A stretch of 64,000 nt of DNA from an uncultured bacterium. GTDB taxonomy: Bacteria; Verrucomicrobiota; Kiritimatiellia; RFP12; CAIWXQ01. The position numbers and the translations under genes were made by a program. The stretch's first letter is position 1. Every line of letters begins with the position of its first letter. A model generated the notes under the pieces. It saw nothing but the letters and a program-made list of their open reading frames with translations, made no database searches and was not told where the DNA came from. The stretch lies in contig CAIWXQ010000029.1 of NCBI GenBank assembly GCA_903916675.1, forward strand, positions 14,376-78,375. The letters are read 5' to 3'. Positions 1-64,000 of the stretch are shown one piece after another.

Positions 1-1
1 G

Positions 2-1942
2 CCGCTGATCGGCATCGTACCCCTCGGCCGCGACAAGGACGGCCTGCCCGTCACCCAGTACGCCAAGGAACCGATCGAGGAGTGCGGCCTGCTGAAGATG
101 GACTTCCTCGGACTCAAGACGCTGACTGTGCTGCAGGAGTCGGTCGACCTCGTACGCCGGGGACGCAGTGTGACGATCGATCTCGCCGCCCTGCCGTTCG
201 ATGACCGCAAGACATTCGAACTGCTGAGCCGCGCAGAGACGGTGGGCGTGTTCCAGGTCGAATCCAACGGTATGCGCCAACTCATGCGCGACATCGGCGT
301 GAACAACATCGAGGACCTGATCGCCGTCATCGCGCTCTACCGGCCGGGCCCCATGGAGATGCTCCCCAGCTACATCCGCCGCAAGACCGGCAAGGAGAAG
401 GTCGTCTACGACCATCCGTTGCTTGAGCCGATCCTCAAAGAAACCTACGGCGTGATGGTCTACCAGGAGCAGGTGCAGCAGGCGGCTAACGTCCTGGCCG
501 GTTACTCACTGGCCAAGGCCGACATGCTGCGCCGCGCCATGGGCAAGAAAAAGCCCGAGGTCATGGCCAAGGAGCGGGCCAGTTTCGTGGCCGGCTGCGC
601 CACGACCAATAAAATTCCCGCCCGACTGGCGGAAGAGATTTTCGATCACATCGCCGCGTTCGCCGGCTACGGCTTCAACAAGGCGCACTCCGCCGGCTAC
701 GCCGTGGTGTCGTACCAGACCGCCTACATGAAGGCCAACTACCCGGCCGAATTCATGTGCGCGCAGATCTCCTCGGAAATCGGCAATTTTGACAAGCTGC
801 CGGGATTCGTGTCTGAAGCCTCCAACATGGGGCTTACGGTCCTGCCGCCAGACGTCAACCGCAGCGGCGCGCGCTTCCTGCCGGAAGGCAACGGCATCCG
901 CTACGGTCTGGCCGGGATCAAGAACGTCGGCGTCGCGGCGGCCGAGGCGATCGTGCGCGAACACAAGGCCAACGGCCCGTTCCAAGGGCTGGTGGACTTT
1001 TGCCGACGCGTGGATCTGACCGCTGTGAACAAGCGCGCGCTCGAGGCGCTGGCGCGCTGCGGTGCCTTCGACCTCTTCGGTCTCCACCGGGCACGGGTCT
1101 ACAGCGGACTCGACTTCGCGCTGGCCCGCGCCGCGGAGGACGCGCACGAGCGGAAGACCGGCCAGGGAAACCTGTTCGAGGCGCTGGGCAACGCCGGCGG
1201 CGCAGTGACTGACACGCTCCCGGACTGTCCGAAGTGGGCCGACCGCGAACTGCTAACTGTTGAGCGCGAATTGCTCGGCATCTACATCAGCGGGCACCCC
1301 CTCGACCGATTCCGCCGCCTGATGCGCGAATTCCAGACTGTCCGGCTCAGCGGCATTGCCGACTGCCCGGACGGCAAGGAGGTGCGCATCGCAGGGCTGA
1401 CCACCAGCGTGGTCAACCGCCTGACCAAGGAGAAGAAGGAGCCCTGGGCGGTCGTTACGCTGGATGACGGCGAGACCGTTGCCGAGACGCTGGTTTTCCC
1501 CGAGGCGTTCCGCACCTATTCCGGCGCCCTGCTGCCGGACCAACCGGTGCTGGTCTGCGCCATGGTCGACAAGAAGGACGAAAAGGGCGCCAAGCTGATT
1601 GCCCGCGAGATCTACCCGCTGGCCGAAGCGCCGCGCAGCTTTGCGGAGGCACTGGTGGTCAACGTCAGCGCAGACGATACGGGCGCCGGACGCCTGCAAA
1701 AATTCCGCGAGGTTGCGGGCCGCTTCCCCGGCCGTGTCCCCACCCTAGTTCGGCTGGCGTACCCGGACGGACGACTGGTCCTGATCGAGAGTGCGCAATC
1801 GCTGGCGATCGATCCTTCGCCCGACTTCCTGGCCGAGGCCGAGAAAAGCGTCGGCAGCAACGGTCTGCGCTTTCTGGCCCGTCGGGACATCTGCCTGAAA
1901 CGCCGCCCGGAACGCCGCTGGCAGCCGCGCGGAAATGGGTGA
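2..1942 (+). CDS. dnaE: DNA polymerase III alpha subunit (5'-truncated by the window edge)
   Basis: KMDFLGL, GVFQVES, ALYRPGP, YGFNKAH, PPDVN motifs and a C-terminal OB-fold; the frame is open from position 2. Confidence 0.97.
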   Translation, partial: PLIGIVPLGRDKDGLPVTQYAKEPIEECGLLKMDFLGLKTLTVLQESVDLVRRGRSVTIDLAALPFDDRKTFELLSRAETVGVFQVESNGMRQLMRDIGVNNIEDLIAVIALYRPGPMEMLPSYIRRKTGKEKVVYDHPLLEPILKETYGVMVYQEQVQQAANVLAGYSLAKADMLRRAMGKKKPEVMAKERASFVAGCATTNKIPARLAEEIFDHIAAFAGYGFNKAHSAGYAVVSYQTAYMKANYPAEFMCAQISSEIGNFDKLPGFVSEASNMGLTVLPPDVNRSGARFLPEGNGIRYGLAGIKNVGVAAAEAIVREHKANGPFQGLVDFCRRVDLTAVNKRALEALARCGAFDLFGLHRARVYSGLDFALARAAEDAHERKTGQGNLFEALGNAGGAVTDTLPDCPKWADRELLTVERELLGIYISGHPLDRFRRLMREFQTVRLSGIADCPDGKEVRIAGLTTSVVNRLTKEKKEPWAVVTLDDGETVAETLVFPEAFRTYSGALLPDQPVLVCAMVDKKDEKGAKLIAREIYPLAEAPRSFAEALVVNVSADDTGAGRLQKFREVAGRFPGRVPTLVRLAYPDGRLVLIESAQSLAIDPSPDFLAEAEKSVGSNGLRFLARRDICLKRRPERRWQPRGNG

Positions 1943-2059
1943 GCGGACACGTAGAAGTCGAAGCGGAAGCGCAGAGGCACGATTGCCGGCGCACAGATGT
2001 CCAGGATGGCGTCTTCACATGGCCCAGCCATCATTCTTTCCGCCCTGCATCTGACATGA

Positions 2060-5544
<3,485 letters not shown>

Positions 5545-5611
5545 CCCGGCCTCCTGCTAGCATAATAAGCACTATGCACGGCGAGATCATGATATGGCAT
5601 GAGGAGGCGGT

Positions 5612-6754
5612 ATGAGCCGAAAACTCCGGATGGCGATGGTGGGGGGCGGCAAGGAGTCCTTTATCGGTCCCTTTCACCGCCGGGCCGCCCAGATCACCGG
5701 CCGCATCGAGTTGGTTTGCGGCGCATTCGGCAGCACCCGCCACCGTTCGTTTGAAGGGGGCGAGGACCTGTTCCTGGCGCGCGAGCGGATTTATGGCGCC
5801 TATCGGGACATGCTACGCAAGGAGGCCTCGCTGCCAGACGACGTGAGGCCCGATTTTGTAGTCATCACCGCGCCGAACAACCTCCACTACCCAGTAGCCA
5901 TGGCCGCGCTGGACGCCGGCTTCCATGTGCTCTGCGAGAAACCGCTGACCACCAGCGTGGACGAAGTGCAGAACCTCGGCCGCAAGCTCGACGACAAGCA
6001 GCGCCTGATCGCCGTGGCCTACACCTACACCGGCTACCCGATGATCCGCCAGGCCCAGAAGCTGATCCGTGACGGGCGGCTGGGCAACATCCGGCGCGTG
6101 GTTGCCGAATGCCCGCAGGGGTGGCTGGCTTTGCGCCTGGAGACGGCCGGCAATCGCCAGGCTGGCTGGCGCGCCGATCCCCGCCGCGCCGGCCCCAGCG
6201 GCTGCATGGCGGATGTCGGCGCGCACGGCGCCTACCTCACCGAACTGCTTACCGGTCTGCAGATCAGCGCGGTCAGCGCCGACATGCGCGCCTGCGTGGC
6301 GGGTCGCCAGCTGGAGGACGACGGCGCCGTGCTGTTCCGCCTTTCGAACGGCGCCCAGGGCGTGCTCTGGGCCAGCCAGGTCAGCGTGGGCGAGAACGGC
6401 GGTGTACGCATCCGCATCTTCGGCGACAAGGGCGGCCTGCTCTGGGAACTCGACAATCCCAACACGCTGACCGTCCACGCGCTCGACGGCTCATCCGAGG
6501 TGCTTCGCTTCACCGAACCGGTCACGGCGCTGACTGCCACGCCGCCCGCCGGCCGCACGGACTGCCTCTGCGACGCGCTGGCCTACATCTACAACCAGTT
6601 TGCCGACGGCATCCTGGCCTTCGATGGCAAGCGTGACCCAGCGCCCATCTATCCGTCCCTGGCCGAAGGGGTCCGCGTCGTGGCGTTCGTGGACGCCGTG
6701 GTACGCAACACGCGGCCGGAAAATACCGAGAAGTGGACGCAGCTGGCGATGTGA
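5612..6754 (+). CDS. Gfo/Idh/MocA family oxidoreductase
   Basis: MVGGG N-terminus, HVLCEKP motif, DVGAH. Confidence 0.9.
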   Translation: MSRKLRMAMVGGGKESFIGPFHRRAAQITGRIELVCGAFGSTRHRSFEGGEDLFLARERIYGAYRDMLRKEASLPDDVRPDFVVITAPNNLHYPVAMAALDAGFHVLCEKPLTTSVDEVQNLGRKLDDKQRLIAVAYTYTGYPMIRQAQKLIRDGRLGNIRRVVAECPQGWLALRLETAGNRQAGWRADPRRAGPSGCMADVGAHGAYLTELLTGLQISAVSADMRACVAGRQLEDDGAVLFRLSNGAQGVLWASQVSVGENGGVRIRIFGDKGGLLWELDNPNTLTVHALDGSSEVLRFTEPVTALTATPPAGRTDCLCDALAYIYNQFADGILAFDGKRDPAPIYPSLAEGVRVVAFVDAVVRNTRPENTEKWTQLAM

Positions 6755-6815
6755 GCGGCACCTCTGCTGGGCGGCGATACGGCCACGCGGGACTACAAGA
6801 CCTGCCGCACAAAAC

Positions 6816-6848
6816 AAAAACGACGCGCCCAGCAGGCGCGTCGTTTTT
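6816..6848. terminator. Bidirectional intrinsic terminator
   Basis: AAAAA-CGACGCGCC-cagca-GGCGCGTCG-TTTTT between two convergent genes. Confidence 0.85.
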
Positions 6849-6870
6849 CATTTACTGAACTACGGAGGCT

Positions 6871-7815
6871 CTACCCCAGCTTCGGCGGCTGAACCGCGGC
6901 GCTGGCCGGCAGATCCTTGACCACGCTCACCGCGGTCTTGATAAACCCGGCCACGTTGGCCAGATCAGTCGGGATGATCACCGAGTTGTTGGTCTTGGCC
7001 AGGCGGCCGAACTCTGTGATGTATTGCTCGGCCAGGCGCAGGTTGATGGCATTCGTGCCGCCGGGCTCCATGGAGGCCTTCGAGATCTCGCGCAGACCAG
7101 TGGCTGTGGCGTTCGCCACCAGCATGATTTCCTGCGCGCGCCCCTGGGCCTCGTTGATGCGCTTCTGCTTCTCGCCCTCGGAGATCGCAATGGCCTGCTG
7201 CTTCTCGCCCTCGGCGCGGTTGATCTTGGCCTGCCGGTCGCCCTCGGACTCCGCGATTAACGCGCGCTTTTCGCGTTCCGCGCGCATCTGCTTTTCCATG
7301 GCGTCGCGGATTGTCTGCGGCGGCGAGATGTTCTTCACCTCGTAGCGCGTAACCTTGATTCCCCACGGCTCGGAGGCCTTGTCCACCGCGTCCACGATGG
7401 CGCCGTTGATGCGCTCGCGCTCCTCGAACGTGCGATCCAGCTCAAGCTTGCCGATCTCGCTGCGCATGGTGGTCTGCGAGAGCTGCACCGTGGCAAACAT
7501 GTAGTTGCTGATGCCATACGAGGCGCGCACCGGATCAATGACCATCAGGTAGAGGATCCCGTCCACCTCGACCGTGATGTTATCCTTGGTGATGCACTGC
7601 TGCGGCGGCACGTCGATAGCCTGCTCCTTGAGCGTGTGCCGGTAGGCGACCTGGTCCATGAACGGCACCAGCACATGCAACCCGGCATCGAGCGTAGTGT
7701 GGTATTTCCCGAACCGCTGAATGATGAACGCCGTCTTCTGCGGCACGACCCGGATGCTCTTCATCAACGTGATAAACACGGCGAAGACCAGCACGCCAAT
7801 AATGAATTGTTCCAT
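6871..7815 (-). CDS. SPFH/band 7 (stomatin/QmcA-like) protein
   Basis: Start reassigned to MEQFIIG at 7815; ITKDN, WGIKVTRYEVK and QMRAEREKRA motifs. Confidence 0.92.
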   Translation of the reverse strand: MEQFIIGVLVFAVFITLMKSIRVVPQKTAFIIQRFGKYHTTLDAGLHVLVPFMDQVAYRHTLKEQAIDVPPQQCITKDNITVEVDGILYLMVIDPVRASYGISNYMFATVQLSQTTMRSEIGKLELDRTFEERERINGAIVDAVDKASEPWGIKVTRYEVKNISPPQTIRDAMEKQMRAEREKRALIAESEGDRQAKINRAEGEKQQAIAISEGEKQKRINEAQGRAQEIMLVANATATGLREISKASMEPGGTNAINLRLAEQYITEFGRLAKTNNSVIIPTDLANVAGFIKTAVSVVKDLPASAAVQPPKLG

Positions 7816-7846
7816 GATGCAGCCTCTCAGCTTCCCGTGACCGAAC

Positions 7847-8287
7847 CTACGGCATGCGCTCAACCGTGAGCACAATGCTTTCCTGTTTGACAATGCGCAC
7901 CGGCACGCCGGGCTCCAGCGTTTCGCCGGATTCCGCCTGCCAGTTCGCCCCGCGAAATTCCACTTTGCCCTGCCCGCCCGGCTCGATGCGCGCCGTGACC
8001 ACCGCGCGATGCCCAACCAGATCGTTTGCCAACCCATCGCGATCCGGGGACTTCTTGCCGACAAAGGCCTTTGTGCACACGCCGCGCAACCCCAGCAGCA
8101 GAACCACGGCCAGCCCGGCAAAAATGGTGCTGGACACCCATGGCTGCAGATTGGGCCCGACAATCCAGCACAGCAGCGCAACGATCAATGCCGACAGCCC
8201 GAAGAAGAGCGCCACAAATGCCGGCACCATGACCTCGATCACAATCAGAACGAGGCCGAGAACCAACCACATCCCCCACTGGTTCAT
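7847..8287 (-). CDS. NfeD family membrane protein
   Basis: Hydrophobic N-terminus and C-terminal OB domain (GKVEFRGANWQA); typical partner of an SPFH gene. Start MNQWGMW at 8287. Confidence 0.88.
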   Translation of the reverse strand: MNQWGMWLVLGLVLIVIEVMVPAFVALFFGLSALIVALLCWIVGPNLQPWVSSTIFAGLAVVLLLGLRGVCTKAFVGKKSPDRDGLANDLVGHRAVVTARIEPGGQGKVEFRGANWQAESGETLEPGVPVRIVKQESIVLTVERMP

Positions 8288-8383
8288 GTGAACCTCCGTA
8301 GACACCGACGACCGGCGCAATCGTCAGTTCGTATTAAACTGCACACCACGCGCGGGAGCAAGGAGAATCCCGACAGGGCGCGC

Positions 8384-9946
8384 TTATTGTGCCGTCACCA
8401 CGGCAAACGCCGGGAGTCCGGAGACACCGAATGCCCGGAGCATGCCGGCGGCCAGCTCCTGTTCAGGGTGTTCGGCGGAAACGCGGACCAGGAGCATGGA
8501 TTCCAACGCCTTGCGCACCGCCGGGTCTTGGAACGTAATGCGGTCCATGACATGGCAGCTCTTGCACCAGCTGGCGTGAAAATCGAGCATCAACGGCTTG
8601 CCGGAGGCTTTCGCCTCCGCAAGCCGTTTTGTCCATTCGGCAACATCTCCGGCAGCGAGTTCGTTGCCTCCCGCGGCGGGTGACATCCGATCCGTAACAC
8701 CATCGTAGGCCAGCCAGCCGTAATACACCGCCATCGCCGCAATCAACACGCCGAACCCATACTTCACCCAGAGCATCCAGGCGCCGGGCTTGGGCAGCAC
8801 AGCCAGTCCGGCGCCCGCCAGCGGCCAGGGAAACGCCATGCCGATGCCCAGCAGAAACGGCAGCAGCGCGGCAGCCGTGTTGCCGTCCTGGTAGAGCGAA
8901 CCGGCCAGCAGCAGCACAGCCGCCACCACAGGTGCCACACACGCACCGGCCAGCAGGGCGGAGATCCCGCCTGCCGCGCCCGCGGCCCAGAACCCGCCCT
9001 TCCCGCCGCCGCGCTGGAAGCGCGAGAGATCGATCGGGATCAGGTCGAACATCGCCAGCGCCAGCACAACAAACAGCGCGGCCAGCGCCCCGTTAAAGAT
9101 GGGTGAGGATTGGAGTGCGCCAAACACGCGACCGGTCAGAACCACCGCCATGCCAAGTGCGCCATAGATCACGGCAATTCCGGCGCCATAGGCCGCGCCC
9201 AGCGCCAGCCCGCGCCGCCGCGATCCGGCCCGCGCGCCAGCGCCGATGATCGCCAGGTTGATCGGAATCATCGGCAGCACACACGGCGTCAGGTTCAGCA
9301 GCAGGCCACCCAGCAGCACCAGCAGCAGGGTCCAGATAAACCCCTGGCGAACCAAAAAGGCCTTCGGATTGTCCAGGAACTGGCGAAATTGGTCCGGTGG
9401 CACTGCCGTTGTCTCGCCACGGGCACGCATCAGGAAAGTCAGGAAATCGCTGGAACCAAGATAGCCGGCAGCAGTGGCCTTCACTTGGACACCTGCCAGC
9501 CAGGGAATGGCTGTTGCGGCGGTCGCAGGCGTGGGTGCCGTGGCCAGCAGCGTACCGCCCGGCGAAAGCAGGAAGATAGACGTGCGAGCCGGCAGGCAGG
9601 AGGTGTCCGAGCACGCTTGGTGCTTGATGCGCACGCGCACCGGAAAGCCGTCCGTGGCCAGCGCATAGGTGCCGGTCACGCGGCCGGTAAAAACCAGATC
9701 CTGACCGCCCAGCGGATCAGGAATCGAAACCGGCGGAGGTGTGCAGCGGCCTTTGACTGCGTGGTCGTCGATCGAGACGGCAAACCGGTTGTCCGCATAC
9801 ACGTGCCACGGCGGCAGCGAATCGACCACCACCACCACCTGCCACGCTACGCCTGCGCGCTCCAGCCGCGCCGTGACCGTGTAGGGGTCTTCGGCGCGCA
9901 GCAGCACGGCAGAAAAAATGACTGCCAGTAAGCAACTGACGCGCAT
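8384..9946 (-). CDS. DsbD/CcdA-like thiol:disulfide interchange protein
   Basis: Signal peptide, N-domain CSDTSC, TM domain LTPCVLPM and ACVAP, C-terminal thioredoxin WCKSC. Confidence 0.88.
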   Translation of the reverse strand: MRVSCLLAVIFSAVLLRAEDPYTVTARLERAGVAWQVVVVVDSLPPWHVYADNRFAVSIDDHAVKGRCTPPPVSIPDPLGGQDLVFTGRVTGTYALATDGFPVRVRIKHQACSDTSCLPARTSIFLLSPGGTLLATAPTPATAATAIPWLAGVQVKATAAGYLGSSDFLTFLMRARGETTAVPPDQFRQFLDNPKAFLVRQGFIWTLLLVLLGGLLLNLTPCVLPMIPINLAIIGAGARAGSRRRGLALGAAYGAGIAVIYGALGMAVVLTGRVFGALQSSPIFNGALAALFVVLALAMFDLIPIDLSRFQRGGGKGGFWAAGAAGGISALLAGACVAPVVAAVLLLAGSLYQDGNTAAALLPFLLGIGMAFPWPLAGAGLAVLPKPGAWMLWVKYGFGVLIAAMAVYYGWLAYDGVTDRMSPAAGGNELAAGDVAEWTKRLAEAKASGKPLMLDFHASWCKSCHVMDRITFQDPAVRKALESMLLVRVSAEHPEQELAAGMLRAFGVSGLPAFAVVTAQ

Positions 9947-9977
9947 GGTGTCACCGCTCTGCCTGCCGATGCGGAAA

Positions 9978-10466
9978 TTACTTCCGGTCGCCGAGCTTTT
10001 TGTCCGCCATGAACAGCGCACCTTTGGATCCGGAGGCCATCTCCAGCATCCAGATGACTTCGGCGTCGTTGGCTTCTTCCTCGACCTGCTCGTTGATGAA
10101 CCACTGCAGCAAACCCTGCGTAGCGAAATCCTTCTCGGCCGCAGCCAGCACCATCAATTTGCCCAGACTGGCCGTAATCCCCTTCTCGTGCGCCAATGTG
10201 GCCTGAAACATGTCCAGCAGGTCCTTCCACTCCTTCTTCGGCGCAGCGATCGCGCCCAATTCGACTTTCGCATTTTGATCCTGGAGGTATTTCACAAAGC
10301 GCAGCGCGTGCCCCTGCTCCTCCTGGAACTGCACCGCAAACCAGGCGGCTGCACCCTTAAACCCCTTGTACATGGCGTCGGAAGACATCGCCAGGTAGAG
10401 GTAGGCAGAATACAGCTCGCGGTTGATTTGCGCGTTGATCTCTTTCGTCGTCCTGTCGCTGATCAT
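9978..10466 (-). CDS. ftnA: Non-heme ferritin
   Basis: QINRELYSAYLY, EEQGHA, LQWFINEQVEEE ferroxidase motifs; start MISDRTT at 10466. Confidence 0.93.
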   Translation of the reverse strand: MISDRTTKEINAQINRELYSAYLYLAMSSDAMYKGFKGAAAWFAVQFQEEQGHALRFVKYLQDQNAKVELGAIAAPKKEWKDLLDMFQATLAHEKGITASLGKLMVLAAAEKDFATQGLLQWFINEQVEEEANDAEVIWMLEMASGSKGALFMADKKLGDRK

Positions 10467-10510
10467 GGGAGTCTTCCTTTTGTTTCGGGCGGACCCGCCC
10501 GGCCTTGTCG

Positions 10511-11692
10511 CTAGTAGTCCAACGATTTCTTCGCCAACAAACGCCCGGCCGCACGGCACTTTTCCAGTGTCGCGGCATCGGGACGAAAACGGCAGATGAT
10601 CGGCTCGCACAGCGGCGCAATCTGCATGGTCTGCAGGTATTGAGTCAGTTCGTCGACCCCGCGCGGCGCCCAACCGTAGGAACCGAATGCCAGCCCGTAC
10701 TTGCCGGTTGGCCGCAGTCCGCGCAGGTAGGTCAGCGCCGCAGCCATGCGCGGCATGATTCCCTGATTGAGCGTGGGCGATCCGATTGCCAGGCAGGCGC
10801 AATCCAACGCCTCACTGACCAAGTCGGTGTCGTGCACGGTGTCGATGTCGATCAACCTCACCTCAACGTCCGACTCCAGCGCGCCGTCGGCCATGGCCTG
10901 CGCCATTACCCGCGTGCTGTTCCACATGCTGGCATAGGCGATCACCACCTTGCGCACGGACTTACAAACCATCCATTCCCGGTAGCACGCAAGGATTTTC
11001 TCCACATTCGCGCGCCAGATCACACCGTGACTGGGGGCGATCATGCGCAGCGGAAGGGAGCCCAGCTTGGCCAATGCCGTGGCCACGGGACGGCCGTACG
11101 GCATCACGATATTGGCGTAATAGGTCTTGGCCTCTGCCAACGCAACATCCAGCAGCACCTCGTCGTCGAACCGTCCGGCCGTGGCATAGTGCTGCCCGAA
11201 GGCATCCATAGAAAACAGGATCTGCTCCTCGACCAGGTAGGTGGCCATGGATTCCGGCCAGTGCACCATGGGCGTGTCGAAAAACTGCAGGGTGCAGCCA
11301 CCCAAGTCCAGCTTTTCGCCATCCGCCACGATACGAAACTTCCAGCCGGCCGTGTCGAAATACAGGCGCAGCGCCTCAGCACACTTCGTGTTGCAAACCA
11401 CCGTGGCTTGCTGACAGGCTGCCACAACCTGCGCCAGACCGCCGGCGTGATCCGGCTCGGCATGGTTGCAGACAATGTATTCGATCTGCTCCAGCGGCAC
11501 GCAGGCGCCGGCATGTGCCAGCAGGTCGGCTGCATACGGTGCCTTGACGGTGTCGATCAGCGCATGCTGGCGGCCGGAAACCAGATACGCATTGTAGGTC
11601 GAGCCACGCTCGGTGCGGTAGCCGTGAAAATCGCGCACAGACCAATCGATGTAACCGACCCAGCGCACGTGTTGGGAAAGCTGTGTGTTCAT
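10511..11692 (-). CDS. fprA: Flavodiiron protein (A-type flavoprotein)
   Basis: GSTYNAY, HAEPDH, VHWPES, DAFGQH and a C-terminal flavodoxin domain (SMWNST, FGSYGW). Confidence 0.93.
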   Translation of the reverse strand: MNTQLSQHVRWVGYIDWSVRDFHGYRTERGSTYNAYLVSGRQHALIDTVKAPYAADLLAHAGACVPLEQIEYIVCNHAEPDHAGGLAQVVAACQQATVVCNTKCAEALRLYFDTAGWKFRIVADGEKLDLGGCTLQFFDTPMVHWPESMATYLVEEQILFSMDAFGQHYATAGRFDDEVLLDVALAEAKTYYANIVMPYGRPVATALAKLGSLPLRMIAPSHGVIWRANVEKILACYREWMVCKSVRKVVIAYASMWNSTRVMAQAMADGALESDVEVRLIDIDTVHDTDLVSEALDCACLAIGSPTLNQGIMPRMAAALTYLRGLRPTGKYGLAFGSYGWAPRGVDELTQYLQTMQIAPLCEPIICRFRPDAATLEKCRAAGRLLAKKSLDY

Positions 11693-11699
11693 GAAAAGC

Positions 11700-12200
11700 T
11701 TACTTGGCGGCAGGGGCCTTTGCTGCCGGATTGGCCACCGGAGCCGCCTTCCAACCCGCCTTTGTCAGAAGGTCCCGCAGGCTCTTCACGTACACCTCTG
11801 CGCCACCCGGCTGGTATCCGGTCTGTGCCAGCACCTTACCATCAGCGTTCAGCAGCAGGACAGTAGGAAAGCCCTCAATCCGGTATTTGTTTTGAAGTTC
11901 GTCGTTCTGCTTTTTGACTTGTGCGGACAGTTGCTTGTGGCGCGGGTAATCGGCAAGAAACAGGATGAGGTTCTCGCCGGCATAGTCAAGAAACGCCTTC
12001 TGCGAGAAAACCTCCTTGTCCAGTTTTATGCACCAGCCACACCAGTCTGAACCGGAGAAATCCACCAGGATGGGCTTCCCTTCCTTCTGGGCAGCAGCCT
12101 TGGCAGCGGAAAAATCGTCCAACCACTTCACCTCGGGCGCAGCCATGGCTGCAGCGGCAAACAGAAACGAGAACAGGAACATGCGAATACTGGCGTTCAT
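11700..12200 (-). CDS. Secreted thioredoxin-family protein
   Basis: Signal peptide, FSGSDWCGWC motif, GFPT cis-Pro loop. Confidence 0.88.
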   Translation of the reverse strand: MNASIRMFLFSFLFAAAAMAAPEVKWLDDFSAAKAAAQKEGKPILVDFSGSDWCGWCIKLDKEVFSQKAFLDYAGENLILFLADYPRHKQLSAQVKKQNDELQNKYRIEGFPTVLLLNADGKVLAQTGYQPGGAEVYVKSLRDLLTKAGWKAAPVANPAAKAPAAK

Positions 12201-12305
12201 GAGGTTCCTTTCCACCGACGCACGCGTCGGCACAATGCATAGCTTTACCGACTATTATAACCGCTTTCTTTTCGTAAAAAAATACACTTCATAGGCGCAG
12301 CCGGC

Positions 12306-12872
12306 CTATTTCGTCTTGCGCAGGAGTGCCGCGATGGCCTTGTGAATCTCCTCTGGCTCCGCCATCCGCCCCTGACCCTCGCAGCCACAGGCTAGATCGC
12401 CTGTGCCAACGTCCAGGATCGTCGCGCCGTGTTTCCGCAGCAAGGCCAGATTCTCCTGCGTGGCCTGATGTTCCCACATCCGGCAGTTCATGGCCGGCGC
12501 CACAAGCAGCGGCGCCGGGCAGGCCAGCGCCGTGGCGGTCAGCATGTCGTCCGCCAGACCGTGCGCCAGCTTGGCGATCACGTTGGCTGTGCAGGGCGCC
12601 ACCACCAGGACCGCAGCGCGGTCTGCCAGGGAGATGTGCCCGGGCACCCACTCCTCCGGCTCGGAAAACATGTCCACGGTCACCGGCCGGCGCGAGAGGG
12701 TCTGGAAGGTCAGCGGTGCAACAAAGCGGATTGCGCCGCGCGTCATGACCACGGAGACGTCCCAGCCGGACTTGACCATCAACCGCGCCAACTCCGCCGC
12801 CTTGTAGGCCGCGATGGAACCGGTCACGCCCAGAACAATTTCCGGAGTTGGTTTACTGTTTGTCGTTTTCAT
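12306..12872 (-). CDS. coaC: Phosphopantothenoylcysteine decarboxylase (stand-alone CoaC flavoprotein domain)
   Basis: GVTGSIAAYK, APCTAN, PAMN, LACGCEGQGRM; no CoaB domain is attached. Confidence 0.88.
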   Translation of the reverse strand: MKTTNSKPTPEIVLGVTGSIAAYKAAELARLMVKSGWDVSVVMTRGAIRFVAPLTFQTLSRRPVTVDMFSEPEEWVPGHISLADRAAVLVVAPCTANVIAKLAHGLADDMLTATALACPAPLLVAPAMNCRMWEHQATQENLALLRKHGATILDVGTGDLACGCEGQGRMAEPEEIHKAIAALLRKTK

Positions 12873-12915
12873 GATTCTCCACGGCAGGTCAATTCCTGCA
12901 GATCAAAAACCGCTT

Positions 12916-13512
12916 TTACCCGTGCATTCCGCTGGTCGTCTCGATGATGCCGCACAACTCCTTGTACGCAATCTCCAGATTGTCGTTCAACACGTGGTAG
13001 CGGAATTCGCCGGCCCGGGCGAGTTCCTTTTCCGCGTTCTTCACGCGCCGCGCAATGGTCGCCGCGCTGTCCTCGCCGCGCGCCTCCAGGCGCTCATGCA
13101 GGACCTCCAGCGACGGAGGTCGGATAAAGATGTCCACAAACCCGGCGCGCATGGGGTCTGTTGCCGGCAGCGCGGCGACATACGACCGGATCTGCGCCGC
13201 GCCTGCTACGTCGATGTCCATCAGCACGCACTGTCCTTCGGAGATTGCCTCGTAGATCGGCGCCTTGAGTGTGCCGTAGGAAGAACCGTGCACCGTGGCG
13301 TGCTCGAGGAAATCGCCGGCTGCCTCGTGCCGCGCAAACTCCTCCGGTGCCAGGAAATAGTAGTCTTCGCCGTCCTCCTCGACGCCGCGTGGCTCGCGCG
13401 TCGTGCAGGAGATCGAATAGGTGATCTCGGGGTAGTCCTGCAGCAGACGCTCACAGAGCGTCGTCTTGCCGGCTCCGGATGGTGCGGAAATTACGATCAT
13501 CAGCGGTTTCAA
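12916..13512 (-). CDS. gmk: Guanylate kinase
   Basis: SAPSGAGKTT P-loop, SCTTREPR, YGT, DIDVAGA. Confidence 0.96.
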   Translation of the reverse strand: MKPLMIVISAPSGAGKTTLCERLLQDYPEITYSISCTTREPRGVEEDGEDYYFLAPEEFARHEAAGDFLEHATVHGSSYGTLKAPIYEAISEGQCVLMDIDVAGAAQIRSYVAALPATDPMRAGFVDIFIRPPSLEVLHERLEARGEDSAATIARRVKNAEKELARAGEFRYHVLNDNLEIAYKELCGIIETTSGMHG

Positions 13513-13585
13513 CAGGCGTCTCCTCCTTAGATGGCGGTATTATCCCCGCACCGCGCTCGGCAATGCAAGCGGGTTATTGCGATTC

Positions 13586-13696
13586 GGACACGAAGCAAGC
13601 AGAAGAGGGCGCAAAGGAGGCGAAGGCATTAATTCTGCGCGCGACAGCGCGCAAGCAAATCCTTCGTGCGCTTCCGCTCCTTCTTCCTTCGTGTCC
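13586..13696. repeat. GGACACGAA-type intergenic long imperfect inverted repeat
   Basis: GGACACGAAG...CGAAGG / CCTTCG...CTTCGTGTCC arms around a GCGCGC hairpin; relatives at 33920 and 36584. Confidence 0.65.
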
Positions 13697-13706
13697 TGCC
13701 GACCGC

Positions 13707-14588
13707 TTACTCCACATTCTGCACCTGTTCCCGGATCGCCTCCAGTTCCGCCTTGCAGCCGACCACCAGACGCGCAATACCGGCATCGTTGGCCTTGGAG
13801 CCGATGGTGTTGATCTCGCGGAAGAACTCCTGGCAAAGGAAGTCCAGGGGGCGCCCCCCGGGTTCCGGAGCTGCCAGAAAATGTTCCGCCTGCGTGAAGT
13901 GGCTCTCCAGGCGCGTCAGCTCCTCGCTCACATCGCAGCGATCGGCAAAAAGCGCCAGTTCGCGCACAAGCGTGGTCTGGTCCAGCATCAGGCCGTTGTT
14001 GGCTGCGGCAATGCGGTCTGCCAGCGCCTTGCGATAACCAATCACGACGCCGGGGGCGCTCCGCCGGATGTTTTCCACTTCCTTGCGCAGGCGGGCGAAA
14101 CGCGCTGTCAGATCCTTGGACAGCGCCTTGCCCTCGCGCTGCCGCATGGCGACCAGCCGCTCCAGCGCCTGCGTGACCGCGCGTTCCACCAGCGGCCAGG
14201 CCTGTTCCGTGTCCCATGCCACGGTTTCGCTCTCGATGCGCAGCACGCAGTCCAGCACCTTGCTGGCTGTCAGGTCGTCCGGAAGTTTCAGCGCCTTGGC
14301 CACCTGCCGAAGTGCGCTTAAACGGGCACGTGCCAGTTCGAGGTCCACGGTCAGACCGCGCGAACCTGTCTTCGCCCGCGCAATCTCAATCGAGCCCTTG
14401 ACATACCCGCGCCGGATCGCGGCATGCACCAGCCCCTGGATGCGCGCTTCGCAAGCAGACAGCTCGCGCGGCAGGTTCAGGTGGCAGTCGAACTGCTTGC
14501 GGTTGACAGACCCCAGTTCTGCCACCACCTTGATCCCCTCGCCCCGCGCCTCGCCCCGACCAAAGCCGGTCATGCTGATGATGCTCAT
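13707..14588 (-). CDS. yicC: YicC/YloC family endoribonuclease
   Basis: SMTGFG, SVNRK, DVSEELTRL, FREINTIGSK, IREQVQNVE; conserved linkage to gmk. Confidence 0.94.
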   Translation of the reverse strand: MSIISMTGFGRGEARGEGIKVVAELGSVNRKQFDCHLNLPRELSACEARIQGLVHAAIRRGYVKGSIEIARAKTGSRGLTVDLELARARLSALRQVAKALKLPDDLTASKVLDCVLRIESETVAWDTEQAWPLVERAVTQALERLVAMRQREGKALSKDLTARFARLRKEVENIRRSAPGVVIGYRKALADRIAAANNGLMLDQTTLVRELALFADRCDVSEELTRLESHFTQAEHFLAAPEPGGRPLDFLCQEFFREINTIGSKANDAGIARLVVGCKAELEAIREQVQNVE

Positions 14589-14670
14589 GGAATGAAGTGT
14601 CCTTGGATTGTTGGAGAGGGCATTCAGGGTTCAGAAGAAATGGGGTTACTTTCCGCGATACCGCAGCCAA

Positions 14671-15207
14671 TCATCCTTGAGGAGCCCGCGCAGCGGACTT
14701 CGAATCCGATGGCTTGGCTGGTTCGAGAGTCGTTGCAGATTCCAGGAAGGCCTGTGGATCCTCCGGCGTCAGCAGGACCTTGTACTTCTCGGTCTGAACC
14801 AGAACCGCGTCCTGGCGTCTTGCGCTTGTGGCGTGGACGTGAAAAATGCCGTCTCGCTTGTTCCAGAAGATGCCGGTGCCAGCAAATATGCCGCTGTTGC
14901 CGAAGAGACGGACCGTGAAAGGCAGACGCTCGGTTATCCTCACGCATCGGACAATCTGCCCGAAGGTGCTTCTACCCGCATGACGAACCACGGTCAGGCA
15001 ACCATTGGAAACCTCGTATGATGCGGGGGCCAGCAGGTAGCAAACCAGAGCGATGATCCCGAGTATGACACCGCCAACCATCAAATTCCTGTCATGGAGA
15101 CCGCCAATGATAAACCCGACCACCATCGCAAGGATGATTGCCGTCAGTATCTTAATGGACAGACTCATTTTTGCCGTTCTGTAGTTCATATCGCTCCTCT
15201 CGAACAT
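14671..15207 (-). CDS. Small membrane protein with a probable bacterial PH domain
   Basis: Two TM segments, then RLFGNSGIFAGTG and VLLTPEDP motifs typical of bPH proteins; exact start uncertain. Confidence 0.65.
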   Translation of the reverse strand: MFERSDMNYRTAKMSLSIKILTAIILAMVVGFIIGGLHDRNLMVGGVILGIIALVCYLLAPASYEVSNGCLTVVRHAGRSTFGQIVRCVRITERLPFTVRLFGNSGIFAGTGIFWNKRDGIFHVHATSARRQDAVLVQTEKYKVLLTPEDPQAFLESATTLEPAKPSDSKSAARAPQG

Positions 15208-15360
15208 GAATTCATAGGCCAGACAAAACTGTCGGGGCTTTGATTCACAATCATGGTTTCACAGCCCAAGATAGATGCTATGTGCAGCGGCGAGACGCCG
15301 CTGCCACTTTCGGGGCTGGTCGCTATACAGAAAAAAAACTCCGTGCCTCCGTGGTTGGCC

Positions 15361-17238
15361 CTACGCGCGGCCGAGGCATTGCTTGCGCAATTCCTGATAG
15401 CGCGGGGTGTAGCGCGGGCCGAGCTGGGCTTCGCGGTGGTCGAAGCCGAAGGCGCGGCGGCTGACCACCAGCACGGGCGGGGCCTGGATGCGCTTGGCGA
15501 CTGCCAGCCCCTGATAGAGGTTCCAGCAGCGCTCCAAATCGGCTATGAAGACTACGGGGTTCTTTAAAATAGTGGCCACTTGGCCTTCATAGCCGATTTG
15601 TTTCTCGAGGGTGCCGTCCATGTACCAGGAAAGAATCTCCTCGGGCGACGGGCGCTCCCATCGCTCCACCCAGGCGCGCAGCAGCGCATCGTGGTACGGA
15701 TAGACGAATGGATCGCCCTTCCCTTCGTCCACGGCCTGATCCTTGCTCAGCTCGGCCGACGGGGTAAGGGTAAAAATACCGCGCGGGATCGCCTCGCGGC
15801 CGAACACGCCGCGGTTCAGGCAGCGCGCCACGTCATACACCTGCCCCTTCCAGAGGTCGCCGATCGGCGCCAGGTAGCCGGCAATGTCTCCGTAGAGCGT
15901 GCCGTAGCCCGTGGCCATCTCGGTCTTGTTGGCATTGCAGGTGAAGGCACCGCCAAAAGCTGCGGCTACCGCGGCCAGAACACGCGCGCCACGGTCGCGG
16001 GCCTGCACGTTCTCCATAACAGGGCCGGTGACCTGCAGCCGGTGTTCGCGTCCGGCGGCGTCGCGGGCGACAAAGCCGTCGAGCTGCCGGCGGGTCAGGC
16101 CAACGGCGTCATCGATCGGCACTTCGGCGTACAGGCACCCCAGGTTGCGCGCCAATTCGGCGGCCAGATTCCGGGTGGTGGCAGAGTTGAAGCGCGCAGG
16201 CAGGTTCGCCAGCAGCAGGTTTTCGGGCGGCACCAGCCGCGCGTGCAGAGCTGCCACCACGGCGGAGTCGATGCCGCCGGAGATGCCGACCACAACCCGA
16301 CTGATTTTCCGGTCTGTCAGAAAGCGGCCGGCACCATATAGCAGGGCCTGGGTTGCCACATTCGCATCGTCATCCGTCAAATCCACCGGTTTACCGCCAG
16401 CCACGGCGCCGTCCGCGCCGATCTCCGCAATAAACGCATCCTCTCCAAACCTCACGGCACTGCCGGCAAAATGCCCCTGCGCGTCATAGATGCCAGCGCC
16501 ACCGTCAAAGGTGAAGACGTTCTTGCCGTTGTTCTGCACGCCGGCGTAGTTGACATAGGCGATCGGCGTATGCAGGCGCGCGGCCAGCGCCGAAAGAACG
16601 CGCAGACGCTTGTTCTGCTTGTTCCAGGTAAACGGCGAGGCGCTGATGGTCAGGAGCAGGTGCGCGCCGGCCTGTGTCAGGAGTTCGGCCGGCGACAGGC
16701 TGTAATCCGAATCCCAGACATCCTCGCAGACCATGCCGCCGATGGCGATGCCGCGGCAGACGAACGGCGTCAGCAGTTCCGCCACGGACACGTGCAGTTC
16801 CATGGCCAGCTTGCGGGCATCGTAAAAGTAGCGGCTCTCCTCAAAGATGCGGTAGTTGGGCGCGAGCGTCTTGATTGCAAACGGGTAGCGGCCGCCGCAC
16901 GAGGGGAGAAACGCACCGTCCTGCGCGAGGAAGCAGGCGTTGTAGCGCCGGACGCGGCCATCCTCGTTGCGGCGCTGCCAGTCGATTCCCACGTTGCCAA
17001 AGGCCACGGCGATCCCCTGGCTGGCCGCGCAGATCAATTCGCCCGCAGCCTCGCAGGCGCGCAGAAACGAGGGGCGGTCCCACTCGTCGCCGACAAAGTA
17101 GCCGGGAATCGCCAGCTCCGGAAAAACGATCAGATCGCAACCCGCGGCGCGGGCGCGCTCGATAAAGCCGATCATCCGGGCGGCATTCGCCTCCGGATAG
17201 CCGGCCTGCACATCCATTTGAGCAAGGCAGATTCGCAT
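15361..17238 (-). CDS. nadE: Glutamine-dependent NAD+ synthetase
   Basis: Nitrilase domain (FPEL, CEDVW) fused to a synthetase domain (SGGIDS, ENVQAR, GYGTLYGD, PSAEL); start MRICLAQ at 17238. Confidence 0.95.
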   Translation of the reverse strand: MRICLAQMDVQAGYPEANAARMIGFIERARAAGCDLIVFPELAIPGYFVGDEWDRPSFLRACEAAGELICAASQGIAVAFGNVGIDWQRRNEDGRVRRYNACFLAQDGAFLPSCGGRYPFAIKTLAPNYRIFEESRYFYDARKLAMELHVSVAELLTPFVCRGIAIGGMVCEDVWDSDYSLSPAELLTQAGAHLLLTISASPFTWNKQNKRLRVLSALAARLHTPIAYVNYAGVQNNGKNVFTFDGGAGIYDAQGHFAGSAVRFGEDAFIAEIGADGAVAGGKPVDLTDDDANVATQALLYGAGRFLTDRKISRVVVGISGGIDSAVVAALHARLVPPENLLLANLPARFNSATTRNLAAELARNLGCLYAEVPIDDAVGLTRRQLDGFVARDAAGREHRLQVTGPVMENVQARDRGARVLAAVAAAFGGAFTCNANKTEMATGYGTLYGDIAGYLAPIGDLWKGQVYDVARCLNRGVFGREAIPRGIFTLTPSAELSKDQAVDEGKGDPFVYPYHDALLRAWVERWERPSPEEILSWYMDGTLEKQIGYEGQVATILKNPVVFIADLERCWNLYQGLAVAKRIQAPPVLVVSRRAFGFDHREAQLGPRYTPRYQELRKQCLGRA

Positions 17239-17296
17239 CAGGACACCGTGCGCGTCATAGTACCGCCGACCGGCAACGGACGCAATAACGGGAAAG

Positions 17297-17407
17297 GCAT
17301 TAGTCATTGGTCATTCGTCATTGGCGGAGAGCAGGAAATGCGCACCATAAATATTCCAACCGACGGTGCCAAATGTCTCGATTCCCCAATGACCAGTGAC
17401 AAATGAC
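17297..17407. repeat. Inverted arrays of 7-bp tandem repeats (GTCATTn / nAATGAC)
   Basis: GTCATTG-GTCATTC-GTCATTG on the left and CCAATGAC-CAGTGAC-AAATGAC on the right. Confidence 0.7.
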
Positions 17408-17432
17408 GTTACCTATCCACCGAAGAGTCCCG

Positions 17433-19205
17433 TCATGCTTTCTCTGCCGGTTTGTGCATCAATTCCGGATGCGCGTCAAAAAACCGGTAGAGCGTGGCGC
17501 GGGCCACGCCCAGTATGCGGGCGGCATCACGGCGATTGCCCTGCGCCCTAGTCAGGGCGTCGCGCACCCGCTCGATGGACAGGGGCGCGCGCGCATCGGC
17601 TCGCCCTGCTGCCGACGCGGTCTGCGGCGCCGTCTGCCGCGCGGGCGGCAGGTGTTCGGGTCGGATTTCATCGCCGTGGCACTTAACCAGCGCGTATTGC
17701 AACCAATTCTGGAGTTCCCGCACGTTCCCCGGCCACGCATAATTCAGCAGCGCATCCATCGCCTCCGGGCTGACGCGCACAGCACCGGTCTTCGTGTCAC
17801 AAAATTGCGCCAGCAGATGATTCACCAGCAGCGGAATATCCGCCAGTCGTTCGCGCAGTGGAGGGATCCAGATTGGCACGACATTCAGCCGGTAATACAG
17901 GTCTTCGCGGAAACGGCCGGCGGCGATTTCCTTCTGGAGGTCGCGGTGGGTAGCGCTGATCACGCGCACGTTCACCCGGATGGATGTTTCGCTGCCGACA
18001 CGCTGCATCACGCCCTCCTGCAGCACGCGCAGCAGGCGCACCTGCATAGCCGGCGTGATGTCGCCGATCTCGTCGAGGAAGATCGTGCCGCCGTCGGACA
18101 GCTCGAAGCGCCCCTTCTTGTCTCGGATTGCGCCGGTGAAGGAGCCGCGCACATGCCCGAAGATCTCGCTTTCGAGCAGGCCCTCCGGCAGCGCCCCGCA
18201 GTTGACGGCGATAAACGGCTTGGAGGCGCGCGGCCCTTCATGGTGGATGGCGGCGGCCACCAGTTCCTTGCCTGTGCCGCTTTCGCCGCGGATCAGGATC
18301 GGAACCGTGCTGTCTGCCACGTCGCGGATGAGATCAAACACCTCCAGCATCCTGGCATCGCGGCCGACGATGCCGGCGAAGGACTGCAGTTCGCCCACGC
18401 GCCGCACCAGCGAGCACTCGCGGGTGATGTCGTGGAACACGGAGATCAGACCGACCCACCGGCCCTCATTGTCGCGCAACGGCCACAGACGCGCGTCGAG
18501 CGTCCGGCGCTCGCCGTCGCGCGTGGCGAGCTCGATCCGCTCCTGTTTCTCGGTAAAGTCCGGCGCACCGCCGCGGGCGCGCTCCAGCACGCATTTGCCG
18601 CCGCAAAAGCCGCAGCCGAAGATCGCGTGGCAGTCGCGGCCGATCACGTCCTGACGGCACCGGCCGGTGATTTCCTCCGCGGCACGGTTGAAAACGACGA
18701 TGCGCCGCTGCATGTCGTGCACGAGCAGGCCGTCGGAGATGCTGTCCGCGATCATGGCGCTGCTGGCGCGCGTCGCGGCGATGGCATCCAGATACCCCTG
18801 CTCAAAAAGATCCGCCACCAGGCGGCCGATGGTATCGCGCAGGCGTCGGAATTCCGCGCGGCGCGCCTCAGGATCCGAGCTGAAGCCCGCGGGGTCGGGC
18901 AAGGTCCAACGCACCACCGTGGGCCGCCCCGGCAGCAGCGGCAACTGCTCCGCCGCCTGCGGGCAGACGACGATGACGATGTCGTACTCGTTCTTTGCCG
19001 CCTCGGCCAGCGAAAGGCACAGCTCGGTCCGCGGCTGCAGGCCAATCTCCGCCATGACCTCGTCCGCAAGCGAGTCCGCCGCCTCCGGTGCGATCGTCGC
19101 AAAGGAGACGCTCACGCCGGAAACTTCGCGCCCCTGCACAAACGCGCCGGCCATGCGGCAGCGGCAACTCCCGCGAAATCCCAGAAAAAGAAGGCGGAGG
19201 TTCAT
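17433..19205 (-). CDS. Sigma-54-dependent activator with N-terminal ArsC/LMW-PTP-like and PAS domains
   Basis: GESGTGKE, GSFTGA, FLDEIG, WPGNVREL and Fis HTH; N-terminus has an ArsC-like pattern (LLFLGFRGSCRCRMA, WTLPDP, FRRLRD). Confidence 0.9.
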   Translation of the reverse strand: MNLRLLFLGFRGSCRCRMAGAFVQGREVSGVSVSFATIAPEAADSLADEVMAEIGLQPRTELCLSLAEAAKNEYDIVIVVCPQAAEQLPLLPGRPTVVRWTLPDPAGFSSDPEARRAEFRRLRDTIGRLVADLFEQGYLDAIAATRASSAMIADSISDGLLVHDMQRRIVVFNRAAEEITGRCRQDVIGRDCHAIFGCGFCGGKCVLERARGGAPDFTEKQERIELATRDGERRTLDARLWPLRDNEGRWVGLISVFHDITRECSLVRRVGELQSFAGIVGRDARMLEVFDLIRDVADSTVPILIRGESGTGKELVAAAIHHEGPRASKPFIAVNCGALPEGLLESEIFGHVRGSFTGAIRDKKGRFELSDGGTIFLDEIGDITPAMQVRLLRVLQEGVMQRVGSETSIRVNVRVISATHRDLQKEIAAGRFREDLYYRLNVVPIWIPPLRERLADIPLLVNHLLAQFCDTKTGAVRVSPEAMDALLNYAWPGNVRELQNWLQYALVKCHGDEIRPEHLPPARQTAPQTASAAGRADARAPLSIERVRDALTRAQGNRRDAARILGVARATLYRFFDAHPELMHKPAEKA

Positions 19206-19229
19206 GTCAGGAAGCGAGGTCCAGGTGCG

Positions 19230-20471
19230 TTACGGCTTGGACTTGAGATCGTAGGCGACCAAGGCGTCGCCGTGGCGCAGATAGAGCACGCCGCCGGCCA
19301 GTACCGGCTGGCCCCAGTGCTCTTTCATCTTGCTGCCAAAATCCACCGGAAGGGAGCCGGCCAACCGCCCCTTGTCGCCTTCGATGCGGATCAGCGCGAT
19401 CATCTTGCCGACCTCGTCGTAGCCAATCAGCCCGGCCTCGGTGCCGATGATGGCTGTGCGCGACACCCCCTCGATGCGGGAAAGCACTTTGCCCGTCTGC
19501 GGATCCAGGCAGAAGAGCGGGCCTTTGCTGCCTGCCAGGTAGAGGCGCTTGTCGATCAGCAACATGCCGTGGAAGTGATTGTCCGCGTCCTTCAACTGCC
19601 AGGCCAGCGTGGCGCCATCCGCGCCAATCTGCAGGCACTCCGTGCCGTAGCCATAGCCGGAGGAGACCACCACGCGGTCGGGCCCGACCACCACCGGCGT
19701 GTTGGGATGCACAGCCCACTTGTTCTTGTGCGGGTGCTTCCAGAGCACAGCGCCGGTGTCGGGATCGATCCCCACCACATTCTCGGCGGTCTGGGTCACG
19801 ATCTGCCGTTTGCCGTTCAGCGTGAGCAGCGACGGCGAGCAGTAGGCGCTGGCGTCAGAAAGCCCCTTGGTCGCCCAGATTGTCGCGCCAGTGTTGACAT
19901 CCAGCGCGGCCACGGCCGCATCTGGACCGCCGGGGTGGCAGATCAGCATCTTGTTATCCACCAGCAGTGGCGACTCGGCAATTCCCCACGTAATATTCTT
20001 TCCGTGAAATCGCTCGAACAGGTTCACGTCCCAGATTTTATTGCCGTCCGCGGCATTCACGCAGACGACGCGGTCCATGCCGCTGACCAGGTAAACATGG
20101 CCATTCGCCACGGTCGGCGTCGTGCGGGCAGCATCATAACCACCGCTCCACTCCTTGCCGTACTCGTACTCCCATTTCAGGGATCCGTCCGACGCATTGC
20201 GCGCCTCGAGCACGCCGATGCGCGCCTTGGGCTCCCCTTTTGACCCGGTCAGGTAGATCACGCCACCGGCAACGGCAGGGCCGTTGTAGCCCATGCCGGC
20301 AATCGTCACCAGCCACAGCCGTTTTGGCGGCGTAGACCAGTCGGCTAGAATCCCCTTTTCTTTCGAAATGCCGTCGCGGTCCGGGCCGCGCCATTGAGGC
20401 CAGTCCGCCGCTGTCGTCAGTCCTGTCATCATCGCGGCCAGCATGCCGATGCCAATCTTTCCTGCCATCAT
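19230..20471 (-). CDS. Secreted PQQ-binding-like beta-propeller protein
   Basis: Signal peptide, ADWPQWRGPDRDG start and repeated xDxxTGxxLW blades. Confidence 0.88.
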   Translation of the reverse strand: MMAGKIGIGMLAAMMTGLTTAADWPQWRGPDRDGISKEKGILADWSTPPKRLWLVTIAGMGYNGPAVAGGVIYLTGSKGEPKARIGVLEARNASDGSLKWEYEYGKEWSGGYDAARTTPTVANGHVYLVSGMDRVVCVNAADGNKIWDVNLFERFHGKNITWGIAESPLLVDNKMLICHPGGPDAAVAALDVNTGATIWATKGLSDASAYCSPSLLTLNGKRQIVTQTAENVVGIDPDTGAVLWKHPHKNKWAVHPNTPVVVGPDRVVVSSGYGYGTECLQIGADGATLAWQLKDADNHFHGMLLIDKRLYLAGSKGPLFCLDPQTGKVLSRIEGVSRTAIIGTEAGLIGYDEVGKMIALIRIEGDKGRLAGSLPVDFGSKMKEHWGQPVLAGGVLYLRHGDALVAYDLKSKP

Positions 20472-20739
20472 GAGGGGCCCCTGTCTGTTACCGATTCATG
20501 TTGATGCGAATGTCATCCCCGTACATTGCCGTACGAATCCCGCCTACCAGGCGTATTCAGCAGCGTGACGAGCCTGAACGGGGGCGGCAGCCAGAATATA
20601 CCCCAGCTGCGCCCAGAGGAGCAATCCCATCGCCTCCATATTCGGGCCTGTCTTGCCCGTAACCGATTAGGTGGCATGGCCTTAGGCAAAAGAATGCCAG
20701 CAACCAGGCCGCTAATGTGTTGGAGAGGCTTGATCCACC

Positions 20740-20935
20740 TTGATTAACCTTGATTTGGCTTGATTCAGCGGCCATCGTCAGTCCCACCATCCGACTGCGG
20801 TCGAGCTTCAGGTGTTCGGCGGTGTGGTCACCCTTGCGCAGCGCGACGAGGTAGCGGCACAACTCGCGCAATTGTTCCCAGTCCTCCGGTTTCACACTGG
20901 CGGCCGTGCTCATGGACTCGATCATGCGCAGGTAC
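20740..20935 (-). pseudogene. Possible fragment of a hypothetical protein
   Basis: EQLRELCRYLVALRKGDHTAEHLKLDR...QIKVNQG reads like a real protein segment inside an otherwise implausible ORF; family recalled only vaguely. Confidence 0.25.
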
Positions 20936-21521
20936 CGGATAGGTATCGATTGCGTTGTCGATACCGATCCAGACACCGATGGAGTTGCGGGCTCGCGCCC
21001 GCCTTGGGGGGGGATGAAGTAGACATAAATAGACACGAAACAGGCCCACCTTCTGGACATGATTCTTTGCAGCTGACCATTCATCAACGAGTTACAGCCG
21101 AATTGCGGCGTTGTGACCGGCGTTTCGTGTCTATTTTTTTCATCGTGTAGGTCCCCGCCGTCGCCGTCACAACCTTCACGCCGTTTGCCATAAATAAGCC
21201 CTCCCAAAAAACATCATGCCCCCCATATAAGGATGCAAAGCCTCACGAAGAAACGAGAAACCAAATAAAACCGGCCCTGAAATGAAGGTCAAAAGCCTCA
21301 AACCCTTTTTTGGGAATCCCCAAAAAACCGGCGATTGTCCGTAGTCCAAAAAACATCGCGCCCTCTATATAAGAGGAGTAATTCGACACGAATAATCCGA
21401 AAAAAGAAATAAGGCCGCCAAAAAAAGGGGAAACAAAATAAAACCAATTCGACATCGGGCTTTTTACACCCCCCGTTTTGCCGCCACACAGAGGTAGGGA
21501 CGGCGGGTTATTTTCTATTTT

Positions 21522-21700
21522 CCGGGTAGCAACTCGCCGCAACCAGCGTTGCAGCGAGCTGCCCCCACAGACCCGGACTAGCAAATTTCCCGCATCCGGT
21601 TCTTCAGACAGAGCGTTCACACGGACGATAGAGATCATGGACAATGCGGGGTAGCGCCAGCGGATGACGAATTTGCGCTGGCGGTAGGGTTGCACCTGCC
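21522..21700 (-). mobile_element. Group II intron 3' remnant (RT/maturase C-terminus plus domains V and VI)
   Basis: Minus strand GAACCGGATGCGGGAAATTTGCTAGTCCGGGTC-TGTGGGGG (DV-like), then hairpin GCAGCTCGC...GCGAGTTGC and TACCCGG (DVI and end), preceded by RHPLALPRIVHDLY...stop. Confidence 0.82.
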
Positions 21701-21749
21701 GGGGTATATGCTGTCTGATGGTAAAACTGGGACAACATCGTAACCTTCT

Positions 21750-21934
21750 TCCGCACCGCCTGCGAAATGCCACGGCAGAGGGGATCAACAGCCGGATCCA
21801 GCAACTGATCCAAGAGGCCTGCGGATACCGAAATCGTGAGCTCTTCAAACGTGACGTGCTCTTTCATCTTGGCGGACTCGACCTAACCCCCGTGGTTATG
21901 CAATGACAAAACCCCCGCTATTCCTGGAAGGACC
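21750..21934 (+). mobile_element. ISL3-family transposase C-terminal remnant with a probable right terminal repeat
   Basis: NATAEGINSRIQQLIQEACGYRNRELFKRDVLFHLGGLDL matches the ISL3 C-terminal signature; ends ...TATTCCTGGAAGGACC (reads GGTCCTTCC inward). Confidence 0.82.
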
Positions 21935-21940
21935 TACGTT

Positions 21941-23668
21941 TTATTGTTTTTCAAACGCTCCAATATCTCTTAATCCAATTATCGGATGACCTAAATAATC
22001 TGATTGCGGCATACCTGTTATGACCACTCCTGTATTAATAGCGGGCGATCCTGCCTGTAAAATGTAATCAGATGTTGACGTAAAAAGAGGATCTGCAGGA
22101 GTAGGACTATTGGCATCCTGCCCTGTTGCTGATTTATATGCTTCCCAGTTAGCAAATGTATATCCACTGCCAGAATAAATTAGTTTACCAGTTGACCCGA
22201 TAGGATTAAAATATAGATTACAGTCACTTGTTTGAGTTGCGGTAACCACTATCATCGCATAATATTTATTATTGACTGCCGGATTAGTGTTAACATAAAA
22301 GATATTATTTTTTGCCGTACAAGTAGATCTAGTGTTATATATAAAACCTATTACACCTGCCGGTGCTAATGAAGAATTAACTCCGTAGAATGTATTGTTA
22401 TAAACAAAGGAGGTAATACCTTCCATTTGAAGTCCAGATGCTTTTAAATTCCTAAATACATTGTTATAAACATATACATTGGTGATTGGCGCACCCCCTT
22501 GATTGGATATAAACACGCCAACACTACCCAATATTTCAACCCCATCAATCATCACATTGGGATCGTCATAAATTAAATTTTTACGAATAATAATATTATA
22601 CATTATCCCATTTACGTGGTTTATTATATCAATCCCCGTAGTGTGATGCCCATTATAGAGAGTATTATTCTCAATAATTATATCTTTGACAGTAACTGAA
22701 CCCGTAAATATATCTGATGTGTTAATAGATATTCCTCTCCTTCCGGTATCATGTATGATATTGCTTTTAATTAAAGCACTGGAGAGAGTAGTCGCAATTC
22801 CATATCCCGCTGATTTAACACCCTCGTGATGAATATAACAATCTTCTACTTTTAAACCCAGTAAGGCAACCGGTGGATAATTAAAATCATAAACCCCATA
22901 TACCCCATAACCTAACTCTAGTCCGTTAATGCTTATGTATTCCTTATTGTTAAGTGATATGCTAAGATTTCGTTGTCCAACCTCAACTCCAGAATATCTT
23001 GTATTTGGATCAGTAGGTGAATATATGTAAATATGATCTCTTAGCCACACCCAATCATACTCCTGTGCTAAACCTAGCAAATCTGATTTCTGAATCCTAC
23101 CCCAGTTTATACTTCCGTCCGTTTCTTTGAAATAAATGTTCTTCGCAGTTGTAGGATCAGACAACGTGATGTCCGAACACCACACATTAGCTGGATAAAT
23201 TATAGCAGGGGACCACGTTGTGACTAATTCCGACCCAAGTATTTTAGGCTTAGCACCTGCGCCATACGCACCAAATGTTATATAATTACTCGCAATACCC
23301 GACGAAGGGACAATCAATGATTCTCGCCATGTATCTCCTTTATTAAAATTTACTTGTGTGCCCGGAGTAAACGTGCTGGAATTAACCTTAGATATTGTCT
23401 GCCATGCTGTCGCCATTGTTAGTCCATCAGCAGCATCGATTCCTGTATTAGAAACATAATACATAGGATAAGTAGTTATAGAAGGTACTCCAGACAGATA
23501 GACATTAACCTTATCGAAATTCGTTTTTAACGGATCCCCCGTATGATCCTTGGCCGTAGTTCCTGTATAGGGATGAGGAAGATTTCTTGTCAGTTGCTTT
23601 TGAGTAGAACAGGAAATTAATCCGATTATTAAAAATATAACTAGTATTTTTTCATTCTGAATTGTCAT
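21941..23668 (-). CDS. AT-rich right-handed parallel beta-helix (pectin-lyase-fold) lipoprotein; foreign cargo C
   Basis: Lipobox-like LISC, YYVS, FNKGDTW, IENN/VYNN repeats, GSPAINTG...DIGAFE C-terminus; much lower GC than the flanks. Confidence 0.85.
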   Translation of the reverse strand: MTIQNEKILVIFLIIGLISCSTQKQLTRNLPHPYTGTTAKDHTGDPLKTNFDKVNVYLSGVPSITTYPMYYVSNTGIDAADGLTMATAWQTISKVNSSTFTPGTQVNFNKGDTWRESLIVPSSGIASNYITFGAYGAGAKPKILGSELVTTWSPAIIYPANVWCSDITLSDPTTAKNIYFKETDGSINWGRIQKSDLLGLAQEYDWVWLRDHIYIYSPTDPNTRYSGVEVGQRNLSISLNNKEYISINGLELGYGVYGVYDFNYPPVALLGLKVEDCYIHHEGVKSAGYGIATTLSSALIKSNIIHDTGRRGISINTSDIFTGSVTVKDIIIENNTLYNGHHTTGIDIINHVNGIMYNIIIRKNLIYDDPNVMIDGVEILGSVGVFISNQGGAPITNVYVYNNVFRNLKASGLQMEGITSFVYNNTFYGVNSSLAPAGVIGFIYNTRSTCTAKNNIFYVNTNPAVNNKYYAMIVVTATQTSDCNLYFNPIGSTGKLIYSGSGYTFANWEAYKSATGQDANSPTPADPLFTSTSDYILQAGSPAINTGVVITGMPQSDYLGHPIIGLRDIGAFEKQ

Positions 23669-23785
23669 TGATAAGAAATCGTTTTTCGGTCGGCACCGGC
23701 CCTCATCGGCCGAAACCATGCCTGCACCGGCAAAAGACTGCGATGTCATGATGATGAGCCTGCCAGAAGCGGGGATAAACGTCAA
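23667..23785 (-). mobile_element. IS91/ISCR oriIS-like end, copy 1, with a conserved outward promoter-like motif
   Basis: Minus-strand end CCGAAAAACGATTTCTTATCAAT is shared with copies at 29527 and 31574; TTGACG-N17-CAGGCT at 23785-23757. Confidence 0.65.
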
Positions 23786-23926
23786 GATCACCACCGAGAA
23801 GGCTGTAGGCTGAATACTGTTAGGTGAGAGAGTTTCCACCGCGAAGAACGCGACGAAACGCGAAGGTGGGATCGATGGGAGCGTTCAGGCGTTCGCGTAA
23901 ATCAGGTCCGGATCGGTGTCGTAGTC

Positions 23927-23999
23927 CCGTCTTCGCTGCGCTACGCCGCGGCACGCGTAGGAGACATCATCCGCCTCCGCCTCGACTACGGCGGACAAG
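23927..23999. repeat. Pair of short REP-like palindromes
   Basis: CCGTCTTCGCTGCGCTACGCCGCGGCACG and CCGCCTCCGCCTCGACTACGGCGGACAAG, two related imperfect hairpins. Confidence 0.5.
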
Positions 24000-24122
24000 T
24001 CGAGGCACGGCTCGATGACCAGTTCGTTGGGTGGGTCGGGGCCAGCGAGAAGGCTGCAGGACGGAGGAAAAGCAAAGTGCTCGAAGCAGCCCGTTGTGGA
24101 CCTTGGCGGTCTCTGTATGCTC

Positions 24123-24305
24123 TTACCTGCAAATGTTCGCGGCAGGTTGCGTCAAGAAATCCACGACCTCGGGGATGATCGGGCGCAGGAAACCGTAGCG
24201 GGGATGGGAATGCCGCTCGTAGCCGGCGAGAAAGGCGGCGAAATGCCGGGACAGACATTGCCAGAGGGGCGGAGCACAGGGTTTGTGGGGGCGGTAGGGT
24301 TTCAC
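24123..24305 (-). pseudogene. IS91-family (Y2 HUH) transposase N-terminal remnant
   Basis: KPYRPHKPCAPPLWQCLSRHFAAFLAGYERHSHPRYGFLRPIIPEVVDFL resembles the segment preceding the zinc-binding domain of IS91-like transposases; truncated and oriented toward the oriIS-like end. Confidence 0.72.
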
Positions 24306-24347
24306 CTACCGGGATATATGCAACCTGGGGGCGAAATCTTACACGGG

Positions 24348-24395
24348 TAGCGGCGGGATTTGGATTAGGAGCACGATTACGATTAGGAGGAGAAG
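24348..24395. repeat. Partial copy of the array spacer (GATTAG segment)
   Basis: TAGCGGCGGGATTTGGATTAGGAG...GATTAGGAGGAGAAG matches 29881-29922 and 31929-31970. Confidence 0.85.
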
Positions 24396-24562
24396 TTACA
24401 CGGGGCCGATAACTAGAGTGGCGTTAAGGTAGTAACCAGTTGCGGAGGGCAGTGGGGTGATCCCATCCTTGACGTGTGCCCCGGTTGTGCCACGCTTACC
24501 GCATGATTAAAGATTCCCCCAAGTCCTTTCAACAGTATCCATGGCTGGCCGCGTTTCCGGGC

Positions 24563-25582
24563 TTATTCATCCAGCGTGACCACCGTGCCGGAGGCGGCGG
24601 AAGCCAGCATGGCGTGCGCCACGCGTAGCGACTCGATGCTGCTGCGCAACGTGGCCACAGGCGTGGCCCGCCCCTCAAGGCAGTCGAAGAAGTGCTCGAC
24701 ACTGCGCATGGGCCGGTCGCGCATCCGCATCCATCCACACTCGAAGCTCATGACTTCGTCCTGCGCCACGTGCTCCTCGCGAAACCGGTCGAAATGATAC
24801 GGATGCGCCAACTGCGAAGCAAACGAACCTCTGGAACCGGTGATCACGAGGTGCTCGTACGGCAGACGCGCCAGCGAATCGCCCACATGGAACATCGCGC
24901 CGCTGCGCAACCGGCCGGTGGCAAAGACCAGTTCCTCGGTATTTCCGCCCGGGACCGTGGTCCGGGTGGTGCAGTATACCTCGCGGAACGGGCCGAACAG
25001 GAAGTAGAGGAAATCGAGCTGGTGGCAGCAATGGTGCACGATCCATCCGCCAGACTCCTCCGGCCGTTCCGTGGCCCAGTGGCGCGCGCCCGAGGCATGC
25101 AGGCCGTTGGGGCGGCAGCGCTCGTAGCTGATGGAGAGGATCTCGCCAAACGCGCCGCGCTGCAGCAGCGACTGGATCTGGTCCGCCTGCGTCGTGTACC
25201 GGAGCGAATAGTTCACGGTGTTCACGACCCCGGCCTTCTCCACCGCCTCCACCATGGCCAAGGCATCCGGCAGCAGCACGGCAACGGGCTTCTCGCAGAA
25301 GATGGGCAATCCGCGCGCCGCCGCAGCCAGCACATGCTCCCTGTGGGCGCTGTTGCTGGAGGTGACCATGACAAAGTCCAGCCCCCAGCCGCAAAGCTCC
25401 TGCACATCGCGCGTGACCCGCAGGCCGAATTCAGCCGCCGCCAGATCCAGCCTGGGCTGGCTGCGGTCGCAGGCCGCCACAATCCGCGCGCGGGGATTGT
25501 TCCCCTTGTTTAGGTAGTGCGTCAACTCCTGGCCAGCGACTCCGAACCCGATGATTCCACCTGTTAGCATGGCAGATTCCAT
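24563..25582 (-). CDS. Gfo/Idh/MocA family oxidoreductase (cargo B)
   Basis: GIIGFGVAG Rossmann motif, IFCEKP, HHCCHQLD; start may be at 25570. Confidence 0.88.
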   Translation of the reverse strand: MESAMLTGGIIGFGVAGQELTHYLNKGNNPRARIVAACDRSQPRLDLAAAEFGLRVTRDVQELCGWGLDFVMVTSSNSAHREHVLAAAARGLPIFCEKPVAVLLPDALAMVEAVEKAGVVNTVNYSLRYTTQADQIQSLLQRGAFGEILSISYERCRPNGLHASGARHWATERPEESGGWIVHHCCHQLDFLYFLFGPFREVYCTTRTTVPGGNTEELVFATGRLRSGAMFHVGDSLARLPYEHLVITGSRGSFASQLAHPYHFDRFREEHVAQDEVMSFECGWMRMRDRPMRSVEHFFDCLEGRATPVATLRSSIESLRVAHAMLASAASGTVVTLDE

Positions 25583-25660
25583 CCCAAGGGCTTACCTGTT
25601 TCAACCATGTTGGATCGTCTGAAGAATTCCGGGACACAGCGCACCGGAAGCTCGTGTCGG

Positions 25661-27502
25661 TCACGGGTTGCTTTCCGGACGCACACCCCAATGCGGCAGC
25701 GGTGCGCCAAACTCCAGCGCGCCCAGATCCGGCGCAGCCCCAACAAACGTTTCGACGATGTTTGGAATCACGATCCCCTTGTCAATGGCTGGCGAGCCCT
25801 TGGCCAGGGCATAGATGAGTTTGGGCGCGGTCCACGTCTCGTTGATGGCTTTGTCCGTTGCAGCCTGGTCCGGGAACTTGTCGGCCATACAGGATTCCAT
25901 TGTCAGGAGCACGCCATGCCGCTCCAGCCCGGTGAGGGACTGGAACTGCGCCAGCGTCAGGATAGTTGCATACGGCTTGCCCGCAGCGCCGAAAAAGTGA
26001 GCCATGTGGCCGGCAAATGTGCCGTTGTAGCCGTTATAATCAAGGTCGAGCGTGTGCGGCGACCGAAGAAAGTCCTCCACGTGGTATTTGAGCGCGATTT
26101 TCTGACCGGTGAGGAACAGGTTGTTCCGGGCATAGGTCTGCTCGATGAGGTCTGTGGTTCCCTTTTCAACATCACCGGCGGCAATGAAGGTGTTATTGAT
26201 CAGGATCGCGCCGCAGGACTTGTAGCGCTGCTTGATGGGCGATTCGCGGCAGTTGTGGACAATGTTGCGTATGATGTAAGCTGGGCCGCCGATGTAGGGC
26301 TGAAAGCTGATGCCGTTGTTGCCGGTGTAAGACCAGCGGTTGCCCCAGACGCGCAGGTTGGGACCACCCTCGTCCAGCTCAATGCCATCGTCGGCGTTGA
26401 AGAAGCAGTTGTTGCCATAGACATCGCTGTCGGAGCACTGGGCGCGAAGCAGGTCAGCCACACGCGTGACCTGGTTGTAGCAGATGATGTTTCCCTTCCC
26501 GCCCACACCGTCGTTGATCACCAGGCCGTGTGCTTCGCTCCAGTCGTCATCCTTCGGCATTTTCGACGGCGGCGCCTTGATGCCGGTGATCGTGTTGTCG
26601 GCGAAATAGCCATTGCGCCCGCCGGCGCGAATCGCATCCCAGCACCCGGATATCGTGCAGCGCATGACGGCCACGTCCTCGCAGGTGATCTTTTTGACCT
26701 CGATGCCGTTCTCAAAGGACCGGATGCGCAGCCCCTGAATCCAGACATGCGATCCGCGGATTTCGATCCCCGTTCCCTGCCCACCGGCAAACTCCTTTTC
26801 CGGCGCATCGCCCTGGATGATGACTTCGCCCTCTTTGTCCGCCACAATGCAGATGGGGTTTGCAGGCGTGCCGCTGGCATCAACCGTAAACCCGCGGTAG
26901 GTTCCGGCATGCACACGGAAGATGTCGCCGGGGCGGGCCCTGGCCACGGCTTCTGCCAAGGCATGGCCGCCGCCCTTGACATCCATGCGCTGGCCGGTTT
27001 TCGGAATCACGGGTTCCACGCGGGTGGTGAACGACAGGGTCTTCGTTGCGCCGCCGCCATCCGGGTCGGCCAGCGTGATCCTGGCCTCGTAGGCGGTACC
27101 GGGGTTCAGGTTGAAGATCGACCCGGCAAAGTAATTCCATTTGTAATGCTCCTGCAGGTACAGGAACTTATCCTTGCTCCATTTCGGAAGCCCTTTGAGG
27201 AACTCAACCGGAATGCCGCCGACCGTATTGGCCGTCCGGTCCACCGCCTGCGGGAACATACGCCACATGGGGAGCGTCTTGTTCCAATTCGTCTTTCCCT
27301 TTTCGCGGAACTCCAATGTGCCGGTGGCGTTGCGGTTGTCATCGCCGCTGATATTCCAGGTGATGCCAGCGCAAAGGATTGTGGGCACCACTTCAATCGC
27401 GCCCGGGACCAGCGCATTGCCCGCTCTCACGATCAGGGGCGCGATGGCCAGAAAACAAAGCGCGGCAAAGATCGCGCCAGAGAAACGACCGGGGCCATGC
27501 AT
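25661..27502 (-). CDS. Secreted right-handed beta-helix protein (cargo B)
   Basis: GAAAGGA RBS, signal peptide, FAGSIFNLNPGTAYE, DDGIELD, GSPAIDKG, APDLGALE. Confidence 0.82.
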   Translation of the reverse strand: MHGPGRFSGAIFAALCFLAIAPLIVRAGNALVPGAIEVVPTILCAGITWNISGDDNRNATGTLEFREKGKTNWNKTLPMWRMFPQAVDRTANTVGGIPVEFLKGLPKWSKDKFLYLQEHYKWNYFAGSIFNLNPGTAYEARITLADPDGGGATKTLSFTTRVEPVIPKTGQRMDVKGGGHALAEAVARARPGDIFRVHAGTYRGFTVDASGTPANPICIVADKEGEVIIQGDAPEKEFAGGQGTGIEIRGSHVWIQGLRIRSFENGIEVKKITCEDVAVMRCTISGCWDAIRAGGRNGYFADNTITGIKAPPSKMPKDDDWSEAHGLVINDGVGGKGNIICYNQVTRVADLLRAQCSDSDVYGNNCFFNADDGIELDEGGPNLRVWGNRWSYTGNNGISFQPYIGGPAYIIRNIVHNCRESPIKQRYKSCGAILINNTFIAAGDVEKGTTDLIEQTYARNNLFLTGQKIALKYHVEDFLRSPHTLDLDYNGYNGTFAGHMAHFFGAAGKPYATILTLAQFQSLTGLERHGVLLTMESCMADKFPDQAATDKAINETWTAPKLIYALAKGSPAIDKGIVIPNIVETFVGAAPDLGALEFGAPLPHWGVRPESNP

Positions 27503-27558
27503 GTGGCATTCCTTTCGCAGGGCTGAAAACGCATCGCGGCCAAATTCTGCAGGTTGTT

Positions 27559-29505
27559 CTACTGTTGCGTACTCAGATTCTTCGGGTGCGCCAGTTGGCT
27601 GGCGCTCTCTTCCACCGTGATGGTGCTGCCGTCCTCCGCATAGGACGGTGGCGCGATGGAATCGGATACGCCGGGGAACAGTTCTTCCACGCGCGCACGA
27701 TGCCTGCACATGGTCATAATTTTCCTTTCCAGCAGTTCCGGCAGGTTAACGGGCAGGCAGAACGTGGATTCCTCTCCTGTGGCAATCAGCGGCGTGCGGG
27801 CGTGGTGAAGCAGCGCGATGATGCGGCGGCAGTTGGCGATGTCGCCGTCGATCATATCATACAGTCGCCGCTTTTCGCGCGGTTGCGCCCATTTGTCGCG
27901 CAACGGATGGCCGGCAAACCGGTCGATCACCCACTGCACGGCCGTGGCGTGCAACTGACAGCGGAACAGGCTGGCAAACATGTCGATGCGATCCCGCTGG
28001 TCGCGCAACCAGGCGAGGTGCGTGGCATCTGTGCCCGGCTGCGCACAGGCCGCATCGAGCGTGCGCAGCGCCCGTCCAAAGTACAACTGCATCGCCTCCA
28101 ACCCGTCGGTTCGCCAGGCATACTCGGGTAATGCATAGAGAACCGTATTCTCGGATGCCAGCAGGGTCCGGAAGCCCAGTTCCAAGTCACGATCCTTGAT
28201 GGCATGTGCTGACCAATATCCTCGCTCCTCCGCATCCAGTGCCGCCGGCACCGGGACGAATGGACGTGTCAGCCAGCGACGGCCCAGGATGGAATAGAAG
28301 AAGTAGTAGGAATGATCGTAGCGAATCGGGTGGACGAGCAGCGCCTGCTGGACATCGCGCCAGGCAGATTCCAAGGCCGCTGCATGCACCGGGCCCACCA
28401 GTTCGACAGCCAGTTCCGCCACCATCCGGTCCACACCCGCCACATTTGCCGGGCAGTGCGCCAGACAACGGTCCAGCAGCATCTGCAGCGGCGCGCAAGT
28501 TCCGGGCAGCGGCCCGGGAGCCGTGTATCCGCACTCGATGGTCCGCACGTCCGTCTCCCGCAGCGACAGCACCATTTCGCCGCCCATGAACAACAGTGGC
28601 GGCGCCACCATCGGATTCCACCAGTACTTGCCCGCCGGATCCATACCTGCAACCGGGCGCGTCTCCGTGCCTTGGCAGGCATGGGCAAAGGTGTGCAGGT
28701 GATGCCCGGAAAAAGGCAGGTTCACGGGGTCACTGAACCCGCTGACGCAGACCAGCCGCGACGGCGGCCGCAGGGCACGGGCGGTTGACTGCAATTCCGC
28801 GGGTGTGAAATGCGTGCCGACAAAATCCACGACCAGTTCCCGACCGCCCGCGCGCGAGCCGTCGCGGATCGCCTGAAACCAGGACTGCACCCGTTCGCCC
28901 ATGTCGCGATCGCGCACCTCTGCCGGGCCGTTGGGGCCGGGATAGAGGCCGCGGCACCAGTTGATGCCCGCGCCTGAGTCGTTGGTCCAGATGACAATCC
29001 GCTGCACTGCGGGCGCGAGTTCCACCAGCCCCCGGGCCAGCTGGTAATAGTGTTCCAGCACGAGGGGATGGTCGATGTTCAGCGCGTAGTGCGCCGAACG
29101 CGAAACCCCGGGCTGGTCGCAACGGCACCCCTTGAGCCCGGGATGCGTGGCATACCATGGCTCCGGCATCCAGATCGGCTCGAGGAACCTGATCGAAGCC
29201 CCCATCCCATGCCGCTGCAGGAGGGCGCTCTGCCAACGAAGCATCACGCGGTTGCGGGCATAGGTTTCGGGGAGAAAATAGCCGTGGATGAGGTCGGTCT
29301 CGACGATCTTGTACATCGCCGCGTTGATGACCGCGTAAAACTCCCAGGTGTCTTCCGTACTGGTGCGCTGCTCAGGGGTCGGTCCGGCCAAGCCGTCCAA
29401 GGCGACCAGCGAGTATCCCTGACCACTGGCCTGGCGCACCTGCGCTTCGAAGACATCCGGCGTCGACGCATCGAGGCCTACAGTCAAGACGTCGAACTCG
29501 CACAT
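27559..29505 (-). CDS. Hypothetical protein, possibly glycoside-hydrolase-like (cargo B)
   Basis: 648-aa ORF with AGAAGGGG RBS; WTNDSGAG motif; co-oriented with carbohydrate-type genes. Function not identified. Confidence 0.7.
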   Translation of the reverse strand: MCEFDVLTVGLDASTPDVFEAQVRQASGQGYSLVALDGLAGPTPEQRTSTEDTWEFYAVINAAMYKIVETDLIHGYFLPETYARNRVMLRWQSALLQRHGMGASIRFLEPIWMPEPWYATHPGLKGCRCDQPGVSRSAHYALNIDHPLVLEHYYQLARGLVELAPAVQRIVIWTNDSGAGINWCRGLYPGPNGPAEVRDRDMGERVQSWFQAIRDGSRAGGRELVVDFVGTHFTPAELQSTARALRPPSRLVCVSGFSDPVNLPFSGHHLHTFAHACQGTETRPVAGMDPAGKYWWNPMVAPPLLFMGGEMVLSLRETDVRTIECGYTAPGPLPGTCAPLQMLLDRCLAHCPANVAGVDRMVAELAVELVGPVHAAALESAWRDVQQALLVHPIRYDHSYYFFYSILGRRWLTRPFVPVPAALDAEERGYWSAHAIKDRDLELGFRTLLASENTVLYALPEYAWRTDGLEAMQLYFGRALRTLDAACAQPGTDATHLAWLRDQRDRIDMFASLFRCQLHATAVQWVIDRFAGHPLRDKWAQPREKRRLYDMIDGDIANCRRIIALLHHARTPLIATGEESTFCLPVNLPELLERKIMTMCRHRARVEELFPGVSDSIAPPSYAEDGSTITVEESASQLAHPKNLSTQQ

Positions 29506-29526
29506 GCAACCGGAACCCCTTCTAAA

Positions 29527-30173
29527 ATTGATAAGAAATCGCTTTCAGGCTGACACGGGCACAGGTCCGCAGAAACCGGTTGGCAGCAGCGCATTCGTGA
29601 TTAAAAGCCTGCCAGAAGCGGGAATAGATGTCCAGTACACAGCGACACGCCCCTATGGGGCCCGGACGGGGCGTGAAAGAAAGCTGCAGGGAGATGTGGA
29701 CAACAGACTGGAACCCAGTGGCCGCATCATGGACCACTGGCGCCGCTGCAAAGCGGCTAGCACCAGGAACCTGGAGCGTGCCGAGGGGCTAGTCATCCCC
29801 GTTCCGCGGTCAACATGTGTGCTACCATATTACCGGTGAAAGTGGCCTCATATGTCGGTTAGCGCTACACCCTTCCCGGCTAGCGGCGGGATTCGGATTA
29901 GGAGTGCGATTAGGAGGAGAAGATGAGTCAGCCCTCCGGCGAGGAAATCCGTACGCAGCGGAGTGCACGCCCTACCCCGCGGCGACAGAAAACGGCGGCT
30001 GCCACTTTGTGGAACTCTGTCAAAAATGCGCCGGGTGCCGCTGGCGCTGGGCCTTGACCTTGGGCTGCTCCAACCCGAGCGCGTACCACTCCTCTGCCAA
30101 GCCGGCGTTAGAGAACTGGTTGACGCGGTTGTTGGCGAGATGGTCGCGGTTGGCCTTGATGATCTCGTCTTCC
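29527..30173 (-). repeat. Array unit 2: truncated 3' end of gene X (30020-30173) plus ~490-bp non-coding element ending in an oriIS-like site
   Basis: Aligns by eye end to end with 31574-32232; 30020-30173 matches 33010-33163. Confidence 0.93.
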
Positions 30174-30199
30174 GCGGGATCGTATATTGCGACCTATTG

Positions 30200-31609
30200 T
30201 CACGGAACGCTCAGCTTGTAGAATTTCACGGCGGCCCTGTTGGTGTCGACATACGACGATTGCAGCCCGCTTGCATTCTGGCCGTTGGTCCCATTGGCCG
30301 CGGTCCAGGCGCCCGCCAAGTTTGTGGAGGTCTCCACCACGTAGGAAATGCCGGGCAGTGTTTGATAGTTCAGCACTGCCTGGTCATGGACAACAAGGGA
30401 TACGATGGCCGGATTCTCCAGCAGCGGGCCTGTGGGGCTTGCGTAGAAATAGTTGTTGCCGAGCAGATTGATCGTGTCCGTGATGGCGGCGCTGGTGTAG
30501 GTGGTGATGCCGCAGTTCACGGCGACGAGAACCAGAAACCGGTTCGTGGGCCACAGGTAGAATTCCGAGTCCTGGCCAAAAATATCCCCACCGTGGTAGA
30601 GGCCGTTCTCGCCGGCAAATGACCAGTACAGAATCGAGACGCCACGGCCCATGTCATTGCTGCCGATGGTCTGGTGGATGTCGTAAGGCAGGTGGAGCCG
30701 GGGCAGGACCGCGGTGTTGGTCAGGTAGTCGCTGACGACCGTGTTGGCGTGCAGATGGATGAACTTCGCCCAGTCTTTCAGCGGAAGCCCCGCGTAACCG
30801 GCGGCACCACAGGAGGCGCGGTAGTGCCACTCGTAGTTCGAGGGCAACTTGAGGCGCGGCGTGAGTACAAAGGTGTTCGTGTTCAAGTCGTGGCCAACCG
30901 GCGCCTTGGGCGGCAGCGTGTTGTCAAAGACCTGACCCAGTGCCGCCGAACTCATCCGGACAGGCGTGAAGACCTCCTGCTGGATCAAGGTTTCCCAGTC
31001 TGTTCCGCTGGCGATTTCCAGCATCGTGGCGACTACGGCGTAGCCCTGGTTGGCATACAGGTACTGGCCCGGCGGAACTTGCGGCGCGTCCTTGAGCACT
31101 GTGTCGCTCACCCAGCGACGGAGCTGCGAGACGCTGCCGTTCTGCGTCATGAAAGTCGACCAGTGGTTGGCGTCAAATGTGTTTTCTTCCTGCACGCCGC
31201 CGCGATGGCAGAGCAACTGGTCGAGCGTCACGTTCGTGAACGCCGGGTTGAATGCCGGGTAGTTGGTGAACAGGTCGCAGATGCGCGTGTTCCAGTCAAT
31301 CAGGCCGCGATCCACCAGGCGCCCCGCGATGGTGGCTGTCATCCATTTCGTGCAGGAACCAATGTTGACGGGATCGGTGACCAGGAAAGGCGTGTTGGTG
31401 CCCTGCCGGCGGTAGCCTGCGGCTCCCTGCGCCACAATGTGCCCCTGCCTGACAGCCATGGCCGCGATGCCCGGCATGTGGCGGTTGGTCCGGATCGTCT
31501 CGAGACTGGCACTGACATCAACCTGGCCACGGGCTGCGGAATGGCCCAAGAGAAAGAGGAAAATGGCCGCCAGATTGACAAGGAACCGCTTTCTGGCAGA
31601 CAGGGGCAC
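30200..31609 (-). CDS. Secreted serine hydrolase (beta-lactamase/AmpC-like family), cargo A
   Basis: SxxK (GSCTK), LLCHRGG, YxN (YAN), HGG, and a C-terminal YVVETSTNL...FYKL domain; the GTG start lies inside the repeat element. Confidence 0.88.
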   Translation of the reverse strand: MPLSARKRFLVNLAAIFLFLLGHSAARGQVDVSASLETIRTNRHMPGIAAMAVRQGHIVAQGAAGYRRQGTNTPFLVTDPVNIGSCTKWMTATIAGRLVDRGLIDWNTRICDLFTNYPAFNPAFTNVTLDQLLCHRGGVQEENTFDANHWSTFMTQNGSVSQLRRWVSDTVLKDAPQVPPGQYLYANQGYAVVATMLEIASGTDWETLIQQEVFTPVRMSSAALGQVFDNTLPPKAPVGHDLNTNTFVLTPRLKLPSNYEWHYRASCGAAGYAGLPLKDWAKFIHLHANTVVSDYLTNTAVLPRLHLPYDIHQTIGSNDMGRGVSILYWSFAGENGLYHGGDIFGQDSEFYLWPTNRFLVLVAVNCGITTYTSAAITDTINLLGNNYFYASPTGPLLENPAIVSLVVHDQAVLNYQTLPGISYVVETSTNLAGAWTAANGTNGQNASGLQSSYVDTNRAAVKFYKLSVP

Positions 31610-32232
31610 AGGTCCGCAGAAACAGGCTGGTAGTAGCGCATTCGTGGTGAAAAGCCTGCCAGAAGCGGGGATAGATGTCTAGTACACAGCGACACGCCCC
31701 TACGGGCCCGGGCGGGGCGTGAGAGAAGGCTGCAGAGAGATGTGGACGACACAGACTGGAACCCAGTGGCTGCGTCATGGGCCACTGGCGCCGCTGCAAA
31801 GCGGCTAGCACCAGGAACCTGGAGCGTGCCGAGGGGCTAGTCATCCCCGTTCCGCGGTCAACAGGTGTGCTACCACATTACCGGTGAAAGTGGCCTCACA
31901 TGGCGGTTAGCACTACACCCTTCCCGTCTAGCGGCGGGAATCGGATTAGGAGTGCGATTAGGAGGAGAAGATGAGTCAGCCCTCCGGCGGAGGGGATCCG
32001 TACGCAGCGGAGTGCACGCCCGTGGCGACAGAAAACGGCGGCTGACACAGCCGCCGCTACACTGCGGGCGGGCGACAGCTGCCACTTTGTTGAACACTGT
32101 TAGAAATGCCCCGGGTGCCGCTGGCGCTGGGCCTTGATCTTGGGCTGCTCAAGCCTGAGCGCGTACCACTCCTCTGCCAGGCCGGCGTTGGAGAATTGGT
32201 TGACGCGGTTGTTGGCGAGGTGGTCGCGGTTG
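31574..32232 (-). repeat. Array unit 3: truncated 3' end of gene X (32100-32232) plus ~525-bp non-coding element ending in an oriIS-like site
   Basis: Direct repeat of unit 2; 32100-32232 matches 33010-33142; includes a REP hairpin at 32036-32061. Confidence 0.93.
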
Positions 32233-32288
32233 TCCTTTACGGGTCAGTCCCAGCGAGTTGTTTGGTGCTCCTCGTATTTCAGAAGCTA

Positions 32289-32633
32289 TCACTTCAAAGC
32301 CCATTCAACTCTCGTTGCGCTGAAAGCATCGATCGCTCGATACCCCTTGCTGTAACGGCCACTGTGCTTTGTGCCTGGAGGAATGACACACTCATCACCA
32401 GGGTGAAGATGAACTGGCTGCCCCCCAACAGTCCCATCAAATGTCCCCTCGACAACCAACGCGTATTCCCAAAAGTCGTGGACCTGCTCGGCTTGCTCGC
32501 CGCCTTCTTCACATTGCCAGAACACTACCTGTGCATGGTCATTCCCTTTGAATAGACACCCGTGCATGTGGCTATCAGGCGAGCCCGTAACCCGATTCGC
32601 GGGGGACATCACAAAACTCGGAAATGATTTCAT
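32289..32633 (-). CDS. Cupin-domain protein (cargo)
   Basis: AGGAGA RBS, HDFWEYALVVEG and LHPGDECVIPPGTKH cupin motifs; lower GC than the flanks. Confidence 0.85.
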   Translation of the reverse strand: MKSFPSFVMSPANRVTGSPDSHMHGCLFKGNDHAQVVFWQCEEGGEQAEQVHDFWEYALVVEGTFDGTVGGQPVHLHPGDECVIPPGTKHSGRYSKGYRAIDAFSATRVEWALK

Positions 32634-32946
32634 CAGAATCTCCTGCGTTCCCTACTGCTCATTCTGGATTCGCCCGCGCACCAACTAATATCAGCGTTAG
32701 AAAACTGAAGCCGGACACCTGCTCTAAATCACATTCACCAGCTGGCAAAGGAACCGTAGCGCATATTAGATATTAGCGTCAAGGAGTCAACAGGATGCAC
32801 AAACCGGCAGGATTCGGCACAGGGCCAGGCGCCGGGTGTACGTGACGGGATCCACTGCCTATTGCCGTATTTCGTGTGCCGGCATTCCAGATTATTAACA
32901 AGGTCTGTCGGAGGATGAGGGGGCGTTGGGAAGGCACCGTGGAGAT

Positions 32947-32971
32947 GGCGGCTGACACAGCCGCCGCTACA
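32947..32971 (-). repeat. GTAG-type REP hairpin downstream of gene X
   Basis: Minus strand GTAG-CGGCGGCTG-TGT-CAGCCGCC; second copy at 32036-32061; deleted in unit 2. Confidence 0.7.
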
Positions 32972-33009
32972 CTGTCGGAGGACGACGGCTGCCACTTTGT
33001 GGAACTCTG

Positions 33010-33819
33010 TCAAAAATGCCCCGGGTGCCGCTGGCGCTGGGCCTTGACTTTGGGCTGCTCCAACCCGAGCGCGTACCACTCCTCTGCCAAACCGGCGTTG
33101 GAGAACTGGTTGACGCGGTTGTTGGCGAGGTGGTCGCGGTTGGCCTTGATGACCTCGTTTTCCATCTTTTCACAGGCGCGCACCAGCACCTTATGCGCGG
33201 CCGCGACCTCCTTGCGCTGCACGAGCATCCAGGCGTACAGCGCGTACAGGATCGTCCCCTGGCCGTAGCGCAGGCGACGGGTCTGCTTGTGGAAGAATTT
33301 CTCCGCTGCCGCGGTTTCGCCGCGCACATGCAGGCGGGCCAGCTTCATGGCCGCGGTCATGGGATCCATGAACATGCACTTGGGCATCAGCGCGTCCACC
33401 TTGCGGAACTCCTTGAGCTGGTAGTGGAGCTGCATGCGCAGCGTGGCGATCTGGCGGTCCAGCAGCAGCGTCCAGCGGGCGTACTTCTCCAGAAGCTTCG
33501 AGGTCTCCAGCGCCTGTTCGATGAAGACGCGCTGGTCGCGCTCCAGCTCGAGCTGCGCCTGCTTCAGGCTTCCCGGCGGCCGCATCTGCCAGTGGTTGAT
33601 CTTCTGCTGCGCCTTCTTCTGACCAGCCATCAGCACGTTCTGCACCGCGTCCATGGCGGCTTTGACCTTGCGCCGCAGGAACAGCCCCATTGCAAACTGG
33701 CCGGCGATCACGCCCAGCACCCCCCAGAGCACAATCCAGAGCGTCCGGGCAGCGTGCGTCCACGCCAGCAGCCCGCCAACCAACACGCCCAGCAGTAAAC
33801 TGATCAGAATCGTATACAT
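33010..33819 (-). CDS. Gene X: hypothetical membrane-anchored helical (TPR-like) protein; anchor of the array
   Basis: Two N-terminal TM segments, helical cytoplasmic part, host-like codon usage; start MYTILIS at 33819. Confidence 0.8.
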   Translation of the reverse strand: MYTILISLLLGVLVGGLLAWTHAARTLWIVLWGVLGVIAGQFAMGLFLRRKVKAAMDAVQNVLMAGQKKAQQKINHWQMRPPGSLKQAQLELERDQRVFIEQALETSKLLEKYARWTLLLDRQIATLRMQLHYQLKEFRKVDALMPKCMFMDPMTAAMKLARLHVRGETAAAEKFFHKQTRRLRYGQGTILYALYAWMLVQRKEVAAAHKVLVRACEKMENEVIKANRDHLANNRVNQFSNAGLAEEWYALGLEQPKVKAQRQRHPGHF

Positions 33820-33988
33820 GTGACAATAACCCTCATTTGGCTCAACGTCAGGTATCATGCCGGAACTGCGCGCGTTTTCCAAGCCTGTCTGTCAGCCGGG
33901 CAGGACTCAATGAGAATACGGACACGAAGGAGAGGGAGAGATGAGGGAAGGAAACGAAAGGGCGGCTTCGCGGCTGGCCGAACCGGCC

Positions 33989-35320
33989 TTATGCCGGCAC
34001 GATGTTGCGGCCGGGCTTCGTGTAGACGCCGCGGGTATCGACGATCAGGCGGGCGTGGCGGCGCAGCAGCTTGTAGTCGAACGCGCTGTGGTTGGTGGCG
34101 ATCAGCACCACGTCGTGGCGGGCAATGGCAGCCGGCGTGAATGGCACGCTGCGCAAGTCGAACCGATGCTCCCGCATGGCAGGGAACTTCGGGAAGTACG
34201 GATCGGAATAGGACACTTTGGCACCGCGGGCGCGCAGCAGTTCCATCAGTTCCACGGCGGGCGACTCGCGTGGATCGTCCACGTCCTTCTTGTAGGCGAT
34301 CCCCAAAACCAGCACGCGGCAGCCGCGGACGGCGCGACCGCGCGTGTTGAGCGTGGCGGCGAGCTTCTCCACCACCCACTCGGGCATGCTGCTGTTGACC
34401 TCGCCGGCCAGCTCGATAAAGCGCGTGTGCACGCCGTACTCGCGCGCCTTCCAAGTGAGATAGAACGGATCGATCGGGATGCAGTGGCCACCCAGACCCG
34501 GACCGGGGCGGTACGGAACGAATCCGAACGGCTTGGTCGAGGCCGCGCGGATCACCTCGTGGATGTCGATCCCCATGCGGTCCGAGACGATCTTCATCTC
34601 GTTGACGAGCCCGATGTTCACGGCGCGGTGGATGTTCTCGAGCAGCTTGGTCATCTCCGCCGCGCGGGTGGAGCTGACCGGCACCACGCGGTCGATGACC
34701 TGGCCATAGAGCGCCACGCCCACGTCAAGGCAGTCCGGCGTGAAGCCACCGCAGACCTTGGGGATCGTGCGCGTGCAGAAGTTCGCGTTGCCCGGGTCTT
34801 CGCGCTCCGGCGAGAAGACCAGAAAGATGTCGCGGCCGATGGTCAGGCCGCGGGCGGCCATGCGCGGCGCCAGCTCCTCGTCGGTGGTGCCCGGGTAGGT
34901 GGTGCTTTCGAGCGAGACGATCTGCCCGCGCCGCAGGTGGGGCGCAAGCGACTCGATGGTGCCGATCACGAAGCGCATGTCCGGCTCGCGGTGGCTGTCC
35001 AGCGGCGTGGGCACACAGATGATCAGCGCGTCCGCGCGGCGAGCCAGCGCAAAGTCGGTCGTGGGTGTGAACCCCTGCCTGACGGCCTGGCGGATGCGGG
35101 CGGCATCGATGTGCTTGATGTAGCTGCGTCCGGCGCGCAGGCGCCGGACCTTTTCGGCATCCACGTCGAAGCCGATGACGTGAAACTGCTCCTCGATGAA
35201 CCGCAGAGCCAGCGGCAGCCCCACGTACCCGAGGCCGACAATGCCGACAACGGCCCGGCGCTTCTGGATGCGGGCGATCAGCTTTTCCTTGCAGGGGTTG
35301 GCCGAAACACGTGCTTGCAT
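33989..35320 (-). CDS. Nucleotide-sugar dehydrogenase (UDP-GlcNAc 6-dehydrogenase, WbpA-like)
   Basis: [56 protein letters not shown]. Confidence 0.93.
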
Positions 35321-35388
35321 GCAGGTTCCTCGATCAGAGCAATCAACACCGAAAACGCGTTGAATAGTGGCAACGGCAGGCGTGGAAG

Positions 35389-36519
35389 TCAAGGCTGCGG
35401 TGTGGGGTGCAGCGGAGCTGCGGCCTTCTCTGCCAGCACTTCCCGATAGACCGCCAGCGTCTGCTCCACCATCGCGTCGAGCGAGAAGCGCGCGAGAACA
35501 CTGGCGCGGAGGCCGGAAAAATCATGTTGGGAGACCGCGAGCAGACAGCGGGCCAGTGCTTCCGCGTTTTGGGGCGGAAAGAGGAAGCCGTCGCGGCTGG
35601 GGCGCACGATCTCCAGTGCGCCGCCGTGGGCCGTGGCAATCACCGGCGTCTCCATGGCCAGCGCCTCAGCCAGCGAGCGGCCGAAGCTCTCCGGCTGCGA
35701 GGAACAGGAGACGACGACATCGCTCAGCGCGTAGATCGCGTCCACTTCTCTCCTGCTGCCGGCGAAGTGGATGACATCCTCCAAGCCGAGGTCGAGCACC
35801 AGCGCCTGCAGGCGCGTTGCGTAGCGCTGGCGCTTGGGGTGCGTGCCGCCGACGATCACGCCGACGATCGACGGCGCCTCTTTGCGCGCCAGGGCCACGC
35901 CGCGGATGAAGGTCTCGTAATCCTTGAGCGGCGTGAGGCGGCCGACGCTGGTGGCCACGAATTTTCCGACCAGCCCGTGCTCCTGGCGGAACGCCTCGAC
36001 CACGGCGGCGGAAACGCAAGCCGGGTCGAACGCCGCTGCGTCCACGCCGCGATGGATCACGCGCAGCGCGCGGTCCGGCGTGCGGTAGTTCCGCTGCACG
36101 TAGTCACGCACCGCGTGGCTGACGCAGATCACGCGGTCGGCCTGCGTCATGATGCGGCTGTAAAGGCTGATGTGGTTGAACCCGTGCACGGTACTCACCA
36201 CCGGCAGGTGGAGCGTGCGGTTGGCCATGCGCAACAGCCAGGCCGGGACGCGGCTGCGCACATGCACGAGGTCCGGCCGCAATTCCGCCAGCGCCTGCCG
36301 CAGCCGGTGCGCGCGCCCTGGCGCGGTCAGCAGGTTCTTGCTGCAGACATCCATCGTCACATGCCAGCCGCCCGCATCCTCGATCGCCGTGGCCAGCCGA
36401 CCGCCGCACGAGATCACCGTGCTCTGCACGCCGCGCCGGACCAGTTCGCGGTTCATCTCCACGACGCCGCGCTCGACGCCGCCTTCCTGCATCTCCGGCA
36501 CTAACTGGACCACGTGCAT
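35389..36519 (-). CDS. Glycosyltransferase family 4
   Basis: [35 protein letters not shown]; start MHVVQL at 36519. Confidence 0.92.
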
Positions 36520-36583
36520 GGGTGAGGCCAACATAACACCAACGTGCGCGACGGGGCAAGGCACGCGACAGGCGTCTGTAAAA

Positions 36584-36738
36584 TGCGGACACGAAAAAGA
36601 CGGACACGAAGGGGAAGGAAGCCGGGAAAGAAGAACACGAAGGTTTGGTTGCGGCGCGCTTCGCGCGCAAATCGGTCCTTCGTGCTCTTCCTCTCTGCTT
36701 CCGTTTCTTCGTGTCCGCACTATTCGTGTCCGTCTTTT
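36584..36738. repeat. GGACACGAA-type long imperfect inverted repeat
   Basis: GGACACGAA twice plus AACACGAAGG on the left; CCTTCGTG and TTCGTGTCC twice on the right; central GCGCGCTTCGCGCGC hairpin. Confidence 0.75.
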
Positions 36739-36781
36739 GTACGACGGCTTGGCAGCGGCAATGCGAAAGCGGTAGTATGCG

Positions 36782-37600
36782 GTGGTGAAAGACAAACCGA
36801 CAAACCGGATTTCTGCCACCTTTGCCCGACTGGCGAAGGAGCGGCGGCGCGCGCTGGTCGGGTATCTGACCGCAGGCGACCCTGATTTCGACGCCTCGCT
36901 GTGCATCCTGCGGGAGGCGGCCACGTCAGGGTTGGACGTGCTGGAACTGGGCGTGCCGTTTTCCGATCCCACGGCCGACGGCCCTGTGATCCAGGCCGCT
37001 GCCGCCCGCGCGCTGCAGGCGGGGATGACGGTTGCCCGCGCCCTGGAACTGGCGCGCCGCGTGCGGGAGTCGTCCGACGTCGCGATCGTCCTATTCAGCT
37101 ACTACAATCCCCTGCTCCATTTCGGGCTGGACCGCCTGGCGAGCGAAGCAATGGCCGCGGGCGTAGACGGACTGCTCGTGGTGGACCTGCCACCCGAAGA
37201 GGCCGGTGAACTGCGCGACGCGCTGGCCGGCAAGGACCTGCCGTTGATCCGGCTGGTGGCGCCGACCACGCCGCCGGAGCGCATGGCGGAAATCGCGCGG
37301 GATGCGGGCGGATTCCTCTACCTGATCACCCGCGTTGGCGTGACCGGTGCCGGCACGCTCGACCATGCGCGCGTTGGACGCCTCGCCAAAACCCTCAAGG
37401 GAATCACGCCGCTCCCCATCTGCCTGGGGTTCGGCATCAGCACCGCCGCAGACGTGCAGCAGCTGGCCGGACTGGCGGATGGTGTCGTGGTCGGCAGCGC
37501 GCTGGTGAAGCTGGCGGCCGAACATGCCGCGGATGGACAGGGCGCCAGACTCGTGGCGGAAAAAGTGCGCGAATTGCGCCTGGCGCTGGATGCCGTATAA
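36782..37600 (+). CDS. trpA: Tryptophan synthase alpha chain
   Basis: YLTAGDP, LELGVPFSDPTADGPVIQ, VDLPPEE, GVTG, GFGIS, VVGSA. Confidence 0.96.
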   Translation: MVKDKPTNRISATFARLAKERRRALVGYLTAGDPDFDASLCILREAATSGLDVLELGVPFSDPTADGPVIQAAAARALQAGMTVARALELARRVRESSDVAIVLFSYYNPLLHFGLDRLASEAMAAGVDGLLVVDLPPEEAGELRDALAGKDLPLIRLVAPTTPPERMAEIARDAGGFLYLITRVGVTGAGTLDHARVGRLAKTLKGITPLPICLGFGISTAADVQQLAGLADGVVVGSALVKLAAEHAADGQGARLVAEKVRELRLALDAV

Positions 37601-37606
37601 GGCCGG

Positions 37607-38164
37607 CTACTTCGCCACGCAGATGCGCAGAATGCCGTTCGAGAAACAGGACTTCCACTCGGCCGGATTGCCGGGCGCCTGCGGCAACCGCACATGGCGC
37701 TCCACAGCACTCACCGGGTTGCCGGCCAGATCCCGCACCACAGCCTGCACCGAGACCACCCGGTCCGTCACGGTGAGCCAGATGTCCTCGTCGCGCACAC
37801 CCGGCAGGCTGAACGCCAGCAGATAGGCGTTGGGGCGCTCCAGCATGTCCATCCCCGGCGAGGCCGGCAGCCGTGCCCATTCTTGCGCCTGCATGCCGCG
37901 CCCCCGCCAGACCTCGGCAGCATCCGGCATGGGTGGCGGAGGCGCAAAGCAAACCTCGCGCATCCCTGTGCGCTGGACTGTCATCTCGTGGTGGATGGCA
38001 AAGGAGACCATGGGCTGCATAACAGCTGACACAGGCTCATTGTGCGCATTCTTAGCCAGGACACCCCGGCCACGCACCAGAAGCAAGCACAACAGCAGGA
38101 TCAAGATTCCCAGCGCCAGCAGCGCGTTGAGTATTGCCCAAAATCGATAACTGCCGTAATTCAT
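37607..38164 (-). CDS. Hsp20/alpha-crystallin-domain protein with an N-terminal TM anchor
   Basis: LPGVRDEDI, ERHVRLP, FSNGILRI motifs after a hydrophobic helix; start MNYGSY at 38164. Confidence 0.75.
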   Translation of the reverse strand: MNYGSYRFWAILNALLALGILILLLCLLLVRGRGVLAKNAHNEPVSAVMQPMVSFAIHHEMTVQRTGMREVCFAPPPPMPDAAEVWRGRGMQAQEWARLPASPGMDMLERPNAYLLAFSLPGVRDEDIWLTVTDRVVSVQAVVRDLAGNPVSAVERHVRLPQAPGNPAEWKSCFSNGILRICVAK

Positions 38165-38191
38165 GAAAATACTTTCGGTCGATTCATCTTT

Positions 38192-38208
38192 AGCAGATAA
38201 CACGCCAG
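38192..38208 (-). promoter_or_regulatory. Sigma-54 (-24/-12) promoter for the Hsp20 gene
   Basis: Minus strand CTGGCGTGTTATCTGCT, GG-N10-GC spacing, about 28 bp before the ATG. Confidence 0.65.
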
Positions 38209-38314
38209 TTGCACGTTGACTGGATTCGATGCAAACCCGGAACACGACGACACAGAATGACCCTGGAAACGGAATTTGACAATGCGAACTACCAAGGAAT
38301 CATTTTTTGCAGGG

Positions 38315-38349
38315 GACAAGTTGTCATGCGAGACGCGACAAGTTGTCGC
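38315..38349. promoter_or_regulatory. Tandem palindromic enhancer (UAS) sites
   Basis: GACAAGTTGTC at 38315-38325 and 38337-38347, 22 bp apart; the second extends to GCGACAAGTTGTCGC. Confidence 0.7.
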
Positions 38350-38467
38350 ATCCGCGCTTGACGAAACTCCTGATCACTGGCAAAAAATAAAACGGCACAC
38401 GCATTGCTTGTATACCGCGACGCGTTGCATGGTTATGCGTCGGAATATGAGTAACAGGGTCTGATTG

Positions 38468-38540
38468 GTAGGGACGCCTCTCCGAGGCGTCCGCGGACGG
38501 TTCGGAGAACCGTCCCTATTACGGTTCGGAGAACCGTCCC
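38468..38540. repeat. GTAG-type REP cluster
   Basis: GTAG-GGACGCCTC-TCC-GAGGCGTCC, an inverted GGACGGTTC-GGA-GAACCGTCC-CTAT, and a partial third copy. Confidence 0.75.
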
Positions 38541-38557
38541 GATTGTTGGGTGGGCAC

Positions 38558-39967
38558 ATGAATCGGAAAACCACATTTTCGCGCAAGCCGCGTTTTTCGC
38601 TGATCTTCTGGGCTGCCTTGGTGCTGCTGCTGACCGCCGGCGTTTCCTGCTTCGGGCTCTGGTATTTCAAGCGTTCGCATGATCGCGCGGTGCGCATCAT
38701 GGCCACCGACACCGTGCTGGACCAGGGTGAACAGATGGCCGACTATCTGGCCGAGATCACCCCGCTTTGTACCCTCCCCCTTTCGCCGGAGCAATGGCAA
38801 CGCCTGTATGCACTGATCGACACGCTGCACGCCGCGCAGCACAACCTGCAATTCGTCTCCATCTCGCACAAGGGCACCACCCTGATTCACCGGCAGGCGA
38901 CGGCGCTGGCGGATTTTGCCGCGCCGCCCGGCCGGGGGACAAACGATCCGCCCCGCATCCGCAAGAGCGTAACGCAGCAGGTGCTGGAACTGGGCGGCGC
39001 AGAGGTGCCGGTCATGGTTTTCCGGCGCGAAATCGCACTGCCCGGCGAGGATGGGCCATTCGAAGTCGAGGTCGGCCTGCGCCACACGGCGGTTGACCAG
39101 GAGGAGCGCGCGGCCATTCACGCGGTGCGTTCACTTTTCCGTCTTTCAGTGCTCACGCTCGCGACAGCCTTTGGCGCCTGTCTGCTGCTGATCGTCTGGG
39201 TGGTGCGCCGCGACCGCGTCTGGGCAGAACGCCGCCGCCAGGAAGAACATCTGGCATTCTCCGGCATGCTGGCCAACGGCATCGTCCACGACTTCCGCAA
39301 CCCCATGTCCTCCGCGCGCCTCGACGCCCAGATGCTCGAGCGCGAAACCCGCCGCCCGGAGGGTGCCCGGCCGGAGCGGCTGGCCGAACTGGCCGGCCGC
39401 GTCAACCGCACCATGGAGCGCATGGATAAGATCTTCCAAGAGTTTCTCTATCTCGCGCGCCCCGCGGACGAGGCGCATGAGCCGGTGGACCTCTCCGATT
39501 GCGCCCGCGAATGCCTGGAGACCCTGACGCCGCGCTGCGAGCAGGCCGGCGTGACGGCTGCCGTTGTCTGGGCGGCGCCGCCTCCCCGCGTGCTGGCCTC
39601 CCCCTTCGCGCTCCGCCGCGCACTGCTGAACGTGCTGCTCAATGCCATCCAGTTCTCGCCCCCCGGCAGCCGCGTCGAGCTCGACGCACGCGCCACAAAC
39701 GAACGGGTGGCACTCGACATTCTCGACCGCGGCCCGGGGATTCCCGACAAGGATCGTCGCCGCATTTTCGAGATGTTCGTGACCACCCGCCCCGGCGGCA
39801 CAGGCCTCGGCCTTTTCCTGGCGCGCACCGCCATCCGCAAATGCGGCGGCGAGATCACCTCGCTGCCGCGCGACAACGGCGGCACAGTCATCCGCATCAC
39901 CCTCGATCGCGCCCCGGCAGCCCTAAACCACGAAGTGCAGTCCGTAAACCAGGAACCTGATTCATGA
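38558..39967 (+). CDS. Membrane sensor histidine kinase
   Basis: Two TM segments, H-box VHDFRNPM, N-box NVLLNAIQ, DRGPGI, GTGLGL. Confidence 0.93.
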   Translation: MNRKTTFSRKPRFSLIFWAALVLLLTAGVSCFGLWYFKRSHDRAVRIMATDTVLDQGEQMADYLAEITPLCTLPLSPEQWQRLYALIDTLHAAQHNLQFVSISHKGTTLIHRQATALADFAAPPGRGTNDPPRIRKSVTQQVLELGGAEVPVMVFRREIALPGEDGPFEVEVGLRHTAVDQEERAAIHAVRSLFRLSVLTLATAFGACLLLIVWVVRRDRVWAERRRQEEHLAFSGMLANGIVHDFRNPMSSARLDAQMLERETRRPEGARPERLAELAGRVNRTMERMDKIFQEFLYLARPADEAHEPVDLSDCARECLETLTPRCEQAGVTAAVVWAAPPPRVLASPFALRRALLNVLLNAIQFSPPGSRVELDARATNERVALDILDRGPGIPDKDRRRIFEMFVTTRPGGTGLGLFLARTAIRKCGGEITSLPRDNGGTVIRITLDRAPAALNHEVQSVNQEPDS

Positions 39968-41322
39968 ACCCATCCATCCTGATCATCGAAGACGATCCCG
40001 ACGGCGCGCGCTCGGTCAAGGAAGCTGCGGCAGACGCCGGTTTCGACGTGACCCTGGCCACAACCGGCCGCGACGGCCTGGAGCGCTTCCGCGAGCGCGC
40101 CACCGACGTGGTCCTAACCGACCTTGTGCTGCCGGATATTGATGGCATCGAGGTCCTGGTGCGCGTCCAGCGTCTCGACCGCGAGATTCCTGTGATCGTC
40201 ATGACCGCCTACGGCTCGGTCGATTCCAGCGTCAAGGCCATGCGCACCGGCGCCTACGATTACATCACCAAGCCGCTCGACCTCGACGATCTCCAGGCCA
40301 AGCTGCGCCGGGCGTCCGAGACCAGCCGGCTCCGCCGGCAGGTGGACCGCCTCTCCGCCTCAGTGCGAGATCGCTTCGCCACCACCGCCATGGTGGCCGA
40401 GTCCCCAGCCATGCAACAGGTGCTGCACCACATCGAGGCGCTGGCCGACACCACGGCCACAGTGCTCGTGGAGGGTGAAAGCGGCACAGGCAAGGAACTC
40501 GTGGCGCGCGCCCTGCATGTGGACAGCCGCCGCGCCGTTGGCCCGTTCGTGGCGGTCAATTGCGGCGCCTTTGCGGAATCGCTTCTGGAGTCGGAGCTTT
40601 TCGGCCACGAGAAGGGCGCGTTTACCGGAGCCATGGCCCAGCACAAGGGGGCCTTCGAACGCGCCGACAGCGGCACGCTGTTTCTCGACGAGATCGGCGA
40701 CGCGCCACCTACCGTGCAGGTTAAATTGCTCCGCGCCATCGAGGAGCGTGAGATCCTGCGCATCGGCGGGCAGCAACCGTTCAAGGTGGACGTGCGACTG
40801 ATCTCGGCGACCAACAAGGACCTGCCGGAGCTCGCGGCCACTGGCAGATTCCGCGAGGACCTCCTCTACCGCATCAACGTGGTCACCATCTCCCTGCCGC
40901 CGCTGCGCCAGCGGCGCGAAGATCTCCGTCCGCTGGCCGAGCGGTTCATCGCCAAGGCGATCGAGGAGCATCGCCGACCCATTACCCGGGTGGATCCCGC
41001 CGTCTACGAGCGGCTGCTGGCCTACGACTGGCCTGGCAACATCCGCCAGCTTCGCAACGTGGTGGAGTCTGCCGTGCTCTTCACGCCGGGGGATACCCTC
41101 ACCGCCGGCACGCTGAATATCCCGCCCGGCGCCTCCGGCCGGCAGACGCCGGGCGACGACCTCTACGTCCCGGAAAACCTCACGCTGGCGGAGATCGAGA
41201 AGCGCGTGCTGGAATTGTCGCTCCTCCGCTGCCAGGGAAACCGCACCCTCACTGCCGAGAAGCTCGGTCTCTCACGACGCACCATCCAGCGCAAGATCAA
41301 GGAACACGCGCTGCCGTACTAG
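39964..41322 (+). CDS. Sigma-54-dependent response regulator (NtrC/ZraR type)
   Basis: REC domain, GESGTGKE, GAFTGA, FLDEIG, WPGNIRQL, C-terminal HTH. Confidence 0.95.
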   Translation: MNPSILIIEDDPDGARSVKEAAADAGFDVTLATTGRDGLERFRERATDVVLTDLVLPDIDGIEVLVRVQRLDREIPVIVMTAYGSVDSSVKAMRTGAYDYITKPLDLDDLQAKLRRASETSRLRRQVDRLSASVRDRFATTAMVAESPAMQQVLHHIEALADTTATVLVEGESGTGKELVARALHVDSRRAVGPFVAVNCGAFAESLLESELFGHEKGAFTGAMAQHKGAFERADSGTLFLDEIGDAPPTVQVKLLRAIEEREILRIGGQQPFKVDVRLISATNKDLPELAATGRFREDLLYRINVVTISLPPLRQRREDLRPLAERFIAKAIEEHRRPITRVDPAVYERLLAYDWPGNIRQLRNVVESAVLFTPGDTLTAGTLNIPPGASGRQTPGDDLYVPENLTLAEIEKRVLELSLLRCQGNRTLTAEKLGLSRRTIQRKIKEHALPY

Positions 41323-41356
41323 GGCGGCGGAATGCCCCGCTGGTCGCGGCCGCCGG

Positions 41357-41416
41357 TTGACACACCGGTTCGGTGGGTGTATATTCGAAAGAAATCGAAA
41401 GCAATCGAAATGAATC
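41357..41416 (+). promoter_or_regulatory. Sigma-70 promoter with three 10-bp direct repeats (probable DeoR-family operator)
   Basis: TTGACA-N17-TATATT (41357-41385), then TCGAAAgaaa-TCGAAAgcaa-TCGAAAtgaa. Confidence 0.8.
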
Positions 41417-41447
41417 CCAACTACCGGGCAACCGGCAGGAGGAGCGT

Positions 41448-42647
41448 ATGGCAGGCGCGGCATACCGGATTCTGGCGGAGCAACTGGCAACGCGGGGAGT
41501 GGATGTGGCCGCCGTGCGGGCCGCGCTGAACAAGCAGCGCATCGAGACCCCCTCCTGGGGATACGCGGATTCCGGCACGCGCTTCCGCGTTTTCCGTTGG
41601 CCGGGGGCGGCACGCACCGTGCGTGAGAAACTCGACGACGCGGCCGTGGTCCACCGATTCACCGGCATCACCCCGTCGGTCGCCATCCATATCCCGTGGG
41701 ACCGCCCCGAGGACGGCGACTACGCTGCACTGCGCCGCTACGCGAAGGCCCGCGGCCTCACCATCGGCGCCGTGAACCCGAACGTCTTCCAGGAGGAGGA
41801 ATACCGCCTCGGCTCACTTGGCAACCCCTCCCGCGCGGTCCGTGCCCAGGCGCTGACCCACATCCTCGCATGCTGCGACATCATGCGCGAGGTACGCAGT
41901 CCCGCGCTGAGCCTCTGGTTCGCCGATGGCACGAACTACGCCGGTCAGGACGACCTCCGCAGCCGCAAACGCCGCATGCGGGAAGGTCTCCAGGCTGTCT
42001 ATTGCCGCCTCCCGGCTGGCAGCCGGATGCTGGTGGAGTACAAGTTCTTTGAGCCGTCCTTCTACAGTACCGACATCCCCGACTGGGGCACTGCCTACGC
42101 CCTGTGCCTCGCGCTGGGCCCCCGCGCCCACGTGCTGGTGGATCTCGGCCATCACGCGCCGGGCACGAACATCGAGCAGATCGTGGCCTTCCTGCTCGAC
42201 GAGGGACGATTGGGCGGTTTCCACCTCAACAACCGCAAGTATGCCGACGACGACCTGATGGCCGGGAGCGTCAACCCGTTCGAGCTGTTCCTGATCTACC
42301 ACGAGCTGGTCGCTGCCGGCGCGGCTGCACGGCACGTGGCGTACATGATCGACCAGTCGCACAACATCGAGGGGAAGATCGCGCCGATGATCCTCTCGGT
42401 GCTCAACTGCCAGGAAGCCTATGCCAAGGCGCTGCTCGTGCCGCGCCGAAAGCTGGCCGCGGCGCAGGCCGACGGCGACGTGCTTCGTGCGCACGCGCTG
42501 CTGGCTGACGCCTTTCGCACCGACGTGCGGCCGCTGCTGGCGCAGGTCCGCGAAGAGATGGGCGTGCCCGCGGATCCGCTGGACGCCTACCTCCGGAGCG
42601 GACATGAGAAGCGGCTGGCGGCGGAGCGTTCACGCGGCAGGAAGTGA
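41448..42647 (+). CDS. rhaI: L-rhamnose isomerase (RhaI type)
   Basis: [41 protein letters not shown]; AGGAGG RBS. Confidence 0.9.
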
Positions 42648-43435
42648 TCGGCATGACATCCGATACACGCCACGAAGCCTTTCCCGAGGAGCGCCGGGTC
42701 GAGATTCTGCGCCGGATCGAGCACGCCGGCCGCGTCTCCGTCCGCGAGCTCTCCCATGCGTTCGGCGTTTCCAGCGTGACGATCCGTGCCGACCTGCAGG
42801 CACTGGAGGCGCGCCGGCTGCTCACGCGCACGCACGGCGGCGCGGTGCCGGTCAGCCCCCTGCCGGAGATTTCGCTCGTGTTGCGCCGCCAGCAGCAGGC
42901 CGACGAGAAGAACCGGATCGGCGCGGCCGCGGCAGCCATGGTTGGTGATGGCGAAACCATTTTTCTCGACGCCAGTTCCACGTCGCTGGCGATGACGGCG
43001 CATCTCCGGCAGCGGCAGAACCTCACCGTGGTGACGAATGGCCTGGCCGTGGCGCAGAGTTTTCTGGATGCGCCGGGCGTGACGGTCGTCCTGCTTGGCG
43101 GCATCCTCCAGCGCGAGACCGCCTCGATGGTCAGCCTGGAAGGCGCGGCCGGCCTGCCAGCCGCCCGCCTGCAGAAAGGTTTCTTTGGGGCGCACAGCTT
43201 TACTGAGGCCGGCGGCCTGGCTGACGCCAGCGCCGCTGACGCAGAGGTGAAGCGCCAAATGGTCAAGCGCTGCCGCCGCGCCATTGCCGTGCTGGACGCC
43301 ACGAAGTGGGAGTGGACCGGCCTCCCCCGCTACGCCCGCCTGCAGGACATGCAGACCATCATCACCGACCGCCGGGCGCCACGCTCGCTGGTGCGCCAGG
43401 TGCGCAGCGCCGGAGTCGAAGTCATTCTGGTCTAA
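42644..43435 (+). CDS. DeoR/GlpR family transcriptional regulator
   Basis: [31 protein letters not shown]. Confidence 0.93.
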
Positions 43436-43453
43436 GATCGCAAAGGAAATCGC

Positions 43454-45538
43454 ATGAAACCAGCTGACCGCAAAACCGCATGCAGCCAGACCATGAAGAC
43501 ACAGGGCGTGTCCCGGGATGACCTGCTGACCTACCTGCGCCAGATGATGGAAATCCGCGCGCTGGAGAACCAGATTGCGACCCTGCTGGGCCAGGCAACC
43601 CTGCGCGGCGCCTCGCACCTCTACGCTGGCGAGGAAGCCGTAGCCGTGGGCGCCGTCGCCGCGCTGCGCGATGACGACTGGATCACCAGCACGCACCGCG
43701 GCCATGGCCACGCCCATGCCCATGGCGATTGCCACGCCAAGACCCCCGCCGCGCGGCAGGAACACTACAACCAGATGATGGCCGAAGTGCTGGGCAAGTC
43801 CGGCGGATACTGCAAGGGGAAGGGCGGCTCCATGCACATCGCCGACGTGGCGCACGGCAACCTGGGCGCCACCGGCATCGTAGGCGGCAACCTGCCGGTC
43901 GCGGTGGGTGCCGCGCTCGCGCAGAAGCAGAAAAACTCCGGCCAAGTCGTGCTCTGCTTCTTCGGAGATGGCGCGTCCAACACAGGCAATTTTCACGAAG
44001 CGCTCAACATGGCCAGCATCTGGAAACTCCCGGTCGTGTTCGTCGTGGAAAACAACCTCTACGGCATGTCCGTGCCGTGGCGCGAAGTGAGCGCGCTGCC
44101 GGACGTCGCCTCGCGTGCCGCAGCCTATGGATTCCCCGGCATAATAGTGGACGGCATGGACGTACTGGCCGTGCGCGGCGCCGTGGCGGAGGCGGTTGCG
44201 CGCGCGCGGCGCGGCGAGGGACCGTCGCTCGTAGAGGCCAAGACCTACCGCTGGTTCGGCCACTCGCACTCGGACCCGCGCGTCTACCGCACCCGCGAGG
44301 AGGAGGCCGCGTGGAAGGCACGCGACCCCATTCACCGCACCCGCGACGACCTGATGGCCGCCGGACTGATGACCGAAGAAGCATTCGAGCAGATGAAGCG
44401 CGAGGTGGACGCCAAACTGGCCGCGGCTCTGGCGTTCGCCCAGACCTCGCCCGAGCCGAAGCCAGAGGAGGTTGACACTGACGTCTTCGCGCCAGCCCAC
44501 ACGACGCCGGCCGACTGCGCCGCCGAAGCCCAACTACGCCAGCGCCTGCGCGCCGAACCGCCCGCCCGCGTCATCACCTATGCCCAGGCCATTCAGGAGG
44601 CGCTGCGCGAGGAGATGCTGCGCGACGGACGCGTCTTCATTATGGGCGAGGATGTGGGCCTCTATGGCGGGGCCTATGGCGCCACGCGCGACCTGTTCAA
44701 GGAATTCGGCCCGTGGCGCGTACTCGACACCCCGATCTCCGAAGCGGCCATTGGCGGCGCTGCCGTTGGCGCTGCCATGGCCGGCCAGCGCCCGGTGGCG
44801 GAAATCATGTATGTGGACTTCACGCCGCTGGCCATGGACCAGATCGCCAACCAGGGCGCCAAGAACCGTTACATGTTCGGCGGCCGCACCTCCGTGCCGA
44901 TGGTCGTCCGTACCGAGGGCGGCGCGGGGCGCGCGATCGCCGCGCACCACTCGCAGAGCCTGGAAGCGCTCTGGACGCACTTCCCCGGCATTTACGTCGT
45001 CATGCCCGCCACGCCCTACGACGCCAAGGGGTTGCTCAAGGCGGCGATCCGCGACGACAACCCGGTGATGTTCATCGAGCACAAGATGCTCTACAAGGAG
45101 AAGGGACCGGTGCCGGAAGGAGATTATGTCATCCCGCTCGGCGTGGCGGACGTCAAGCGCATTGGCAAGGATGTGACGATCGTGACCTACTCGCGGATGG
45201 TACTTTTGGCGCTTGAAGCGGCCAACCGCCTGGCCCTAGAAGGCATCGACGTCGAGGTGGTAGACCTGCGCACGCTCAAGCCGCTGGACATCGACACCGT
45301 CGTGACTTCCGTGAAGAAAACCGGCCGCTTCGTCGGCGTAACCGAGGCGTACGAGAACACGAGCTTCATCAACGAGGTCATGGCGCAGGTGAACGAGGCG
45401 GCCTTTGACTGGCTCGACGCACCGATGGTGCGGGTGGCTGCTGCCAACGTGCCGGTGCCGCGCGCCGAGATCCTCGAGGATATTGCCATCCCGAACGTCG
45501 AGCGCATCATGGCAGCCTGCCGGAAGGCGGTGAAGTGA
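43454..45538 (+). CDS. Fused E1 alpha/beta ThDP-dependent 2-oxoacid/acetoin dehydrogenase
   Basis: STHRGHGH, GKGGSMH, GDGA...ENN ThDP motif, GEDVG, DTPISE, HSQS. Confidence 0.92.
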   Translation: MKPADRKTACSQTMKTQGVSRDDLLTYLRQMMEIRALENQIATLLGQATLRGASHLYAGEEAVAVGAVAALRDDDWITSTHRGHGHAHAHGDCHAKTPAARQEHYNQMMAEVLGKSGGYCKGKGGSMHIADVAHGNLGATGIVGGNLPVAVGAALAQKQKNSGQVVLCFFGDGASNTGNFHEALNMASIWKLPVVFVVENNLYGMSVPWREVSALPDVASRAAAYGFPGIIVDGMDVLAVRGAVAEAVARARRGEGPSLVEAKTYRWFGHSHSDPRVYRTREEEAAWKARDPIHRTRDDLMAAGLMTEEAFEQMKREVDAKLAAALAFAQTSPEPKPEEVDTDVFAPAHTTPADCAAEAQLRQRLRAEPPARVITYAQAIQEALREEMLRDGRVFIMGEDVGLYGGAYGATRDLFKEFGPWRVLDTPISEAAIGGAAVGAAMAGQRPVAEIMYVDFTPLAMDQIANQGAKNRYMFGGRTSVPMVVRTEGGAGRAIAAHHSQSLEALWTHFPGIYVVMPATPYDAKGLLKAAIRDDNPVMFIEHKMLYKEKGPVPEGDYVIPLGVADVKRIGKDVTIVTYSRMVLLALEAANRLALEGIDVEVVDLRTLKPLDIDTVVTSVKKTGRFVGVTEAYENTSFINEVMAQVNEAAFDWLDAPMVRVAAANVPVPRAEILEDIAIPNVERIMAACRKAVK

Positions 45539-46728
45539 TGGCCACGGAACTCTTCATCCCCAAGCTGGGCCAGACAGTCGAGGAGGTCAAGCTGGTCCAC
45601 TGGCTGGTCGCAGACGGCGCCAAAGTCTCCCAGGGGCAGGAGATCCTCGAAGTCGAAACCGACAAGGCCACCTTCCCCATCGAGTCGCCGACTGACGGCC
45701 ATCTGCACATCGGCCCCTTTCCGGAAGGCGAAGTGGTCCCTGTCCTTGCCGTCGTGGCCGTCATCGGCGGACCGGACGACTGCTTCGAGGCCCGACGCCC
45801 GTCCAACCCTGTTCCAACAACCATGTCCACTCCGACACCGGCAGCGGCTCGCGCCGCTGTGCCGCCTGTTGCCGCGTCCGTGCAGGAGGGCAGCACGTTT
45901 GCCTCGCCGCGCGCCCGGAAACTGGCGCGTGAAACAGGCGTGGACCTTGCCCAGGTTCGGCCGACCGGCGGCAACGGCACACGCATCGTAGCGCGGGATG
46001 TCGAAGCGCTGGCCGGCTCCGCACCGGTGGCCGGCGTCCGCGTGCGGGAACGTGTGCCGCTGACAGGCGTGCGCGGGCTGATCGCCGACAACATGGCGAG
46101 GAGCGTGCACACTACTGCTCGCGTCACGTTGCTGATGGAGATTGACGCCACGGCGCTGGTCGAGCTGCGCACACGCCACAAAGATCGTTTGTCCCACGAA
46201 TGGGGATTTGCGCCCGGCTACAACGACATCCTCGTAAAGCTGGTCGCCGAAGGCCTGCGCAAGTTTCCCTACCTCAACGCGCGCCTGGCGGCGGACGCCA
46301 TCGAATGGCTGGAGCCGGTACACATCGGGCTGGCGGTGGACACTGACCGCGGCCTTATGGTCCCGGTGGTCCGCGATGCGGACCAGAAGGGTCTGCGGCA
46401 GGTCGGCGCGGAGTTCCGCGAGCGGATCGAGCGCGTCAAGGCGGGGCGCGCCCTGCCCGACGAGCTTACTGGCGGCACGTTCACCATTACCAATCTCGGC
46501 ATGTACGACGTGGACGCGTTCACGCCGGTGATCCGCCTTCCTGAGGCGGCCATCCTCGGCGTGGGGCGCATCGCGCCCAAGCCGGCTGTGCGCGACGGCG
46601 TTATTGTGATCCGCCAGCTCTGGACGCTCTGCCTGGTCTTCGACCACCGCCTGGTGGACGGCGCACCGGCCGCGCGCTTCCTGCAATATCTGAAACAACG
46701 CATCGAGGGGATCGTCGAACTGCCGTGA
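45535..46728 (+). CDS. E2 dihydrolipoamide acyltransferase
   Basis: Lipoyl ETDKA, E3-binding ASPRARKLA, catalytic DHRLVDG. Confidence 0.93.
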   Translation: MMATELFIPKLGQTVEEVKLVHWLVADGAKVSQGQEILEVETDKATFPIESPTDGHLHIGPFPEGEVVPVLAVVAVIGGPDDCFEARRPSNPVPTTMSTPTPAAARAAVPPVAASVQEGSTFASPRARKLARETGVDLAQVRPTGGNGTRIVARDVEALAGSAPVAGVRVRERVPLTGVRGLIADNMARSVHTTARVTLLMEIDATALVELRTRHKDRLSHEWGFAPGYNDILVKLVAEGLRKFPYLNARLAADAIEWLEPVHIGLAVDTDRGLMVPVVRDADQKGLRQVGAEFRERIERVKAGRALPDELTGGTFTITNLGMYDVDAFTPVIRLPEAAILGVGRIAPKPAVRDGVIVIRQLWTLCLVFDHRLVDGAPAARFLQYLKQRIEGIVELP

Positions 46729-48068
46729 ATGCGAACCGGGGATATGCGCAGGAGACGCGCCTCAACGACTTCGCTCCGCAGGCGCGGGCACAGGCGCTGC
46801 GGGAGCTGGTCGCCGAGACGGCGCGCGCGAAGTCGCCGCGTCCACCCGTCGGCGACGCGGTCAACCTGCACATGCACACGTTTTTCTCGTACAGCGCCGA
46901 GGGCCGCTCACCCACAGCGCTAGCCTGGCTGGCGCGCCAGCAGGGCTTCTGGGCCGCGGGCATCGTGGATTTCGACGTGCTCGACGGCGTGGAGGAGTTT
47001 CTGGAAGCCTGTGACACGCTGGGCGTGCGCGGCACCGCGGGGATCGAGACGCGAGCCTTTCTGCCGGCGTTCGCCGACCGCGAGATCAACTCCCCCGGCG
47101 AGCCGGGCGTCTGTTATCACATGGGGGTCGGGTTCGTTTCCGGCATGACGCCCGACTGCGACGCCGGGATCCTCGCGGGGATGCGCCGCCAAGCAGAGGA
47201 GCGCAACCGTGAGATGGTCCGGCGCCTCAATGCGCACCTCGCGATTGTCGCGGTCGACTACGACGCTGACGTGCTGCCGCTCACGCCCAGCGGCAATGCC
47301 ACGGAACGCCACATCCTCGCCGCCTACCTGCAGGTCATGGCCCGCGCCGTTGACCCGGTCCGCCTCTGGGCGGCGAAGCTGGGACTGCCGGCGGAGCAGG
47401 TTGCCGCGCAACTTAACGACGGGCCGAAGTTTCAGAACCTGGTCCGCACCCGCTGGATGAAGCGCGGCTGCGTGGCCTATCTCCCGCCAGGTCCGCAGAC
47501 CTTTCCCGGTGTCGAAGAGGTCAACCGACTCACTCTGGCCTGCAGGGCGATCCCCTGCGTCGCATGGCTCAACGGCGCCTCTGCCGGCGAGCAAGCGCTG
47601 GAGGAACTGCTCGCGCTGCATGTGCGGCTGGGCGCCGCGGCGCTGAACATCATCCCCGATCGTAACTGGAATATCGCCGACGCGGATACGCGCCGGGCGG
47701 CCGTGCAAAACCTGCACCGCGCAGCAGCGATGGCGTGCGCGCTGGACCTGCCGCTACTTGCGGGGACGGAGATGAACAGTCCAGGCCAGAAGGTCGTCGA
47801 CGATTTTGACATCCCGGAGCTTGCGCCGTTGAAACCCGACTTCCGTGACGGCGCGGCCTTCCTGTACGGACACACCGTGTTACAGCGAGCTCGAGCGCTG
47901 GGATATTCCAGTGAGTGGGCGCAATCGCATTTTCCGGCGCGCCGCGAGCGGAACGCCTTCTACCGGCAGATCGGCGAACGCACACCCCCCGGGCATGATG
48001 CCATCCTGCGACTGCGCGCGCTGCCCGCAAACCCGTCGCCAGACAAGGTACTGTCATGGATAAACTGA
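46725..48068 (+). CDS. PHP-like domain protein
   Basis: VNLHMHTFFS, GIVDFD, GIE motifs resemble the PHP phosphoesterase fold. Confidence 0.65.
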   Translation: MNANRGYAQETRLNDFAPQARAQALRELVAETARAKSPRPPVGDAVNLHMHTFFSYSAEGRSPTALAWLARQQGFWAAGIVDFDVLDGVEEFLEACDTLGVRGTAGIETRAFLPAFADREINSPGEPGVCYHMGVGFVSGMTPDCDAGILAGMRRQAEERNREMVRRLNAHLAIVAVDYDADVLPLTPSGNATERHILAAYLQVMARAVDPVRLWAAKLGLPAEQVAAQLNDGPKFQNLVRTRWMKRGCVAYLPPGPQTFPGVEEVNRLTLACRAIPCVAWLNGASAGEQALEELLALHVRLGAAALNIIPDRNWNIADADTRRAAVQNLHRAAAMACALDLPLLAGTEMNSPGQKVVDDFDIPELAPLKPDFRDGAAFLYGHTVLQRARALGYSSEWAQSHFPARRERNAFYRQIGERTPPGHDAILRLRALPANPSPDKVLSWIN

Positions 48069-49759
48069 CCTCCTACCGCCAGGCCATTGCCCCCCTGCCC
48101 TCCACGCAGAAGCTCTGGCCGCTCTACGGCGCGGGGTTCGAAAACCTCGGCCGCAGCGCGAAGCCGGTTGACGCGCCGGTTCCGGCTTGCAGGCCGGACC
48201 AGCTGCTCGTGCGCCATGACGCCTGCGGCCTCTGCTTTTCCGACACCAAGGTGATCGCCCAGGGGGAGAACCACCCGCGCATCCGGCGCAATATGAAGCA
48301 GGAGCCCGTGGTGATGGGGCATGAAATCTCTCTGACCATTGTCGGCGTGGGCGAGCGACTGCGCGGGAAATATCACGTGGGCGAACGGCATACGATCGAG
48401 GCTGACCTCTCCTTCCGCGGCCAGCCGCTGGCCTACGGCTACATGCTGCAGGGCGGACTCTCGCAGTACACGGTGATCGACGAGCGCGTGCTCAACAGCG
48501 ACCACGGCAACTGCCTGCTGCCAGCCAACCCACAGCGGGGCTACGCCGAGATCGCGCTGGCCGAGCCCTGGGCCTGCGTCGTGGCGGCCTACACCCTCTC
48601 CTACCGCTCAGGACTGAAACCGGGCGGCACATGGTGGATTATCGGCGCCGGCGGCGCGAAGCGGTACCAGGTTAGTGCCGGCTTTGATGCGGCCGCACAC
48701 CCCGCCCGAGTGCTCCTGACAAACGTACCGGCTGACTTCGCGGCGGAAATCCGCACGCGCGCCAACTTGCTGGGCGTCGCGGTCACGGATGTGCCGGACT
48801 TGGCCCGGCTGCCGGTCGAGCAGGTGGACGACATCGCCATCCTCGGCGCCGATCCGCAGGTAATCGAGGCGGTCAGCCCGCACCTGGCGATGTCCGGCAT
48901 CCTGGCGATCCTGGCGGACCGGCCGATGCCGCGACAGGTGCGCGTGGACATTGGACGCATACACTACCACCGCTGGCTCTATGTCGGATCCACCGGCACG
49001 GACATTGCCCGCGCCTATACGGACACGCCGGTGCGCGCCATGCTCAAGCCGGGCGGCCGCGCCTGGTTTGTTGGTGCAGGCGGCCCCATGGGACGAATGC
49101 ACGTGCAACGCGCAATCCAGTTCGCCGGGCATCCGCGCATCATCGTCTGCACGGACGTCAGCGACGCTCGCCTGTCGGAACTGCAGGACTCTTTTGCCGT
49201 GGAGGCGCGGGCCAAGGGGATCCAGTTGGTCTGCCTGAATCCGACCCAGCCCGCCGCGTTCGCCGCGGGCATGCAGCCGTTCGCGAAGGGGTTCGATGAC
49301 ATCGTCGCGCTGGCGCCCGTTCCGGCCGTCATCGCCGAGGCAGCGACACACCTCGCGCCGGGCGGCGTCATGAACGTGTTCGCCGGCGTCGTGCGCGGCG
49401 TCATGGCCCCCATCAATCTGGACGACGCCTGCGGCAAGCAAACGCGAATCATCGGTCACTCCGGCTCTGCGAAGAGCGACCTGGAACTGGTCCTCGCGAA
49501 GACCAATGCCGGCGAGCTCTCGCCCAACCGCGCCGTGGCCGCCGTCGGATCGCTCGACGCCGCTTACGACGGCCTCCGCGCCGTCTGCGAGACACGTTTC
49601 CCCGGCAAGGTGGTGATCTACCCGAACATCCGCCCCTTCCCGCTCACGCCGCTGGAGGAACTGCGGACGAAGCTCCCCGCTGTGCACGCTTGCCTCAAGA
49701 ATGGGTGCGAATGGACAAACGAGGCGGAAGAAACATTTCTTCGCGCGCTGCTGCCGTAG
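48056..49759 (+). CDS. Extended zinc-binding (MDR) dehydrogenase, L-sorbose-1-phosphate-reductase-like
   Basis: GLCFSD, GHE, AEPWACV, GAGGPMG, GKVVIYP. Confidence 0.75.
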   Translation: MDKLTSYRQAIAPLPSTQKLWPLYGAGFENLGRSAKPVDAPVPACRPDQLLVRHDACGLCFSDTKVIAQGENHPRIRRNMKQEPVVMGHEISLTIVGVGERLRGKYHVGERHTIEADLSFRGQPLAYGYMLQGGLSQYTVIDERVLNSDHGNCLLPANPQRGYAEIALAEPWACVVAAYTLSYRSGLKPGGTWWIIGAGGAKRYQVSAGFDAAAHPARVLLTNVPADFAAEIRTRANLLGVAVTDVPDLARLPVEQVDDIAILGADPQVIEAVSPHLAMSGILAILADRPMPRQVRVDIGRIHYHRWLYVGSTGTDIARAYTDTPVRAMLKPGGRAWFVGAGGPMGRMHVQRAIQFAGHPRIIVCTDVSDARLSELQDSFAVEARAKGIQLVCLNPTQPAAFAAGMQPFAKGFDDIVALAPVPAVIAEAATHLAPGGVMNVFAGVVRGVMAPINLDDACGKQTRIIGHSGSAKSDLELVLAKTNAGELSPNRAVAAVGSLDAAYDGLRAVCETRFPGKVVIYPNIRPFPLTPLEELRTKLPAVHACLKNGCEWTNEAEETFLRALLP

Positions 49760-49776
49760 CGCGCCACGGAGGATCC

Positions 49777-50556
49777 ATGAAAAAACTGCTGCAGGATCGA
49801 ATCGCGCTCGTCACCGGCGGCGCGCAGGGGCTGGGACAGGCCATCTGCCAACGACTGGCAGCGGAAGGATGTCGCGGCGTGGCGGTTGCCGACCGCAACG
49901 AAGCCGCCGCGCGGGAGACCGTCGCCCACCTGCCCGCCGGGCTGGCGCTCCGGGCGGACGTGACCGACGAAGCACAGGTGGCAGAGATGGTAGACCGCAC
50001 TGTGCAGAAATTCGGCCAGCTCGACATCGTGGTCGCCAACGCCGGCATCCTCATCTCCGGGGAGATCAGCGAGTTCCCGGCTGACCAGTGGCGGCAGGTC
50101 CTGGAAGTAGATCTGTTCGGCTACTTCCTGACGGCCAAACACGCCGCGCGCGTAATGAAACCACAGAAGCGCGGCGTAATCCTCCAGATCAACTCCAAGT
50201 CGGGAAAGAAGGGCAGCTACAAGAACTCGGCCTACGCAGCCGCCAAATTCGGCGGCATCGGCCTGACGCAGAGCATCGCGCTCGACCTTGCGGAATACGG
50301 CATTCGCGTCAATGCCGTCTGCCCCGGCAACCTGCTGGATTCGCCGCTGTGGGTCAACTCGCTCTACCGCCAGTACGCCGAGAAATGGGGCATCACGGAG
50401 GCGGAGGTCCGGCAGCGTTACATGGACCAGGTCCCCATGAAGCGCAGCTGCACGTACGAGGACGTCTGCCACGTGGTGGCATTCCTGGCCTCGGACCAGG
50501 CCGCGTACATGACAGGACAGGCAATCAACGTCACCGGCGGACAGGAGATGCACTGA
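49777..50556 (+). CDS. srlD: SDR oxidoreductase, sorbitol-6-phosphate dehydrogenase-like
   Basis: TGGAQGLG, QINSKSGKKGSYKNSAYAAAKFGG, GNLLDSP, TGQAINVTGGQ match SrlD-type SDRs. Confidence 0.8.
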   Translation: MKKLLQDRIALVTGGAQGLGQAICQRLAAEGCRGVAVADRNEAAARETVAHLPAGLALRADVTDEAQVAEMVDRTVQKFGQLDIVVANAGILISGEISEFPADQWRQVLEVDLFGYFLTAKHAARVMKPQKRGVILQINSKSGKKGSYKNSAYAAAKFGGIGLTQSIALDLAEYGIRVNAVCPGNLLDSPLWVNSLYRQYAEKWGITEAEVRQRYMDQVPMKRSCTYEDVCHVVAFLASDQAAYMTGQAINVTGGQEMH

Positions 50557-51323
50557 TGGAACCCGCAACCGACATTCTGGGACAGCTGACCGCGTTTTCC
50601 AACCGGCTCGGCCGGCCGGAGAACGACTATGTGATCGTGGCTGAGGGAAACACCTCGGCGCGCGCCGACGACGCTACCTTCTGGGTCAAGGCCAGCGGCA
50701 CGGAACTGCAGACCATCCGTCCGGACGGCTTTGTCCGCGTGGTGCTGGAACGCGCACTGGCGATTGTCGCCCGTGCGGACGAACTGGACGATGACGCCGT
50801 CAAGCGCGCGCTGGAGAGCGCCAAGGCGGACGCCGGCGCGCCGGGGCGGCCCTCCGTTGAAACCCTCCTGCATGCGCAGCTGCTGTCGCTCGAGGGAATC
50901 AACTTCGTCGCGCACACGCATCCAACCGCAGTCAACGCGCTGACGTGCTCCGCCGCTTTTCCCAGGGCCTGCCGCGGAAGGCTATTCCCGGACGAGATCG
51001 TGCTCTGCGGCACAGCGCCGCTGCTGGTCCCCTACGTGGACCCCGGGCTGCCGCTGGCGCGCGCGGTCCGGACCCACCTGCGAAAGTATCTCGACACGCA
51101 CGGCCAGGCTCCCCGGATGGTCTTGATGCAGAACCACGGCCTGATCGCGCTCGGCCGCACGCCGCGGCAGGTGGAGGACATCACGGCCATGGCGGTCAAG
51201 ACCGTGCGTGTCCTGTCCGGAACGTTTGCATTCGGCGGCCCGCATTATTTGACGGCCCGGCAGGTCGCCCGGATCCACACGCGTCCGGATGAACTCTACC
51301 GGCGCCAGAAACGCGACTCGTAA
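50556..51323 (+). CDS. Class II aldolase/adducin family protein
   Basis: EGNTSAR, VKASG, PSVETLLH, HTHP, NHG; start overlaps the upstream stop. Confidence 0.88.
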   Translation: MEPATDILGQLTAFSNRLGRPENDYVIVAEGNTSARADDATFWVKASGTELQTIRPDGFVRVVLERALAIVARADELDDDAVKRALESAKADAGAPGRPSVETLLHAQLLSLEGINFVAHTHPTAVNALTCSAAFPRACRGRLFPDEIVLCGTAPLLVPYVDPGLPLARAVRTHLRKYLDTHGQAPRMVLMQNHGLIALGRTPRQVEDITAMAVKTVRVLSGTFAFGGPHYLTARQVARIHTRPDELYRRQKRDS

Positions 51324-51335
51324 GCCGGAGGCGTC

Positions 51336-52859
<1,524 letters not shown>

Positions 52860-52936
52860 TCGTACCCTGTAATCGTTGAAAAGGACCTGTTATGAGCACG
52901 ATTATTATACCTTGCCGGCAAAAATGGGCTGGAACG

Positions 52937-54028
52937 ATGAGCGACCGTGAGCGGTTCAACCGCCAGATGCACTACCAGCCGGTGGACCGCTGCTTCAACA
53001 TGGAGTTCGGCTACTGGGACGAGAACTTCAAGACGTGGGACGTTTTTGTCCGCCACGGCATCACGAACAATAGCGATGCGGACCGTTTCTTCAACTTCGA
53101 CCGGATCGAGCAGGTGCGGGGCATTACCGGTTTGCACCCGCTCTTCGAGCAGATTGTCGTGCGGGAGACCGCCACCACAAGAATCATCCGGAGCGGCGGC
53201 GGGCTCCTGGCCGAGGTGCCCAAGGACCAGCACGACACGATCCCGCACTTTTTGGAGTCCTCCATCAAGACCCCGGACGACTGGAAGCAGGTCAAGGCCG
53301 AGCGTTTTTCCATGGACCACCCCGCGCGAAAGGTGGATGTGGCCGCGCTCCAGCGCGCGCACCCGGCGAACCGAGATTACCCGCTGGGCGTCTGGACCGG
53401 CTCCATGATCGGGCACGTACGCAACCTACTCACCTTCGAGGGGCTCTGCTACGCCATCTACGACTACCCGGAGATGGTGGAGGACATGGTCGAGACGCAC
53501 TGCCGGCTCATCGAGCAGTTCCTTGACCAGGTGCTCGGCAACGTTGAGTTCGATTACGCATGTGGCTGGGAGGACATCTGCTTCAAGAACGGACCGATCG
53601 TGCCGGTGCCGTTCTTCTGCGACGTGGTTCTGCCGCGCTACGTGCGCATCCGCCAGCGCCTGCACCGGCACGGCATCACGCTCTGGTACACCGATTGCGA
53701 CGGCGATGTGCGCCCCATCCTGCCCTACCTCCTCGAAGGAGGCATCAACTGCCTTTTCCCATTCGAGGTGAACGGCTGCGCCCACCCCGCCGAACTGCTG
53801 CAGGAATACGGCAGGGACCTGCGCATCATGGGCGGAGTGGACAAGATGTCCCTGGGTGCCGGCAAAGAGGCGATTCGGAAATATCTGGAGAGCCTGACGC
53901 CCCTGGTCGAACGCGGCGGGTACATCCCTTTCTGCGACCACCGCTGCCCGCCCAATGTCAGCCCGGCGGATTATCTCTATTATCTCGACCTGAAAGAGTC
54001 GATGTTCGGCATTCCCGGAAGAATCTGA
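52937..54028 (+). CDS. Uroporphyrinogen decarboxylase-like (URO-D/CIMS fold) protein
   Basis: WEDICFKNGP, DCDGD, MGGVDK, GGYIPFCDH motifs. Confidence 0.8.
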   Translation: MSDRERFNRQMHYQPVDRCFNMEFGYWDENFKTWDVFVRHGITNNSDADRFFNFDRIEQVRGITGLHPLFEQIVVRETATTRIIRSGGGLLAEVPKDQHDTIPHFLESSIKTPDDWKQVKAERFSMDHPARKVDVAALQRAHPANRDYPLGVWTGSMIGHVRNLLTFEGLCYAIYDYPEMVEDMVETHCRLIEQFLDQVLGNVEFDYACGWEDICFKNGPIVPVPFFCDVVLPRYVRIRQRLHRHGITLWYTDCDGDVRPILPYLLEGGINCLFPFEVNGCAHPAELLQEYGRDLRIMGGVDKMSLGAGKEAIRKYLESLTPLVERGGYIPFCDHRCPPNVSPADYLYYLDLKESMFGIPGRI

Positions 54029-54044
54029 TTTTTTCACCAGCCGT

Positions 54045-54224
54045 GCGACATTATTTCGCGGCAGGCAGCCTCATTTCGGACATTTTGTCCGCCTGCCGCT
54101 GACACAAACTAAAGTAACGGCTGTGCCGCCATCCGGACTCGTACATGCAACCCACGTCAGATCAATGGCTGCCGCAGCTTTTTGTTCCACGCCAGGGACT
54201 TGGCTGCATGGCATGTTTTTTGCT
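54045..54224 (+). promoter_or_regulatory. Sigma-54 promoter with upstream palindromic UAS sites
   Basis: TGGCATGTTTTTTGCT at 54209-54224; GCGACATTATTTCGC (54045-54059) and CGGACATTTTGTCCG (54077-54091). Confidence 0.75.
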
Positions 54225-54338
54225 ATCATTCGCCGCGCATGTTGGCAACGAGATTTTATCTTGCCGGCATTAGAATTCCGTCGCGTGCGCCTCCGGTTCA
54301 TGAGGCACAGCCGTGGCGGCAAACGACAGGGGACAAGG

Positions 54339-55073
54339 ATGCTGACAGTTTGCGAGCTTCACAAGAGTTTCGGTCCCATTCAGGCTGTCCAGGGAGTCTC
54401 TTTCACCGTCAACAAGGGTGAAGTGCTCGGCTTTCTGGGGCCGAATGGCGCGGGCAAGACCACCACCATGCGCATGATCACCGGGTTCCTGCCACCTTCG
54501 AGCGGCACGGCCAAAATCTGCGGCCACGATATTCAGGAGGATCCGGTCGGCGCCAAGCGCTGCCTCGGCTACCTGCCGGAAAACGCGCCCAGTTACCATG
54601 CCATGACCGTTACCGAGTTTCTCACCTTCATTGCTGAGGTGCGTGGATTCCGCGGCAGCGACTGCCGCGACCGCGTCGAGGCCGCCATCGTGAAAAGCCG
54701 CCTCGAATCCGTGCGCAACCAGACCGTGGAGACGCTCTCCAAGGGATACCGCCAGCGCACCTGCTTTGCTCAGGCGGTCCTGCACGATCCTCCTGTGCTG
54801 GTCATGGACGAGCCCACCGACGGCCTCGATCCGAACCAGAAATTTGTCGTGCGTCAGATGATCCGTGACATGGCCGCTGAAAAGGCCATCATCATCTCCA
54901 CCCACATCCTCGAGGAGGTCGATGCGGTCTGCACCCGCGCCATTGTTATCGCCCGCGGCCGGATCGTCGCCAATGGCACGCCAGCCGAACTCCGGGCGCG
55001 CGCTCCGAACGGAAGGCTTGAGGATGTCTTCCGCACGCTGACCATGACCGAGGAGGTGCCGCGCCATGTGTAA
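54339..55073 (+). CDS. ABC transporter ATP-binding protein (GldA-like)
   Basis: GPNGAGKTT, LSKGYRQR, MDEPTDGLDP, STH. Confidence 0.93.
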   Translation: MLTVCELHKSFGPIQAVQGVSFTVNKGEVLGFLGPNGAGKTTTMRMITGFLPPSSGTAKICGHDIQEDPVGAKRCLGYLPENAPSYHAMTVTEFLTFIAEVRGFRGSDCRDRVEAAIVKSRLESVRNQTVETLSKGYRQRTCFAQAVLHDPPVLVMDEPTDGLDPNQKFVVRQMIRDMAAEKAIIISTHILEEVDAVCTRAIVIARGRIVANGTPAELRARAPNGRLEDVFRTLTMTEEVPRHV

Positions 55074-55812
55074 TTCCTGCATTGTCCGGACCATATTCCG
55101 CCGCGAGTTCCGCAACTACTTCAACTCGCCCGTGGCCTACGTATTCCTGGTGGCGTTCCTGCTGCTGGTGAACGCGCTGACCTTCCTGTTCGCCCAGTAT
55201 TACGAGGGGCATCAGGCTGACCTGACGGCATTCTTCCTCTGGCACCCGTGGGTCTACCTCCTGCTGGTGCCTGCCGCCACCATGGGGCTCTGGGCTGAGG
55301 AACGGCGCACCGGCACCATTGAACTGCTGCTCACGCTGCCCATCACGCTCGGCCAGGCCATTCTCGGAAAGTTTCTCGCGGCCTGGGCCTTCCTGGGTGT
55401 CGCGCTGGCGCTGACCGGGGTGATTATCCCGACTACCATCTTCCTGCTGGGCGGCAATCTGGACCTCGGTGTGACGTTTGCCGGCTACCTGGGGTCGTTC
55501 CTCCTGGCAGGCGCCTGTGTGGCCGTCGGCACGCTGACATCCGCCATGACCCGCAGCCAGGTCATCGGCTTCGTGCTGGCCCTGTTTGCCTGCCTCGTGT
55601 TCGACCTGGCCGGCTTCGATCCACTGGTGCGCCTCTTTTCCGGCTGGTCGCCCGCGCTGGCGGACTTTGTGGCGCAAGGCAGCTTCCTGCGCCACTTCGA
55701 ATCGCTGCGGCGCGGCGTCATCGACCTCGTTGACCTGGCCTACTTCGGCGGTATCATGGCAATCGCACTGATTGCCACGCACGCAGTCCTGAACAGCCGC
55801 AAAGGCGCCTGA
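55066..55812 (+). CDS. ABC-2 type permease (GldF-like)
   Basis: REFRNYFNSPVAY, EERRTGTIELLLTLP, six TM segments. Confidence 0.9.
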   Translation: MCNSCIVRTIFRREFRNYFNSPVAYVFLVAFLLLVNALTFLFAQYYEGHQADLTAFFLWHPWVYLLLVPAATMGLWAEERRTGTIELLLTLPITLGQAILGKFLAAWAFLGVALALTGVIIPTTIFLLGGNLDLGVTFAGYLGSFLLAGACVAVGTLTSAMTRSQVIGFVLALFACLVFDLAGFDPLVRLFSGWSPALADFVAQGSFLRHFESLRRGVIDLVDLAYFGGIMAIALIATHAVLNSRKGA

Positions 55813-55838
55813 TTCTTTTGCACCCAAGGAGATCCCTC

Positions 55839-57719
55839 ATGACGCTTCCCCCCCAAGGCATCGCCCGCAAGATCGGCGCCGGCGCCCTCGCCGTGGCGCT
55901 GACGGCCGTGATCGTCATCGCCGCAAACCTGATCCTGACGAACGCGCACCTGCGCCTGGACCTGACCCGCGGGCGCCAGTTTTCGCTTTCCGACGGCACG
56001 CGCCGCCTCCTGGCAAAGGCGGATCGCGACATTACGCTCCAGCTTTATGTCAGCCGCTCCGGCGATCTGCCGGTCGACCTGAAGACCTACGCCCGCCATC
56101 TGGAGGAACTGCTGCTGGAGTATCGCGCAGCCGGACTCGGCCGCATCATCCTCGAGACCTACGACCCGAAGCCTGACTCGGATGCCGAGGAACGGGCCAC
56201 TGCCGCTGGCCTCGAACCCCAGACCCTCAACCTCTATGCCTCGCCCGTTTATCTGGGCCTCGTGGCCCGGTGCGGCAGCGAGCAGCAGGTTGTGCCCTCG
56301 TTTGCGGCGGTCGAAGATGCCCGGCTCGAGTACACCCTCACCCGCCTGATCAGCCGCGTCCTCTTCCCGCAGAAGTCGGTCCTCGGCGTGCTCAGCAGCC
56401 TCCCCGTGCTCGGTGCGCCCATGAACCAGATGCAGATGATGATGGGGCAGCCACCCGACCAGGGGTGGATGGCGTTCCAGATGCTTCGCGAGGATTACGA
56501 GGTTCGCAGCGTGCCGCTGGAGACCGAAGGGATCGATCCCGAAATCCGCACGCTCATCGTGGTGCATCCGAAGAATTTGAGCGACCGCACCCTCTTTGCC
56601 ATCGATCAGTTCGTGCTGCGCGGCGGGCGGCTGGTGGTCTGTGTGGACCCGCTTAATGCCACGGACGCCCGTTCCAGCGAGAATGACAATCCGATGATGC
56701 GCATGGCCGGCAGCGACACCTCCTCGACACTCGGCAAGCTTTTCGACGCCTGGGGCGTCGGCTTCGACCCCACCCAGGTGATTGCCGACCTTCGCGCCGT
56801 GACCACCCTCTCCGGCCAAGGCCAAGTGATTGAGAGCCCCACCTTCCTCTGGATCCGCAATGACCGGATGAACCCGGACGACATCCTCTCCCGGCCGCTG
56901 GACCAGATCATGCTGCCGTTTGCCGGCTCGCTGACGGACAACACCAAGGGGAAGCGCACGTTCACTCCCCTGATCTATTCCTCTGCCGACGCCTCCTGCC
57001 CCATTGATGCCCTTGGCGCGCAATATGCAACCATCTCCTCCATCCGCAGACATTTCCGGCCGGACAACGTCCGCCATGTCCTGGCCGCCCGCCTCAGCGG
57101 CACGTTCGAGACCGCTTTCCCAAAAGGACCGGACGGCACCGCGTCAAACATTGCGCCCGCCCAGCTCCTCAAAGGAAACAGCGCCGTGCTGATCGTGGCA
57201 GACGCTGATTTCCTTTCCAACGAGAGCTGCGTCCGCCCCGTCTCCCTTGGCTTCGGCCTGCAGAACTACCAGCCGATCAACGACAACCTGACCTTCTTCC
57301 TGAACGGCGTAGAGCAACTGGCCGGCCGCGAGGAACTGCTCAGCCTCCGCGCCCGTGGCTCCTTCAAGCAGTCGTTCCGCCATGTCGATGAACTGGAACT
57401 GCGCGCCATGCGCGCCTGGCAGGCCAAGGAAGAGGAGTTGTCCAAGGAACTCGTGGACACACGCGCCAGGATCCAGGAGCTACAGCAGAAAAAGGGCGCC
57501 CAGAAATTGCTGCTTTCGCGCGAGCAACAGGTCGCGATCGAGACGTTCCACCGCAAGGAGGCGGACATCAACCACCAGCTCAAGGAGGTCCGCAAGGAAC
57601 TCCGCCGCGACATCGAAAAGCTCGGCATCGTGGTCAAGGCCGTCAATATCGCGGCCATGCCGCTGCTCCTGATCCTTTTCGGCGTCGCGCGCACGATCGC
57701 CCGCCGCCAGCGTCGCTGA
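55839..57719 (+). CDS. GldG-like ABC transporter auxiliary component
   Basis: RLDLT...FSLSDGT, IDQFVLRGG, VADADFL, C-terminal coiled coil and TM segment. Confidence 0.85.
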   Translation: MTLPPQGIARKIGAGALAVALTAVIVIAANLILTNAHLRLDLTRGRQFSLSDGTRRLLAKADRDITLQLYVSRSGDLPVDLKTYARHLEELLLEYRAAGLGRIILETYDPKPDSDAEERATAAGLEPQTLNLYASPVYLGLVARCGSEQQVVPSFAAVEDARLEYTLTRLISRVLFPQKSVLGVLSSLPVLGAPMNQMQMMMGQPPDQGWMAFQMLREDYEVRSVPLETEGIDPEIRTLIVVHPKNLSDRTLFAIDQFVLRGGRLVVCVDPLNATDARSSENDNPMMRMAGSDTSSTLGKLFDAWGVGFDPTQVIADLRAVTTLSGQGQVIESPTFLWIRNDRMNPDDILSRPLDQIMLPFAGSLTDNTKGKRTFTPLIYSSADASCPIDALGAQYATISSIRRHFRPDNVRHVLAARLSGTFETAFPKGPDGTASNIAPAQLLKGNSAVLIVADADFLSNESCVRPVSLGFGLQNYQPINDNLTFFLNGVEQLAGREELLSLRARGSFKQSFRHVDELELRAMRAWQAKEEELSKELVDTRARIQELQQKKGAQKLLLSREQQVAIETFHRKEADINHQLKEVRKELRRDIEKLGIVVKAVNIAAMPLLLILFGVARTIARRQRR

Positions 57720-57741
57720 TTTTCTGCCTGGAGATACCCCC

Positions 57742-58806
57742 ATGAAGCCAAGCAAACTCCTTCTTCTCGCCGCCGTCGCCGCCATCCTGGTGGCGCTGGC
57801 CTTCTGGTCCAACCAACAGACACGTGCCACGCCGCCCGCAGCCGTCGGCCAGCGCCTGCTGCCACGGCTCGAGCTGGCGTCCATCGCCCGCGTCGAGATC
57901 GCCGGCCGCGGCGCTCCGATTGCCCTGGTTCGCATGGACAGCGGCTGGGTCGTGACCAACCTGTTCAACTATCCGGCGGATGTCGTGAAGCTCCAGTCTG
58001 CGCTGCTCCAGCTCGCAGAGCAGAAGATCGGCGACGTGACCCGCGGCGTGAACATCGACACCAACGCCACGCTGGTCGATCTGCAGGACGCCTCCGGCCG
58101 GCCGCTGGCCACGCTGCGATTGGGACCGCCATCAGCCGAACGCCCCGGAGTGCGTCCCCGGCAGGGGCGCACTGTCGCCGTGGCCGGCGACAGCCAGGTG
58201 TATTGTGTAAAGGATTCGCTGTCCGAATTTGACGGCGAGCCGCGCGACTGGATCGACAGCCAGCTCCTCCGCCTTTCCAGTGCCGACATCCAGCGCATCG
58301 AACTGGCCAGCCCCACCGGCGCGGTCCTGACATTGACCCGCAATACAGGAACCCTCCAGCTGCAGGGAATTGCCACCAACGAGGAGTTCGAAGCCGGACA
58401 TTCCTACGGTATCGAGTCGGCCTTCTGCTACCTGAGTTTCGTGACCGTCGCAGATCCGAAGTTGACCAACTCCCAGACCGGCATGCTGGCCCCCAGCGTC
58501 TATCGCGTCCAGCTGAAGAACGGCGACGTGTACACCGCGCGCATCGGTGCCACGGCAACCAACGGCTGCCGCTACCTGCACATGGAGGCTGCCCTCGCCC
58601 CGGCGGGCACAAATGCCGCAGCGCAAGCCGAACTGGCTGCGCGCAAAACAGAACTGGACCAGAAACTCGGCAAATGGACCTATCTGCTCTCTGCCACCGC
58701 TGCGGAGAACATGACGCGCACGCGCGCCGAGCTAGTCAAAGCGAAGGCTGTTGCGACCAACGAATCCGCCACCGCGAAAGCCCCGGCGTTGATCAATACG
58801 CCGTGA
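57742..58806 (+). CDS. DUF4340-like protein
   Basis: N-terminal anchor, YPAD and DWID motifs; usual position after GldG-like genes. Confidence 0.7.
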   Translation: MKPSKLLLLAAVAAILVALAFWSNQQTRATPPAAVGQRLLPRLELASIARVEIAGRGAPIALVRMDSGWVVTNLFNYPADVVKLQSALLQLAEQKIGDVTRGVNIDTNATLVDLQDASGRPLATLRLGPPSAERPGVRPRQGRTVAVAGDSQVYCVKDSLSEFDGEPRDWIDSQLLRLSSADIQRIELASPTGAVLTLTRNTGTLQLQGIATNEEFEAGHSYGIESAFCYLSFVTVADPKLTNSQTGMLAPSVYRVQLKNGDVYTARIGATATNGCRYLHMEAALAPAGTNAAAQAELAARKTELDQKLGKWTYLLSATAAENMTRTRAELVKAKAVATNESATAKAPALINTP

Positions 58807-58886
58807 GCCGCGGGCAGCCGGGAAGATGGATTTTTGACCGCTGCTGACGGGTAACTGCTCACTGCCGAATCCAAGGAGCCAACAAC

Positions 58887-59870
58887 ATGGACATCCAGAA
58901 CACCACGCGTCAGATCGCCGACCAGGCCAAAACCATCGAGCGCCTGCGGCAGGAAGTCAATAAGGTGATCGTCGGCCAGGAGCGCCTGATCGACCGCCTG
59001 CTGATCGCGCTGCTCACCGGCGGACACGTGCTGCTGGAGGGCGTCCCCGGCCTGGCCAAGACCACAGCGGTCCGTACGCTGGCCCGGGCTCTCGGCCTGG
59101 CCTTCCATCGCATCTCCTTCACGCCGGACCTGCTTCCTGCCGACGTCACCGGCACCATGATCTACAGCCCCAAGGACGGCACCTTTACGCCCAAGCAGGG
59201 TCCTGTTTTCACCAACCTGCTGCTGGCGGATGAAATCAATCGCGCCCCGGCCAAGGTCCAGAGCGCCCTGCTCGAGGCCATGCAGGAGCACCAGGTCACC
59301 ATCGGCGACCGCACCTATCCCCTGCCCGTGCCGTTTCTCGTGCTTGCCACGCAGAACCCCATCGAACAGGAAGGCACCTACCCGCTCCCCGAGGCGCAGG
59401 TGGACCGCTTCATGCTCAAGTGCATCGTGAGACACCCCTCCCGCGATGACGAACGCCGCATCATGAACCGCTTCACCAGCCGACAGACGATCGACATCGC
59501 CGTCGTGCTTTCCGCCGCGGAGCTCGAAGGGCTGCGCCAGACCCTGGACCAGGTCTACTGCGACGAAAAAGTAGGCGAATACATCCTGGACATTGTTTTC
59601 GCCACCCGTACCCCCAAGGCATACAAGCTCGAAGCCCTTGCCAACCAAATCGAGATCGGCGCATCCCCACGCGCCACGCTCTACCTGAACCTCGCCGCGC
59701 GCGCCAACGCCATGCTCCATGGCCGCGCCTATGCTACGCCCCAGGATGTGAAGGAAATCGCCCATGACGTCCTGCGCCACCGCATTCTGCTCACCTACGA
59801 GGCTGAGGCCGAGGAAGTCACCAGCGAGAAGATTATCGACACGATTCTGGCCACGATACCGGTACCGTGA
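58887..59870 (+). CDS. moxR: MoxR family AAA+ ATPase
   Basis: EGVPGLAKT, FTPDLLP, DEINRAPAKVQSALLE, ATQNPIEQEGTYPLPEAQ. Confidence 0.95.
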   Translation: MDIQNTTRQIADQAKTIERLRQEVNKVIVGQERLIDRLLIALLTGGHVLLEGVPGLAKTTAVRTLARALGLAFHRISFTPDLLPADVTGTMIYSPKDGTFTPKQGPVFTNLLLADEINRAPAKVQSALLEAMQEHQVTIGDRTYPLPVPFLVLATQNPIEQEGTYPLPEAQVDRFMLKCIVRHPSRDDERRIMNRFTSRQTIDIAVVLSAAELEGLRQTLDQVYCDEKVGEYILDIVFATRTPKAYKLEALANQIEIGASPRATLYLNLAARANAMLHGRAYATPQDVKEIAHDVLRHRILLTYEAEAEEVTSEKIIDTILATIPVP

Positions 59871-59901
59871 TATGGATACGAACGCTGCCCCAGGCGATGA
59901 T

Positions 59902-60000
59902 GGTTCAACGGTTCACAGTTCAACGGTTAGCCAGAACGAGATTCTCCGCCCCATCAGAAGCCACAACCACTGAACCGTGAACCCTTGAACCGCTGAACCC
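59902..60000. repeat. Inverted arrays of 7-8-bp tandem repeats (GGTTCA / TGAACC)
   Basis: GGTTCAAC-GGTTCACA-GTTCAAC on the left and repeated TGAACC units on the right, between moxR and the DUF58 gene. Confidence 0.7.
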
Positions 60001-60008
60001 CCATTTAC

Positions 60009-60898
<890 letters not shown>

Positions 60899-60902
<4 letters not shown>

Positions 60903-61912
60903 AATGCGCCTCACCGGTCTGGTGGAAACGCCCGGCAGCCATCGTTCTGCTGCTGATTCTTGCCGCCCTCCTGCACGCCGGAGAGAAGGCCGCACTGACC
61001 ACCAATCTCCTGAAAGGGCCGGTGGATATCCAGCTTACCGCCGATGCTGCGCAGGTCTGCGCCGAACGCGACCTGTTTGTGACGGTCCACATCAGCTCTC
61101 CGGACTACCTCCGGGTGACTCTGCCGGACCTGCGCGAGCGTTTCCGCGGCTTCCGGCAGGCGGAAAGCTTTGCCCGCGATCCGATCATTGCCAACGGCGT
61201 AACCCGCAGTGAACAGCGTTGGCGCATGGTACCGGACCTCCAGCGCACCTACCGCCTGGCGCCGTTTGCCGTGCGCGTGGAGGACACCCGCCTGCGGCCG
61301 GCCACGATCAAATGGCTCGCCACGCACCCGGTAATCTTCGCGCCCGAGCCGCCCGCCGCGCCTGTCAGTGGCGAACCTGACGTTCCGCTGCGCCCGTTCT
61401 GGATCCCGCCAACCCTGCAAACCGTCCTGGCATGGATCGCCTGGGGATTGTTGGCACTGCTGCTGGCCGGTGGCATCTTCTGGGGCGTACGCCGGTTGCG
61501 CCGCCACGTCCGCGAGCTTCGCATGTCGCCGCGCGAACGCGCGCTTGCCGAGCTTGACCGCCTGCTCCGCCGCAACCTTGTGGCCAAGCGGCTCTATAAG
61601 GATTTTTACATCGAATTGACTATGGTGGTGCGGCGCTACATTGAGCGCGCGCATCGGATTCATGCCCCCGAGCAGACCACCCAGGAATTCCTCGCCGCAG
61701 CCGCGAGCCACCCACACTTCACCCCTGCGGCCGTCGCCCAGCTCAAGACGTTCCTCGAATCCGCCGATCTGGTCAAATTCGCCGGCCAGGAAGCCACGCC
61801 GCAGCAGGCGGATGGGGCCGTGGCCAACGCCCAATCGTACGTCGTGCACGATGCCCAAGAAGAGGAAAAGAGAGGAACGCCGAATGCTCCGCCCGCCAAC
61901 GCCCGGTCCTGA
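60899..61912 (+). CDS. Bat-operon membrane protein (hypothetical)
   Basis: Signal peptide, central TM segment, EQTTQEF and ADLVKFA motifs; position between DUF58 and batA. Confidence 0.75.
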
Positions 61913-61958
61913 TGTTGTCACGCTCCCATTCCGACCTTTGACTTCTGATAGCTGAAAC

Positions 61959-63005
61959 ATGTTCCGATTTGCCACACCGCTCGCCTTCCTGCTGCTGCTC
62001 CCCTGGGCAGTGGCCGCCTGGCGTCTGTTCCGGCGCGGCGCGCCCGCCGCGATCCTCTTCGCGCCGACCCGCCGGCTGCCGGAACGCACCGCCGGCTGGC
62101 GCGTCCTGCTGGCGCGCGTGGCGCCCCTGCTCTTCCTGATCGGCGCGCTGGCGCTGATCGTCGCAGCAGCCCGCCCGCAAACCCGCCTGGCGCGCACGCA
62201 GCGCAACATCAACGCCATCGCCATCGACATGGTCGTGGACGTCTCCGGATCCATGCAGGCGCTCGACCTTTCGGAACGCACCGCCGTGGGGATGAACTAC
62301 AAGACCCGTCTGGACGTGGTCAAGGACACCTTCGCCGATTTCATCACGCAGCGGCCGGACGATCTTGTTGGACTGATCAGCTTCGGTGGCTATGCCTCCA
62401 CCCGATGTCCCCTGACCGCCGACCATGAGGCACTGCTGCACGTGCTCAAGGGCGTGGAGATCCCGAGCGTCAGCGCCAGCGCCCAGGGGCGCGCCGTCGA
62501 CGCCGAGGAGGACCGGACCGCCATCGGTGATGCGCTGGCCACCGCCGCCGCACGCCTCGCCAATGCCGAGCCCAAAAGCCGCATCATCGTGCTGCTGACC
62601 GACGGCGACTCCAACACCGGCATCATCGCCCCCGAACAGGCGCTCGACGCGGCCCGGAAAATGGGGATCAAGGTCTTCACCATCGGCGTGGGAAGCAACG
62701 GCAACGCGCCCTTCCGCGTGCGCGACGCCTTCGGCCGCGATGCGATCGCCTATGCCGAGGTCACCTTCAACGAGGGGTTTCTCCGCCACGCGGCCGAGGT
62801 CACCGATGGCCGGTACTATAGCGTGCGCGATCACGACGCCATGCAGCGCAGCCTCGAGAGCATCAGCACACTCGTGACCACGCCAATCGCACGAAATGTC
62901 TACGAACAGTATCATGAATGGTTCGGCTGGTTTCTGCTGGCCGGCGGATTGCTGACCATCATGTCCCTCTCGGCGCAGATGCAGGCGACCCGGAGGCTGT
63001 TATGA
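61959..63005 (+). CDS. batA: VWA domain protein BatA-like
   Basis: ARPQ, DVSGSM MIDAS, TAIGDAL, LLTDG. Confidence 0.88.
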   Translation: MFRFATPLAFLLLLPWAVAAWRLFRRGAPAAILFAPTRRLPERTAGWRVLLARVAPLLFLIGALALIVAAARPQTRLARTQRNINAIAIDMVVDVSGSMQALDLSERTAVGMNYKTRLDVVKDTFADFITQRPDDLVGLISFGGYASTRCPLTADHEALLHVLKGVEIPSVSASAQGRAVDAEEDRTAIGDALATAAARLANAEPKSRIIVLLTDGDSNTGIIAPEQALDAARKMGIKVFTIGVGSNGNAPFRVRDAFGRDAIAYAEVTFNEGFLRHAAEVTDGRYYSVRDHDAMQRSLESISTLVTTPIARNVYEQYHEWFGWFLLAGGLLTIMSLSAQMQATRRLL

Positions 63006-63015
63006 AATCGAGAGA

Positions 63016-63106
63016 ATCCAGGATTCAGGATTCAGGATTCAGCTGCCAGAATGAAAATTCTGGGTTCTGGATTCTGCATTCTGCATTCTGCATTCCGCAT
63101 TCCTGA
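63016..63106. repeat. Heptamer tandem repeats (ATTCAGG / ATTCTGC)
   Basis: ATCCAGG-ATTCAGG-ATTCAGG-ATTCAGC, then ATTCTGG-GTTCTGG-(ATTCTGC)3-ATTCCGC. Confidence 0.8.
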
Positions 63107-63114
63107 ATCTACCC

Positions 63115-64000
63115 ATGCACTTTGTTCATCCATGGCTCCTGCTGTTACTCCTGGCGATTCCGCTGGCGGGCGCGGCATGGTTCTGGATGCTCCGGCAGGG
63201 GCGCCGGAATCTGGACCGCCTCGTCGCGCCGGCCCTGCAACCGCGCCTGATGCCGCCGCATTCGGCGCTGCGTCTGCAGATTCAGCTTGTTCTGGCGCTG
63301 GCGGGGCTGGCGCTGCTGGTCGTGGCAATCGCACGGCCGCAGTGGGGCCTCCGCGAGGAGCGTGTCCTGTCGCGCAGCCGCAACCTGGTAATCGCCGTCG
63401 ATGTCTCCCGTTCCATGCTCGCCCGCGACGTGCATCCCAACCGCCTAGAGCGCGCCAAGGTTGACGTCATGGACCTGATCGGCGAACTCAAGGGTGACCG
63501 TGCAGCGCTGCTGGCGTTCCGCCGGCGCGGCGTGCTGCTCTGCCCGCTGACCACGGACTACGCGTATCTCCGCCAGGCGCTCGACGGACTCTCGCCCGAC
63601 AGCGCCCCACGCGGCGAAACGGACCTGGCCGACGCGATCCGCAAGTCGCTCGATGCCCTTTCGCCGGCACAGGACGATCACAACGCCATTTTGCTGATTT
63701 CCGACGGTGAGGACCTCGCTGGCGAAGCCCTTGCCGCCGCGCAGGAATCCAGGCGCCGCGGCGTGCCGATATTCACCGTCGGCATCGGCGACACCTCGGG
63801 CACCACAATCCCGGAAGAAAACGGCATTGGCTCCCTGGTGTATCAGGGTGAAACCGTCCGCAGCCATTTGACCGAAGAGACGCTTTCCGCCATTGCCCGC
63901 GCTTCCGGCGGCCGTTACGTCCCGCTGGGAACCGCCAGCACCGTGCAAACTACGCTGGGCGCGATCTTCCGCCAGCATCTCCGCCAGATCGCCGCCAGCG
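63115..64000 (+). CDS. batB: VWA domain protein BatB-like (3'-truncated by the window edge; not in the ORF track)
   Basis: Manual translation: MHFVHPWLLLLLLAIP...ARPQWG...AVDVSRSMLARDVHPNRLERAK...CPLTTD...LISDGED; no stop seen before the window end. Confidence 0.88.
   Translation, partial: MHFVHPWLLLLLLAIPLAGAAWFWMLRQGRRNLDRLVAPALQPRLMPPHSALRLQIQLVLALAGLALLVVAIARPQWGLREERVLSRSRNLVIAVDVSRSMLARDVHPNRLERAKVDVMDLIGELKGDRAALLAFRRRGVLLCPLTTDYAYLRQALDGLSPDSAPRGETDLADAIRKSLDALSPAQDDHNAILLISDGEDLAGEALAAAQESRRRGVPIFTVGIGDTSGTTIPEENGIGSLVYQGETVRSHLTEETLSAIARASGGRYVPLGTASTVQTTLGAIFRQHLRQIAAS

Follow-up and report, generated by a model that had tools for sequence, protein, structure and literature searches.

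Transposases of the IS91 family are characterised by an HUH motif and by a pair of catalytic tyrosines spaced about four residues from each other. According to the family mechanism, such an enzyme would nick one strand at the right end of the element, beside the flanking target tetranucleotide; the nicked strand would be peeled off towards the left end and closed into a single-stranded circle, which would be inserted beside the same kind of tetranucleotide elsewhere, without target duplication. As far as the family is described in PMC13181058, the ori and ter ends of its members differ from each other, oriIS adjoins a target tetranucleotide, subterminal palindromes are present, the target is not duplicated, and one-ended transposition takes place at 1–14%. 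The description of IS801 in PMC3189936 includes the mobilisation of right-end fragments of 229–679 nt and the recruitment of 290–1431 nt of upstream DNA. For the Helitrons, PMC4778049 describes a hairpin near the 3′ end that acts in termination. Here we analyse three matching ends in the window, i.e. the whole 64-kb stretch of DNA under study. The ends belong to an already known kind of mobile element, the IS91 family, and are very probably the right-hand, oriIS-type termini of three non-autonomous, internally deleted rolling-circle IS copies.

Three right ends and their transposase

The three ends are co-oriented:

23667..23689, minus strand: right (oriIS-type) end of copy 1, CCGAAAAACGATTTCTTATCAAT on the minus strand (nhmmer against the right-end profile, E 2e-20)
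29527..29549, minus strand: right end of copy 2 (nhmmer against the right-end profile, E 5e-25)
31574..31596, minus strand: right end of copy 3 (degenerate pattern and right-end profile)

A degenerate pattern covering all three ends has exactly three matches in the 64-kb window, all on one strand, where 0.01 would be expected by chance (100 shuffles, of which 0/100 reached three). The window version of the terminal core is GATTTCTTAT. Pairwise BLAST aligned copy 2 (30157->29527) with copy 3 (32237->31574) at 86% identity over 671 nt, and copy 1 (23717->23667) with copy 2 (29577->29527). The homology among the copies breaks off exactly at 23667, 29527 and 31574, and no alignment between copies was obtained by pairwise BLAST for the DNA past the three ends. 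The sequence-only reading had described three minus-strand ends that stop at TCAAT and are followed by unrelated DNA; the sequences are as it quoted them, and the BLAST homology ends there. Given the IS91-family mechanism, we infer from this sharp loss of homology the junction between element and target, including the exact cut position; by family membership, an HUH enzyme would nick at these ends.

The copies themselves comprise the following features:

23667..24395, minus strand: copy 1, internally deleted IS91-family element (BLAST and comparison with relatives; left limit uncertain)
24159..24305, minus strand: transposase remnant, residues 1–49, with GTG start (81.6% identity to P0002, E 7.6e-20)
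23888..24046, minus strand: transposase remnant, residues 421–463, then stop codon (69.8% identity to P0002, E 5e-15)
23697..23712, minus strand: subterminal palindrome of copy 1, CGGCC-GATGAG-GGCCG (hairpin comparison)
29527..29991, minus strand: copy 2, short derivative in which no transposase remnant is detectable (BLAST, tblastn)
31574..32036, minus strand: copy 3, short derivative, 86% identical to copy 2 (BLAST)
21672..21726, minus strand: fourth remnant, from another copy, comprising the region upstream of the transposase start and about 8 initial codons (VQPYRQRK) (BLAST)

The 60-aa frame at 24126–24305 (minus strand) matched 38 proteins (E<=1, among 40 candidates), most of which are 450–470 aa long and have as precomputed domains PF14319 (Zn-binding, N-terminal in the family) and PF04986 (Y2 HUH). 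P0002, which among full-length proteins is nearest to the copy 1 remnants, has both according to Pfam: Y2_Tnp (4e-23) and Zn_Tnp_IS91 (2e-18). When P0002 was compared with the 64-kb window by tblastn, residues 1–49 and 421–463 were located in copy 1; there was nothing else convincing, and no intact transposase. The short remnants as such were recognised neither by Pfam nor by NCBIfam; their assignment to IS91 rests on the protein search and tblastn, which agree with the earlier observation that the copy 1 end lies downstream of a transposase remnant. It sits 218 nt past the remnant stop codon, within the 200–310 nt range of related loci. The residues H176 and H178 (HPHLH) as well as Y324 and Y328 (RYYGWYSN), invariant in 19 aligned clade transposases, fall within the part deleted from copy 1. 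Judging from sequence, no copy in the window is able to move on its own. The left ends of copies 1–3 are poorly defined. Among intact relatives that include upstream sequence, L016 and L017 are the closest two; set against them, copy 1 has its left limit at ~24352, and a stretch of about 50 nt (24344–24395) is common to copies 1–3 and absent from both.

The element lineage is common in genomes of Verrucomicrobiota, Kiritimatiellia and Lentisphaerae. An intact element would consist of a left end, a transposase gene (Zn-binding and HUH/Y2 domain), a non-coding stretch of about 220 nt that includes the subterminal hairpin, and the core ...GAAAAGCGATTTCTTAT. The core AAAGCGATTTCTTATC was searched as 16 nt with <=3 mismatches, 100–500 nt past the transposase match and on the same strand, in 30 eligible related loci, i.e. 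those with a complete transposase C-terminus and >=450 nt downstream. It lies 200–310 nt downstream of an intact transposase in 27 of these, and was not found downstream in L044, L049 and L063. The right-end profile gave 43/43 locus hits on the transposase strand. The motif is thus closely linked to the region 3′ of IS91-family transposase genes, as the sequence-only reading had anticipated, and always shares their strand. More distant clade members end in AAATTCCTATC or AAATTCCTAT; these and the ISCR1 and IS91-type copies that we read directly all bear ends of the AAATTCCTAT-like kind that the sequence-only reading had named for the family. Solo right-end pieces of 38–72 nt occur in L041, L057, L058 and L072.

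A logo of 52 instances showed, after ...TTATC, A at position +1 in 49/52, A24/G20/C7/T1 at +2, T at +3 in 40/52 and T at +4 in 25/52, with <=0.13 bit of information from +5 on. Because the core positions served to select the instances, conservation is inflated there and only the post-core positions are unbiased. Conservation ends within 3–4 nt of the core and the information has dropped to zero 4–5 nt after ...TTATC; the breakpoints of the collected copies are sharp rather than scattered. In the subterminal hairpin 83% of cells are paired, compared with 32–51% when partners are slid; in 11 cells both sides are changed, and the covariation score was reached by 2/500 shuffles.

Recruited gene X DNA and the tetranucleotide

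On their left sides copies 2 and 3 carry pieces of a neighbouring gene, designated gene X:

29992..30173, minus strand: gene X 3′-end fragment on the left side of copy 2, 182 nt, 95.6% identical to 32982–33163
32037..32237, minus strand: gene X 3′-end fragment on the left side of copy 3, 201 nt, 91% identical to 32947–33147
32947..33163, minus strand: native 3′ end of gene X with downstream hairpin, source of both fragments; ORF 33010–33882 (BLAST)

The two fragments begin at different points (BLAST), and the recruited DNA stops 27 and 52 nt past the stop codons of the preceding genes. Left-side gene X DNA of 182 and 201 nt has the appearance of a one-ended transposition signature. In the presumed order of events, copies 2 and 3 would have been laid down as products of one-ended transposition, termination having overrun the left end and dragged 180–200 nt of the nearby gene X 3′ end along, and would have landed in intergenic or 5′ regions of two co-oriented host genes. 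Since there is no element today at the native gene X site (32947..33163), the donor copy is hypothetical. In the end of copy 3, substitutions affect three core positions at which the 51 other instances of the comparison all agree; this end is therefore probably decayed, and looks mutated beyond use.

The last four bases, CAAT, of TCAAT are probably the target tetranucleotide and not element DNA, by analogy with the copies on the Trichlorobacter lovleyi plasmid pIAE1 (NZ_CP058410.1). No annotated complete replicon was found to hold a closer relative than this IS91-family element (41% identity). Its ten identical copies all end in ...AAATTCCTAT (...TTCCTAT), followed by TCCT (6) or TGAC (4) and then by 9 distinct flanks, and 5/10 have extra upstream DNA, of two lengths. 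The pIAE1 flanks inspected show no target duplication; the left ends in the window are too ill-defined for the same comparison. In the PVC clade, the bases after ...TTAT are C, A, A/G/C and T, with falling conservation. The last 2–3 nt vary between lineages while the preceding 17 nt are identical, which, together with the two tetranucleotides of pIAE1, lends indirect support to the earlier suggestion that part of TCAAT may be target. On the other hand, the three bases after TTATC are constant within lineages or genomes: AAT in 5/5 (L004/5/5/6/23), AGT in 3/3 (L041) and AAT in 3/3 (window). As they never vary within single lineages or genomes, they could be element-encoded rather than target-derived.

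Neighbouring genes and alternative explanations

Beyond each end follows a gene:

21941..23668, minus strand: low-GC (30–45%) gene for a beta-helix lipoprotein, starting at the copy 1 end (GC profile, protein search)
27559..29505, minus strand: 648-aa ORF of no known family, ATG 21 nt after end 2
30200..31609, minus strand: beta-lactamase-fold (serine hydrolase) ORF after end 3, first 12 codons inside copy 3

The abrupt GC drop previously noticed at 23667 is evident from adjoining 100-nt bins, with 56% in 23700–23799 and 31% in 23600–23699; the content then stays at 30–45% down to about 21940. Relatives of the low-GC gene are <=53% identical, and about 30 of the 120 listed carry PF18962, which we take to be a Bacteroidota secretion tail. 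The sequence-only reading had regarded all three ends as cargo junctions. This is plausible for copy 1, where the low-GC gene starts at the end, and the composition switch argues for a true cargo junction at this copy only. In the IS91 family, DNA recruited by one-ended transposition is found on the left (terIS) side. Cargo junctions are thus doubtful for copies 2 and 3, whose recruited gene X DNA is located on that side, and for the genes following ends 2 and 3, a role as insertion targets is the simpler explanation. The low-GC gene itself was probably brought in by a further copy that had recruited it and inserted next to the end of copy 1; the remnant at 21672–21726 would be what is left of this copy.

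A possible, if rather unlikely, alternative is that the ends are true cargo junctions after all. A resident right end plus tetranucleotide would then be a preferred landing site, where successive one-ended products, each made up of a gene-sized segment and the element behind it, stack head to tail to form an ISCR-like gene-capture array, each right end marking the start of the next captured segment. This would concern at least the low-GC gene after copy 1 and possibly the segments 31573–29527 and 29526–23667. Such an array would account for the GC switch exactly at end 1, low for one gene, for the distant relatives of this gene, some of those listed with PF18962, and for the left-end/transposase-start remnant about 215 nt downstream of it, the expected place of a recruiting element. 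Insertions adjoining resident ends do occur, as seen from tandem right-end mini-fragments (24+9 nt; 33 nt) after 2/10 pIAE1 copies and an 18-nt tandem in L058. Moreover, co-oriented extra ends are found 0.8–3.9 kb downstream of full copies in L005, L041, L057, L058 and L072, and pIAE1 holds 10 co-oriented copies with accessory genes between them. However, inter-end segments in other loci lack a clear compositional oddity, none of the segments recurred in a second context across the 77 loci and the window, and a crude codon-position GC test revealed no strand bias downstream of right ends (22/43 on the element strand). In any case, all window genes from about 17 to 37 kb share the minus strand, and no array is needed to explain copies 2 and 3, as their recruited DNA stops so shortly past the preceding stop codons.

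More generally, IS91-lineage right ends (down to 38–72 nt) and their tetranucleotide might serve as landing pads and start/stop signals for a transposase supplied in trans, with gene-sized segments piling up head to tail between ends of the same orientation; we put this forward tentatively and consider it doubtful. If true, environmental PVC-group bacteria would harbour an ISCR-like, almost cassette-like gene-capture array, and a Bacteroidota-type beta-helix lipoprotein gene would have been imported into the polysaccharide-related gene cluster of the window.

It is very improbable that the repeats are not mobile DNA but duplicated host regulatory or 5′-leader regions before three genes. All three are indeed located 0–21 nt upstream of, or just inside, a co-oriented ORF start. 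Yet the two extremities of an IS91-family transposase gene are preserved in copy 1, an intact transposase gene is followed by this terminal sequence in 27/30 loci from many different genomes, and no sigma-70-like promoter was predicted inside the ends. There is hardly any likelihood that the repeats encode a structured RNA, be it part of a group II intron or a guide RNA of a transposon. A match resembling domain V/VI of group II introns does occur nearby, at 21520–21604 (minus strand; 37.4 bits, E 2.4e-4), but it falls short of the family's gathering score (40) and is situated outside the three repeats. The repeats themselves match no Rfam family (E<=1, 20000–36000), and the sole conserved pairing found is the 6-bp hairpin. 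The Rfam models of group II intron domain V/VI and D1–D4 had no match within the repeats. Nor are the ends at all likely to be integron-like or att-like sites of a tyrosine recombinase, as might be suggested by L004, where a phage-integrase-family gene precedes the transposase by about 1.2 kb, given that no integrase is among the ORFs tested in 15 to 37 kb of the window and that the ends are one-sided, always 3′ of a Y2 transposase gene.

Comparison with known rolling-circle elements

The clade transposase is only distantly related to IS91-type and ISCR-type plasmid proteins (about 26–30% identity). Members of the ISCR subgroup are closely related to ISCR transposases and typically found in an integron or resistance-gene context. 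Membership in this subgroup was rejected: with the ISCR1 transposase, identity amounts to 25.8% across 92% of the protein, with ISVsa3 to 23–25%, and no integron parts were found in the ORFs tested. An ISCR1 copy (L078), which ends in ...ACTTCCTATACCC, resembles the clade in having an oriIS ending in ...CTTCCTATACCC ~235 nt past the transposase, adjoined by unrelated genes. ISCR1 differs in its integron context, of which the window ORFs tested gave no sign, and the window copies are transposase-less. MITEs in the strict sense have terminal inverted repeats and cause target-site duplication. The repeat comparison reported no inverted repeats linking the two ends of copies 1–3, which are better called non-autonomous deletion derivatives.

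IS91, as far as described in PMC13181058, has in common with the clade an HUH/Y2 transposase, an oriIS 3′ of tnpA, a TTCCTAT-type core, a subterminal palindrome, and one-ended transposition, which in the window is recognised by its sequence signature; the lack of target duplication known for IS91 may hold for the clade as well. An IS91-type copy (L079) reads ...AATTTCCTATACGT, then CAAG, which comes four bases after ...CCTAT; in the clade, conservation ends within four bases of ...CTTAT. IS91 further differs by an orf121-like gene upstream. None is present in close relatives of the window element, and many clade members have a divergent WYL-domain gene instead. Helitrons are comparable in that they work with an HUH enzyme of the rolling-circle type, have asymmetric ends with a hairpin close to one of them and capture neighbouring DNA by end bypass, but they are eukaryotic and use a Rep-helicase protein.

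The element of pIAE1 resides in another host phylum, is flanked by TCCT/TGAC, and its copies are intact and identical, whereas those of the window are decayed. It nevertheless resembles the clade: the core is the same (AAAAGCAAATTCCTAT), the right ends are sharp, either of two tetranucleotides flanks them, upstream DNA of varying length has been recruited, and the copies stand in co-oriented arrays. IS801 of Pseudomonas syringae has a GAAC-like tetranucleotide, in contrast to the putative CA(A/G)T-like one of the clade, and its mobilised right-end-only fragments are longer (229–679 nt, compared with solo right ends of 38–72 nt in clade relatives; PMC3189936). Unlike these simple fragments, copies 1–3 are internal-deletion derivatives that keep left-side sequence. 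In other respects, as described in PMC3189936, IS801 and its miniature derivatives resemble the window copies: in IS801 an essential right end is followed by a target tetranucleotide, which in the window would be CAAT, and variable DNA upstream of the left end is recruited by one-ended transposition, as appears to have happened with gene X in copies 2 and 3.

Co-oriented right ends and the decayed elements behind them

The sequence-only reading had described three conserved oriIS-like ends on the minus strand, and reading the window directly we found all three sequences as quoted, with stops at 23667, 29527 and 31574. A degenerate pattern for the three ends matches three times in the window, on one strand only, as against a mean of 0.01 in shuffled sequences (0/100 reached three). 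In pairwise BLAST, similarity among the three copies reaches these positions and then ceases, and the DNA past the ends gave no mutual alignment. Copies 2 (30157->29527) and 3 (32237->31574) are 86% identical along 671 aligned nt. What copy 1 has in common with both is a right part of ~130 nt, split into two blocks, plus a block on the left (24395->24344). The abrupt GC drop reported at 23667 was also measured: 56% at 23700-23799 falls to 31% at 23600-23699, with values of 30-45% as far as ~21940.

A 60-aa frame in copy 1 (24126-24305, minus strand) matches 38 proteins, most of which are 450-470 aa long and have both IS91-family domains. P0002, the nearest full-length transposase to these remnants, matches both Y2_Tnp and Zn_Tnp_IS91 in Pfam. 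The HPHLH histidines and RYYGWYSN tyrosines are invariant across 19 aligned clade transposases. The remnants in the window are as follows.

24305-24159, minus strand: residues 1-49 of P0002, copy 1 (tblastn)
24046-23888, minus strand: residues 421-463 of P0002, then a stop, copy 1 (tblastn)
21672-21726, minus strand: fourth scrap, the region just upstream of the transposase start plus the first ~8 codons (sequence comparison)

Residues 50-420 are absent from copy 1 in the tblastn search with P0002. Since residues 1-49 and 421-463 are kept and those between are missing, copy 1 is, by these alignments, an internally deleted IS91-family element. Its right end lies downstream of the transposase remnant, as had been claimed, ~220 nt past the remnant stop. 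In copies 2 and 3, shorter derivatives measuring ~460 nt, a coding remnant was not detected, and tblastn with P0002 found no further transposase copy in the 64-kb window. Pfam gave no transposase domain on the long ORFs between 15 and 37 kb, and both Pfam and NCBIfam were silent on the short remnant frames, even at E<=10. The ORF immediately upstream of copy 1 encodes a Gfo/Idh/MocA oxidoreductase. A blastn search of copy 1 against a plasmid collection in 'distant' mode gave no match.

The right end beside intact transposases

With an alignment of 19 transposases as query, 77 loci were obtained from a species-representative genome collection, most of them from Verrucomicrobiota, Kiritimatiellia and Lentisphaerae assemblies; the scan of this collection confirmed at least 508 transposase relatives. 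A right-end profile, built from the window's three ends and then rebuilt from 29 ends, has 43 matches in the loci, and 43/43 lie on the transposase strand. Thirty loci, complete at the C-terminus and with no less than 450 nt of downstream sequence, were eligible for comparison. The core AAAGCGATTTCTTATC (up to three mismatches) occurs 100-500 nt past the transposase match in 27 of them, the observed distances being 200-310 nt; it is missing there from L044, L049 and L063. The other core matches in the 461 kb number 23 on the transposase strand versus 3 on the opposite one, where ~3-4 on both strands would be expected by chance (estimated by arithmetic). The motif is thus enriched downstream of IS91-family transposases, which the sequence-only reading had set as a test of its proposal.

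A second test was that the breakpoints should be sharp and not scattered. We aligned 52 distinct instances on the core, leaving out the dubious three-mismatch instances L058_5416 and L032_156 from the 54 found. The instances were chosen by the core; positions after ...TTATC are free of this selection bias.

Base counts after ...TTATC in the aligned right ends (n=52)
+1: A 49, C 3
+2: A 24, G 20, C 7, T 1
+3: T 40, C 6, A 3, G 3
+4: T 25, A 12, G 8, C 7
+5 onward: information <=0.13 bit

The limit of conservation is indeed sharp and coincides with TCAAT. A 6-bp hairpin lies 25-40 nt from the end: 83% of cells are paired versus 32-51% with slid partners, compensatory changes occur in 11 cells, and the covariation score was reached by 2/500 shuffles. 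The hairpin tested was hand-drawn; RNAalifold predicted only two pairs on 26 right ends. At three core positions on which the other 51 instances agree, copy 3 carries a substitution, and its hairpin is weakened. On account of both changes its end is probably dead. A sigma-70 consensus scan of the ends yielded no outward promoter.

The left side is less uniform. The left parts of copies 1-3 have a common block with repeated CTCCTAATC words (24344-24395, 29877-29922 and 31929-31970, minus strand) that the closest intact relatives lack; the block is left-end sequence peculiar to the lineage or else DNA acquired by recruitment in a common ancestor. Searching the 77 loci with the left-side sequence of the copies gave a single 44-nt match, in L016, and the left-boundary alignment across the main clade is not clean. 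Most main-clade elements have, directly upstream of the transposase, a divergent gene for a 329-aa WYL-domain protein (e.g. L001, L003, L006, L007, L012, L013, L020), conserved as part of the repeated unit and absent from the window's lineage (L016, L017). In L004 (1891-3920) a phage-integrase-family gene lies beyond the WYL-domain gene.

Probable element limit and target tetranucleotide

Among annotated complete replicons, the closest relative (41% identity) resides on plasmid pIAE1 of Trichlorobacter lovleyi (NZ_CP058410.1), of which 250 of 290 kb were covered and 10 of the 14 places reported by tblastn compared. These ten copies are identical and co-oriented. All their right ends read ...GAAAAAGCAAATTCCTAT; a tetranucleotide follows, TCCT in six and TGAC in four, and beyond it lie nine distinct flanks. 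The left end starts AACGGGGCTGAGG in 10/10 copies, five of the ten have extra upstream DNA, in two lengths, and no duplicated flanking bases are visible in the sequences shown for them. Read from these sequences, the arrangement is the IS91-family pattern of the literature, given in PMC13181058 as a target tetranucleotide beside oriIS, no target duplication and one-ended transposition. The ten copies lie within 72 kb (L084 and L085, 150-250 kb), with accessory genes between them, one annotated as a reductive dehalogenase; several bear the same hydrolase and toxin-antitoxin genes on the left side.

Aligning the cores sets ...AAATTCCTAT followed by TCCT (pIAE1) against ...GATTTCTTAT followed by CAAT (window). 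Because the window core aligns in this way with a pIAE1 core ending before TCCT, we lean towards an element end after TTAT, with CAAT as the putative target tetranucleotide and C-A-(A/G/C)-T as the clade consensus. The suggestion that part of TCAAT could be a target tetranucleotide can therefore be divided: TCAAT as the outer limit of homology is firm, whereas CAAT as the target is only probable, through the alignment with pIAE1. Two loci identical in their last 17 nt differ at +2/+3 (AAA in L003, AGT in L038), and the following bases likewise differ after an identical 17 nt in L001 (ACT), L002 (AGA), L033 (AGT) and L071 (AAT); target-derived bases would be expected to look like this. Within a lineage or genome, however, the bases after TTATC are constant (AAT 5/5 in L004/L005(x2)/L006/L023, AGT 3/3 in L041, AAT 3/3 in the window), which would suit a strict target preference as well as bases encoded by the element.

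The ATG overlapping end 1 was considered as proof that 'AT' is target DNA and rejected, as an alternative ATG lies 13 nt downstream, one base out of frame. Like overlaps at ends in L073 and L046 seem fortuitous.

Recruited DNA, possible captured genes and known relatives

On their left (terIS) side, copies 2 and 3 both have attached DNA from the 3' end of gene X (ORF 33010-33882, minus strand), its downstream hairpin included.

Gene X piece, copy 2: 182 nt, 95.6% identical to the native site
Gene X piece, copy 3: 201 nt, 91% identical to the native site

These fragments differ in their start points, with a mutual identity of only 81%. IS801 likewise recruits upstream DNA in experiment, 290-1431 nt according to PMC3189936, and leaves right-end fragments. 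The recruited pieces end 27 nt past the stop codon of the bla-like gene (a beta-lactamase-fold ORF) and 52 nt past that of the cupin gene. Since they stop there, copies 2 and 3 are most simply read as two separate one-ended products placed between co-oriented host genes, and the genes after ends 2 and 3 as targets, not cargo. The native gene X site holds no element today, which weakens the one-ended-product reading. The three ends had been called cargo junctions; this is doubtful for ends 2 and 3, where the genes are simpler as targets, and stays plausible for end 1 with its GC switch. End 3 clips the start of the bla-like ORF (30200-31609), which begins at a GTG inside copy 3 and reads MPLSARKRFLVN-LAAIFLFLLGHSAA, so that this start is a chimera created by the copy 3 insertion. 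Over 31574-31609 (minus strand), MPLSARKRFLVN comes from copy 3 and is read in frame with the hydrophobic core of the gene's apparent signal peptide.

At copy 1, the composition switch coincides with the end of the element, and the low-GC stretch is one gene (21941..23668, minus strand). Its product is a beta-helix lipoprotein with relatives at most 53% identical. About 30 of 120 listed relatives have PF18962, which we take to be a Bacteroidota secretion tail. Some 215 nt past the gene's stop is the scrap of another copy's left end and transposase start, where an element recruiting this gene by one-ended transposition should be expected. That the low-GC gene alone was captured next to the copy 1 end is an evenly balanced proposition. 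The gene is in frame with an ATG overlapping the end (23653-23668, minus strand). Starting from the ATG 13 nt further on, the protein would begin MKK..., as its homologues typically do; this ATG is off the frame by a single base within a run of six A, which could be a true frameshift or a homopolymer error.

An array of captured genes, in which segments were stacked head to tail between co-oriented ends, appears unlikely. Insertion right beside a resident end is seen in pIAE1, where tandem mini-fragments (24+9 nt and 33 nt), each with TCCT behind it, come after 2/10 copies, in L058 (an 18-nt tandem of the very tip) and in L022 (a second core 15 nt past the end). Extra co-oriented ends occur 0.8-3.9 kb downstream of full copies in L005, L041, L057, L058 and L072. 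In the last four the repeated part is the last 38-72 nt only, and these solo pieces start just past a motif inside the full element that resembles an end (AAAGCAATTCTCC or similar).

Solo co-oriented right-end pieces, 0.8-2.4 kb downstream of full elements
L041: 5684-8380
L057: 5563-6432
L072: 5641-8090
L058: 4800-7300

However, no inter-end segment of any locus or of the window recurs in a second context, the GC of such segments in seven other loci is unremarkable, bar one low-GC stretch in L038, and a crude test on genes downstream of right ends gave no strand bias (22/43).

Beyond the fourth scrap, by ~70 nt, 21520-21604 (minus strand) gives a group II intron domain V/VI-like match of 37.4 bits versus a gathering score of 40 (E 2.4e-4); a reverse-transcriptase ORF was not seen nearby. 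Between this match and the next ORFs, 21200-21500 (minus strand) has 44-46% GC, with many T runs and recurrent TTTTTTGG-like words; neither overlapping ORF (21243-21848, 20557-21207) was matched in Pfam or NCBIfam. A 31-nt overlapping palindrome at 38469-38518, 87% complementary in the repeat finder, is unrelated to the elements.

The sequences show that the remnants belong to the family, where the ends lie, on which strand and how sharply they stop, as well as a conserved hairpin, recruited left-side DNA and the alternative tetranucleotides of the relative. A route may be drawn from the established biology of the family. A Y2 HUH transposase acting in trans would nick at the junction of end and tetranucleotide; one strand would be displaced toward the left end and then circularised, and the circle would insert beside a matching tetranucleotide. 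Overrun of the left end would drag upstream DNA along.

IS91-family and ISCR elements are important because their one-ended rolling-circle transposition carries neighbouring genes. For a large lineage in Verrucomicrobiota, Kiritimatiellia and Lentisphaerae, the analysis now defines a right end with its subterminal hairpin, and CA(A/G)T as the probable target, and the family signatures (recruited upstream DNA, right-end mini-fragments, co-oriented arrays) are readable in uncultured environmental genomes. In the window annotation, the elements account for a 10-kb repeat stretch, a chimeric ORF start and a sudden composition change. They do not reveal a new mechanism. In a full-text literature search on IS91 with Verrucomicrobia, none of the papers listed was, by its title and abstract start, about such elements; the kind is already known, and the lineage and its ends are without description in the literature searched. 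Only four IS91-family members have been shown to transpose, according to PMC13181058.

Among named members, a real ISCR1 copy ends ...GGTTTATACTTCCTATACCC, ~235 nt past the ISCR1 stop codon, and an IS91-type copy reads ...CAATTTCCTATACGT, then CAAG, the reverse complement of the 5'-CTTG target given in PMC13181058. The AAATTCCTAT-like core claimed for IS91/ISCR ends was seen in the ISCR1 and IS91-type copies read; distant members of the present clade read AAATTCCTATC at the core. The clade transposase shares 25.8% identity with that of ISCR1, 23-25% with ISVsa3 and ~30%, over 65% of the length, with IS91-type proteins. Judged by these comparisons, the clade belongs inside the IS91 family and outside all named groups compared (ISCR1, ISVsa3 and IS91-type).
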